64,000 nt of DNA from Tubulanus polymorphus (lineage: Eukaryota; Animalia; Nemertea). A program made the position numbers and the translations under genes. The stretch's first letter is position 1. The number at the start of each line of letters is the position of its first letter. Of this stretch, positions 1 through 64,000 are shown in pieces. The stretch lies in the NCBI RefSeq assembly GCF_964204645.1, contig NC_134031.1:7812001-7876000 (forward strand), in the 5' to 3' direction. The notes under the pieces were generated by a model. That model ran no database searches, was not told the origin of the DNA, and worked only from the letters and a program-made list of their open reading frames with translations.

Positions 1-125
1 TTGGTAGTAAATTAAGCATGCGGAATCCTGGCATGTATGATAATAACCCCTTTCTAACATCAAAAGGTATTTTCTAATGTTGGTTCCTTCATTGCAAGTG
101 AATCTTTATAAAAAGTAAATCTCAC

Positions 126-3100
126 CAGTTTTTTTGTGGCACCATCATCAGAATTATTGTTTGCCTTTGTTGGTTCTGATTTTCCAGATGGCGCCGGATT
201 TGCGGCGGCAGTATCAGACATCGTTGGGGTGTCGAGAGATGGCAAATCGACAAAGCTACGTCGAGCTTTCACACCAAACGTCGATCTCAAAATACGCTCC
301 AACTCGGCTCTTTGAATCGATCCGAGAAGAATCATCGACTCTGAAAGACACGAAGACGATCAGAGGTGGTGTAATATGATCTGAACTCTGATCAAGTTTA
401 CCGATAAACTTACTAGGACTATCGACGAAAGGAAATCCACGATAACGATAGTTCGATAATAGATCTTTTATTTCCTGATACGTCGACTGGAAGCTGACAA
501 ACTTTATACTCTTAACCATGATGTCTTCAACAAACACTAAATGAGCCCTGAAGTACAGAAAACATCATTCACTCTGTACATAGCATCGCAAACACATATT
601 TAGGGATCAAGGGAGACCACGCCCACTTGGGAAGTTACAAGTTTCAGAATTCAGGCCAAAATCAATTTAGATACAAAAAGAGTTACAGAACAGCCATCTT
701 GTGTCCGATTGACTCAATATTTCTGATGCTGATGGGTCCTGCGGGATACAAACATACGTAAAAGATCAAGATAATTGATTGAAGCATCTTCAAAATTTCT
801 GATTTTGATGAACAACAATGGTTGCCAGTCAGCCATCTTGATTCTGGCTGGGCCAGATTATGGGCTGCAGATGTGTCTAGGATGGATACAGGTACGGTCA
901 ACGTCCCTTGGGACTGTGGTTTTTTCTAAGAATTAGACATTATACAGATTATACGTACGGATGGATGGACGCAAAATGAATCCAATAGCCTGCTGGGAAT
1001 AAAATAATTAAATGACCAGGTAAACTGTAAGATATTATTGAAACTGAGGGACCAGGCACCAGATGACAATTTGAAATTCAACGCCCCATGGCGAACATAT
1101 ACAAAAAATAATGACCTTGAAACTGCAGTACTCCAAGTCCCAAATGGATAACGAAACACTAAAATATCAGGTCATATTTAGCTAAGTTAAGATCATTGAC
1201 GAGAGAAACTATTGGCCATCATCAGTATGCCAGATGATGACTAATAGTATTTAGCCGAAACGTTGCTCGAAATATATACCATATTGATATATAGTATAGA
1301 ACTTTTCTTTTTTGGCTGAATCTATTGTGGGATTTTTTTCACTATTCATCTTACAAGGGATATTGTGTATCTTCTCGACCCATAAGATCATTAACCTGGC
1401 TCACAAATTGACACAAGGGCTAGAATTCAAGCCCATTTTTGAATCAAGTAAGGATTATATGAGAATAGGTTCTGATTCTCAACTTACATGTTTTGTTGAC
1501 CTCTAGTTGTAATATCTGGCAGAAATGGCAGACGCTTTATTTGTATAATGCTGTCATATATTGATGGCATAAGAGCTGTCGCAATTGCATTCGATATCAA
1601 TACTGCTATCTATATATGGAAGAAACAGCTTTTATTCCCGTTCTTTGACGTCAGAGCTGCAAACTTAAAGATTCTTACCAGGGCATTCATTAGTTAGGGA
1701 AAGAATGCATTTGGCAGGGACGGTCACATATTACAATTATGTCAGGAACTCTAAGACAGATAGCAACAAATAAACTTTTTCTAAGCCAGAAATTTTTCAT
1801 TTCTATCCATCATCTAAGTCGAGTCCCTCCCATGTAAAACCAACACAAGCAATTGCCTTATCAACTGTAAGTAGCACAATTAATTTGTTTTGAATGATTA
1901 TGTAAGCGCATCAAACGTAGGTGCAAGTCAGATTTCCCATGTGACCCTTTAAGTAGGTCTACAAACAGTGAATTGGTCGAGGTCATAATCGGGATGGTTA
2001 GCAGCTCTGCAATGTCATATGAATTCTTATACATTCTATATACAATTGACTTACTACTGTTGGTAAAATGTGCCCGATCTGGCCAGTCATCTCAAAAGCA
2101 ATAACTGCAGTTGATATTGTATGTGTTGCACTCCCTGCCAATGCAGCAGCACCTGAATTTGAAGAGACATGATTAAAAAATTAGGGTGAAAGTCATATCG
2201 ATGCAAGTGTGTTCATCAGATGCTTACCAACAACAGCGTATCCTCCAGGTACTATAGGAGTCAAATGACCATCTTCAGAATTAAGGCCATTAGGGAACCA
2301 TGTAGCCATACATTCTCCAACCAATCGACCGAATGCAGCCCCTACAGTAGACAAATGTTTTCCCTTTTAAACTCGCTTTTCAACAAAACTGGTTCAATGA
2401 CAGAAAAATCAAAGTTTACTCCCATGAAACCTGAAACACCTGATGAATTGTGGTGATTTTGAGCTAACAAAGCAGGTAGTGATGGAAAGCTGTCTTGATT
2501 CTAATCGGACCATGATTTAGAATGCAAATTTTGTGATTATAGTAGAAGTATTTGCGTACCAAAGAAGCAATCCCAATCAATATCAGGAAAATCCCAGAAA
2601 GCAGAATCTTTTGGTTCGACATAGTGATTGTGCACAGCAACTACAGTACATTTACAGTCAACTATGGCCAGTGTTCTCCATTAGGGGATTTTAAGGGGCG
2701 GCCCGCCCCTTTTATTTTCATGTCCGCCCCTGTAAAAATCATCCACCCTATGAAAGATTAGCCGCCCCTGTAGCCGACATAGTATGAAAATCCGTCACTA
2801 ACGATCTTCGATCAGATAGCATTAAACATTACCAGTATGTCAATAATTGTATAAATAATGAGTCAGACATACGCTTCATGCCATAAAAACTTATTACATA
2901 TGTCTATAATTGTAGAAACGGCTCATGCACGGAGCCACGCGGCGCTGCTCAGGTAGGCCTATAAATATCCTGGGATTTCCCGCCATGTTAAAAATTCAAA
3001 AAATCAAAGCGCGCAAAGGTCACGACGAGTTAAACACTGCTGCACTCAGCCGCTGAATTAATGAAAGCAGTGGCCTCAATTTTCAAGTCTCAATGCCTGT

Positions 3101-6100
3101 AGAAAAACGTTTTTTATGATTACCAAAATATTTTTCAAACATAAGTTACCAAATAGAAATAAATAAATGTTTGCTGAGCTTTATTGACAAATCTTGTTAT
3201 ATTCATGGAAGAAAATCGAACTATTTCATGCACGTAGGACTACCAATCTCCATCAGAAAAGTGCTTCAAGCAACCTGCCGACGAACGGTTTCTAGCCAAA
3301 GGCTATAAAAATTACTTAACCCTTACAATACACTACCGTATGGCATACGGTACAAATTGATACGGTATCCCTTAACCCTTCTTCTAGAAGGGCATATCTA
3401 TCAATATCAGCCGGTGCTGCCATCTGCATAAAATTCAAGATGGCAACAGCCAGAAAAACGGTCTGGGGGCCCTCCCCCAGAAAAATTAGAAAATTATTTG
3501 AAATTAGAACGCCAGGAGATGCGTTCTGGCGCAATACGCGTTATAGGCCTCACTTTCATTACCGGAAGTGTGTATCAATTTTCATGTCTGTCAATTACAA
3601 TCCAATGAAAATCTGTCGCTTCAAACTTTCAGTAAGCATTTTCTCAAAGGTTATACACTCACTAACTCCAAGATATGTCAATAACAACAATGTGTATAGA
3701 TCATTTTTTCAAATAGCGATTGGTTCCGTCAAATATACCTCATATATAAACCAGAGCCAAAAACAAACGAAGCGTCAGTCGATTTCGATCGTCGCGTCAT
3801 CTTGGTTTAATCGTGTACTGCGGGGTTGTTGCCACTACGTGGCAGCACAATACGGCTTTTTCGAACCCTCTACGGAGCCGTTACGTTTTGATGTTTAGGG
3901 TCGAATCCCGAATTGATTTTATTTTTTTCGCGATGTTTTTTTTTTGTGGTTATTTGACTTCTCCCGAAAATCCGGAAATGAAATTGGATTTTTTTAAAAT
4001 CCGGAATTCCGGAGAAATCCGGAGAAGTGGCAACTCTGCAGTGATGCTGGTGACTTGGAATTTGGTAGTGAATAAATTGAGAGTGACAACGAAAATGACA
4101 GCAGCAGTTCAGATGATGAGACTTGGTCAAAAAATAGGTTTATAGTGCCAGCAATGATTTTGATGATGAAAATGAAATCAGTGACAATTTTTTTAGACCC
4201 TGTTGATACGGTTGTCATGGCAATGGAGACCAATAACAATAATGAAGAACCAGAAACTGTCCATCCCTATGGTCACATATATCCACATAATTTGTCGTAT
4301 TTGTAAGCCCAATGGTTATCAACACCATGGTATACAATGTATCAGTGTCAAATACATAGGTAACAATTTTCTGAGGTCTGAAATTATACCCCAATGAAAC
4401 CCCTTATATCCGGCCTTCCGACATATCGGGGTGGAGAAGTTGGTAAATGAGTGGAAAAATACATTTTTTAGTAGTTCTATTCCTTTGAAATTTTTACATG
4501 AAGTAAGGATATATGGCATACAATTTCAGTTGGAATTGAATAGATCAGTGCTTTTTTCTGGGAGACAGAGCAGTTTATCTGAAACTTTTTCGTGGCGGCC
4601 ATCTTGGAGTATGTGACCTTGACCTCAAGTTCACTTATATCCAAATAATTTATGTCTACATTGTTGGCCCAAAAGTTATCAACAACATACTATATAAATT
4701 TAGATACCTTGGTAACTATTCTATGAAGTTTCAAATATACCCCTATAAACCCCTAAATTCCCTTCGGTACAGCAGCGGAGACACAATGTGGTATTGATAG
4801 GGTTAAACTAGTTTATTATGACCCAAAATGCTGGGAAAACGCGTCTTAGCACCTACAAATAGAAAATATTTCTGGGGGAAGGGCCCAGGACCCCCTTTCC
4901 CGATAAGTGCTTGCGCCTTTGGCACTCGTTCTCTGAGTACATACCGCCCCCACAAATTTTTTTTCTATGGAGAACACTGTATGGCTTAAGTCTGCAGGCA
5001 TTTTGGTTTCAAATGTGAGTACATACTTGTTGTAAGTGTAATAGCTAGATGTACAGAGATGAAATACTTACCAATGGCAAATACAGGGATAAACACTCCA
5101 GCTGGTACAGGTAATGTATTGGCTAACGCCCCAAAGAAAAACTAAAACAAGAAAACGCATTCCATTATGAGCCACATAATTTGACAGTTCTCCAATTCAG
5201 AAACGTCACAAATTCTTAAAAGACCCAAAAACACGATCAACTTACATGGAACAATGAAAATGCAGCTAATGTAATGTAAATATTACTACCAGGAGGCTTC
5301 CACTTGTCTAATATTTCTTCCTGGGCCACATTTTCGACTTGATTTGCTGACCATGTAAAATTGCTGAACAAATGTTCCAGAGCTTTGTGATATGTGAGCT
5401 GAAAAAAGTAATTCAATTTTCGAGGCTCATCGTTGAAATCATACAGCACCAAATACATAGTACTTATTACACAAGCATTTTTGACCTGGGCCAAATCTGG
5501 CAGATGCTAGACAAGGCCTAAGTAGATATAGAACAGGCGCGGATCCAGGGTCATTTTGTGACTGTCTCACAACATGATAAATCCTGTAGTACCCGCAAAC
5601 CAAAGCGCGCAGGTTTGGCTCAATTTACGGCTGCCAATTAAAAAGCAGTGACGAACAGGGGGAGAGCGCAAAAATTTTTGCTAAGTTCCGCTTCTGAAGA
5701 CGCGTTCAAATCATTTACATGGTTCCAGGTTAACTGGACCAAATATTTCATCCAAATCACGTGAAAATCTGGATTGAAAAATCCGAATTAAGTGAGTTCT
5801 ACTGTATCACATATCGTAAGATTTGGATTTCTTTCTAATAATGTTGGAATTGCAGGCTGTACTTTGCCTTACCTAAAGCGTTGGGACTGTATACCAGTAC
5901 ATATACAGGGTATATTTCACAAAATTGAGATTCAGAAAACTCAGTGGCATTGGGAATAAATATATGACTGGATATTGAGGAAAGTATCAGGGAAGATTTT
6001 TCTAAATAAATATCAGTACAAGAGCCCCAAGGGGCACTACGGCCAGCCTGTCGGGTTTTCATAAATGGCAAATTGTCAAAATACACCCCCCGGTCAATAT

Positions 6101-9100
6101 AATTTACGTAGTACAATCATGTTTCAAGTAGCACCAGACGGGGAAATGGCAGGAACAAATACCTCAGTTCCTTGGTCTTATTGATTTGAATGCGGAATAC
6201 AATTGAATTGGATTTAATGTAAATATGTTCAATAAAATAAAATTGGATTTGATATTTTTTGCAGAATAAAATTTGATTGAAATTGCAATTCGAAACATAT
6301 GGCTAATTAGCATATCAAGGTGATCATTCCGATTTTAGAAATGCTATTTTTCCCGAACCTTGCATAATTGTCAATGATATTTTCTGCAATGCAAATAAAA
6401 ATATTCCTCCTGAAAAACAAATCAACTTAAGATTTCACAGAAATCGATCCTGAAATACAATTTTAAATCTCAAAATAAAACCAAGAAGTAAAACAGTAAA
6501 TGATACCGCGGTTCACGTGAACACCTGCCGATTTCTACCAATCATTTTGCCTTCTAAATTAGCTTTTCAAAACTGATATTTTTGCGTTCAGATTTTTGCG
6601 AAAAACCTCCTGTAAATTTTCAGCTAGGGGTCCAGGGACACCGTGCCCACTTGGGAAGTGGTTTAAAATTATAAAATAATAATTCATATTTATTCATATA
6701 GGGCATTACAATGAAAATATTTGTCATGTTTAGCCCTTAATGACTTGAATGGACTGTGTATAAGTGTCTCGGTGTCAATTCCTATCCTTCAATGATCTTA
6801 TGATTGAGTGAAAACCTTCGAGTTGGTACGAGTCGGTATGAGTGTTTTGATGTTGAATCCTTATTACAGTAAGAAAATGGTTATGGTGTCGATCTTGTGT
6901 CGGGTTCCTGACCAGGGGGATACAGGATTGTCATGCCATAAGTTCAAGTAAGGAGTAAAATATGGAATCTAAAGCTGCAAGACTATAGTGGCTTAAGTTA
7001 CACAATTACTCAATGGCCTCAATAAAGACAGCCTATGTATATCGTAATCAATTGACTGGAGTCACTAATTCATCAGTTTGACTTACCTCACCACCTGTGA
7101 ACTTTCCAACTCCAATTGGACAACTAAGGGATGATATGACCAGAGTCACAAAAGCTGGATACATAAAACGACTATGGAGAATAAAGAACAAATTTATATC
7201 GTATTTGGTTTCCAAGTTACTGCCTATAAATCAGTTGAAGAAAAACAGACACTTTGAAGAAAGATGTGAGCATTCAAGTATCGTTTAAAATCAATTCTCA
7301 TAGAATTGATTTGAAACGTCACTACTAATAGCTTCCCTCGAGATTTTTCTTCAATTTATGGTCTTAGTTTAAGAGTTGCAAATTTTCACAATATTTTCAT
7401 TTACTCAAGGTTAACCAGATATGTAACCACCGTCTATTAGGGAATGAAAGATATATTTCTTACTTTTTCTGAAGAAACTTCGACAGTTTCTTTCTCGAAC
7501 GCATGAAAAATACAATATGGCGATGTAACAACACAAACATAGCACCAGCAACACCTGTAACAACCCTACAAAAGATAAATGCCAGTTGCAACACAACTCT
7601 CAACATCAGAATTTATTTGAAATCAAATACGTAGTTTACGTTACCCTATAACGGCAAATGCCACAAGTTCGAGAACGTCAAAAGGCACATCATGACGCAA
7701 ATAGGTTTTAAATACGGCTGAGACAGTTACTGAAATTTCAATACACATAGAAATTTGATTTCAATTTGACGATGATTAATGAACCGAACAAAAGTAAATC
7801 CAAAAGATGTTTTGGAAGAATTGATAAATGGGACATTTCTATGGAAATTACAATTTTTGGAACTAAAATTTGTATTTCCGAGTAGTACTTACCCTTTCCT
7901 ATGGTTTTTGCCAATATTTTCTAAATTTGGATTGATCGCCAATGGTTTTTCTATACGACCCGGCCCTGCGGTATTGCATTTAGCCACCGGCGAAATCCGC
8001 CATCTTTTTACGTCATAGCAGACCAACAAAAAAACAGCTATGCGGGGCAGGTGGGCAGGATTCCCACCATAGGAAAGGGTAAGTACTAATCGGAAATACA
8101 AATTTTAGTTCCAAAAATTGTAATATTTCCGTCGAGTACTGTACCCTTTCCTATGGTTTTTGCTAGACTAGTCTAGCACAAGGATGGTGGGAAAGGTAGA
8201 TAGAAAAACCACCGCTCAAACGCAAGGTAAGAGGGAAAAAGAGAGCACTTACCCAAGCACGGAATGGAGCACTGTAGCACAGGGAAGACCGGTTGGCCAC
8301 AGTGAGTCCGTCCAGCTCAGGGGCCCCCCCAGAATTTTGCGAAATTAATACTTGCAGATATGAGCCCAAACTATGTACAAGGATACACCCCCTGTGATCC
8401 TGATAATGCAACATAAATATTCTACACTAAAGGGTCCGATCGAAAAGAACGGACACCTTGAGCCATGACAACAGGACCAAGTGAAGCTAATGAGCCTAAC
8501 TGGCCTGAAACATCCCGTAAATAAAATGACGTGAATGTCGACGGTGAATTCCAAAAGGCGGCCCGACAGACTTCCTCCAACGGAGCACCCGAAAAGGCTG
8601 CGCAGGAAGTAGCCATAGACCTCACTTGATGAGAAACCACTCCCTCCGAGGAAAGATTCTCCTGCAATAAGATGTCCTTGATTAGTGAAGAGACCCATCG
8701 GGCCACTGTGTCCCGCGAAATATCCCCCTTTAGGTGATCCAGTAGCGGAATAAATAACCGCTCCCGTGAACCCCTCCGTGAAGCAGAGCGATCTAAATAG
8801 AAACACAACACCCGCACAGGACATAAAGTCCTGTCCGGGATGCCCGGTTCCACTCGATGTTTTAGGGCTTCAATTCGCCATTGACACCCAACCGAGCCTG
8901 GTCGTTGGTTCTTTGCCAAAAATTCCAAAGCAGGCCGCAGCGAAACAAATTCCTTCGCTGGCCCAAAGACAATATGACCTTGTTGGACTGAAAGCGCATG
9001 AATCTCAGAGCGACGGGCCGAGCAAGCCAAGAACAGCAAAAATACAGTCTTTTTTGACAAATTTGCAAATGACGCTGCCGAAAGAGGTTCAAATGGAGCC

Positions 9101-12100
9101 TCCATTAACTTCTTCAAAATTACAGACAGATCCCATGGTGGAACTGTCCTTGTTACCCGAGGCCGGGAAATAGAAAACCCTGCAACCAGCTGGGATATCC
9201 GATGATCCCCTGCTACATTTGGCCATCCAGAAGCACGCAATGTATGAGAAATCGCGGAGCGGTAACCTTTAATAGTTATGACCTGCAAACCTTTTACTAC
9301 AAATAGGTGCAGTAAAAAATCTGCCAATTGAGCTACAGAGGGTGAGCATGGATCAATTTCCCCTGCAGCACACCAATCCGCAAAATGACTCCATTTGGCA
9401 TCGTAAACGGTACTTGTTGATGGCCGCTTAGATCCCGCGATAAAGGAGGCAGCCTGTTCTGAAAAGCCTGAAGCTGACAAGGATCGCTGGACAATGGCCA
9501 GGCGAGCAGATTTAACCACTGGCTGTTTGGATGATGCCGAAAGTTCCCCCGAGACAGAAGCGATGGGAAATTCGGAGGAATCCTGGGGTTGTCGCACAGC
9601 AGGTTGAGAAGTGGTAGGAACCATTTCTGAGCCGGCCAACATGGTGCTACCAGAACTATGTTGCAATTGACTGATCTCTCTATTTGATCCAGTAAGCGCG
9701 GCAGGACTGGTGTGGGCGGGAACGCATACGCATGCATCCCCGACCAGTCCAGAGAGAAGGCATCGACCCCCCACGCTTCCGCGTCTGGAAACGGGGACAC
9801 AAACAGAGGACACCTCCGATTGCACCGGGTGGCAAACAGATCCAGCAGCGGATTGCCAAAAATGCCCCGAACCCGATCGGCTACTTCTTGGTGGAGAACC
9901 CATTCTGTCGCAATAGCCTGACCTCGACGAGACAGAGCATCGGCCATCACGTTCCTTTTCCCTGCTAAATGTGCCACAGTCAGGGACACGCCCTTTGTCT
10001 GGCACCAAAGAAGAATTTTGGCCGACAGACCTGTGAGGGTTTCTGAGTGAGTGCCCCCTTGGTTCTGAAGGTAAGCCCTCACTGTTGAATTGTCTGTGGC
10101 TAACTAAACGTGGTGGCCCTCCACTCTCCTGTGAAAGAACTTCAGGGCCTTCCACACGGCCAGCATTTCTAGGAAATTTATGTGGTTGGTGGCCTCGTAG
10201 CGAGACCATCTCCCGGCTTTGACTCGGTTCTCCAGATGTGCCCCCCATCCTTGGTGACTGGCATCCGTGAATACACGAACTGGAGCCTCTAACGGGGCTA
10301 GTGACAACCCGAGCCGAAGATTCGTAGTTGCCGCCCACCACTGAAGATCCGGACTTAGATCGGTTGGAGGTACGGGAATCAAGGCCTCCCAGTTGCCCTT
10401 CGACTGAGACCAGAAGCCCTTCCAATATGGTTGCAAGCGCCTGCTTTTGAGGCGGCCTAAGGGCACCACCAGACCCATGGAGCTGATAGAGCCTAGAAGC
10501 CGTGACCAGTAACGAGCTGTTCTCGGGGTTGTGGACACTCCCGCTACAGCTTCTTGAAGTTTGGCTACTCGAACCATAGACGGAAAGACTTTGCCGATTC
10601 GGAGATCGAAGTCCATGCCGAGATAAGTGAACTGTTGGGCTGGCGTCAACTGAGATTTTTCCCTGTTTACGCGGAACCCTAGCTGATGGACTAGGTCCAA
10701 GACTGAGGTCATTGCCTCCCGACATTCCTGAGCCGAATTCGCGACTATTAACCAGTCGTCGAGGTAAACGAACAGTCGAACACCCCTTGACTGAAGTACC
10801 TTCTGAACTGACTTGACCAACTTGGTGAAAACCCACGGGGCCGTACTGAGGCCAAATGGAAGAGACCTGAATTGGAACTGGCGGCCTTTCCACTTTATCC
10901 TGAGAAATCGCCGAGATTTTGGGTGAATTGGAACCTGAAAGTAAGCATCTTTCAGGTCCAATGAAGCCGCCCATTGACCCGGACGGAGCCCTTGAATCAC
11001 GTCCTTGGGCTTGGTCATCCGGAACCTTGGAATGTCTAGGTGCCAATTGAGGGATGACAGACCTATCACTGTCCGTTGACCCCCTGTGGCCTTTGGTACC
11101 ATGAATATTCGAGAAAACCAGCCGGGAGAAGTTTCGTTGCAAACTGGTTCTATCGCTCCCTTCTCTGCCAGTTCCTTGAGAGCCGGAGAGATTAAGGCCT
11201 CCTGACCTGGTTTTGGCCGCATGTCGGGAGGTGACCTCATCAGGCGCGGTCGCCTTAGGAAACGGAGACGGTAGCCACGAGAGACGACCCGGGAGGGCCA
11301 ACCGTCTCCAAAGAGGTCGGACCAGTGGGTTGCTGCCTGCTGCAGACAACCTCCCACTTGTCCCAAGAATTCATTTCGAGTTTTTCCGAAAGGAAGAGCC
11401 CCTTTTTGGAGCCTTCCCCTTGCCTCGATACGAACCGGAACTGTTACGACCGGGCGAGGCTTGACACGATTGTTGAAGTTGCGCGCTAGTTCTCCAACCG
11501 GCATCCGAAGCCGCCTGAGAAAGCGCTGAAGTTTGAGATGGTCCTGTTTGCGTCCGTGCCGAACCTTGCGCCGCCGGCGTCGGACCAGAATGCTTTTTCC
11601 ACGGAGTTCGGGGGTTGGACTTGGCCTGAACCTCCGGAATCTTCCTCAGCTCTGTGGAAACCGGAGCGCACCAACCGGAGAAGAGACGTGAAGACGTCCC
11701 CAATGGGGCTCTCAGCAAAGCATTGGACACCATATCCGGTAGACGAGTTTTGGAACTGGAGTCCATCACTGACTGACGGGAGGCTAACACCAGATTAGCC
11801 TGACCCCAAACCGACAACGGAATTACATGCGAAACAGACCGAGCCAAAGATTGGATAATCCAGTCCATTCCCTCCAGTTTTAGGGCAACTGACTCTGGGT
11901 CGGAGCCCGCATGAACGGCGGCGTGAGTCTCGCGAAGCTCACCCGTCAACAACTTAAGTGCCATATCTTGAAACGAACCAACCCTGGTAAGATTGTCCAG
12001 GATTGACGTCATGGCCACCAAACCGGACTTAGGCAAACGAATACCCGACTGTGCTGTAACAGTATCCGGGCTGATCAAAGTATAATCAGCATCCAGGCAG

Positions 12101-15100
12101 TTATGACTGTGAGCCACAGCACCTAGAGTTGCATAATACGCCGAGCGAAATGCGCCTATAGGTGGATCGGTTGAACTAAAATATTTCCCAGATTTCATAC
12201 CCCGTTCTGGAGGGGAAAATGTTCCAGGCCGACATTCACCCCATAATTGCGTATCCAATCGAGCCCATTCTCTCGAAACCGCTGACGATTCCCGTAAAAC
12301 GTTAAGATCGGAGTCCGGAAGGCGATAAGCTTCCATTGACTCACCGACCAGAGGAGCTGCTGTGGGCTTAGCGCGAGTTGCCCCGTGCTTGACAAAGAAC
12401 TCACTTATCATCGCTCTAAATGGCATGTCCCCCGCTGGTTCGGATAAAACTGAACGGGACGGAGATACATTGCGAGCCAGGGGAGCCCCCATCGTCTGGG
12501 GCAACCCACAATTGCTTGCGACAGGAACGACCCCAGAAGGAATTGCCGCTTCTGGGACCGGATCCTCATTGAAATCAGACCCTACCGCAGCATCCAGGAA
12601 TTCAGAGTCAGAATTCCGAAAAACTGAGTGGGCTGGCGAACTTCTAACTGGACAATCAGGAATAGGCTTACCTGTTGTAGAGGTTGCAGCGACTTGTTGC
12701 GACGAAGATAACAAGTTTAAAATTTTCTCCTCGAATACATGGAAATTCTTCTGAGTCAGGTATTTTCCAGTATCCCAATGACCATGCCGACTTCGGTGAC
12801 GGTCCCTCGAACGGGATCGCGACCTACTAGAAGAATCGCTTTCATCGCTAACCGACGTCGACGAACGATGAGAAGACCGACGGCGAAACTTCCGACAATA
12901 ACGATCGTAGTCCCTCTCGCGATCAAACCTTGATCTACGAGAAGGAGATCTTGCTCGTTTATTACGCTCACGGCGTCTAAATCTAGTGGGAGAGCGAGCT
13001 CTATCCCCGGAGCGACGATCAGAATCAGACGATGAACGTACTGGATGTTTTGAACCGGACAACGTCTGGACCGGACTGGCATAATTATCCTGTTACAAAT
13101 CAAAACAATTCAATTCAATCAAATTATATTTGCAAATAAAATTCTTACGGAAAAAAAGAAACCAGGGATAACCCCCAAACCGAACGGACTCACCGTTATG
13201 AGAGTGAAAACTCCCTAATATCCTAATTCCCAGATTTTTACGGCGAAAAAATCCAACGCGTTCTACTGCATGAACGCCAAGAAAAAAGATGGCGGATTTC
13301 GCCGGTGGCTAAATGCAATACCGCAGGGCCGGGTCGTGTAGAAAAACCATTGGCGATCAATCCAAATTTAGAAAATATTGGCAAAAACCATAGGAAAGGG
13401 TACAGTACTCGACGGAAATATGGACTTTGTTCAGGGCTAACAACCTTTGAAAAGTGCTATCAGAAACAAATTGAATTTTTTTCAGTAACATTTCATTGAA
13501 ATATGAAAGAAAATGTTCAAATTAATCAGTAATCAACAGTGAGTAAGACCTTCAGTAACAGTTTTCATATTTCTGTATGCATCAAAAATATAAAATCAGC
13601 ACTTCTTATCATAAAATAGTAACAAATACTGAAAATCAGGAACAGTTGGCAGCTCTGTTTCTTTGATTAGCATTCATTAGCCTAAATGGTCATCTATGTA
13701 TGGATATATTTTTCCACAATCATACCTACTTACTTTCATTTTTGAACCACACAGCAAGAAGCCGGAAGGTCAGAGCACCGCATACAGCCGAGAAAAATCC
13801 TCGCCAGTAATTACGCACAGCAAAATAAGTAGCAGTTACTTCAATACTGAATAATACACCTGTAATCAAATTGTAAAACATTACATAACCCCGTACCTAC
13901 AGAAAGTGTCATAATTTGTGCTCCAAGAGCTAACAGAACATTACTCTCAGGAGCATTCTATAACAGTAGAGCCTTAAAATGTACAAAAAGATGATTTTGG
14001 TAAGCACCGATGACTGCTAGTCGGCCATATTGAATCTGAATCTGAGCCAGTTTTAGGGCTGCCAATGTTTATAGGGTAGTTACACGTAGAAACCAGATAT
14101 CGAGACAATCCATTGAAGCATCTGCCCAAACTGGAATGCGCCTATGAAAAGTGAACGCATTAGCCCGCTGGGACTTAAGTCCCAAGTGGGCTAAAAAGTG
14201 GAAAATTTATTGAATAGAATTCAAATGATGGGAGAAATGGAGCAAAGGACGAAAATGAAGAGGTTTTATTATGATAGACCAAAATCATTATTTGCATATG
14301 TTTTTTGGTGGAATTCTGTGCAACAGATCCCCGTATTTGAAGAAGTTAAAAAAGACCATACAATCAGTGATAGAAAATATGGTTTAGGCCTAGTAGTAAG
14401 CTTACAGAAACAATTGCTGCACAAAATATTCACACTGCCATACATACCTCCAATAGGGGCAGCAAATGTACAAGCGACACCTACAGCACATGCTGCGGCA
14501 AGCATCTCGAAGTGCCTCGATTCATTCTATAAAACAGTTTAAGGCACATTCTCATCAATCTCTTCAATTTAGGTCAATACCATAACCAAGTAAATTGTTT
14601 TCTTACCTCATACATTCCTCTGAATGAGGTGACTAGTTTACTGAGCAATGTTGCAACAATACTCGCAACATGCACGAATGGACCCTAAAAAAATAAACCA
14701 TGAGAACATTTTTTTTAAATTTTTGGGCAGTATTGAAAATATTTTTTCAATTTTTTGCAAAAAAAGCATCAGAAATCTTTTCAAAATCATATATTAGATG
14801 GTTTCTATGTTTAGAATCCTCATAGCATGGATCCTGTTCAATTGTAGGTAAAAATTCCTGGTAAAAAAATCCACAATTCTTCAAAGTAGGTAAAATTCTC
14901 CAATGCTCCACTCATTTTTCAAGAACATTTCAAAGCAAGATTTTTCTCCAATTCTTATTTTCTTATACTACGTGAACCGGCCACAATAATTAGTATGCCC
15001 AGATATTCTTTTGTTATGCTGTACAGTAAAATCTTAATAAATTGACCTTAAGATTGTATCTATTTGCACTCTTGCACTCCAATGGTACTTTGATGAATTA

Positions 15101-18100
15101 GAGATTTTCACCTAAGGGATTTTTACCACGAACCATCTTTTTCAAACTGCCTTTCAAGCATGTCGAGAATCAGGCCATACAAAGTATGTAGGTCTACTTG
15201 ACTTCCTTTATGTAACAGAAAGTATATACATAGTATCAAGGATATTGACAAGTATAGGATCGTTAAGGGACCATTAACCTAAAAATTCCATTACCTGCAT
15301 GATCGTACACCATAGTGCACCATAGTGCAAACTCACAACAACACATTTACCAGTCTTTGGATTAGCTTTCCTTGCCAATGCCCATTTGCTACTTGGTGCT
15401 AAAACTTGATATACCCTAATAAATCACATTTTGTCTCTCTACTGCCAGATCTCTCAGGAAACTAGGAATTAACTTTGTAATGTATCTATCACGAGATAAC
15501 TCGTCCTGGCAAAATACAGTACACCCGCGATGACAAAGTTATCTTGTTACTGGCAGTGAACATATCACAATAAAATTCTCTTTCTACAAACAAGAACTTA
15601 AATTTACTTAACTAACCTCTTTACCCATAGGCATGCCGCTGCCGAGCGATGAAGTCAAGCCGACCATTTTTGATATGAGAGTCCGGAATGTAAGATATTC
15701 TTTTAGCACAACGCCACGCATAATCGTCTTCATCTCGGGAATACCGGAACCGATAGCGTTTGGCGCAACTAAATGAACAAATCCGGCCGAAAATAAGATC
15801 AGCACCAATGGAAACGCGATCCAAGAAAAGAACTGTAGCGACTCCGAAAATCGAACTTCATAGAAAAGCCGACGTTGAGCTGTAAATAAGAACATTTCAA
15901 AAAGTGTTAAAATCAGTCAAACATTTTCAGAAAATCTAACTATTATTTATTGATCATTAGTCTATATTGCCATCTCAATTGAATAGTAGAAATTCATGTA
16001 GGATAGCAGATCTCAAACAGATGCTGTAAATTGGGTATTGAATTCTTCAGAGCCACCTGTCACTGGATACATGCATAAAAACCAATATAGGGCTTGAAGA
16101 AGATTGAACTGATGATGTGGTAACTTTCTTGTAACAGATTGATTTTTACTAGTCTGAAGAATATTCATCATTTACAATTAAATCAACTTCAAGTTAAAAC
16201 TTATCTAGGACTCACAATTCTACTTTAAATGTGGCTGAACACAACAGATGATCACATAGGCCTATAGATGAACATTGCTTTTGAACGTAATTCAAATTTT
16301 ACTAGTTTCTTCCTAATTTCTTTTTTCCAAATAACAAGACGATAGATGATAAAGAATACAATTTTTTTAATCTATAGTTAGATATTAATCTATATGAAAT
16401 TAGAAAATCATGCAGATTATGCCTGCTGTAATGTAACATATGGCTGAAAGTACACAATTATCACCATGAATAAAATCAATCTGATTCATATGGATCTCAC
16501 ACTTACCCATTTGACAGTGAGAAATAGCAAAATCCATGACAAAACTAAGAACAGCCATCAGGACACCTAATATAGCAAGGAATAGCCAATCTTCTCCAAT
16601 TTTACTAATCACAAAATTGCAGCCACCTGAAAAATTACAATAGAAGAAGATTGCGAAAGCAGATACAAGGATCACATCATATCAGAAAAGAACGAAAGGC
16701 TTTCTACGTAAAATAGGGGTGCCCACTACTTGAAGAATTGGTCTGAAATGACAGTTTCAATATTTAATCCCCCTGGTGAATGTATGCAAAAGCAATATAT
16801 TCAATGAGTCGATAAGATACACAATATCCTTGTATGATGAATAAACACAAGAAATCCCACAATAATTAAGCCAAAATGCAAAGTTCTTGAATAAAAATGT
16901 ATAGGCCCTATATATTTGAGTGACAATTCAGCTAGAAGATATTACCCATCATGAGGCGTACTGAATCAGATTTGTAGCTAATATATTCAATATACATGTA
17001 TACAAAATATTCAATTCTTTGCTTCACCAGGAATTTCTACGTGGAGGTTGAAATCAGCAATAACTGGAAAATGAGCATCTAAGGCACGAGTCTATTGGCA
17101 TAGAGGGGTTTGGCTTTTCTTCGTCAATAGACTTATGAATTTTCAGGCCTATCTATTGAACATTTGGACTGATTTTAAGACATTAAGATTTATATGTCAT
17201 TTACTTCTCAGTCAGAAAAATTAATTTAATGACGAGTGCATATAGTCTGTCTATATGTCGAATTATGGTCAAAACGTCCTCCAGTCGAAATGCCCTCGGT
17301 CAAAACGTCCTCGTCTGTATTAGGGGCCTATGTCCTCTCCACACTCAATCAACGGTAGTCGGGAGAGGGCGGCACCTCACGATAGTCACCTTTAGGAACC
17401 TTGATGTTTTAAAAAATCTGAACTTTTCTTTAGATGTATTTAGACCCCTCCTCCGATAGTATGTAATTAGTATGTTGTAAATGACGTTTGTCTTATGTTT
17501 TAAATACTTTTATTTTCTGTTTTTGTAAATATTGATCGACTGCCTCATACGCTATCTATACATTAAAGGTCATATATTTAGCTTATAACTGGGATTTAAC
17601 AGTAGTAATAACTATATGCATTGACGGAATTTATCGTATGATAAAGCTATTCTGGCTTGAGTGAGGACGTTTTGACTGACGAATGTGAGGACGTTTTGAC
17701 CGACAAAAGCGAGGATGTTTTGACCGGGTATGCGAGGACGTTTTGACCCGACACCCTATATGTCAATATTCAACTCCCCTTGTGGTGAAAACAATAGATT
17801 GCATAATCCAGAGAGAATACTTCAGAATACTTTGCAGAGTTCAGAGAGAATACTTCAGAGAATTGAGATGGAGTAGTTTTGTAGTTTTATATCAACTCTA
17901 TAGTAAAGCTATAAACATACAGTGTGTTTTTCAAAGGTTGCACATTTAATGAAACTCACTGCAGTTCATTGTCAAAAGTGATAGTACGTGAGAGATTCAA
18001 CTACAGTATTCGTTATACTATAATAAAGATATTTATACATCAATTTGTACTTAGGCCTATCATCCATAAATAAAAGTTGTTCTGTGTAATCAACAAGACT

Positions 18101-20796
18101 AGCTTATATTAGTAATCGCGAAAGGATAATTGAAAGTCGACCAATTGTGTAATGAAATTTACGTTTTCGTGTTGTTGATAAGTCTGTTTATACCAGATCA
18201 AAAAATAAGTCAATTTTCCACGTCGACAGTTCTATATAAATGAATCAGGGACTTTTCGGCAGAATTAAACATTTCAAATTTACTCCAAAGCGCCTGAAGA
18301 ATGGATGGAAAAAATGAAATGACTTACGCAAACATGTTCGACAATATGATGGACATCTGAGTTTCCACTTTTTGTACATTTGTAGCGACGATGTTTCATC
18401 TTGTTCCCGTTCTCGCTGCAACTGTGCAGCTTGTTCTCTCGCAAATTCACTGAGATCCCGCGTGTAGCGGCCATACATCTATAATTCAAAATCAATCAAC
18501 TTAATCATTGGGCAACTACTCTGTCTGGAGTCCTGTGGGGCTAATCCTACTACACAACAACTAGTCAGTGACTAGGATGCCAAACCAAAAGGATTATTAA
18601 AACCAATCAACCGCATCAATATAGCTTTAGTAGGTTTACCTAATTGTTGATAGATGACACTTAGGCCTATAATCAGATGGGCTTAAATATCATTCAAACA
18701 ATAAATGGTTTGTGAAAATATCTGGTCATGAAATTAAACCGATGGTCAATAAACTCACTTTAGCCTAATAAAATTGTCAATCCCGCCCTCTTAAGGAAAA
18801 TTAGTTTGGATCTTTTTGTTTCAGAAAATCAAAATTGTCAACCCTTTCACAGCCGATGTCGACTCTAGGCCTACCTGTCATAAGTTTTGCATTATTGTAT
18901 GTCACTCATACTTAGATGACTCGTCATATCAACTCATCATCCAAGTATGGCTACAGTAAAACATATGAATCATTCAGAAGGCCTATTAGAGGTTTCTACC
19001 AGGTGGTAGCATTCAGAAAATTCAAGCGAGTGTGGAGAACGGAGTTCGAGAAAATAGCAGCATAGAGCGGGATTCAAACCCGGACCAGCAGATTGCTAGC
19101 CTAGTCTTTCCACTAGACCACCGGGCTCACTCAAAACCACCCGTAAGTTTTCACAACATATAGCCTCACCTTACCCTAACTCTATCCCTGGGGGTAAAAA
19201 CGGACCCTTTCTCTAATCCCAACCCTAACCCTAACTCTCTGGACCCTCTAGACCCTAACCCTATCGAAACCCTAACCCTAAACCCAATATAATGATTTTA
19301 TTTTTATAATCTATTAGTATATCTTATTATATACAGCCATTGGCAAAAAAGCGTTAATGTCGCATTGGCAAAATATCCACCTCCTTTTTTAAAACAAGTT
19401 TCCAGTGGCGTTGGAACTAAAGCGACGAAAGCCATGACAACGATTAACCGAATGACATTTTTTTCTTTCAATACCGGTTTAGGTGATATTAAAATAAATT
19501 TGCAGCAGCAACAGTCATAGGCCTATATTAGAACCTCTTAAAAATGGGCAACTGACCATGGCAATCAAAAATATTACGAAGTGGATTTAACCGTATACTA
19601 CCGCTATTTTACCGTACATTACTACTATATATAGTATTAACTAATAAAAGTAACAATAAAATCATTATATTGGGTTAAGGTTAGGGTTTCGATAGGGTTA
19701 GTGTCGAGAGGGTGAGAAGAGGGTCCGGAGGGTTCCGTTTTACCCATAGGGATAGGATTAGGGTAAGGTGAGGTATTATAGATGGTTAAAACATTCGGGT
19801 GGTTTTCAGCGAGCTCGTTGGTCTAGTGGTATGACGCTGCGCTAGTAATCTACAGGCCCGGGTTCGAGTCTCGCTCTATTCTCTCTACTGTCTGTCACAC
19901 CTGCTCTTCGTGCGACGTTTTGGTCCGTAATTTCATTAATAATCAGTTGATCTGTAAATATTATGCATCAATTTGTTCAGTAAGGAATTTGCATTCAGAA
20001 ATAAATCATGAACTGGCATAAATTTGTTTGTGTTTTCATCTGTCGGCGATAGTTTACCTAGCATACGCTCGCGTAATGCTGAAAAACGGCTTTTATGGAT
20101 CGTCACATGGCGCCACCTACTACTATTTCGATATGCTAATGAGCAGGTGATGACGTCACTGTAACGTTTCCGAGTGTCCGTGGAGTGGATTTTTCAGCAT
20201 TACACGAGCGTATGCTGAGTAAACTATCGCTCATAAATGAAAACAAAAACAACTTTAGTAAAAATTTTTGTTTATTTCTGAATGCAAAGTCCTCACTGAA
20301 CAAATTGATGCGTAACACTGAAGAAATTGATGCGTAGATAAACCGATTATTAACGAAATTGCGGACCAAAACGTCATACGGAGAGCAGGTGTTAGAGACA
20401 GTAACTCTGTTCTCCACACTTTCCTAGAATTCTAGAAGTCGCACACTTCTGTGCGCATGCGCAGCGTAAATCAGCCAATCAGCGATGATGTACGGTAAAA
20501 TAGCGGAAATATATACTCAGCCGTATACGGTAAAATATCCCCTGCGAAAATATTACTGCTAACTAACTAACCCAATTGACTTTGATTTGTTTTTTATTGT
20601 TACCCGATATGACAACACAAAAAACGGGTAAACATTATCAAGTTAAAATGGATAGTTCGTTGGTATAAATGAGGATTGTCGTCTTGAGGAAACTAAGTCC
20701 AAAACAGACTTCTAAAAGTGAGAGATGAGGAAAAATTATACTTACCAAAGTTTGTTCATAGCCGAATTGGCGGTCGTCTTCCTTATTTTCGGTCAT
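126..20796 (-). CDS. CLCN2: Voltage-gated chloride channel, ClC-2-like (spliced; 3' end beyond left edge). Coding exons: 20746-20796, 18328-18478, 16507-16626, 15617-15879, 14607-14684, 14448-14526, 13734-13859, 7645-7729, 7464-7565, 7087-7171, 5246-5398, 5072-5141, 2228-2341, 2055-2152, 1488-1609, 414-547, 126-340
   Basis: All junctions are GT-AG with consistent phases. The spliced protein reads [17 protein letters not shown]|MYGRYTRDL and has the CLC motifs GEDW, GSGIPE, GKE|GP (gating Glu), GGVLFSIEV (Val at the proton-glutamate site, channel type), [19 protein letters not shown] and CBS1 (VEDIM...[16 protein letters not shown]). Confidence 0.95.
600..1160 (-). mobile_element. HINE/Helentron-associated non-autonomous repeat, degenerate copy
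   Basis: Begins with the reverse complement of the family 3' end (tagggatcaagggagaccacgcccacttgggaag) and shares internal blocks with the copies at 26540-27370, 39674-40130 and 50533-50954. Confidence 0.7.
2669..4979. mobile_element. Non-autonomous hAT-like DNA transposon with 6-bp TSD, carrying nested insertions
   Basis: TIRs cagtgttctcca / tggagaacactg; TSD tatggc at 2663-2668 and 4980-4985; subterminal motif (ttctgggggaagggccc...gcgcctttggc) shared with the MITE at 51382-52116. Confidence 0.8.
3320..4802. mobile_element. piggyBac-like MITE nested in the hAT-like element
   Basis: TTAA on both sides (3316-3319, 4803-4806) with imperfect CCCT...AGGG termini (cccttacaatac / gtattgataggg). 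Confidence 0.45.
6240..6536. repeat. Dispersed repeat; inverted copy at about 26137-26430
   Basis: Colinear reverse-complement similarity (ggctaattagcatatcaagg...ccgcggttcacgtgaacacctg). Confidence 0.75.
8067..8163. repeat. DIRS internal complementary region (ICR)
   Basis: The first half is the reverse complement of the left terminus and the second half of the right terminus, fused at ...aaaaattgtaatatttccgtcg... Confidence 0.93.
8422..11349 (-). CDS. DIRS ORF3: tyrosine recombinase with long N-terminal extension overlapping pol
   Basis: 975-aa ORF with a SAM-like N-terminal domain ([12 protein letters not shown]) and catalytic R (SARRSEI), HxxR (SHQVRS), W and Y (TFTSFYLRD). Confidence 0.9.
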   Translation of the reverse strand: MSAAGSNPLVRPLWRRLALPGRLSWLPSPFPKATAPDEVTSRHAAKTRSGGLNLSGSQGTGREGSDRTSLQRNFSRLVFSNIHGTKGHRGSTDSDRSVIPQLAPRHSKVPDDQAQGRDSRAPSGSMGGFIGPERCLLSGSNSPKISAISQDKVERPPVPIQVSSIWPQYGPVGFHQVGQVSSEGTSVKGCSTVRLPRRLVNSREFGSGMSGGNDLSLGPSPSARVPRKQGKISVDASPTVHLSRHGLRSPNRQSLSVYGSSSQTSRSCSGSVHNPENSSLLVTASRLYQLHGSGGALRPPQKQALATILEGLLVSVEGQLGGLDSRTSNRSKSGSSVVGGNYESSARVVTSPVRGSSSCIHGCQSPRMGGTSGEPSQSREMVSLRGHQPHKFPRNAGRVEGPEVLSQESGGPPRLVSHRQFNSEGLPSEPRGHSLRNPHRSVGQNSSLVPDKGRVPDCGTFSREKERDGRCSVSSRSGYCDRMGSPPRSSRSGSGHFWQSAAGSVCHPVQSEVSSVCVPVSRRGSVGGRCLLSGLVGDACVCVPAHTSPAALTGSNREISQLQHSSGSTMLAGSEMVPTTSQPAVRQPQDSSEFPIASVSGELSASSKQPVVKSARLAIVQRSLSASGFSEQAASFIAGSKRPSTSTVYDAKWSHFADWCAAGEIDPCSPSVAQLADFLLHLFVVKGLQVITIKGYRSAISHTLRASGWPNVAGDHRISQLVAGFSISRPRVTRTVPPWDLSVILKKLMEAPFEPLSAASFANLSKKTVFLLFLACSARRSEIHALSVQQGHIVFGPAKEFVSLRPALEFLAKNQRPGSVGCQWRIEALKHRVEPGIPDRTLCPVRVLCFYLDRSASRRGSRERLFIPLLDHLKGDISRDTVARWVSSLIKDILLQENLSSEGVVSHQVRSMATSCAAFSGAPLEEVCRAAFWNSPSTFTSFYLRDVSGQLGSLASLGPVVMAQGVRSFRSDPLV
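9333..11504 (-). pseudogene. DIRS ORF2: reverse transcriptase - RNase H - N6-adenine methyltransferase, one in-frame TAG at 10104-10106
   Basis: RT motifs [13 protein letters not shown] and YLDD; RNase H motifs FTDAS, HINFLE, TDNST and NVMADALSR; MT motifs DLFA and YAFPP. The ORFs at 10104-11504 and 9333-10082 are in the same frame. Confidence 0.9.
11371..13062 (-). CDS. DIRS ORF1 (gag-like), RS-rich N-terminus, no nearby AUG
   Basis: 563-aa ORF upstream of and overlapping pol, inside the ITRs; LxxRQ...LLRAPL...LF block typical of DIRS gag. Confidence 0.8.
   Translation of the reverse strand: MSGSKHPVRSSSDSDRRSGDRARSPTRFRRRERNKRARSPSRRSRFDRERDYDRYCRKFRRRSSHRSSTSVSDESDSSSRSRSRSRDRHRSRHGHWDTGKYLTQKNFHVFEEKILNLLSSSQQVAATSTTGKPIPDCPVRSSPAHSVFRNSDSEFLDAAVGSDFNEDPVPEAAIPSGVVPVASNCGLPQTMGAPLARNVSPSRSVLSEPAGDMPFRAMISEFFVKHGATRAKPTAAPLVGESMEAYRLPDSDLNVLRESSAVSREWARLDTQLWGECRPGTFSPPERGMKSGKYFSSTDPPIGAFRSAYYATLGAVAHSHNCLDADYTLISPDTVTAQSGIRLPKSGLVAMTSILDNLTRVGSFQDMALKLLTGELRETHAAVHAGSDPESVALKLEGMDWIIQSLARSVSHVIPLSVWGQANLVLASRQSVMDSSSKTRLPDMVSNALLRAPLGTSSRLFSGWCAPVSTELRKIPEVQAKSNPRTPWKKHSGPTPAAQGSARTQTGPSQTSALSQAASDAGWRTSAQLQQSCQASPGRNSSGSYRGKGKAPKRGSSFRKNSK
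13980..14197 (-). mobile_element. Short HINE-like copy (5' end)
   Basis: Terminal palindrome tagcccgctgggacttaagtcccaagtgggctaaaaa. Confidence 0.65.
17260..17755. mobile_element. MITE with 9-bp TSD (Mutator-like) and subterminal ggtcaaaacgtcctc repeats
   Basis: ctatatgtc at 17251-17259 and 17756-17764; inverted arrays of the 15-mer at both ends. Confidence 0.75.
19000..19385 (-). mobile_element. Partial copy of a telomere-repeat + tRNA-like element
   Basis: (CCCTAA)n-like tract plus reverse-complement A/B boxes; inverted homologue of 19650-19880; a third copy lies at about 21835-22160. Confidence 0.65.
19577..20546 (+). mobile_element. Non-autonomous Mutator-like element (9-bp TSD) carrying TTAGGG repeats and a tRNA-Pro-like cassette
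   Basis: TSD aaaatatta at 19568-19576 and 20547-20555; imperfect TIRs (ccgctattttaccgtacat / atgtacggtaaaatagcgg); internal gctcgttggtctagtggtatga...cccgggttcgagtc. Confidence 0.75.
19886..20403. mobile_element. Long-TIR MITE nested in the preceding element (TA flanks)
   Basis: Inverted arms of more than 100 bp, tactgtctgtcacacctgctc... / ...gagcaggtgttagagacagta; it interrupts a sequence that is contiguous in the 19000-19385 copy. Confidence 0.7.
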
Positions 20797-21297
20797 TTTT
20801 TACTTGTTTACTAACAGCTAATAATACGTGTGCTTAAAATGTCCTCGAGTACTTCCTGGCCGTTAGATAGACGTTAAATTGAACAAAATTGAACTTTAGA
20901 TGGATCTTTCATGATGCGCAGACTTGCTATTTTGCCAATGACTTGTTCGAGTCACTTGTTCTGCATTGACAGATGCTCGTCAGTACAACATTAATAAATT
21001 ACTGAAACAAAATACTCCGCGGTTCAACGTTTGACTATCATTTATGGATTAAGATTCATATTCATAGCAAATTCGATAATTCAAATAGTTTGTTTATCAT
21101 AATTCTATTATTTTCTATAATATCTTATAATGATTCTTCCGAAAAAAGAGCGTAATATATTTTGTCGATTCGTAAAAAAAGTTCTTATCCAAGCTCGGAA
21201 TTTCCACCGCTATGTGACCTAGTTTGTGTCTACATTGGGAAACCCTCGTACTATTTTGCTGTTCATGTTCAGGCTTATTGCCGATTAAAACGAGAAA
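20797..21297. promoter_or_regulatory. Putative bidirectional promoter region
   Basis: About 500 bp between the divergent start codons of CLCN2 (20796) and the uncharacterised gene (21298). Inferred from geometry only. Confidence 0.5.
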
Positions 21298-24200
21298 ATG
21301 TCCGCCACGAAGCCCCCGCTCGCTCGAGATAATACTATGAAAGCTACAGCGAAGGTATTACTCTGTTTGATTGCTCGGGTAGATCAGTAAAGTCAAACTC
21401 CAGAGGAGGTTTGATTATTTTGAGTCGAGTGAGAGCGGAGAGAAAATTGTCAAAATTCAATTCAATCAAATCGGCGTTCGATCAAACTTTGTTTAATCAA
21501 TCAGGTCTATCTCTAGTTAGTTACCTAATCGTTGGTGGTAAGCTTTTTATAATCGGATGGGCTTATACCAACGTTAGGGATGACAAGGGCCAAAACAAGG
21601 ATTGAAAAAAGTAACACTTCAAAAATATACTTTCTATTCACTTTAGTCAGTAACCTGTCTGTGGTTTAGTTTCATGATCGGATATTTTCACAAACCACAG
21701 TCAGGAATGGGAAGGTCATTTTTGCAGGCAATTTTCCTGGCTATGACAATAAACTACTGCATTGTGAAGTTCCAATGCCCTATCCTATAGGCCTACACAC
21801 ACATGGGACTTAACAAACATTAATGCTGTCGGCAGGTTAAGGGTTAAGCCCAAGGTTAGATTAAAGGCAGGTGATATTTTGCCGATGTGGCATATTCCTA
21901 TTAAGGCTATTTTGCCAATGGCTTGTTCTGATTGGCTTATTTACACCTTGCATGTGCATTGAAGTGCCGTGACTTAAAAAAGTCGAGGAAAGGGCTGACA
22001 GTAGAGTTAGAGAAATTAGAGCGGATAGAGCAGTATTCGAATCCGGGCCAGCATATTGCCAGCTTACTGTCTTTCCACTAGACCGCCTAGACTGGTTGAA
22101 TCCCACTGAATGTTTTAACAACATGTAGCACTCAACCTAATCCTAACCCTATCCCCAATAGTCAAATTTTCATGCACTCTGAGCGTTTCAAGGCACTGTT
22201 TGACTATTGCACATGGGGTTAAAATGAACCATGCATGTAGGCTTACTCGAAATGTAGCATTGAAAAAACTGAAAAATGAATGATACGAAGGAAATCTTCC
22301 AAAGGCATGCCTGAGCACCCAAAGCACTCCCTAAATCTGCTATTAAAATCGTATTTGTTAGGTTGACCTAGTCAACTGGGAAATTATCAGTTCATCAATG
22401 ACTGAGTGAACCAGCTGCATGGTTTGGACATTATGTCATTTCAAAATGCTGGCATCCAGAGCTGAGAAAACAGTTAATAAGCAGATACAGTGGAACCTCG
22501 TTCTAACAAACCTCTGGGGAAAAATAAAAAGTTTGTATTATCCGATAGTTCGTTAGATCTGTTTCACATCATTTATGTATGAAAAGAGAACACCCCATGG
22601 TGTGAAGAAACACAAACCAACTGGCTTCATTGGAGTAGGCCTACTATTTAGTATAAATACTGACAGCTAATAAATCACTTATTGACAACTGTAAACTATG
22701 AAATAAAATGTAAATTCAATATTCAATATATATAGTCAAATTTCAATATATGTTAAAGATGAAGTTTATAATAGAACATTGAGTACGTAATAGATGAATA
22801 ATCCCCTAGCAATTCTTCTGATTGATTCACTCAGAATTTTGTGTAATCATATGAAAAAAATCAGGGAAAACTCAGGGGATTTTGTAAATGGGTGGTAAGC
22901 GGCTTCCCCTGCTAGGTTTAGTGTGAGAAACAGGGTTCATATTACAAGATTCCTTGCAAACTTATCTTCACCAAAGACCTCAGTTCTACTCAAAAGTTGA
23001 GAATTGAAACTATTTGAATTTTGGGAAAGTCCTCAAAAACTTGAAAAGTCAATGTTTGTTTTTCACATAGTGAACATTTAGGCATGGACTAGTAGTATGA
23101 GGTCTCGCCAATTCAGGGGCCCTACTATTTTGATTATAACTGGATCTATAATGAGATGATTGATTATTCGGTGCTAGCACAATTAACTTAGGTCAAATGT
23201 GCACAGCTTAGATAGGCTTACACCAATCACTGAATGAATGTATTTCTTGTTTCTTTTTCATAGGAAGGTGTTGCCTATTTAAAATCTGAAGGCAAACAGT
23301 CTCTATTAGTTGAACAAGGATTAGTAAAACCTACTTTGGCCAGGGATAGTACTATGGTTAACACTGCAAAGGTACGTAAACAAATCTATCAGTGACAAGT
23401 GTTTAGTCAGAGTTCAGTCGAAAAACCACTAGGCCTAATTTTCTTGAAAACTTAAACTGAGCAAATATGATTTTAGTTACCACTCTGTGTTGCTGGTATG
23501 AAATAGATTAGGTAAATGGGTTAGTAGTAATTATTCCTGCATGGTACATAGATAGATAAGAGGCAAACTAAAAAGATAGACAAGAAAATTAATTTTAATA
23601 AATTATTTGACGCCTGCTAAAAAATGTAGAATTTTTGGATAAGCTAATGTGAAATTGCAAATTGGAATCGAAGTTTTATTAAGAAATTGGCGAAATATGA
23701 GATTTGGCGATTGGGTAGGTGATGAGGAGGCTCCGAGCACTGTAATAGTCAGTGGTTTAATTTTTTTTATTGAAAATTGTCAATAATTGATAACTTGCGA
23801 CCGACTTCGTTCACTTTTGCCTCTAAGCTGGTCTGCAACTTCATTGTTTCCATGGTTGAGGAAAGAGCTCGTCTGATGTCTGCTTCATCTGACTTTGGAG
23901 CATATCGCGTGGCTCGTAATCAGACGGCCCGGTCCCGGTTTGGCTGTCACTCGATATCCTCTTAATGTCATATAAAGTTTGCTATTCTGTATGAATTACG
24001 TATGTGTTTTGTGTAGTATTTTCTTATTTTAAAATTTGTCACATTATTAAATTTGGGAATTTTATATGTAATAAAGATCAATAAAGAATTGAATTGAATT
24101 GTCACCATCAGAGGACGCGGAGCCATATATGACAGCTATGCTATCATAAATTGCTAATCTCAAGAAACCTGCATACCCCTAATATCGAACATATTTTCTA

Positions 24201-27200
24201 AAACATTTGAATATTGAAATTATATGTTTACACATTTTTGGTTTACCTATGCCGTCACTTTTGAGCGGGTGCGTCCACTTTTTGGTGGTACTTTTTTTTT
24301 ATGCTAGTAGTGGTGCCAAGTTGTTCGCAAACGGTCCATGACACGAGCTCCTAGCCGCATGCAAAGAACCGGGATCATAGCTATCGATTTCTCGGAGATT
24401 TCTGCCTTTTTGATTTCACGCAATTTACAACGTACGCTCTCAGAATTTCAGTTTGATTTCTACATGTGCCCGCTCTTATCGGGCGTATAAATTTGCGAAT
24501 TTGCTGGCGAATCTGATCGCTGCGATCAGGCAAAAAAATACACTCGTGTGCCCTTGGCTTTTTCGTTTTCTGATATATGTTGAATTATGTCGAGCATTTC
24601 ATAAGGCTGTGGTAAGGCCATGGGCACTTATTATATTGACCGCTTATAGCCGCCGATGAAATTCACGCCGGCCCTACACAGATCGTAGATAGCTTCGTCA
24701 TTCCACCAGCATCCCCATTTCAGGGTCTTACTTTTATATCAGACTCCCAAATCGTGTATACATCCGCCATTTTGAACGAATAATCCGATTTACGTATAAT
24801 TTCGATTTATGCCTGCCGCTTCTGATATAAGCATACATCCATTACTATTACAATACGTCTTCGAATGATATTCAATGCAATATAACATTTCGACGTTCAA
24901 ATAGAGCTCATTATATAATCACAGGAAGACATTCTACATCTTTGTCAATAATATATTGCCAAATAGCTTGTATGTGTATACATAGACCTGTGACGTATTG
25001 CAACAGGTTTACTGGTTGTCGTTTGTAAATGGGCACTCAGGTCGCCCTTACAACTGCGACTACAACTGGAAGTGACGTGATTCGAGCAACTGGCAGCGAT
25101 CGTCAGCGACTGGTTTTTAGGCCAGCCGTAGGCTGAGCCTATTACTATACAAATGGAGCGAATTTAAATGACATGGTTTTCACACAAAAGGCTCTTTTGC
25201 TTGTCAAGTGAGGGCATATTCGAACAAATCACGTATTTGAGCGTAATCCATTCTCGGAATCGTAGCGAGCAGAATTTTGAAATAGGGTCTCATAAAAATG
25301 TTTTCTGCATTTTTCACGAAAGTTAAATCGGGAAAATTTCAATTTTTACCAGCCAATCAGGAAGTTGTGTCTTCCCTGTGATTGGTTTATCTGAAAATAT
25401 CAGCAGCTGTTCACGTGAATTATCGCGATTTCATTACTGGCGCTTTTGCGCATGACGTCATGTATCGACACGCGACAATACTTCCGCGTTCGCTACGTGT
25501 TCGCTGATTGGCCCATTTACTGGGAAATTCCACAGAAGCCTAATGTGGTTTGTTACAAGCGCTGTGATTGGCCCGACCCGATTCTGGCATGGCTTTAGCT
25601 TAGTGGGTTCGAATCCCTTGACGCGTGAAGATGATGGATCCTATCAATATCTATTGAAACAAATAAGTTTCCCGGTTGGGCAGCCGCGGATATCTACCGG
25701 AAGTGTTCCGGTTCGATATTTCGAGGTTTCTTTGAATTTTGGAGTGATATTGAAATCCGGTAAATACCAGCGGTAGATTGTGAAAACCCATTGCATGATA
25801 TTTGTATTACTTAATCCACGAAAAGCGTCGGGGCCGCGCCAGGAGTTTTCGTGATTCAAGTAGCGCAATAGCCTACTTCTTCGTGTTCGTCCACCTCAAT
25901 TTTCATTCCGCCGATCTCTGACACGGCTCTGTCCCCGTCGGCGCTGTGATTGCACTTTCGTACCACCAAAATTTTTTATTTCTATATCAGGGAGGTCTGG
26001 AGAATAAAAAAGTCAAAATTTGGATATCACATAGGCCTGATTTCATCGAATAAGTCGACCATGGTCGTTACGTTTCCGTACTTATTACCACCTAAAACCG
26101 TCTGAACAATTTTGTCACAACCAACATTTCGTTTACAGAAATCAGGTGTTCACGTGAACCCGCGGTATCGTCTACTGTTTTACTTCCGGGTTTTATTTTA
26201 AGATTTAAAATTGTATTTCAAGATCGATTTCTATGAAATCTTTAGTTGATTTGGTGTTTGGGAGGAATTTTTATTTGCTCTACAGAAAATTCATCCTTGA
26301 CAATTGCGCAAGGTTCGCGAAAAAAATGGTTTTACCAAATCGGGTGTATGACCTTGATATGCTAATTAGCCATGTGCCCATATTGCAAATTCGATCAAAT
26401 TTTATTCTGCCAAAAAAATGTTAAATACAATTCGCTTTCCGAGAGTTTAATGGTATGCTGCATGGAACAAAGTTGTTTTGAGATGGGTCTTGAAGCTATT
26501 GAGGTCGAGAGATAACCATCTAGATAGTTCGTGAGAGTTCCAAAGTTTTGAAGAGGCTTCAAGGTAATGTCTTGATATTTGGTTTATACGTGTATCTACC
26601 CTAGACACATCTTCAGGCCAAAAGCTGGCCCTGTCAGATTCAAGATGGCCGACTGGCAGCCATTGTTGTTCGCCAAAATCAGCACTTTTTACACATTTTT
26701 GAAGTTTTCGAGGAAAATTTTGAAGACACTTTTATCAATAACCTTGATAATTCGTATATATTTGTTTCCCCCGTGGGCCCATCGGCATGAGAAAAATTGG
26801 GTCGATCGGACTCAAGATGGCTGTACTGTGACCTTTTTTGTTCCCAAAAATGTCAATTTTGGCCTGAATTCTGAGTACTGTAGCTTTCTAATGGTGTGCC
26901 ATGTTTCATTGCAATTTGTAATGGGTATTCTTTGGAAAGGGATCTTTTATATCCGAGAGGGTATTTTTGACCAGGCAATTACGACGCACTTGGCGGCCAT
27001 CTTGGAGTCATCAGTACTCATTCGTAGGTGGAAAAAAGTTTTTCCACATCATAATTGATACTTAAGCATATTTTGCTACTATAATCAATTGGAAAGTTGT
27101 AGCTCATGACGTTCTATGATCGAGGTGAGTTTCAAGCTCATTGGTTTTTGTTTATGGCCACCAGAGGGCGTTGAACAATACAATAACTTAGTATTTCTAT

Positions 27201-30200
27201 ATTACATTCGTACCTATGCATATTTCGCTACCACAATCAATTGGAAAGTTGTAGCTCATGACATGGTCTATGATCTTGGTGAGTTTCAAGCTCATTGGTT
27301 TTTGTATATGGCCACCAGGGGGCGTTGAACAATACAATAACTTCGTATTTCTATATTACATTCGTTCCTGCTGTCTGTGTTAACACACGATTTTACTATG
27401 TAAATGATATTGAGCAGGGAGTGTATATTGATAAATATAACCAACAGATTACATCATTTATAAAAAGCAAATCTGACAGGCTGGCCATTGTGCCCCTTGG
27501 GGCTCTTGTTTGCCAGTTGCAGCGACCTGAGCGTTGAACTTTCAGCAACGCGTGGTAGCGACTAGCACTAGTTGTGTGTTTTTGTCGACCTGAGCGCTTC
27601 TGCAACCAGTTTCCGATATCTAACTAAGATGACCTTCACTTTGCCGCTGTTTATGGGTTCGAGTCCTGCTATATTATGTTTATTAAAGTAATTTTATTTG
27701 GGCCACTTTTTGTCAATAACTGACTTTTTGTTCATTCTATAAACACTGATAAACAGAACAGTCTTCATCTTGAAATTGACTAAAAAGTGATTTTTGAACG
27801 AAAATGACAAACTACTTTATCGCCTTATCGTTAGCAGATTGAATCGAATTGAATTGATGAATCTCTGCATTGAGACGTGGCTTAATTTGCTTAAGAAATA
27901 TTTGAACTAAATATTCAGTCAGAAACAAAAATATGTGCTGATAAACATGGGTGGCGCTATTTTGAACAGATCACGTGATCAATTAAATCGTGCGTTGCAG
28001 CAACGGTCATAGGTGACCTGAGCGTGCAGCTGATTAGCGTTGAACGTTTTAATCAGTTGCTGGCAGTCGTTGCTAGTTCTTGTTATAAGCGACCTGAGCG
28101 TGCCAGTCTATAACTAGTGGTCTTCAGTTGCGTCGCGTCGTAGGGCGACCTGAGTGCCCCTTTAAATGACGCTGAATGGTTAACATTGTTTAGCTTTCAT
28201 AACAAAATTATTACTTGGAAAATCACTTAATTCAGTTCATCTTAAGCTATTTAAGAGTGAATTTCTTTCAAATACAACTGGCCCAAGTTTTGAATGGTAT
28301 TTAGTAATTTTTGCAATGAAATCAGCAATCAGTCGATTATGTTCAGCATTCATAACATAAAAAAACACTGACAAAGTCATGATTCAGGCTATAAAGGCTG
28401 AATTCTAATTTTCATAAACGAAAATACAATGACCAGGTTAACGTTTTTTTTCTTCAATCCAATTGTATGACCAAAATGGGTTTTTATATATCTTTCAGGA
28501 GGCAGCTTCCATACTCGGTGATAAAAAACCAGATGCTGATGCTCAGACCCGAGGACAGAATAAGAAAATAGCTGAACTAACTTCAGAACCGCCAGCAAAG
28601 AAAGCTAAAAAGGTTTGCTGAAATCCTATCCATTGAACATGGGTAAATTACAAAGTTGTAAATGGAGTATAAATTGAATACATCTTTTTTTTAAATTTTA
28701 GGCAACAACAATTGGAAACAAGCCTGGAATGAAGAAACTATCTAGTATAGCAAAAACTATACAGGAATGTAAGTGACGTCAAATATATACATAACATAAC
28801 ATAAAACAATAGATCGCTAACACCATATCCATCGAATCAGGCTCTTTTTGATATTTGATTTACCGGAAATCCTGTATCTGTTACCTGTATCCTGATACCT
28901 GTATCTGTTACATAAAGTGGAATCGATAGTTGCAAAAATGTATTTTTGTGATGATCAGGAGGAGTCAATTCTACCTAACAGATGATTGAAAAGTCAAGTA
29001 CCTTTTTCTGTTCCTTGATATCATATCATCCCAGTGTTAATATAATGAACTTGTTTTCTAGCAAAACATATTATGGGAGATTCAAAACTCGGTGATGTTT
29101 CTCAGGGAAGACAATTAAGAAAACGTGCCAATGCCCCACCTCAAAAACCATCTCTGAAAAAAGCTGGAACAATGGAAGCAACTGCTAAGGTATGGAATAT
29201 ATGAAAAACGTTTTCATGAGTTATTTGCATTGATCCTCATTTTCAGCACCAAAAATCAGACCTGCCAACAATTATGATTTTTCTGAAATCATAACAGGTG
29301 TACATAACAAATTATGGGCTTACAATGAGGTGCTCAAAGATACAATTCTATTTCGTTTCGGTTATGGGTTTTGGAGATCCAATGAGATATGCCTCGCGCA
29401 TGCGCCATCAGTTGCCTCTGACGCCATTGCGAGGGTCACGGCGTGAGAGTTCACGCTCGTAAATTTTTCGGATTTTTACGTTCCACTTGCGGGTTTTACA
29501 AGATTTGAGATTGATTATGCAAGAAGGAACGGTACCGGAACCTGGAGATGGGAGCGTGGCTCCTGTTAGTGTTAGTGTTTCCCAGGAAAAACACTCGAAG
29601 AAGCCCTCGACGAGGTCGGGTGGAAATTCCGAGAAAAACAAAATCGCGGCGGCGAGCTCCGCTACGTCGATTTTGCCTTCCACAGCGGCGATTTCTGGTT
29701 CTAGCGCGTCGCGTTGTCAAACTGCCGGGTATTCGAAGGTAAAAGAAAAGAAAGATTCTAATAATAATAACGCTTCGGAATTTCAACGCATCGAGAAACT
29801 TTTGACTGAAGTAATCCAGTCCCAGGTCGAGATGAAGGAAAAAGTGAGTGTTATGTGGGAAGCCGGGTGCGGCGACGAGGTCGGCAGTGATTCGGTTTCG
29901 ATTTCCGATTTCGACCAACAATGCACAAAACGGCATGATATTTCGGACGATGAGGACTATGAGGCGCCGCCACCAGCAAAAAAGAGCAAACCAAGTTCTG
30001 CCGAGGGAAGTGCTCAAGCCGCTGGCTCGAGTAGGCCTAATAGCATTTTTTCAGCAATGCTGAATAAATGGCAAACTAAAGAAACCACAGGAGTTTCTGT
30101 GGATGGAGACCTTGCCAATATTGTGCATGGGCTATTCCAAGAAGGGATTAGCGATGAATCGTATATAGACCTTTGTAAAAAATATGAGAGACCGGACAAT

Positions 30201-33200
30201 TGTGAGAGTCTCGTGCCTGTGAAAGTTGACCAAGTGGTTTGGGATATAATTTCGACGAAGTCACAGGCGATGGATGCAAAGTTACAAGTCACTCAGACTT
30301 GCATCGCAAAGGCAGCGGTCTGTCTTACTTATCTGGCGGATAAGTTTAATATTTGCGAATCGGCCGAGAAGCCGAGTAACGACATCGAGGAATATTCTTC
30401 TGCTTTAGCGCTGCTAGGTCATGGATACCATAACTTATGTTTGCGACGAAGAGAACTGTTAAAACCGGATTTGAAAAATGAGTATACTCATTTGTGTTCC
30501 TCGTCTGTTCCTCATTCCGATAAACTTTTCGGAGGAAATGTGGAAAAAACAATTAAAGATATTACTGATGTGAACCGTGTTGGGTCTAAGTTAAAACCAC
30601 AGACTTCAGGCTTCAGAAACAGGGCTTGGAATTGGAGACCGTGGAAAGGGCGCGGCGCATCTACATCGTACAGCCCATATAGCCATATGCACAAATCGTG
30701 CATAGAGAGCAAAAGAGCATATTCCCGCTAGCTGAACTAGTAGGAACGCTATTATACAACCTGCCACAATTGCATCAGCCAGGTTATTGTTTTCGCCACC
30801 AGGGGGCATTGAATGATGGAATAACTTAGCATTCCAAGACCAATGACAAAATAGAAGTAGCCCTAAATTCTCGTATTGATTGTCATTTCGGGATGGGCGA
30901 ATACCAGTAGCTTGTGACACAGTAGGTGAATTTCATCGTCTAATCAATTTTCATCGAATTTTGCAAAATGTGTCAATGTAGGGGTTCGAGTTGGCTGGAT
31001 TCGCACGAATCAATCAGTCATGTTTGATATCATCACCAAATTTCAACCGCTTGATTGCTGCATTTGCCCAATGTGTCACCACTTCGCAATTACTTCAGGA
31101 AAAAGATACATACTGTCATATTTCGATGAGTCATATATTTCACTGTCTTAAAGATAACTATGAACTTTTTAAAAGTGTGTTGTGCGGGTAATTTTTCCTA
31201 CGTTTAACGTTTACTGGATTAGATAATCTAATCTATGTCAGCCACCGTCGCGGTGCATTGATTTTGGGGCAAGATGCAAGCGACCTACTAAGCAAGCATG
31301 TAGGCCTACAAGTAGTAAAGATAAATTGTATCATGGATGTATTAAATCTAGTTTTATTACGTTCACAATAGTACCATAAGTTAATTTTTTACAATGAATA
31401 GAACTGCTATTGACAAATGTAGTTGGCCAGAAAATAGAGCTTCGAAAATGATTTATTTGATGAATGTATTTTATATCGATTATCGGGCCTATTTGTGTCA
31501 CTTGAAAGGTTCTGAATGTAATGAATATAGTTGTTTTACGTTCATTTCAATCCTCCATTACTTTATTCTACTTGCTTCAACTGCTAGCCATTGCTGATAT
31601 ATTATATTTGGTCTGTTTGTTTTTAGCCCACTTGGGACTTTAGTCCTAGCAGGCTATTATTGCCTTCACTTTACGTCCGTCCGTTTGTCCGTCCGTAGAC
31701 GGAATCCAGTTATTTTGGGAAGTTTTGAAGACGCTTCAAGGTAATGTCTTGATATTTGGTTTATACATGTATCTACCCTAGACACATCTTCAGCCCAAAA
31801 ACTGGTACTGTCAGGTTCAAGATGGCCGACTGGCAGCCATTGTTGTTTGCTTTTTACACATTTTTGAAGTTATCGAGGGGAATTTTGAAGACGCTTTGAT
31901 CAATCACCTTGATAGTTCGTGTATATTTGTATCCCCCAAGGGCCCATATGCGTGAGAAAAATTGGGTCGATCGGATTCAAGATGGCTGTCCTGTGACCTT
32001 TTTTGTGCCCAAAAATTTTGGCCTGAATTCTGAGTCCTGTAGCTTCCTAATGGTTTGCCATTTTTCATTGCAATTTGTGATGGGTATTCTTTGGACTACC
32101 TACAATTTTCTTCCAATATTTCTCTTGCCATCAACCAAACCCAGGAGAGCTATCTCGACCCACAGGCTTCTTGTTTCTATCCCTTAAAGATGCATAAATT
32201 CTGCTTGGAGTTTTGACCAGAAAAGGCCACTTAGCCCTTGTCCGAAGGACATATTGTTGCAAGCTGTTACTGGCATGTAAACCTTTCTGATCTTGTAAAA
32301 TGTAATTTGTTCACATGTAAGCGTAATGGATCTATTTGAAGGATAGCCCATGGTACTCCATACTTATATACAGATTAAGCCCTTTTCAATAGGATGTGCC
32401 CTTATGAAAAAAGGCCCTATATTTTATGGCATTAGCCTTCCATCATTATCTGTAAAGATACAACCAACAGTAAACCTGCAACATGAATAAGTGGAATCCT
32501 ATGCATTTGGAGGCTTTGAAGACGTTACTGTGAATGCCCCAGAATGCATGAAAGTGAAAATTTCCAAAAATTACACTTTCTCCTCGCACACCCAAACATG
32601 CCGCATGCTTTGGATAAAATATGCCCATTTTAGCCCACTTGGGACTTCAGTTGTTCACTTACGTTCACTTTTCATCCATTCATCTGTTTTTATGCATATT
32701 GTATTAACTTTGTCGTCTGTCTGTCCACAGTGGTTTCCTAGAACCCTTCGACAGATTTTCCTGAAATTCAATAATTGTGTTGTACTAGTTGAGGTTAGTA
32801 ACTGAATAGATTTTGGGTCCTGTTGGGTCGAGGTCACAGGAAGCTATTTTTATGGTGGGAGACTATATGGGCAATGACTGTCGTATCTAGTAAAAATCCT
32901 GTGGTTCACCGAACATGGATGTAGTGCCATAACCCTAGAACTGATAATCCAATAGAAATATTCCCGTAACGCGTCAATTGATGTATCTATGATTCTAGCT
33001 TGGCCATCATAGTGTGTTGTATTTAGGTTTTTTCAGATTTCTGATGAAATTATGAAAAATTTTGAGGCTACATAAGGGCCTACCTGTGTCAGCGAGTGGT
33101 TTTTGTTGGTTTTACTCCGCAATGATGAACTGTTGCCACCATTATCCTAACAGTGCTTGCAAACTGATTTATTTGAAAGAAGTTCATAAACAAAACTGCG

Positions 33201-34726
33201 CAGTTCATGGTTTTGTTTGGGTCAGTAGATTATTGTCATTGCAGGGTTCGAAATAAAAACTAGCCTGGATTTTATTTCTTGAAACCACAGTGCGACTGAG
33301 GGATTTTCTTAAGAATATTACCAGTAATGCCTGCATCTACGCAAACTCCGCCACTTGAAGATACTGTCCTCTCAGGGAATCCCCCTAGTTGTACATGGTT
33401 TTGGCTTTAGAGACAACACTACTGTATATGCACGGCATGGCGAGCAGCACTCCGACTCGTGTATTAATGACATATTTAGGTAATTTGGGTCGCAAGGCGT
33501 AATTCTAGTTTTTGGTCAGAATTCCAAGAGCTTCCGAATGGTTTGCCATTTATCGTTGAAATTCATGATCGATATTCTTTGGATCAGTCAATTTTCACCC
33601 AATCAGCGACCATCTTAGTGTTATTAATTCTCATTTGTAGATTCAAAAAAGTGTTTTTGGGAAAAATATCACCAAGTTTTAACTTTCAATTTTTATATTT
33701 GATAAGCGATGTCATAGGAAACATCTCCTTACATGGAATTTTTCCTGCAACCAGGGGAGTTGAATATTATATTATATACAATTTGTCTATTTATATTGGT
33801 ACCGATGGTATCCATATAAAGTAACCGCAATCAATTGCAAAATTATAACCCATGACATTTTCGATCTCATGTGGTCAGTTTCAACGAGGATGAGAATTTC
33901 CCGCTCCTTTTGTGTTGAGTTATGAAAGTATTATTCCCAAGTTTTCTAAAATTGTCCAGATCCATTAACAAAAAAGGCTAAGAATTAATTGGACGCTGAG
34001 TGAGTTTCTGCACTGTGTGAGTTTCTGCACTGTAGTTGGTACTGAATGCAATCGAGTGTATTCAGTTTGAAGGCATTATGCGTTAAATCTTAATTTGCAC
34101 CGTGTGGAACTCGAATCGACTCTCTGTAAACGAAACAATGACCAATCAGCATCCAATTTACATACCAGAGGAGCAACATCATGTTTTTTCATTTTGATTA
34201 TTTTGTCAAAATATACTCTAAAATTGATCTCAGAGTATCTCAAATTCAGAAGTTTTCAAAGGAAAAAAAGTTTTTAGAATCCCTGGTTCTCGTCCAATCC
34301 CTGGTTTCAATAAATGTTCACCAGGAGGCATTGAATATTGAAATCGCCGGATTGTTCAGCACTTCCCAAGCGGGCATGGTGTCGCTGGACCTCTAGTAAC
34401 AAAGCTCCTGGGGACAGTTTAATAGACTGGTTTTAACTTTAACCGGGGGGCTAGCTAGATTCATTTTCAATTTAGTTAGCCCCCAGTTAAAGATAATACC
34501 AGTCTCTAAAACTGGGCCCTGGATCTGCCCTTGCTTAAAGAGTATGTGCAGTTCAGATGTTACACAGTTTCGACCCAGGTCATTAAAACACACCGGTGTA
34601 TATGTAGCTATGAGCTTCTTTTTTTTTTCATAGGAAGGTAAAGAATTTCTGAAACGAGGACGCAAACCTGCTGCTAAAAAAGAACCAGAAAAAATCGATG
34701 AAGAGGATGAGGAAGATGCTGAATAG
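21298..34726 (+). CDS. Uncharacterised 188-aa Lys-rich repeat protein. Exons: 21298-21354, 23264-23371, 28499-28612, 28702-28768, 29062-29189, 34634-34726
   Basis: Not in the ORF track; assembled by eye. All junctions are GT-AG and phases close (0,0,0,1,0). The protein runs MSATKPPLARDNTMKATAKEGVAYL...KPSLKKAGTMEATAKEGKEFLKRGRKPAAKKEPEKIDEEDEEDAE*; an internal repeat across exons supports the model; AATAAA at 34889. Confidence 0.85.
25031..28159. mobile_element. Non-autonomous TIR element (PIF/Harbinger-like ends) with nested repeats
   Basis: Perfect 18-bp TIR gggcactcaggtcgccct / agggcgacctgagtgccc; subterminal gcgacctgagcg repeats; TSD not clean. Confidence 0.65.
26540..27370 (+). mobile_element. 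HINE-like copy with two tandem ~150-bp core repeats
   Basis: Near-identical to 31720-32090 and 50625-50954; tandem duplication at about 27060-27365. Confidence 0.75.
29487..30731 (+). mobile_element. 3'-truncated DIRS/PAT-like retrotransposon (gag ORF only) in intron 5 of the uncharacterised gene
   Basis: 414-aa ORF with RPDNC..L.PVKV...VW, DAKLQ, LLG...LCLRRRELLKP and LFG motifs typical of YR-retroelement gag; no pol follows. Confidence 0.75.
31621..32095 (+). mobile_element. HINE-like copy (5' part)
   Basis: ttttagcccacttgggac..gtcc palindrome followed by a (CGTC)n microsatellite and the family core. Confidence 0.8.
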
Positions 34727-37700
34727 ATTTTGATTCCCTTAGCGTAGATGTGCCTCTCATATATCAAAGAATGGTAAAAAACTTTATGAAAGGGACAGAG
34801 TTTGAAATGGGCAGCTATGTACTCAATGTTGGAACTGTGGTATAAGGCCTTGCATGTGCGATCATTTTCTAAATTTACTGTATTGATAAATAAACTAGAA
34901 AGTTTATAAATTTATTTGTAAAGAGGGCCTAATTATTTTAAGGGTATGTTAAGTGCAAGTTAGTATCCACAACATGGATCCCTGGGGAGATGATACATCT
35001 CGGCTACAATTCTCAACACAAGGGAGTCATCTCCCAAGCCAAACTGTTCATGAGAGGAAAGTGGCCAAGGGTCATCATACCCATGGATAGTACAGCCATG
35101 TAATGGGTTTAAACCTGTTGTGACCTAGCATACCAAAATGGAATGCTCTTTCCATTTGCCCACATCAATCCGCGATATTTGTAGAATCGTTTTTATTAAC
35201 AAGGAATAATGTGCTTATAGAGGTTTTGATTAACTAGATTTGAAACGACAACTTATTTGTCAGGCGAGAAAAATTTAATTATGAAATGAAATTCATTTGA
35301 TTAGATATACAGTTTATCATATCTTAGGTATCTGACAGCATGCGCTGAATTATTTCACAAGATTATGAAAGTAACAGGTGAAAATAACATTTTAACAATT
35401 CCTCTCATTAATGGAGTTGGAAGTTTATATCCATCAATGATGTCAGGATGCTTTAGATCTAAATGATGTTAAGCGCAGTAGACTCCACCTGCTGCTGATC
35501 TCACGGTGATCTAAGGCAATTGAAGTTAACTGTTCTCCTTAGTAAGTTACGAATCCATTGATTCACATGCAAGGCCTTTGATTGTCATGAATAACTGTCC
35601 AGCATACTTGTAAAAAGTCATCTTCATGTCATACAAGGATTTTCATCCATGACAGTTTCATTCTCGACGCTATTAATGTTCCGTTTTTGAAATTGTATCA
35701 CATTTTAAACTTATTTTATTTAGTTAAGATGAAGTTGGTTAGTGGATTTATAGGGTCACCATACAGCCAGGCACGAGTTCTGAATTTTATCATAATTTAT
35801 ATTGCATGTACGTACGTGTATGTAAGTTTACATTATACAATTGTTGTAACAGTTTATATGTGTATCTAATTTGCCAGGTACGAGTTGCTCAAAGGTTTTT
35901 TCGATATAACAACATAACATAACATAGGTACATAACGTATCCTCGATATCACAGGCTGGTTCCGTAGTTGTGGGAGAAAATGAAATGTTCGGAGTAGTTT
36001 TGATCAGGCAAGCTATAAAACTGATGCCGTTGCATCTGTATCTTCCTTTTCATCCCCAGCTTGATTCATATTTGCCTTAGCTAAAACTCTGCTTCATTCT
36101 CACATCAATCGTTGGCCAATTTTTGAAAAACTCTCCATAGCGAAATGCTAGAACATTCCATTATTTGGTGCAAATTGAAAGTGTTAGAATTGAAAATCAT
36201 TTGAGCAGCTGGCCCAGTTTGATTGATGATTATGGGATTTTGAATTTGTTGTTAGCATCAATATCTTCATTGAGTCGTTTTCACATACTGCCGGGGACTA
36301 TATTTATATTTTATTTTTATTGAGTACACGTACATCTACATACAAATTATAACTGTTGTATGGTAGGTCATTTTGAAATTTTCATCTTATATAAATTTCT
36401 ATGTTGTTCAATACGATTTTTTAATTCCGGCCATATGAATTATGTGCAAGACAGAAAAGATGGTTGCCCCTTGTTTCGATAATGAATTTTACAGTTTGCT
36501 TTTGAGTTAAGAAATCTGTAAGCTAGCACATGTAGGCCTACATGAGTTAATACACTCTCTCTTAGCATGTAAGTTATATATAATGTCTTCTACATGCATT
36601 CGGATATAAGTACGTGTATATGTACCAGTATTTTTATTGATATTATGGAATTTTTCATATTTTGGTCATGGTCATCGTTATCATCATGACTCATTAAATT
36701 GCATGGACATAGACAATATGAATATGGTTGTTCTAAGAAATCTTTCAGAGAAGATTAAACGGTATATATTACAACGGAACCTTTTTCTAAATGTAGACTA
36801 TGCTACTCTAAAATGTAGTAATTATTGCCAATAATCATGTAAACCCATGAGCTTAAAAGCAACATTCACGCTTGCAGCTTTTCAACCAATTAAATATGCA
36901 CCCAATTTATTTGCCTCGGAGTGATTTCTTCGCCCCTTTTATCCACTGATCACCTTAAGAATATTGAATTTGGGAGCAAATGAATTGGGTTGAAATATCA
37001 ACATGTCAGAGGCGGATTTAGGTGGTGGACTTGGGGGTGCCGACCTGCGTGTTCCCCCTGACATTGCCCTTTTCGTCAGGACCTGCACATTCGATAATCA
37101 TCCTCTTAGATTTGCCATCTTTAAGATGTATGACTTCAAAAATATCCACACTAGTGGCCTTTGCCTCTGGACCACGGCTCTCCAGATTTCCTAGATTCTC
37201 CCCGGCTTGTAAGACCGAGACTAGTAGACTACATGTAACCTGCTGGCAAGAGGATCTAGAGTGAGGCAAACATGATATCCAAAATCATTTTAGCCTCGAT
37301 CATATTTCATTGTAGTAAATTTCCATCAAGAACAGTAGTTATAATGAGGTACCACTGTATTGTATATAAATTCATCGCTTTATATTTTGAACTCATCATT
37401 CAACAACCTTGATATAATCACAGACAGACACATCGAACAATGTCAACTTCGTATACGGTAAAAAATTTGCAGTACGTTAACACTACCAAGTTCAGTGGCG
37501 CTTATTGTTTCTAAAAATGATTGATCATGATAAACCAATTACGATTAAGTGAAAATTGTGAAGAAAATTCTGTTGAAGTGGGCATTACCTTCAGCCATAT
37601 TGTTGAGAACCTTCTTTTGTTATTTTGGTAAAACGTTTTTTATCATGCAAAATAAAATCAACTTCATAATGTATACAGATGAGAAACTACATGTACCAAA

Positions 37701-38910
37701 ATAGCCAAAAAATTATAGACTCCTAAAATCATTTTCCAGAGTTGAACATGGGAGTATGCTTTGCCATCAGTTTTTTTGGAATTACCTCATTGGAAAATTT
37801 GTGAGCAGTTGTACAGAAAACTTTGCTTAATTTAGCTATATTTTGGAAAATATTTGAAGTTTCTTATATTTGCATTAAGAATTTGGGTTAAAAATTCTTT
37901 TAACATCGATTCTAGATCTCATATTCAACTTGTAAGATAGAGATGCTCGAAAAAATACTAACAAATAAGCTTGCATAATTTATATAAAAACGTTTTATCT
38001 CTTTGCATTAGTTTCATATTTAGTTTCTTATGAATATATATTTTAGATTATACATATATCTGTATTGTATTGGTTTTGATTTAATAAAATCTGCACATTT
38101 AAAGTACCGGTATTGAATCTGATCTTGTTTTACGTTCATTTAGATTTAATATTTTTATTTGGGCTCATCCACCTCTTTCAACACACATGAAAAATCTTAG
38201 GCTAAACAAAAATCATACCTTGTTACCACAGCAGCCAGGTCATTTTTGATACATGTATAATAAAAATTTTTTCAGTTCATTTCTAAAGCTGCCTGGTCTC
38301 TTGTGGTAAAATTGATCACAATTTAAAATAAATTGCCCATGGGCAAAGTGTGGTTTACCTTGAAAGCTAGAGGTTGTTGTTTGGAGTAAGGGCATTGCTT
38401 GAAAAATCTTTTTAATTCGTGACTTCTAAGTTCCACAAGTTTATATTGTATTTTATCTTTCTTAAAGATTTATTTTGTACTCAAATAACCAAAGATATAC
38501 ATTTGTTTATGGTCCACGTCCAAAATTTCGAAAATTGAGGTGTTAGCAAAGTTGTCTGAGCATGGCTGCACCATTTCCAGAATCAAATTGTTAAATCCAA
38601 TGTAATAAAATGTTTTTATGATGTTCATCTCAGTGCTGACACCACGATTTGATTAAAAAGAAAAAATATTTACGAGAAAGGAGAGTTTGGTAGTCGGTCG
38701 GCCACATATAAATTCTTGAAAAAAAGTTATTTCACCCAAAATTTTGAAAAAGGGTTGGTAGGCAATTATATTTTATTCTGAAAATGATTATTCTAAACGA
38801 CAGAATATTGGGTCGGTCGGGCCCGAGAAACACGGTTTTCTTTTGATGTGGCCTAAAACTTGAATTTTTCAACTCCCCTCCCCCATGTACGCTAAATTGA
38901 ACATTTTTTC

Positions 38911-39060
38911 AAATAATAATAATAATATGCGTCTTATATAGCGCTAAATCCAGCCAGGCTGGTCAGAGTGCTTAACATTTTCGGTATCATTACACCGGCC
39001 AATTTTTATACTGTAACATGTATCAGTCATCTCTCCCTGGGAAGCCACACCGCATGCGCA
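38911..39060 (-). mobile_element. SINE 3' remnant
   Basis: The minus strand ends in gcgctatataa...(TTA)n, a tail typical of L2-partnered SINEs. Confidence 0.45.
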
Positions 39061-39469
39061 CGTTACAGTTCCTTCCTGCATGCGTTATAAACGAAAGACC
39101 CCCTATTTTTATTTCAGTCAATACACAATTACAGCTATATCACGACTCAAGTTGTAGATAGTCTCTTGTGCACACCCCAAAAATTTGCCAATTTGTAGGC
39201 TAGTCTGCAGTGACAATTTCCGCCCTTGACCTCTACGTATTCGCGATATCCTCATGTGGTAAAGTCTGAGCTTGGGACATGGACTGATTTCACAATACAT
39301 GTACTCTCAAATACAATACACTCTGCTGAAGTCGAACTTTTTTGTGCTGTAAAAATGCGTCCAACTTGCGTGACAAACAAATATTTCACATTGGGGCCAT
39401 TCATTAATTACGTACGCATTAGGGGAGAGGTCGGTGCAATTGCGTACTGTAATGCTTAATGTATATAAA

Positions 39470-40130
39470 CTAGGGGTCGAGGGACACCATGCCCACTTGG
39501 GAAATGCTTTGAAATGCTCAAAAATCGGACAATTTCAATATTCAAATACAAATACATGTATGTGAAAGATCAAGATAATTGATGGAAGCGCCTTCAAAAT
39601 TTCCCTTGGAACCTCCAATAAAGTACCATGGGCCCAGTAAGATCAACTGAGTACATTTTAGTTTTGAGCACAACTAGGGGTCCAGGGACACCATGCCCAC
39701 TTGGGAAGTGGTTTCAAATGCTCAATTTCAATATTCAACGCCCCCTGGTGACCATATTCAAAACCAAATAACCTTGTAATGTCATGAACTTCAACTTTGC
39801 AATGCAATTGATCATGGTAACAAAATATGCCTAGCTACCAAAAGGTATGACCATTGTCGAAACAAAATATGCTTCAAATATATACGAAAGATCAAGGCGT
39901 CTTCAAAATTTCCCTCAAAAAACCAGCTGATTTTGGCGAACAACAATGGCTGCCAGTCGGCCACCTTGATTCAGACAGGGCCAGTTCTTAAACTGAAGAT
40001 GTGTCTAGGGGAGATTCATGTATAAACCAAATATCAAGACATTACCTTACAGCGTCTTCAAAACTTCCCGGACGGACGAAAAGTGAACGCAATAGCCCAC
40101 TGGGACTTAAGTCCCAAGTGGGCTAAAAAA
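39470..40130 (-). mobile_element. HINE-like elements: complete copy 39674-40130 plus partial copy 39470-39640
   Basis: Both ends present: 5' TT-agcccacttgggacttaagtccc palindrome, and 3' subTIR tcccaagtgggc + small hairpin + CTAG-TT. Confidence 0.8.
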
Positions 40131-40350
40131 AATGGCTGATTTGAGGGTTGAAAAATTCAAATTTTATGCGTACGTAATGAATTAATGATCCCATCTGAGT
40201 TGATAGGAACCAACTTGATCGAAGTCTTCAGTAGAGGTGTTTAAACCAAATTCTGAGTTGATATTTAAAATGATATCATAAAACAACAGAAAATTATCAC
40301 ATGCTCCTTCAATAAAGAATTTATTTTATAATTCTTTATATAAATCGTAT

Positions 40351-43300
40351 TTAGTCATCGGCTTCATCCTCATCTTCCTCTTCATTATTGATCTGGAAGT
40401 ATCTAAGCTCGTAAGATTCTTTATCGTTAGCGACAACTCGTAACCAATCTCTCAAGTTATTCTTCTTCAAATATTTCTTTGTCAAATATTTGAGGTATCT
40501 GAAATATCCGAAAAGCAAATGTATGATTAGGAGGCGAAAATACATTCGACTTGGGGAAGGGGGGGGGGAATCATGTGATGTTATCTAAAATTGAGCAAAC
40601 CTATTCGCTCGAACCAGCACAAAAATCTGCCCCTGAATTTGAGTTTACTGAACCAACTAAAATAGCAGAGTATACAAACCAGGAAGGGCAGTCATGATCT
40701 GACATATTATCTATATACATTGTAAGTGTAAGATCACGGTATTTAGTTTTAGTCTAGTTTCCGTACTTAAAAAACAAGATCAAGTTGTTCTAGACAAATA
40801 CGTCTACGGGTACGCATACCATTAGCGGCATCCAGAAAGTTGAGTTCATCTCACATGATTCAAAACTTGATCACGGATTGGCTAAATTTTATGTGGTTTG
40901 CAGCTAGCAAACACAAGATATCGAGCAATTTTTCGCATGCGACAGATTACACGTGAACTCGCTTGCAACACACTATGCAATAAACTTTGAACACACACTG
41001 TGTGTCTGCTGCTTACTGCACGAGCCTGCTGAGCTAATACTTCCAATCATAATTACCTCTTCGAGAATGGAACCTCACAATTGACGATGATCTTCGACTT
41101 ATTGCGTTCCAGCGTGACGTGGCCATTCAGGTTGTTCGTCTTCCCGGTGACCTTGATTCTCTCGTGAAGGTACTTCTCCTGTCAGCGGGTAATTAAAACG
41201 ACGGTACAAGTGTGAAGTTAGGGAAGATGACCCTAACTCAGCAGACATTTAGGGAAGAGAACCCTAATCAACGTCAAGTCTTAGAATCAGTGTGAAACAA
41301 AAAATGAGATGGCTAACTTTAAAATTCAGATTCAAATTAGGAGGTTTATAACATTTCTGAGCGTGGACATTTTGCGACGCTCTTTCATAGAACATCATTT
41401 TATCTAGATTCATGAAGTAAAAATACTAAATGTATCAAGCTCAGGGATAATCTGAGGATTAGGTTAAAAGCTATCTTGAACCATATAATACAATAGACTA
41501 CTTCTTACTCCGATAATGTGTTAATCAAATTCAAATATCCACTTCCTCATAAAATGCTCTCAGAAAAATATTTCAGTCACATAATTGTTCAGACAAGGTG
41601 AACAGAAAAATATACATCATCACTGAACATAAATTGCGTGTAATATTGTAAATACATCCATATATTATACTTACATAGTTAGCAGCATCCATGATACCAT
41701 CTTCAACTGGAAGGGTACAGTCAATCGTAAATTTCAGGGAAATCTTCTTTTTCTTGCCGCTGGACTTGTGACCCGCTCTCTTGATAGATTTCTACACAAA
41801 TATAAGTAATGGATGAATTTATTTTACCTGATTTAATTTACCCTATTGTAAACCAATAGGCTTGGAAGGTTAGCATTAGAAAATTATCTAAAAGACAGCG
41901 ACTTTCTGGATTTTCCAGTATCTATTCTAAGAGAAAATTCATTTCAGTTATCAACACAGTCCTAACATTTGTTTCGTCATAACCTCTAATCATTAAGAAT
42001 TTATTTCAAGCTGTTTCTCACGACAGAAAGTTCAATTTGATTATACTGGTTTTTTCCTCGACAATTAATCATTCCAGTCAATTACAGACACTGATTTGTA
42101 TTCATATGAATATTATCTAGATTTGTTCAAACCTCTAAGATTGTGCAGATTACTTTTATTAGTTCTTGAGTAATTATTTCTGTGACACTTATGTGTTAAC
42201 TAGGGGTCCAGGGACACCATGCCCATTTGGGCAGTGGTTTCAAATGCTCAACAATCTTAATATTTCAATATTCACCCCCCTGGTGACCGTATACAAAAAC
42301 CAATGACTTTGAACCTCACCACAATCATAGAACATGCCATCAACTACAACTTTGCAATTGATTGTGGTAACAAAATATGCATAGGTATAAATATATAAAA
42401 TACTTAGTTATTGTACCATTCAACGCCCCCTGGTTGGCCATATAAACAAAAACTTTCCCACCTATGAATCAGTACTGGTGACACCAAGACAGTCCTCCTT
42501 ATTACCAAGATGACGTATTTTACCCAGATGAACCAAGATGACATGAAATATAACATATTTATTTATTACTTATCGATTTTAACACTTGAAATCATATTAT
42601 ATCAGTAATAAATGCCTGCTGGAGTAATACTTTACATATTTTGTCGGATATTATTGTAGAAAAATTAATTTTAACTTTACTGAGTTGAGATCGTCGATCA
42701 ATCAAATTCAATGATATATTATTGCTAACCAAGATTACGTATTTGAAGTCAAATTTTTTTTGTGCAAAATATCCGGAAAACTATGTAAATTTTTTCTTTA
42801 CAAAATATCCGGAAAAACATGTAAAATATGACTCTAGAAGGTATTTATTACTGATATAACATGATTTTAAGTGTTAAAATTGATAAGGAATAAATAAATA
42901 TGCTACATTTCATGTCATCTCCGTTGATCTCGGTAAATTACGTCATCTAGGTAATAAGGAGGACCCCACCAAAATGGCCACCAATTGTATCATAATTGGC
43001 CGACAGGTTAAAACATCCCTTTCCAAAGCATACCCATTGAAAAGACAAACAAAGGGGTCATAAAAACTTTTCCACTGCCCTGGTTTGTATATATAGCCAA
43101 ATATCCATCTATCTATATAGTAAGGCATCGCGACAGCCTGACAATGATCCTTAAATGCCAATTGCTTATCGGAACTTAAAAGCGGATAGATGAATAATAT
43201 CAACTAAGGTATTTCTGTGATATTTTTATTTGCAGTTCAAATTTTGCGCCGTTCTCGCAAGATTATCAACAACCCGGAAATAAAATCCAAGCAACCACGA

Positions 43301-43890
43301 CATAGAAAACTCGATCCAAGCCCATCGCCAAACCCATGTGGTGTAGGCAACGTTAAAAGTGGTAATTTTGCATAATTTTCAGGCAAAACCTGTAAGACAC
43401 ATTTTTCCAGGGATATTGTTTGAATGATTCATACCTAATGGAGGTCTTTGCAAATGCCATGTTTTCTCGACCATTTGGCCGAGACTGGCAGCATTGACTA
43501 TCATAGCATCTATCATACTTTGTGATAGGCCTACATAAGTGATTAATGAAATATTTCCGTCTTAAATCTGATCTACCAATTCTTAAGACAGAGGTCTATG
43601 AGCCTACGCCAATGATACAGGGATAATTGAAATCATAGCGTAGATGATTAACGATTATTATTTCAGAGCAGAGGGACTCATAGAATGGTCGAGTTAAGTG
43701 TTGTAAATCGTATGAATAGTTTAACGGCTAAAAGTAGTCATTATAAAATCAGAAGCCACTCGATACGCCTTGCAGTTATCATTAAAGGATTCTTCAAATG
43801 TGGAGTTCAATCTAATAATCATGACGGTAATTTCTTAAGGGGTACGAATCTAAAATCTGCCACAGACAAAATACTTACAGCTTTCACCAT
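40351..43890 (-). CDS. RPL22: 60S ribosomal protein L22 (eL22), 132 aa. Exons: 43879-43890, 41675-41791, 41057-41178, 40351-40498
   Basis: Spliced protein MVKA|[39 protein letters not shown]|[17 protein letters not shown]...PFSKR|[23 protein letters not shown]...YELRYFQI plus acidic tail; GT-AG junctions; AATAAA at 40320-40325. Confidence 0.97.
41554..41630 (-). ncRNA. Intronic box C/D snoRNA in RPL22 intron 2, predicted 28S rRNA 2'-O-methylation guide
   Basis: Box C GTGATGA (41617-41623), D' CTGA (41589-41592), D CTGA (41560-41563), 6-bp terminal stem atgttc/gagcat, and a 12-nt guide CTGTTCACCTTG complementary to the conserved LSU sequence CAAGGUGAACAG. Confidence 0.8.
42493..42963. mobile_element. 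Long-TIR MITE inserted in a HINE-like copy (42200-42990)
   Basis: Imperfect inverted arms of about 150 bp, tcctccttattacc... / ...ggtaataaggagga. Confidence 0.75.
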
Positions 43891-43904
43891 GGTGGCTGAT
43901 ATTT

Positions 43905-43970
43905 CGTGAAGGGAAGTGAAATTATTAGAGACTTCCGGTATCCCCAAACCACGATGAATATGACGTCACG
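43905..43970 (-). promoter_or_regulatory. RPL22 promoter: polypyrimidine (TCT/5'TOP-like) start, ETS and CRE motifs
   Basis: CTTCCCTTC on the minus strand at 43908-43916, about 20 nt upstream of the ATG; ACTTCCGG at 43931-43938; TGACGTCA at 43961-43968. Confidence 0.6.
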
Positions 43971-44352
43971 GTACGGGGGTTTACAAATTGCAATTTTGCT
44001 TGTATTCATCATTCATTATCTTTCTACATCCCTCTTCTGTCAATGTTATTATGAGATTTGAAAACGAGAAAATTAACATGAAAGCGTCCTCATAATGATT
44101 TCTTGATTATCCTTGGAATGCTGCTCTGCTTTCTATAGATGGCAGCACGGTACGATCTCGTGAAGTGATTAGCGCGAAGTTTTGGCACAGATCTTTTGGT
44201 GAAAGCGTGAAATAGAAAATAGATACACCGAGAAGTTGTCACTCTCCTCACATTCGACTTTTGGCGAGTAAGAAAGTATACCTATACATCTAGTAGAGGT
44301 AGGTATGGATTTTTCCATTCGGTGATTGATTTATTTCAAAGTGGCTATTCGT

Positions 44353-45819
44353 CAGTCAGGAACACTTTCCAAAAACGGCTTATTCTGCCAATTTCGGCGT
44401 TTTCCGCCAATAACGGCAGAATCAGCCGTTTATGGATCACTCAGTTTTGAAACTTTTACAGTCGTTTATGGCTTAATCAGCCAGTTTCAGCTCACTAAGT
44501 TTCGAGTTATGCTTTAAAGTTTTTTGCGCACTTCCGGTCAAATTAGCGCATGTTGCCGATTACGTCATAATCTCGAGCAGATGATAAGCTTTCATATGAC
44601 GCTAGGATGGAAATTTTTGAGCTAGGTAAAGTGGTCAAATTCACGTTTTTCTAAATGATTACGTCATATGCAGCCCAAAAACTCCGGGAAAACTCTCAAA
44701 ACTACTACAGCATGAAACAAGTTTATTAATCATGATTTTTGTTAAAAATAAATTTGGGAACTAGTTTTAAAAACTATTATAAAGTTTTCAATTAAATGTT
44801 GCCATGGGTACACATAAAAACATTCGCCATTTCTGGCGTATTCCGCCGTTTTGGCTTTATAATCATAAACTATTAAGCCATTATTGGCAGTCCACTTGTT
44901 ATATATGAGGATTCCCCCACCCGCTTAGACGTTTTCCCTAGTGTCTATAGGGTACTTTTTTTCGGAATAAAATAATTAATTTGCTGAGGTGAACGGATGT
45001 GTAGATATTATATGTTAAAAATAAAAATAAAATTATTATTATAATTATCATTCTCATAAGACAAATCAATCATGGATGTATAAACTAGTGTATCAAAAAT
45101 CTAGTTTTAAGTTTTGCCCATGGTCTTATCTTGCCTAATAAAGCATAGAATGGTTGAGGGATATATTGGACTGCATATGATGTTGGTTAATTGAAGGTAA
45201 TTAACATCTTCGATGCCTCCCAGCTAATTGGACTTGTGATGGGTAGTGATTGAATGAATTGGTGGCCGATGACGTTACAACACTCAAAATCAAAACAGCT
45301 GTATCTAGATTCATTTCAAAATAAAACAAACATTTTCGAGACAATTTGGGATACATGTATGTATATATTTATTACATAGAATATAGGTATAAAGAAAGAA
45401 CAGAATTCAAATACATTTGCCATCGGAAACCCGTACATTTATATTTAATTCTTTCTTGAAGCCTGGAATGGATCAATGAGATTAATTTTTCGGCGCAAAT
45501 ATACAAATGAATGCCAGCAGAAAAGCGATGATGTCATGATAGGGACTCCCATCGAACTAAGCACTATAAATAGCACCTGTAAAACTATCTAAGCTAAAAC
45601 GCCGTTTCTGGCGATGTAGTTTTAAAAACTGTAACAGCTGAAAACGGCGGAAATGGCGTTTTTTAAGAACAAGCCAAAAATGGCAGAAAACGCCGATTTC
45701 GGCTAAATTGGCAGAAGCAGTTTAAAACTGAGTAATCCATAAATGGCTGATTCCGCCGTTATTGGCGGAAAACGCCGAAATTGGCAGAATAAGCCGTTTT
45801 TGGAAAGTGTTCCTGGCTG
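44353..45819. mobile_element. Non-autonomous DNA transposon, ~100-bp TIRs, CAG termini, 5-bp TSD
   Basis: cagtcaggaacactttccaaaaacggc / gccgtttttggaaagtgttcctggctg; TSD ttcgt at 44348-44352 and 45820-45824. Confidence 0.85.
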
Positions 45820-46751
45820 TTCGTACGGACCCGTACGGATTACTCCGGAAGCTAGTCGTACGGACCTATTCAATTTCAATTTATTCATGTTTATTCATCA
45901 TAAATCAAGAGTACGATTGTGAATGAAGAAAGAAACAAAACAAATTCCGTATTATTTGTATGGTATATGCTATTCGTATGGACTACTCCGAAAGTTATTC
46001 GTCGTAGACATAGAACTATTCAGAACAACGTGACGTAGAACAGACAGCATTAATAACAATATAATTGTAGATTGAGAGTCATCAATAAATCTAATAACCA
46101 TAAGTCAGATATTCATTATGCATTGTCTTTTCTTTATTCCGTTTTCAACGATTACTGTAAGATACAAAATAAGGAATACTAAATTTCAGGCATTTAAACC
46201 AGCAGGTGCTGCCACCTTTACTCACATGCCAGAGTAAGCTCACAGAAAATCATGATTTATGCCAATTTATAAGGCATAATAATAGAATTACAAATTTGCA
46301 CATTAATAATACATCTCTAAGGCAATTGATAAGTCGAATGACAAAATGTAATATGCTTAATTCTCTCTAGAAATAATGCACCGAAACTTCACAACAATCC
46401 AAAATTGAACATGGCGCCGGGCGGAAGTTAAATCGCGTCCACGAGGAAACAATTAAAACCATTATTATGCACTTTATAGAGTAAATAGCACTTACACAAA
46501 TAACTAAAACTATGCATTGACAATTAAACTAAAATAATAAAAAGCTTACCGAAACATTTGACCTTCTTAAGGAACTAAAATTGACTTCAACTACAGAACT
46601 GTTTCAGACTTGTTACATCATTGCGCATGCACAAGTATCTCTCGGTCATGCTAATAACCGACAAAAAACGTCTAAACTCCAGAACAACAGAGCGGGCGGG
46701 ATTTGACCGTAACAATAATACACATGAATTACATTATTTTCAGTTATTCTA

Positions 46752-46980
46752 ATTCTATTCTGACAGACCTGGCAATGTAAATAGAATATCCGTACGGATA
46801 ACACATTATTCTATTCTGACGGACCTCGATCGCTACACAAATAGAATGTCCGTATGGATAACACATAATTCTATTCTGACGGACCTCGCTACGTAAAGAA
46901 AATGTCCGTACGGATAACACATAATTCTATTCTGACGGACCTCGATCGCTACATAAATAGAATGTCCGTACAGATAACAC
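46752..46980. repeat. Tandem repeat, 4 x 56-60 bp
   Basis: Units start at 46752, 46808, 46868 and 46924 (attctattctgacggacctcg...aatagaatgtccgtacggataacac). Confidence 0.9.
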
Positions 46981-49900
46981 AATTCAATTCAAATACTTTA
47001 TTGACACTAATAAATTTTACAATAAAACATTTTAGTGATACGTCAACAAAGTTAAACAAGACAGAGAAATGGGTAAAATGATGACAATTTATAAAACATA
47101 TAAAACATGTGAAAATATATACAGGGTAAATATGAACAAGTCGACTGGATGTGTTCAAAGATGGCAGCACAGTAAATTAGAATGACCCAAGTAGACTGAT
47201 TTAAATACCTGACGTCCTGATATCAGCAATGGAATTAATAAAATTACTGACTAAAATAAAAATTTAATGGTCATCGTTGTAGCTCATTAAAAATATAAAA
47301 AATTCATCGTCTGACATTAGGTCAATATCCACGAATTCGCGAAGCTTTTCGAATAGGGTATTTCTTACATGAGTGTAAAGTGGACAGAACAACAAAAAGT
47401 GTTTTTCATCCTCGACCATATTCAAATTACAATATTTACAGTGCGTTGGTCTGCTGCGATGAAAGGCTTAGAATATCTGTCGCTTTCGATTTGAAGTTTA
47501 TGGGCACTGGAGCGTAGTCTAGAAAATGCTCTACGCTTCACAAAGGTTTTGATAAATGATAAATAGTTTTTTAAACAAAAGATATTCTTAAAGAGTTTAT
47601 AGGTCCTTAGCTTGGATTTTCCTTTGCCTATGTCGTTCGCAGAAACAAAAAGAGACCAATTAGATTTAAATACTGATTGAAGCTTCAATTTTAGAAAGTT
47701 GGTCGATTTTATGTTGCGCTTGTTCCCTTGGCTACACCAAATATCAGGAAAAGAGAAATTACACCAAAGAGTTTTTATGTTGGAGGACCAATTGCTGTTT
47801 TGGGTGCCGTAATATGAGGAGGAGAGACTTTCGATATATGCCTGTCTTACTAGGGAATTGACATCTCGTGAGCAAACACGAAACCAATATCTACTGCTCC
47901 GATGGAGGGCTGAAACGAGTATGGGATACTGACCAAGCTCCCCCATGATAGCAGCATTGGAGGCATTCTTATGCACACCTAAAAGATATTTACAAAAATG
48001 AATGTTTATTTTCTCCATCGGTAAATTATTGCATAAAAGCATAAAGTTACTGTTATCTGGCTTCAGTTTTTGAATATAAAATGGGGCCCAGACCTCACTA
48101 CAGTAAGTTAAGATGGGCAAGACTAAGGTGTTAAAAAGCGTGACGACATTGTCTCTCATGTCTAAGGTCTTTAGTTTAAAAAGTACTTTCCGAGCTTGGT
48201 CCGTGAGATGATCACAAGCTTTTTTAAAAGTTCCATTAGCACTAAGGACGATTCCGAGGTAGCAATATGTGTCAACTACTTCGACGTTGGAGCCATTATA
48301 TGTAAAGGTATAATTATTTAGTTTTCGGCCAGATGAATTGAAAATTATTATCTTAGTTTTGTTAAGATTAACTTTTAACTGCCACTGCTGGCAATAGCCT
48401 ACTCAGAGAGTTTATTTAATGCAGATTGGAGACCTTTTCTAGATTTGGAAATAATTAATAAATCATCTGCATATAAAAGACAGTTGATGGCTTTATCATG
48501 GAGTTTCACTGGATCAGAATTAGTTTTAAAGATGTCGGGTAGGTCCGAAATGTAAAGATTGAAAAGTAAAGGGCTAAGAACACAGCCTTGTTTTACACCG
48601 ACTTTGGATTGAAATTCAGGGGTTAAGCCATTTTGGAGTTTAACAGAATAATTTACATTTGAATACATACTCTCAATAGTTGCAAGAATATTGCCGTCAA
48701 TACCAAGTTTAAGTAACTTATAGATCAAGAACCTTCTGAGGACAGAGTCAAAAGCGGACTTAAAATCTACGAAACAACAATAAACTTTGCTTTTACAAAG
48801 CTTATTTATAAATTTATCAATGATTGCTTTTAGTGTTAAAATATGGTCTGCCGTTTGGGTACCTTTGCGGAAGCCTATTTGACAACTTGGTATAAGCTTT
48901 TCCTTTTCAGAGAAAAGAGATAGTCTGTTGTTTAAAACAATACAAAATAGTTTACAAAGATTGCTGCCAACTGCTATCCCTCTGTAGTTTCCAGGGTTAG
49001 CGGGGTCACCTTTCTTATGAAGAGGGGTAAGAGTATTACAACGCCAGGTATCAGGGAAACTACCGTTACATAGAATATCATTGAAAGCTCTTTAAGGAGT
49101 GGTAAAATAAAAGGTTTGCTGGCTTTGATCATCTCGTTTAATAAAAGGTCAGTACCACTGGCTTTATAGTTTTTTAGTAAAGTAATGCTTTTAGCAATTT
49201 CTAGTTCAGTGATTGAATAATTTAACTCGCAGAAAGATTTTCCTCTATTTTCAGTTATGAATTTTTCTGTTTCCTTGTCAACATCACTGACAGTATCCGA
49301 CAGTGAATAGTTGACTAAAGATGTAAAGTGATCTATCCACTGAGTAGCCGAGATTGTACTGGATGAATTATTAGAATTAAGGGCCTTTAGCTCATTAAAC
49401 AGTGTCCAATAGCGTCTAGGGCTATTATTGGAGAGACTTTCCATTTGATTTAGAATGTCAGCTTTAAAGGCGAGCCTTTTTTTAATCAATATTTTCTTAT
49501 ACCGTTTTTGTTTTCTCTTAAATTCACTGAGCAGGGCCAGATCAAATTTTTTGTGCAATTGGGAGCCTAGAGATTTCAAGTCTCTTAAGAGTGCGACATT
49601 CAGCATCAAACCATTTCAAGCTATTATTGATTTTATTAGTAGGTTTTTTTCCAGTCGATTTGGGTTGGGGGACTGACTTCTTAATATTTACTACATCAGC
49701 TGCAGTGTGCAGCATGTCTGTGATATCCTGGATAAGGTTAGAATTATCGCAAGGATAAGTAGATAGTTCTTGGATTTTAGAGGACAGGATAGGGTTTAGA
49801 AAAGCCTGACGAAACAATTCGTCATCACCCTCTTTCCAGATATATTTGGATTGGGGAATCAAAGGGATCTGGGGGGAGATTTCAGATCTTCTAAAGAGAC

Positions 49901-50531
49901 CAGTATTAATTATAGATGACAGCAAACAATGTATGGACAGCTCATTTGGACTATGAACAAAAAGCATATCGACCATATTGAGCATACGAGTTGGGCAGAG
50001 TGCATAATCGATGACACTTGGTGAACCTGTGTGACTGTAGCAGGTATGGTGTCCCGCATAGTCACCAAGGGTACGACCATTCAAGATACGAAGCCCAGTA
50101 GATTTACAGAGGGACAGCAGTTGATGACCCCTGTCGTCAACAGCACGACGATCACAATTTTGTCTAGGTAGGAATACATCAGATACATAATTAGGTAATA
50201 GTGAATTAACTGGTGAAGAATCGTCACAACAAGTCAGGTAGCATGCCAGTATGAGCATTAAAATCCCCATAAATCAAGCAGTCACCACATTTTGAAAATT
50301 TTGCAATATCACTTTCAAGTAAATCAAAAATATTCTCATTTTTCTTACCATATTCACTATTGCTTACATAAACAAAGGAGATATATATGTCACGATCAAG
50401 GTTAAAAAAGTTTTTTTGCAATTTGATTCAGAAAATTTCAGAGTTATCATTTTCAATAATTCTTACACCCTTGCGTATATTTTGTTTTATGCATACAGTG
50501 ATCCCACCATAAAAGCGTGTGGCTTTATCAG
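46981..50531 (-). mobile_element. Degenerate APE-RT LINE (RTEX-like), ORF2 frameshifted and 5'-interrupted
   Basis: EN motifs GDFNA and SVIDY; RT motifs GVKQGCVLSPLLF and LLYADD; C-terminal HKLQIE..RY and EDEKHFL..C knuckle; AATAAA plus (ATTGA)n tail at 46981-47002. The clade call is tentative. Confidence 0.85.
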
Positions 50532-50532
50532 T

Positions 50533-50954
50533 TTTTAGCCCACTTGGGACTTAAGTCCCAGCGGCTATTGCGTTCACTTTTCGTCGTCCGTCCGTCTGTC
50601 CGTAGACGGAATCCAGTTATTTTGGGAAGTTTTGAAGACACTTCAAGGTAACGTCTTGATATTTGGGTTACACGTGTATCTACCCTAGACACATCTTCAG
50701 CCCAAAAACTGGCCCTGTCAGAATCAAGATGGCTGACTGGCAGCCATTGTTGTTCGCCAAAATCAGCACTTTTTACACATTTTTGAACTTTTTGAGGGAA
50801 ATTTTGAAGACGCTTCGATCAATTACCTTGATCTTTCGGATATATATGAGTCCCCCCAGGGCCCATCAACGAAACAAAAATTGGGTCGGTCGGACTCAAG
50901 ATGGCCGTCCTATGACCTTTTTAGTGCCCAAAAATGTTAATTTTCGCCCGAATT
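50533..50954 (+). mobile_element. HINE-like copy (5' part) inserted at TT in the LINE
   Basis: Family 5' palindrome and (CGTC)n; truncated at the R2 3' junction. Confidence 0.8.
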
Positions 50955-51264
50955 ATACAGACTCATCATTTCTCCCCGAAAGGGGCCGAGGTCACCTCCC
51001 CACCCCCTCCGGGGAGTGAACAAGTTAGGCGACCAGCCCCTCCCAGGTCCGTCACATGCGAGGCGGAACTCATTTGTTAACAGTTAGAAAGCACGTATCA
51101 TTTAATAATGGGTGTCCAATATATTTTATTTGTATGGTTAGTACATTAGAAACTTGTAAGCTATAAAGCGGCGTCTTAGCCGAGTCATCGCGTGGTCTAG
51201 TCATGCGGTATGACCGCCCTAAGACATAGGGAACCGGTCCTAGATCCTGATGCTCGTAGAGAAC

Positions 51265-54200
51265 CTATCTGATCCTCGTATTTGGAGCGATGATCCGCCT
51301 ACTACGCTTATGAAGTCGCCAGATGACTGTCGATTCATAAAGGCTGATCATAGAAAGGGCCCTTAGAGAGTGGGCAATTCCCAGAGATGAGAATTCCCCG
51401 CGGATCCGCGGTTTCCCGCGGATTTCAGTATTGAAAAATATCAATTTTCCAAATAGTCCAAAAATGATGTAAAAGTATGGGGGGGGGGGTGATGATCTCA
51501 CTCAATTGGTCCGGCGCGATCGGTAATCAGGTGAACCGTAAAAGCGTTCAGTGCCTGTTTTACTTATCGTCACGTAAAATTATCGCATTTCAATGCATAT
51601 TCATTGCAACGCAGTGATTTTGTATGTACATTTGTACTACGATGAGTTTGTATGTATTTTATCGATCGGTTGCAGACACGCACGCACAGCAACAGTAGTA
51701 ACGTATATAGGTCTACTTACTGTTGCTGCGTGTGTGTGGCGAACGCTTTCGGATATTATACACTACTTGGTGATGATTTTTAGTGAGCATTCATCGGCGC
51801 ATTTTTACTGCAATAATTCAGGGCTCGACCCGTAATGCATGAGATGCTGAATGTCATCAAATGAGGATGTACCACATTGGAACTAGCCATTACCTTCCAA
51901 AATATAATAGTCGTTCATGGGTTCGAGATCGCTCTAAGTGCTCGGAAAACGTATTTAATTTCTAAAATTTTCTGGGGGGAGGGCCCCCAAACCCCCCCTA
52001 AATAGCTTCGCGCCTTCGGCGCTCGCTAGTGCTGACGGCTACGCCATCAGCTGGTTCGCGTATGTCACTCAAGAAAAATAACCCGCGGATTTTACAGGTC
52101 GGCGTTCTCATCCCTGATTCCTAAAGTTCGCATGCTTCTCAGTGTCATACTAGATGTCGTACCGGCGTCTCCGATAACCACCGCAACCACTTGCCTTGGA
52201 AGGTTAAGATAGTCAGCGGGGAGATCAACTTTGGCCGACAGTAGACAGTTATATTTCGCTTTCTTCTCAGTACGGGTCATAAAGATCATTGGATCTTTTT
52301 CGTACGGGACCGTGACATCTACGAAGTAAACACTTTTACCGTCGCTAAATGTAATGTCAGGCCTGTAATTAGTCGAGCCGACACTTTATGTGCGCTCTAA
52401 TTGTACGAACCCTGTCGGGTGCTTCGTCTTCAGCTCTTTACCGAGCTTCCGAACTACTAAGTCATGTCTTTTACTGATAGCGTCCTTATTGAATGGACAT
52501 TCGTTAAGTATATGTAAGTCTGTCTCTGCGGTCTGTTTGCATCGTCTACAACGGCGATCAGCATCTTGGCCTTTGCCCCTATTCAACGCTACGTTTGTTG
52601 GTAGTGTACCAGAAAGGATACGCTTGGAGGTAATGAACGCTGCCCCCGTGAACTTCCCTTCGTCGAGCCATTGCCGATTCGTCTGAGTAGACATCATCGT
52701 CTTGAGTGCCGTCCCATTGGTCATATTGCCGACCTCGTCAAATCGTCTTTTGTTTACTTCCTTTTTCAGATGTGCTGCTTCACTATCTGCTAGTTTAAGG
52801 AATGTCAACTCCTTGAGTCGTCTGTCTTCTAAATGTTTGCCTATTTCTCTCATCACAGGATCCTCTGATACCTGAAGCTTCTTCACAGCATTGCTGCGAA
52901 TGATAATGATGAGCGTCGCCAGCTCCGGAATGCCGCCACCTTGCTTACAGTGTAACCACGCTGTACTGGTGAACTCCGGTAGCCGAAGAACCTTCTTGCT
53001 CCACTTTCGAATCTTCCGATCAAGAAGCCGAAGGCGAGCAATACCCATCGAAGAAAGACGCAAGACATGCAATAACCGTGGGATTATTACAGACTTCAAG
53101 CCAAATAGCCTTTGATGTGGCTTAAGTGGTGCGGCTTTAAGCCTAGACAACCAAATGTCCAACTGAGAGACGTCGAACGCAATTCGCCCGTCTGGGTCAA
53201 TTGAAACACCTAGATACTTAACTAAGTCAGAGTAAGTGATACTCGGTATATCGCAGCCGTTCCAACGACAGTGCACCGCTGTCACTGTCCTCCTAAACAT
53301 ACGGTGTGGAACCGGTGTCGTTTTCAAACTACGACATCTGCCCGCGTTCACAGACATACGTTTCGTACTAAAGAATTCTTCCGATAAAGCGATTAATTGA
53401 TTCATCTCTTCCTCAGAGTGAGCCAAAAGCACAAGATCGTCAGCGAAAGCCATACATGCTACGCTGCGACCGTGGACGGTCATACCGCATGACGTCTCGT
53501 TAAGCCTTGTAATCAGTTCATCTAAAACCGTATTGAATAGAAATGGGGACAGGGGGCACCCCTGTTTCACCCCATTGCGTATATTGATTTCGCCCGTAGA
53601 CGATTTGCCATTTGAGACCGAAGTCTTTGCATCAGTGTAAAGATCTTGCACGATCCTGACTACGTTTTCAGGGACTCGTTTTCTCCGAAGAGCACGATAG
53701 ATAGCATCCTGCGGCATAGTATCGAAAGCCTTCGCTAAATCGATAAATACCATGTGTGTCTCACGCCGGGCTTGACTAATAGAGCTTTGCACCAGCTTGA
53801 TATTTTCAAAACAACCGTCCAGCGGCGTAAATGCCTTCTGCCTAATGTTAAACGGACAGTGAACCCTGAGCCGTTTATCCCACAGCTTAGCATAGAGCCG
53901 GTTAAAGAGAGAGCCTATAGTAATAGGGCGCCAATTGTCAACCTCGTTTCTCGACCCTTTCTTATACAAAAGAATGGTCCGGTTAACTTTGACTTCAGCA
54001 GGGATGTGCCCTTGGGCACGCCAAACGTTGAAGATCGCACTGATACGAGTGGCTCCGATCTTTTTCAAGTTGGCAAGAGACAAATACCTATCAGGGCCGG
54101 CGGCTGTGCTGAGTTTAAACTCCTTAAGCGCAGCTTTGACCGACTTTGGAAGAACACTTCCGTACAAAACCTCATCTTCGAAACGCTCTGTATCAGACCC

Positions 54201-56132
54201 GTCATCGGGCTCATGATACGTGGAAGGTTCCTCAAGCCTCCTCTTATAAACCTTTTCGATGTCACCGATTGATGGTACGGTGTCATCTACACAGGTGAGA
54301 TCATCTCCATCGATGATGGATTTAATTGTGCCAGAAGGGTTTTTAGTGAATTGTTTCTGTGTAACGGCGTACCGCTCGAGCCTCTTGGCGAAGCGCTTTT
54401 TGCGCATCTCAGTACGGTCCGTTGTTAGTAATGGTTGTCTGTTAACTCTCGCCGCCCTCTTTTTTGGACGGGAGTTGCATTGAGTTGTACGTTTACCATA
54501 TAGTGATTCAATCGCTTTAGCAACCGATGGCCAGTGACCATCTTCGTCCCCCACTAGTGTGCACGATATATAGTGCTTTATTGCTGCGTCTAGAACGCCT
54601 AACTCCGAATCCGGAGTGCCATCCATGAATCCTAAAGCAGCGTCAAAGGATTCTTGATGAGGTAAATGGATGGGTGTGTAATTGTCTGTATTGGTATCAT
54701 CTTCCCCGTAGGATTTGTCTATATTCTTGTGTGTATAATTGTCTCTATTCGTGATTGTTTCAGGGTCGGGATCAACTTCCCTTCCCAGTGACTCTGGCGT
54801 ATCGGCCAGTGTATTCATGTTCTGATTGATGGAGCCTTCTACTCCGTGAGCTGTAGTTTTTGCAGAGCCGTCCACCGGACGCCTGCCTAACGTGCGGCGC
54901 CTTTTACCAGGGGCCGCAATGCAGAAAGAAGCGGGATCTGAGATCGATCCAATGCACGGCATATCCACAGCGGCGACTGTCGCACGGGAACCTTCGTCAA
55001 AGGGAACGGTTACCGGCTGACTCGCCGGAACCACTGTAAGTACGTTGCCCAAGGTACTTGTGGTGTCCGGAGAGGCCCTGGCCTTTTTCCTACCCGGCGC
55101 CCCCTCCGGAGCACCTGCAGGTTTGCGCTTGCCTCTAATGATAGGCAAGTCCATGCATAATTCGCCCCTAGAGTCCGAAAGAGAATCCCCGGCAATCACT
55201 GCCGCTTCCGACAAAGCATTACCTGGAGAGACTACGGATGTGGGCAACTGCCCCCGCGGTCCCGACAGAACAGCGACTGTCTCATGAGGGCAGTTGACCG
55301 CATCAGTAGTCGATGCAGAGAAACATACACCTTCGAGCGGCCGAGCTGATTCCGACTCAGCGCCTTCGGCGCCGCTCCTACGACTACTGGATAGAGTAAA
55401 GGGATTAATTGTGATATTTATAGTGGCTTTTAGCCTTTCTACCTCTCGTTCAACTTTATGCTTATGATCTAGGCATCTTCGTGCCGTAGAAATTGATTGT
55501 ACCGATCTTAAGGGGAATCTCCCCTTTAATGCAGTATTGACGTTAAGTTTTGAAGTACTAAGGAGAAGCTTTGCCTCTTCCTTTGCTAGTTTAGTTAACT
55601 CAGCTATGGACCACGGTTTAATCGTTTTATCGCCCCTTCTTAATTTATTAAGGTGTGCAGCGTCCTTATCACGGATCTCTGCTTCAATAGTGAGATTATG
55701 CTCAAGCCTATGAGCTGATGCCTTATGGACACCTAGCCCGTTACTACTGTTAAATTTCCTACTACAGAAGGGACATTGGAAGTCTCCTTCATTGCTTTTA
55801 GGTTTGCCGTTGCAATAGCGACGGTGAGTGCCAACAGATCTGGCATTATTAGCTGTATAGCTATGACATTTTCCGCACTTATAACTAATTGAATCAAGCG
55901 GTATACTATGAGTATCGTTAAAATGGCGCCGGAACAAGCGGTCACCAGAAAATTCTAGTAAGCAAACTGGACACACTAAAGGTGAGTCAGACCCTCTATG
56001 CAAAACCTCGGGAGGGGCTCCCCTTGAACCCGTCAATCGAACCGGATCTCGGCATCCGTCAACCATCGGCGGACTCGATTTACTAGCATCGCTAGTGTTA
56101 GATTTAGTTAGACTTTTCGGAACCAGTAACAA
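51265..56132 (-). pseudogene. R2-like ORF (~1375 codons reconstructed); in-frame TAA at 52386-52388 and MITE insertion at 51382-52116
   Basis: The 1248-aa ORF (WRPITI, DLAKAFD, GVKQGCPLSP, FADD, YLG, CRRC..ETDLHILNEC, RHD) continues in frame as YRPDI...DVTVPYE...KKAKY and, after removing the MITE, RTLGI|AHSLRALSMISLYESTVIWR. Confidence 0.9.
51382..52116. mobile_element. 735-bp hAT-like MITE with 5-bp TSD inside the R2 endonuclease
   Basis: TIR cagagatgagaa / ttctcatccctg; TSD attcc at 51377-51381 and 52117-52121; excision restores the R2 frame. Confidence 0.9.
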
Positions 56133-56309
56133 TGCCCCTGCAGCTGGGTGGTTAGCCCGGCGCAGGTTAAGGCGGTTGGGGAGGGTATTACCGCCTCCCC
56201 GTTCGGTCCCGGTGGTGATTGGTCAGCACTACTCGTGTAGCCTGTTTCCGGCTGCAGCCTGGCCTGTAACTTAGGCTCGGTGGGCCCACCACGCGGACTT
56301 ACTTACTCC

Positions 56310-59300
56310 CCCCCCCAACGACCTTGTGAAGTTGAGTTAAGGGTTGGAGAGTTTCAGCTTTGCAACCAAATTTGAGAAAATTAAGCCGTTTCATGCATTC
56401 TGGGGGGCATCTGGAATAAGATGACACTGAACAATTCTGACCTATTTTGAAGCAAATTAAAAAGTAGTGGCTTACCATAAAAATTTCACAGTCCAATCTC
56501 CCTTCACCAAACATATTTATTCACATAACTTGTATAAAATAACCGATAAATCCGTGTCTGTCCTAGTCTCTCAGTCTCTATCCTACGGTTTATGTACTGT
56601 ACTCCAAGATATAATATTTAGTACTTGAATATTTACACTATAAACAATAATAATCCGAGCTAAGTACTGGTATCCAATTAAACGTTTCCAAAAATTGAGA
56701 GCCGATGCTCTGAGTGCTTTACAAAGTCTCTAATTGTTTCGTTGATGTTAATTTTGTCTGTCTATTCTTTGTGCACGTGCAGCAACAGGAGGTCATTCAG
56801 TTTTCTTTGCGTTAAGGTGGAACGTAAATATGTTTTCAGTCTTTTCAGTGCAGAGGATGACCTCTCAGAGGTGGCATTTGTAGCAGGTAGCACAAGTATC
56901 AGATTTAGAACAGTGCATATTTCTGATAAGTAGCAAGGGACAGCTGTCGGCATCGCTTTGAAGTGATCAATGATATCCTGCAGTGTTACTTCTGAGTCAC
57001 AGTCGCAAAACTTTACTTCCAAAGTTTTTAGTTGTGTTTGTAATAAATCACTCAAAATCGGATCCATAGAAACTAACAACAGCCGAAAATTGTTCTTCGT
57101 AATCCCGACCATTGCATGCATTGATAATAAGATCCTGTAGATGTTTATACTGATTAAATCCCTCCTGATCAAATCGACTTTCGATAGAAATTATAATTCT
57201 GTCCAAAACATCAAAGTACTGAGATCTGAAGTAGTCACGTGGAGTTCCAGGATACTCTGGAGCTGCATTCCCCATTTCAAATCTAGCTGGTGTATTTCCT
57301 CTCCGTGGAAGTTTAGGATCACTTATTTCCTGCTTTGGATATCCATCTTCATCAGTTTGTTGTGCCATTTTTAATACTGTATCATAAAACAAATCGAAGT
57401 CTCTATCAGTTCGTTTTGCCTGTAGAGTTGAGAGTGTATCCATAGCACATTTTTGACCAGCAGCTGCAGTTAGATTTGGATTCTGGAGTGTTTTACTGAG
57501 ATAATCCGCATGTCTCAGGACTAATCTGGCCAAGTTGACTCCCCAGGAAAAATCCCACTGTTTCATCTGTGATTGAACGCCAATAATCCTTGCTTTTGTT
57601 TCAGTGTCTTTGACATAATCTGTTTGCTCCCATAACTCTTGTAAAATCTGATAATTATCCAAGATACTACTGAGGAAAGCGGCTCGAACAGTCTATCTAG
57701 TAGGACACAGAACACGGAGACCAGGTGTATTAGGTTCCAGCTCTTCTTTAATCTTATGAAATATTCCATCTCTACGCGGAGAATATTTCACCAGTTTGCA
57801 TATTTCGTGGGAAATATCAAGAGCAGCCTTCGTAACTTTTACAGCTTTAATGGCATCATTTGCTGCGAGATTTAGTGAATGCCCGTAACAATGAATGAAT
57901 ACAGCTCGGGGTTCATGGGCTTGGACTTTTGCTGCGAGCCCACTTTTTTTCCAGTCATATTACTGGCGCCATCATAACATTGTCCTCTGCACTGAGAATA
58001 GCTCAATTTGAGACGAGTGAGCACATCGTGTACCACGGCCGCTAAAGTGTCCGCAGTTATATCTGACACATGGTACATACCAATGAACTGAAAGGTCACT
58101 AGCTACCCATCTCAAGACTATGACCATTTGTTCTTTATTCGAATTATCGGTTGCCTCATCCACCATAATACTAAAGAATTGCGATTCTTTAATTCTGGAT
58201 ACGATAGTACGCAGTACTTTCATGGCAAGGACGTTGATGAGTTCATTCTGGCTATCATGGCTAACATATTTATTACATTTTTTGTCCAGCCATCTTAACA
58301 TTGACGAATCATCAGAAGCACGTAACTTAAACAGCTGTATGAAATGGCCACTTTCAGTATCGTGCCCTCAGAATGGAAGTCCTTGCCGACCTAGGAATCT
58401 GACATTCTCAAAGAGTTTCTCAGCATACTCTTGTTGTGGATTTTTTCTTTAGCATGAATTTCACTAAGAGACTCTCCAACGTCTTTTGTACTATTCGGCA
58501 GTGTAATGACTCTCTCCATGGCCTCCTTGTGACACTTAGTTCCCTCGTGATCCTTGAATACTCCATTCGCCTCTTTCCAATTTGAAAATCCTCTCTCGAT
58601 GAAAGCTAAATCAGTTTTTGAATTTGCCAGTTTATTTTCATTTTTTGCTCTTGTGCAAACATAACATAGAACGATGTCGTTGTTCTCGCGGTATTCCAAC
58701 CAAGGATATTTGTCAAACCACTCCGGTTGGAATCTCCTTTTCAGTTTAGTTTTTTTGCCGAATTCTCTGTATGGAAATTCCAGATTTCTTGGCTGATTGG
58801 GTGCATTTAGTCCAGCAGAACGGAGGCTGGAATCTGGCTGCTGTTTATCGGTTGAAACATGACCAGTCGTCTGAGTTTCTAGCTGTGATTCTTGACTGAG
58901 AGAATCACAATCAGTAGTCGGGGTTTCTAGCTCAACAGAATTAGATTCTTGACTATCAATGGATCTCTTTTGTTTTTTGAAATAACTTAGTATTGAAGAC
59001 ATCTTAGCCCTGTTATGATAAGGTCTCTAATGAGGAAGCATGGTCTTAAAAATAAAGGTAGTCATGCTATGGTCTAGACATAATAAATCAGCAATTAGCG
59101 GATTTTGACAGCTTTTAAGAACTGTTTACATACTTTGGATCTTGCTGTGAATACTACTAGTACTGACATACTGTTGTTTATATGGTCCAGACTTCACACT
59201 CACACAGTCACATACACTCACACTTATAAACAGCTGTTGTCGGGAAGCTGGGAAATGCTTTGATGTTTGAAACTTAATTAGGAAAATGTCATGATCTGAA

Positions 59301-59353
59301 AAATGATTGCCCCGACCTTGGTCGGGGTGGTCGGGGCGGTTCCGGCGCCTCTG
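56310..59353 (-). mobile_element. hAT transposon with frameshifted ZMYM1-type transposase (about 56690-59002); one TIR retained
   Basis: TTF zinc finger (WFDKYPWLEY..C..C), DUF4371-like FSIMVDEATD, GQCYDGA, and hATC LVLPATNATSERS.S.LKRLKTYLRST; terminus cagaggcgccggaac at 59339-59353. Confidence 0.88.
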
Positions 59354-59485
59354 CAATCAAGATCGATACGGAAAATAATGAAAAACGAAGCAGATATACA
59401 TTAGCAGTAGTAGTGTTAAAGCACCGTAAGTATTTGAGGCAATTTTTGAAAAGTAGTACAGATCATTCAAATTTATATACAGATT

Positions 59486-60720
59486 CTACATATGATCACT
59501 CAAGACAGCAGTCAGCAGTTTCAAGAGTCGCACGTTGGTATTACAGTTCCCAGCGGAGTAGCGGTTGCCAGCTACATCACGTTTCCCGGCAGAAATGCGA
59601 TCCTTACGGAAGGATGATTGCGGAATATTGCGTCTCATATTTTTGGAGTGATTTCTGGGACGTATAGATGGATGATCCTGCTGAGTGCTTCTTGTCGCTT
59701 TTAACGTTGTGTAGTTGACCAGTTGAAGACCCAAAAGAGGGTTCAGGACAGTTTTCAAGTTTCGCACAAACATACGAACACCGGATTTCGATAGGTGAAT
59801 ACCATCACTATTGAACATCCCGGAATGATCAAGCGCGTGATCGATTAAGTGGACACCATCGAGGTTCCTCGCAAATTCGTTAAAAGATTCACATTTAGCG
59901 GAATATTCGTCACAGACACGCGGCAATGGTAGGGAGATGCAAACAGTAGCATCCGAAGAAATCTCTTTGCACTTCTCAATGAGAACTCTCGTTTCTTTTA
60001 TACAGGTATCTGCAGATTGCCTTGCAAGGCTATTGTCGGCCACATGTAGGACAAACACATTCACCAAGCCAGTGTATCTATCCACAAAATCGATGGCACC
60101 ACTGATTGTTTTATCTCGCAGAGTTTCTATTTTACACTTCTCATAACGAAACATCCTTTTCGCAATCAAGTTCTGCGTATGAGAGTTTCCAATAATCAGA
60201 ACATCGGTAACATTCGATTCGCTATCGGGTCCTACAGACGGAGTAGATGGATTACTTGGAGGAGCTTCGTGAGCTCGCGGTGTCAGAACTTCGGTTTCAA
60301 CTTCGGTTGATCTGCTTTGGTACGGTTTACGTCGTTTTTCAACACGAATGATTGGAGTTGGGTCCAAACTGGACGCATGATGACTCTATAGTGACAGACA
60401 TTCATCGTTCAGTTTATCAATTGTGAGCTTTGCTTCCTTAAGGTCTGCATCAAACTCAGAACATATCACGTTAGAAGATTCAATTTGTTCGTGGAGGGAG
60501 TTTATTTCTTTAACATTGATCTCGTTCATCTTTTTAGCCGAAATGAGGTCGCAGAAGAATTCGTCTGCAGCCTGTTTATGTTTACGCAATTCATCACTTT
60601 GGAGAAGCATTTCCTCGTGAATTTTTCTCATCTCGGTAGAGAACTTCTCATTTTGCAGAAACAATTCATCCGATTTATTCTTAAATTACCAGTTTCAAGT
60701 CAGCGCAATCTCTGCACGTA
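59486..60720 (-). mobile_element. LINE ORF1 remnant: coiled coil plus SGNH/GDSL esterase
   Basis: IIGNS, LHVADN and DGIHL esterase blocks preceded by a coiled-coil fragment (60386-60664); typical of RTEX/CR1/L2 ORF1. Confidence 0.7.
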
Positions 60721-61229
60721 CTAATGGTAGTTGAGGTTTTCGATGCATTTTTAGGGTTTCTGCTGCCTTGGCAGAAACCCTATTGGATTCCTCCTGATTA
60801 TTATTTTAACATATTTTCCACTAAATTTTGTCACATAAAAATCATCTTCTATCAGATTCGACTACTAACAGCTTTTAAACGAAATGTTAAACTCTGATAA
60901 TAATATAACAGTCTCTTGCTGCGCGTAGTTTCTATGGATGTACTGTGCTTCCTATTTTAAACTTGAAGTTACTTAAAGATAACACCGGTGGAAATAGCAA
61001 TCATCAATCATGGCGCGGATACTGGCGTACTGGCGCGAATTTGAAAGTTTGTGACGTCATTTCATAAATAAAAAAAGAAGGAAGGCTCCGAGAATATCCA
61101 AATCACAGGTTACTGTGAATAACTGGGGTTCGACCATTCACAAGTTAAAAAATGTACTTCCTTGTTTGTGAAGTAAGTTTATTCATACTGTTAGTAAAAG
61201 CAGTTCCTTTTAAACATTCTATAATAGTT

Positions 61230-61580
61230 TTCACTTATGTGTATTAATTAGTCGTTTGATTGCTTGCTTTAAGATACATTTCATGACATGTACTACGATT
61301 GTGGTGAGTTTTAAGGTCATTGGGTTTTGCATATGGTCACCAGGGGGGTTGAATAGTAGAATAACTAAGCATTTCCATATTAAATAGGTAACGAGGCATA
61401 TTTTGTTATCACAATCGATTACAAAATCATAGCTGCTCACATGTTCTATGATTGTGGTGGGTTTCAAGGTCATTGGTTTTTGTATATGGTCACTAGAGGG
61501 CGTTATGTATTGAAATTGTTAGATTGTTGAGCATTTGAAACCACTTCCCAAGTGAGCATGGTGTCCCTGGACCCCTAGTT
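61230..61580 (+). mobile_element. HINE-like copy (3' part)
   Basis: Two core repeats and the family 3' end ttcccaagtgagcatggtgtccctggacccctagtt. Confidence 0.75.
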
Positions 61581-62760
61581 TGGTTTTGTCGCCCGCGACA
61601 ATTCATTATTTTGGTTTTGTTGCATGCAACATGAGTCCTCCCCATCATCGCGCGATCCCTGCTGATCCCAGTAACATATGCGATATTTTGCACCACCATT
61701 TTTCTTTATAATCTTCTCAATTTGACCATACCAAAGGCTACAGTCCCCAGTATCCGAGTCATACCAGGAATGGCCTATTTGTCGGCCAACTGCCCGCCTC
61801 TCTAATACTTCTATGAACAGGAACACGAGTGGACTTGGCAAGTTTTTCCATCCGGTTCCGATCGGAAGTGTCTTTTTTTGACGTTTATTATGCACTCTCT
61901 TTGTCAGTTCTGTAACAATATCGGCCCGTTTGCGGCGCCGTTCTTAGTTTCGTTTTCTACCCTTGTTTACAGCAAATTTTAGGATTTCACTACGTTCTTC
62001 TGGAGTTAATCCCAGAAAATATGAAAATGTTTTGTTTTTTAGGGATCGTATGACCGCGGAGTGGAAGGCGATCACTGCGTTAGGAGCTGATTTTTGAGAA
62101 TCACTAAACATTCCCATCACAGCTTCTGCATCAATGTTATGTGACCGCGCTGACGACACTTGTTGTTTCATCTCGTCAGTTATTTTCATCTGAAAATATC
62201 TGGCATACTGTCTTTCAATTACAATCACAACAGCATTGAGCGATGCTGTCATCATCTCATAGAAGAGAGATCCATTGCTTGATTCTTTCAACAGATTACG
62301 GAGAACAGTGAGCTTCAGTTTGCCTGCTGAATCAGTCGGTTCGTCAGCTGGAAATAAGTTGTTCCCAAAAAAGTCTGTATTACGGGTAAAGATTGTTCTG
62401 ACATCTACTAGTTGATTCTTAATTTCCTTTTCCACACCCTTGACCACTTCAATACCCTCATAATGATTTGTTTCATTTTCTGCCGCTGTATAGAACGTCT
62501 GCATCCATGGGCCCGATAACAGTTTTCCAAGAATACCAGCTATATTGAGTTCTACTAGTGCATTTGGGTGATCAAAATCTTGAAGCAGGCTCTACCTCAA
62601 CCCACCGAGTGATGTGCCTTTAGATAGGAAATTCAAGAATAAATTGTGATGTACATACAATTTCCCGCATATATTGAAGAATATGTGTAACCTATTTCCT
62701 CGATACCTGGGTAGAAATCCGAGTGGTAGGTTTTGTTCTTTAAGAAACACTTTAAAGCCA
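61581..62760 (-). pseudogene. Fragment of a DNA-transposon-like ORF (divergent DDE/hAT-like; family uncertain)
   Basis: Disrupted reading frames with PRYRGNRLHIFF, GILGKLLSGPW and HNIDAEAVMG; intronless; embedded in the TE cluster. Confidence 0.5.
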
Positions 62761-63529
62761 GAGGATTATGTTACTAGCAAAGCAATCTTTGCCAAACAGT
62801 TTCCCTGCATAACTTTCACGATGATTTGATAACGCTAATTTTCGGGAAATTCAAGATGGCGGACCAATCGGGATTTTGACATCGCAAATTCCGCTATCAA
62901 ATTCATCAACTGGGCATTCATTATGGAACTAGAGACCATCTTTACTCAATAGAAAACATATTGTTGTATCAGTATATCAATAATTCGAAAGAATACAGAC
63001 TCACCTCAATGTTAATTTTCTTGAAAACCAAGCACTATCTTCTTCAAAATTCAATATTTTCACTTCTAGACCAGCGAACAGAAAAATTCGAAAACGAGGC
63101 ACATCCGGGCACCTTGCTACATTAATTATGCATGTTTAAGAGGTTGGTTGGTCACATGGACCAATGAGAAAGCTCAAATTTCAACACACCTTCTCTGAGA
63201 CATCCAAAAATAGATCACGCATTCAGCGTACAACAATGTCGATCGCTGAACGGGTGATAAGCCACGTACCTAGTCAGACAAGTCGTCCGGGCTATTCTGA
63301 CAGAACTGATTTTGACTCAAAGCCGTGAGATGCATATGGAGTTCCCATGTTCCCCGTAGTATGTTCCTCACACGACCCATGTTCCCCGCAGAAGCCTCGA
63401 CTGCCAAAGCTGGCTTCGTGCACTGTGGACTGTGCCGCGGACCCAAAATTACAATCTGACGGAGACGGCAGTTCTAGATGTGTTAATAGAATGATATGGC
63501 AAAACGAGAATTTAAGAAAGTTCATACAA

Positions 63530-63808
63530 CATACAACAATGATTAGTCTCTCTGGGGAACATACAACAATGATTAGTCTCTCTGGGGAACATACAACAAT
63601 GATTGGTCTCTCTGGGGAACATACAACAACGCTTGGTCTCTCTGGGGAACATACAACAATGATTGGTCTCTCTGGGGAACATACAACAATGATTAGTCTC
63701 TCTGGGGAACATACAACAATGTAAGACTCTCTTGGGAACATACAACAATGATTGGTCTCTCTGGGGAACATACAACAATGATTAGTCTCTCTGGGGAACA
63801 TACAACAA
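63530..63808. repeat. 30-bp minisatellite, 9 copies plus a partial
   Basis: Unit catacaacaatgatt(a/g)gtctctctggggaa, head to tail with no spacers. Confidence 0.95.
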
Positions 63809-64000
63809 AGCTGAGGGATTACTACGAAACGGAGTCAAGCCTTAGCTTAACCAATTTATTAACCAAGTCGCACACAATTATAGAGATTTCGGGATCGTTG
63901 TTATTGTAGGACATCGGAAAAGCGAATTTATCAGTGTGAGACAGAGTCCTGAAATCGGTAAAATAATCATGATCGGTCAAAGACTCAAAATGTAGATAAC

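What the first reader, a model, noticed from the sequence alone, without database searches (positions are those of the whole stretch)
50955..56300. Three-zinc-finger + Myb R2-clade retrotransposon sitting outside rDNA
Seen: a single ORF with CCHH-CCHC-CCHH fingers, a Myb domain (KPWSIAE...RFPLRSVQSI), RT, CCHC knuckle and RLE. Only two evident lesions (one TAA, one cleanly removable MITE), so a ~1375-codon protein is reconstructable. The flanks are a hAT subterminal G-run and a HINE copy; no 28S (TTAAGG|TAGCCAAA) or 18S sequence is present. Known: this N-terminus defines the R2-A lineage, normally rDNA-specific (R2; R8/R9 retargeted within rDNA), though some non-specific R2 families exist. Inference: a retargeted or specificity-relaxed R2 family, possibly with a new DNA target, which is relevant to R2-based gene insertion tools.
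Basis: partly seen in the sequence, partly recalled or inferred. Interest (0 to 1): 0.8.

Follow-up and report, generated by a model that had tools for sequence, protein, structure and literature searches.

The report
Stray copy of 18S-targeting R2 retrotransposon
This is a real, nearly intact R2-type jumping gene, but it begins with a 19-letter piece of the worm's 18S ribosomal RNA gene and its closest relatives sit at that exact 18S spot, so it is most likely a stray copy of an 18S-specific (R8-like) lineage, not one with a new or relaxed target.

Summary
On the minus strand there is one R2-type ORF with CCHH-CCHC-CCHH fingers, Myb, RT (FADD), a CCHC knuckle and an RLE. It is broken only by one TAA and one 735-bp MITE. 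The true ends are 56367/8 and 50960, not 56300 and 50955.

The claim that no 18S sequence is present is wrong. The first 17-19 nt of the element match this genome's own 18S exactly (nt 1206-1224). That 16-mer occurs 18 times in 268 Mb: 16 times in rDNA and twice at the 5' ends of the only two copies that keep their ends (this one and an 874-bp internally deleted relative on contig 6).

Eight of 11 nearest relatives checked sit inside 18S at exactly that position (after GCTGAAAC, before TTAAAGGAATTGACGG). They come from marine metagenomes and the flatworm Macrostomum lignano. The window element falls inside their clade (SH-aLRT 100).

The lineage is therefore 18S-specific, like Hydra R8, which is known to lie inside clade R2A. 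This copy is an off-target insertion made from an rDNA co-transcript, with extra nucleotides at the 3' junction and a deleted target. No dispersed family exists, and no copy was found in the 16 assembled 18S units. Verdict: a new member of a known kind, of modest interest.

The parts
56350..56368 (-). 18S rRNA-derived 5' tag (17-19 nt, matching own 18S nt 1206-1224). The outermost T at each end is ambiguous.
56133..56349 (-). It is shared with the contig-6 relative. The predicted structure pairs the tag with an internal segment.
52386..56132 (-). Main ORF piece, 1248 codons, ending in the in-frame TAA (52388..52386). Contains three zinc fingers at 55710-55973, Myb at 55488-55619, RT at about 53202-53957 (FADD at 53436-53447) and the CCHC knuckle at 52497-52550.
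52117..52385 (-). Same-frame continuation after the TAA: the restriction-like endonuclease (RPD..D..E..K..KY). The last 5 nt (GGAAT) are the upstream copy of the MITE target duplication.
51382..52116 (-). Inserted 735-bp MITE (terminal inverted repeat CAGGGATGAGAA, 5-bp GGAAT duplication). It belongs to a family with more than 40 copies at 96-99% identity.
51265..51381 (-). C-terminal tail of the ORF (38 codons plus TAG), beginning with the second GGAAT copy.
50960..51264 (-). 3' UTR ending in ...AATGATGAGTC with no poly(A). The contig-6 relative has the same end.
50955..50959 (-). Five extra nucleotides (TGTAT) between the element's 3' end and the flanking repeat.
50532..50954 (-). 3' flank: the last 423 bp (positions 837-1260) of an abundant ~1.26-kb HINE-like repeat. 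This is the site of first-strand priming.
56369..59353 (-). 5' flank: a two-copy hAT-like element (inverted repeat CAGAGGCGCCGGAA). Compared with its copy on contig 2, it lacks its last ~96 bp.

Best explanation
This is an off-target (ectopic) copy of an 18S rDNA-specific lineage of the R2A clade. That makes it an R8-type element, not a family with a new or relaxed target. Shown: the domain set; the 17-19-nt 18S tag at the 5' end of both end-bearing copies; the precise shared 3' end; the 18S residence of the relatives at one site; and the placement of this element inside their clade. Inferred: master copies sit (or sat) in 18S genes between ...GCTGAAAC and TTAAAGGAATTGACGG... and are co-transcribed with the rRNA. 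The RNA is then cut about 17-27 nt upstream within 18S, by analogy with the HDV-like ribozyme of R2, which cleaves up to 36 nt upstream in 28S. The element's protein starts reverse transcription at the exact 3' end of the RNA. In this case priming occurred at a nick or break inside a HINE-like repeat rather than in 18S, with five untemplated nucleotides added. [quoted passage not shown] The copy then decayed, gaining one TAA and one MITE.
For: Own 18S reads ...TATGGTTGCAAAGCTGAAAC|TTAAAGGAATTGACGG, and window 56368..56350 matches it at 19/19 while contig 6 matches at 17/17. The 16-mer occurs 18 times in the genome: 16 in rDNA plus exactly these two 5' ends, against about 0.1 expected by chance. 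Eight of 11 relatives are flanked by 18S at that position. Two of them carry tandem 18S duplications of 27 nt (Macrostomum) and 9 nt at the 5' junction, the known footprint of an RNA that carries upstream rRNA (PMC3774820). FastTree and IQ-TREE both place the window inside an 18-row clade (support 100) that holds seven 18S-verified rows. Only two places in 268 Mb hold the 5' junction or the 3' end, and there are no 5'-truncated dispersed copies. The flanks show no further 18S similarity beyond chance. RNAalifold pairs the tag with an internal segment whose two differences between the copies keep the pairing, and finds two compensatory pairs elsewhere. R8Hm lies inside R2A, and stray non-rDNA R2 copies are known in birds (PMC5035012).
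Against: No copy was found in any of the 16 assembled 18S units, so 18S residence in this species is inferred, not seen. The rDNA array is clearly under-assembled. No canonical HDV-like ribozyme was detected. With only two tagged copies, a tag that has become a fixed part of the element cannot be strictly excluded. The upstream target deletion could also post-date the insertion.
Confidence: 0.8

Rival explanations
1. This is a specificity-relaxed R2 lineage. It now moves between non-rDNA sites, and the 18S tag is a fossil that became part of its 5' UTR.
For: Both end-bearing copies lie outside rDNA with unrelated flanks. No 18S-resident copy exists in the assembly. The first 34 nt, covering the tag plus 17 nt of the element, are identical in the two copies, so conservation of the tag alone is not decisive. 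Non-specific R2 families do exist (PMC5035012).
Against: Only two ends are present in 268 Mb and there are no 5'-truncated copies. The two copies are only 75-83% identical, so each looks like a separate escape rather than a burst. Every relative with an informative flank is in 18S.
Confidence: 0.08
2. The copy was made in trans by another LINE's machinery, or by template switching from the neighbouring repeat's RNA onto R8 RNA, giving a chimeric retrocopy.
For: The 3' end abuts, 5 nt away and in the same orientation, a 5'-truncated abundant repeat with an A-rich end.
Against: The repeat has internal tandem repeats, a 3' hairpin and no target duplications, which fits a Helentron-type (HINE) DNA element rather than a retroposon. 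No target duplication flanks the composite. The element has no poly(A). The contig-6 copy has the same precise 3' end next to unrelated DNA.
Confidence: 0.05
3. A piece of rDNA carrying an insertion was moved at the DNA level, and its flanks were later lost.
For: Orphan rDNA fragments occur in many genomes. Bird R2 copies with fragmented 28S flanks are reported (PMC5035012).
Against: The 18S flank is 17-19 nt on the 5' side and 0 nt on the 3' side in two independent copies, with nearly the same tag start. Random breakpoints would not repeat like this.
Confidence: 0.03

Closest known systems
R8 (R8Hm-A/B) of Hydra magnipapillata
   Same: It is an R2-superclade element placed inside clade R2A and specific for the 18S rRNA gene rather than 28S (PMC5035012).
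   Different: The host here is a ribbon worm (per earlier notes), and relatives occur in a flatworm and in marine metagenomes. R8Hm is reported to make a 9-bp target duplication (PMC6895275), while the 18S-resident relatives here show none. Whether the 18S site is the same, and whether the RTs are sister groups, could not be tested because no R8Hm sequence was at hand.
A-clade R2 (e.g. R2Tg of zebra finch, R2Lp)
   Same: It has the three N-terminal fingers CCHH-CCHC-CCHH plus Myb, RT, CCHC and RLE. R2Tg is the best match among solved structures.
   Different: Those insert at the canonical 28S site. This lineage's tag and relatives point to 18S. Identity to R2Tg is low outside the RT.
R2NS families (R2NS-1_SMed, R2NS-1_CSi) and cockroach R2-like elements
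   Same: They are R2-type elements found at non-rDNA sites (PMC5035012; PMC7650587).
   Different: Those are multi-copy, with copies more than 98% identical to their consensus at many unrelated sites. Here there are two old, divergent copies, each with an 18S tag.
R2 SIDEs (short internally deleted elements; PMC3414825)
   Same: The 874-bp contig-6 relative keeps only the 5' UTR region and the 3' end, as SIDEs do.
   Different: It is a single copy outside rDNA. Its mobilisation has not been shown.

Membership tests
R2 superclade (RLE-bearing non-LTR) | Single ORF with N-terminal zinc finger(s) plus Myb, central RT, and C-terminal CCHC plus PD-(D/E)XK endonuclease | tested here: met
R2 superclade (RLE-bearing non-LTR) | RT groups with R2 rather than NeSL, R4, HERO or CRE | tested here: inconclusive
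   R2Tg scores 6e-92 and R2Bm 8e-66 against L1 at 1e-17, and the element nests among R2-like proteins. No NeSL, R4 or CRE references were available for a formal test.
R2 sensu stricto | Insertion at the canonical 28S site (TTAAGG|TAGCC) | tested here: not met
   No 28S sequence lies at either flank. The assembled 28S genes are uninterrupted.
R2A clade | Three N-terminal fingers: CCHH, CCHC, CCHH (PMC5035012) | tested here: met
R8 (18S-specific R2A lineage) | Copies inserted at one specific site of the 18S rRNA gene | tested here: inconclusive
   This copy is outside rDNA but carries a 17-19-nt 18S tag. Eight of 11 relatives are in 18S at that position. No 18S-resident copy exists in this assembly.
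R8 (18S-specific R2A lineage) | RT clusters with R8Hm-A/B | not testable with these tools
   R8Hm sequences are in Repbase only, and the original paper is not held.
R8 (18S-specific R2A lineage) | 9-bp target-site duplication, as reported for R8Hm | tested here: not met
   The 18S-resident relatives show a 0-2-nt loss and no duplication flanking the element. This counts against an identical integration geometry but not against 18S specificity.
Non-specific R2 (R2NS) | Many near-identical copies at unrelated sites | tested here: not met
   Two end-bearing copies at 75-83% identity, plus two internal fragments.

The most novel reading that the evidence does not exclude
The 18S-specific clade found here spans a ribbon worm, the flatworm Macrostomum and many marine-metagenome hosts whose 18S genes differ widely. 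It may be a retargeting of R2A separate from Hydra R8, given the different junction geometry (no 9-bp duplication). It may also be a widespread, so far undescribed group whose intact members recognise an 18S site that is conserved across animals.
Probability: 0.3. Interest if true: 0.55.

Novelty: new member of a known kind. Interest (0 to 1): 0.35.

Why it matters
This corrects an attractive but wrong lead. The element does not point to a new non-rDNA target for R2-based gene insertion. It does show that 18S-specific R2A elements, so far described only from Hydra in the papers I could read, occur in Spiralia and in many marine organisms, with intact ORFs among the relatives (for example P0001 and P0004). 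Their site appears invariant across animals (my own knowledge of 18S, not tested here), so natural intact members could be compared with 28S-specific R2 proteins to learn how three-finger N-termini are re-aimed. The stray copies also act as a natural read-out of the RNA's 5' end, which lies 17-19 nt upstream within 18S.

Tried and rejected
- Rfam scan of 50400-56900 at E<=1: no ribozyme, R2 3' element or rRNA hit.
- A hand-written HDV-like descriptor on the 5' regions of the window, the contig-6 copy and six 18S-resident relatives gave no more hits than shuffled sequence. No conserved L3-type core motif was found. A ribozyme is therefore not shown.
- Local alignment of 150 nt of each flank against 18S around the site scored no better than shuffles.
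- An 11-nt match (CGGCTTAATTT) to 18S lies 10-20 nt upstream of the 5' junction. It is also present in the contig-2 hAT copy and has E about 4, so I treat it as chance.
- A 12-mer resembling AATTGACGGAAG lies 140 nt downstream of the contig-6 copy. I judged it chance.
- No target-site duplication was found around the element or around the element-plus-repeat composite.
- The 96-aa endonuclease piece alone finds nothing in the PDB at E<=1. Its identity was settled by alignment to P0001 instead.
- The original R8 paper (Kojima et al. 2006) is not held, so the R8Hm site could not be compared.
- The large protein-representative search, structure prediction and complex prediction were not used because nothing hinged on them.
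The pieces were searched separately.
Full report
**What is there.** The minus strand of the window holds one long reading frame, 56132..52386 (1248 codons).
- Pfam finds RVT_1 at residues 726-977 (E 2e-31) plus weak zinc-finger and zf-RVT hits.
- Motif positions: finger 1 CCHH at 54-75, finger 2 CCHC at 86-107, finger 3 CCHH at 120-141, the Myb-like stretch at 172-215, the RT active site FADD at 896-899, and the CCHC knuckle at 1195-1212.
- The frame stops at a single TAA (52388..52386). It continues in the same frame for 89 codons through a restriction-like endonuclease that aligns to residues 1155-1239 of the nearest relative, P0001.
- It is then cut by a 735-bp MITE (52116..51382) with terminal inverted repeat CAGGGATGAGAA and a GGAAT duplication on both sides. 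More than 40 other copies exist at 96-99% identity.
- The 38 codons after the MITE align to P0001 residues 1238-1264, directly contiguous with the endonuclease piece.
I searched the pieces apart and built no read-through version.

**Kinship.**
- Among solved structures the best match is the A-clade zebra-finch R2Tg (E 6e-92). Two other R2 proteins follow, then R2Bm (8e-66). L1 ORF2p scores only 1e-17.
- The word-based protein search gave 181 hits. The best share only 43% identity, and most come from marine metagenomes.
- Relatives with complete N-termini share the CCHH-CCHC-CCHH pattern. Kojima et al. 2016 give this pattern as the mark of clade R2A (PMC5035012).

**True ends.**
- A genome-wide DNA search found one full copy (this one), a 626-bp fragment at 93% on contig 12, a diverged RT fragment on contig 3, and an internally deleted 874-bp relative on contig 6 at 75-83% identity.
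- The contig-6 relative shares the window sequence from 56366 at the 5' end down to 50960 at the 3' end. Both copies end in ...AATGATGAGTC without poly(A), and their flanks are unrelated.
- The element is therefore 56367/8..50960. That is 5.4 kb, or about 4.67 kb without the MITE.

**The key result: an 18S tag.**
- I fetched contigs for the nearest relatives and scanned them with Rfam. P0003 and P0010 sit inside the 18S gene, with the downstream flank resuming at SSU model position 1118.
- The 18S sequence just upstream of those insertions is ...TATGGTTGCAAAGCTGAAAC. The window element begins with GGTTGCAAAGCTGAAAC.
- This genome's own 18S (contig 12, L084) reads ...TATGGTTGCAAAGCTGAAAC|TTAAAGGAATTGACGG.... 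Window 56368..56350 matches nt 1206-1224 at 19 of 19 positions, and the contig-6 copy matches 17 of 17.
- The 16-mer GTTGCAAAGCTGAAAC occurs 18 times in the 268-Mb assembly. Sixteen are in rDNA units, and the other two are exactly the 5' ends of these two copies. About 0.1 would be expected by chance.

**The lineage is 18S-specific.**
- Eight of 11 relatives examined are flanked by 18S at this same position: P0003, P0010, P0013, P0011, P0018, P0004, P0017, and P0023 from the flatworm Macrostomum lignano, GenBank contig NIVC01003830.
- The other three contigs show no rRNA flank at all.
- The 3' junctions read element|(T)AAAGGAATTGACGG, with no target duplication.
- The host 18S sequences are only 77-83% identical to each other over their 3' portions, so the hosts are diverse.
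- In a 101-row FastTree and a 41-row IQ-TREE (LG+C20 PMSF), the window element falls inside an 18-row clade with support 100 that contains seven of the 18S-verified elements. The Macrostomum element lies just outside.

**How the tag arises (inference).**
- R2 RNA is cut out of the rRNA co-transcript by an HDV-like ribozyme. In many lineages this cleaves up to 36 nt upstream within 28S. Tandem duplications of 13-28 nt of upstream rRNA at some 5' junctions are its footprint (PMC3774820).
- The same footprint appears here. The Macrostomum copy carries a 27-nt tandem 18S duplication and L087 carries a 9-nt one at the 5' junction.
- The 17-19-nt tags on the two worm copies fit an RNA that begins that far upstream in 18S.
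- I could not show a ribozyme. Rfam found nothing, and a canonical HDV-like descriptor did no better than shuffled sequence.
- RNAalifold on the two worm 5' UTRs does pair the tag (GUUGC) with an internal segment. That segment's two differences between the copies (AG versus GA, opposite UU) keep the pairing. Two compensatory pairs occur elsewhere. With only two sequences this is weak support.

**How this copy got here (inference).**
- The 3' end is followed by five extra nucleotides (TGTAT) and then by the last 423 bp (positions 837-1260) of an abundant ~1.26-kb repeat.
- The 5' flank is a two-copy hAT-like element with inverted repeat CAGAGGCGCCGGAA and its 5' end at ~59353. Its contig-2 copy runs 96 bp further to its 3' inverted repeat, and that stretch is absent from the window.
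- The two flanks were therefore not contiguous before insertion.
- The simplest reading has four steps: target-primed reverse transcription starting at a nick or break in the repeat; addition of untemplated nucleotides, as R2 protein is known to do when the RNA lacks downstream target sequence (my own knowledge of Luan and Eickbush's in-vitro work); joining of the cDNA's 5' end by 1-2 nt of microhomology inside the hAT; and loss of the DNA in between.
- The deletion could instead be later and unrelated.

**Why not a relaxed-specificity family.**
- Only two places in the genome hold the 5' junction or the 3' end.
- There are no 5'-truncated dispersed copies.
- The two copies are old and divergent, which looks like two separate escapes.
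- The published non-specific R2 families have many copies more than 98% identical to their consensus (PMC5035012).
- The same paper notes that many bird R2 copies lie next to fragmented 28S or non-rRNA sequence, so stray copies are not unusual.

**Caveats.**
- None of the 16 assembled 18S units carries the element. Sixteen units is a small fraction of a normal array, so residence in 18S in this species remains inferred.
- I could not obtain R8Hm sequences or the original R8 paper. I therefore cannot say whether this clade is the same lineage and site as Hydra R8. R8 is reported to lie inside R2A and to make a 9-bp target duplication (PMC6895275), which the relatives here do not.
- Earlier notes of this scan name the genome as the ribbon worm Tubulanus polymorphus. 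I did not check this.
- The R2 surveys I could read do not mention Nemertea or any 18S-specific R2 other than Hydra's.

**Verdict.** It is a decayed stray copy of an R8-type, 18S-specific lineage, a new member of a known kind. The wider 18S-specific clade uncovered along the way is the more interesting by-product.

Noticed in passing
L032:1501-2374 (G000 contig 6, 18067699-18068572, minus): An 874-bp internally deleted relative of the element (75-83% identity). It keeps only the 5' UTR region with the 18S tag, 135 nt of the N-terminal coding part and the 3' end. It resembles the R2 'SIDE' non-autonomous derivatives and also lies outside rDNA.
   Followed up: partly
L091:2700-6600 (Macrostomum lignano NIVC01003830): A three-finger R2A-type element with a complete ORF sits inside the 18S gene of this flatworm at the same site. 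It has a 27-nt tandem duplication of upstream 18S at the 5' junction and an A-rich 3' end.
   Followed up: partly
window 51382-52116: A 735-bp MITE family (inverted repeat CAGGGATGAGAA, 5-6-bp target duplication) with more than 40 copies at 96-99% identity, so it looks recently active.
   Followed up: partly
window 50532-50954; also 26543-27369, 31620-32095, 61280-61580 and others: A very abundant ~1.26-kb repeat (about 2,900 first-look candidates) with internal ~154-bp tandem repeats, a 3' hairpin and an A-rich end, and no clear target duplication. It looks like a Helentron-derived HINE.
   Followed up: partly
window 56369-59353 and G000 contig 2 around 9727282-9731115: A hAT-like element present only twice in the genome (97% identity), with a transposase C-terminal dimerisation region at about 56762-57662. 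The window copy lacks its last 96 bp.
   Followed up: partly
window 56378-56388: An 11-nt exact match to 18S nt 1266-1276 (CGGCTTAATTT) lies 10-20 nt upstream of the element's 5' junction. It is also in the contig-2 hAT copy, so it pre-dates the insertion. It is statistically unremarkable (E about 4), but its position is curious.
   Followed up: partly
window 49542-50421 (minus): ORFs with an apurinic-type endonuclease motif (GDFNAH) of another LINE, just beyond the HINE fragment.
   Followed up: no
window 8001-12000: A stretch with clearly raised G+C (0.50-0.54 against about 0.37 around it) and strong AT skew at 8-10 kb.
   Followed up: no
G000 contig 12, 3350366-3351036: A 626-bp internal fragment of the same element family at 93% identity, on the rDNA-bearing contig but 3.6 Mb from the array. 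It contains stop codons.
   Followed up: no
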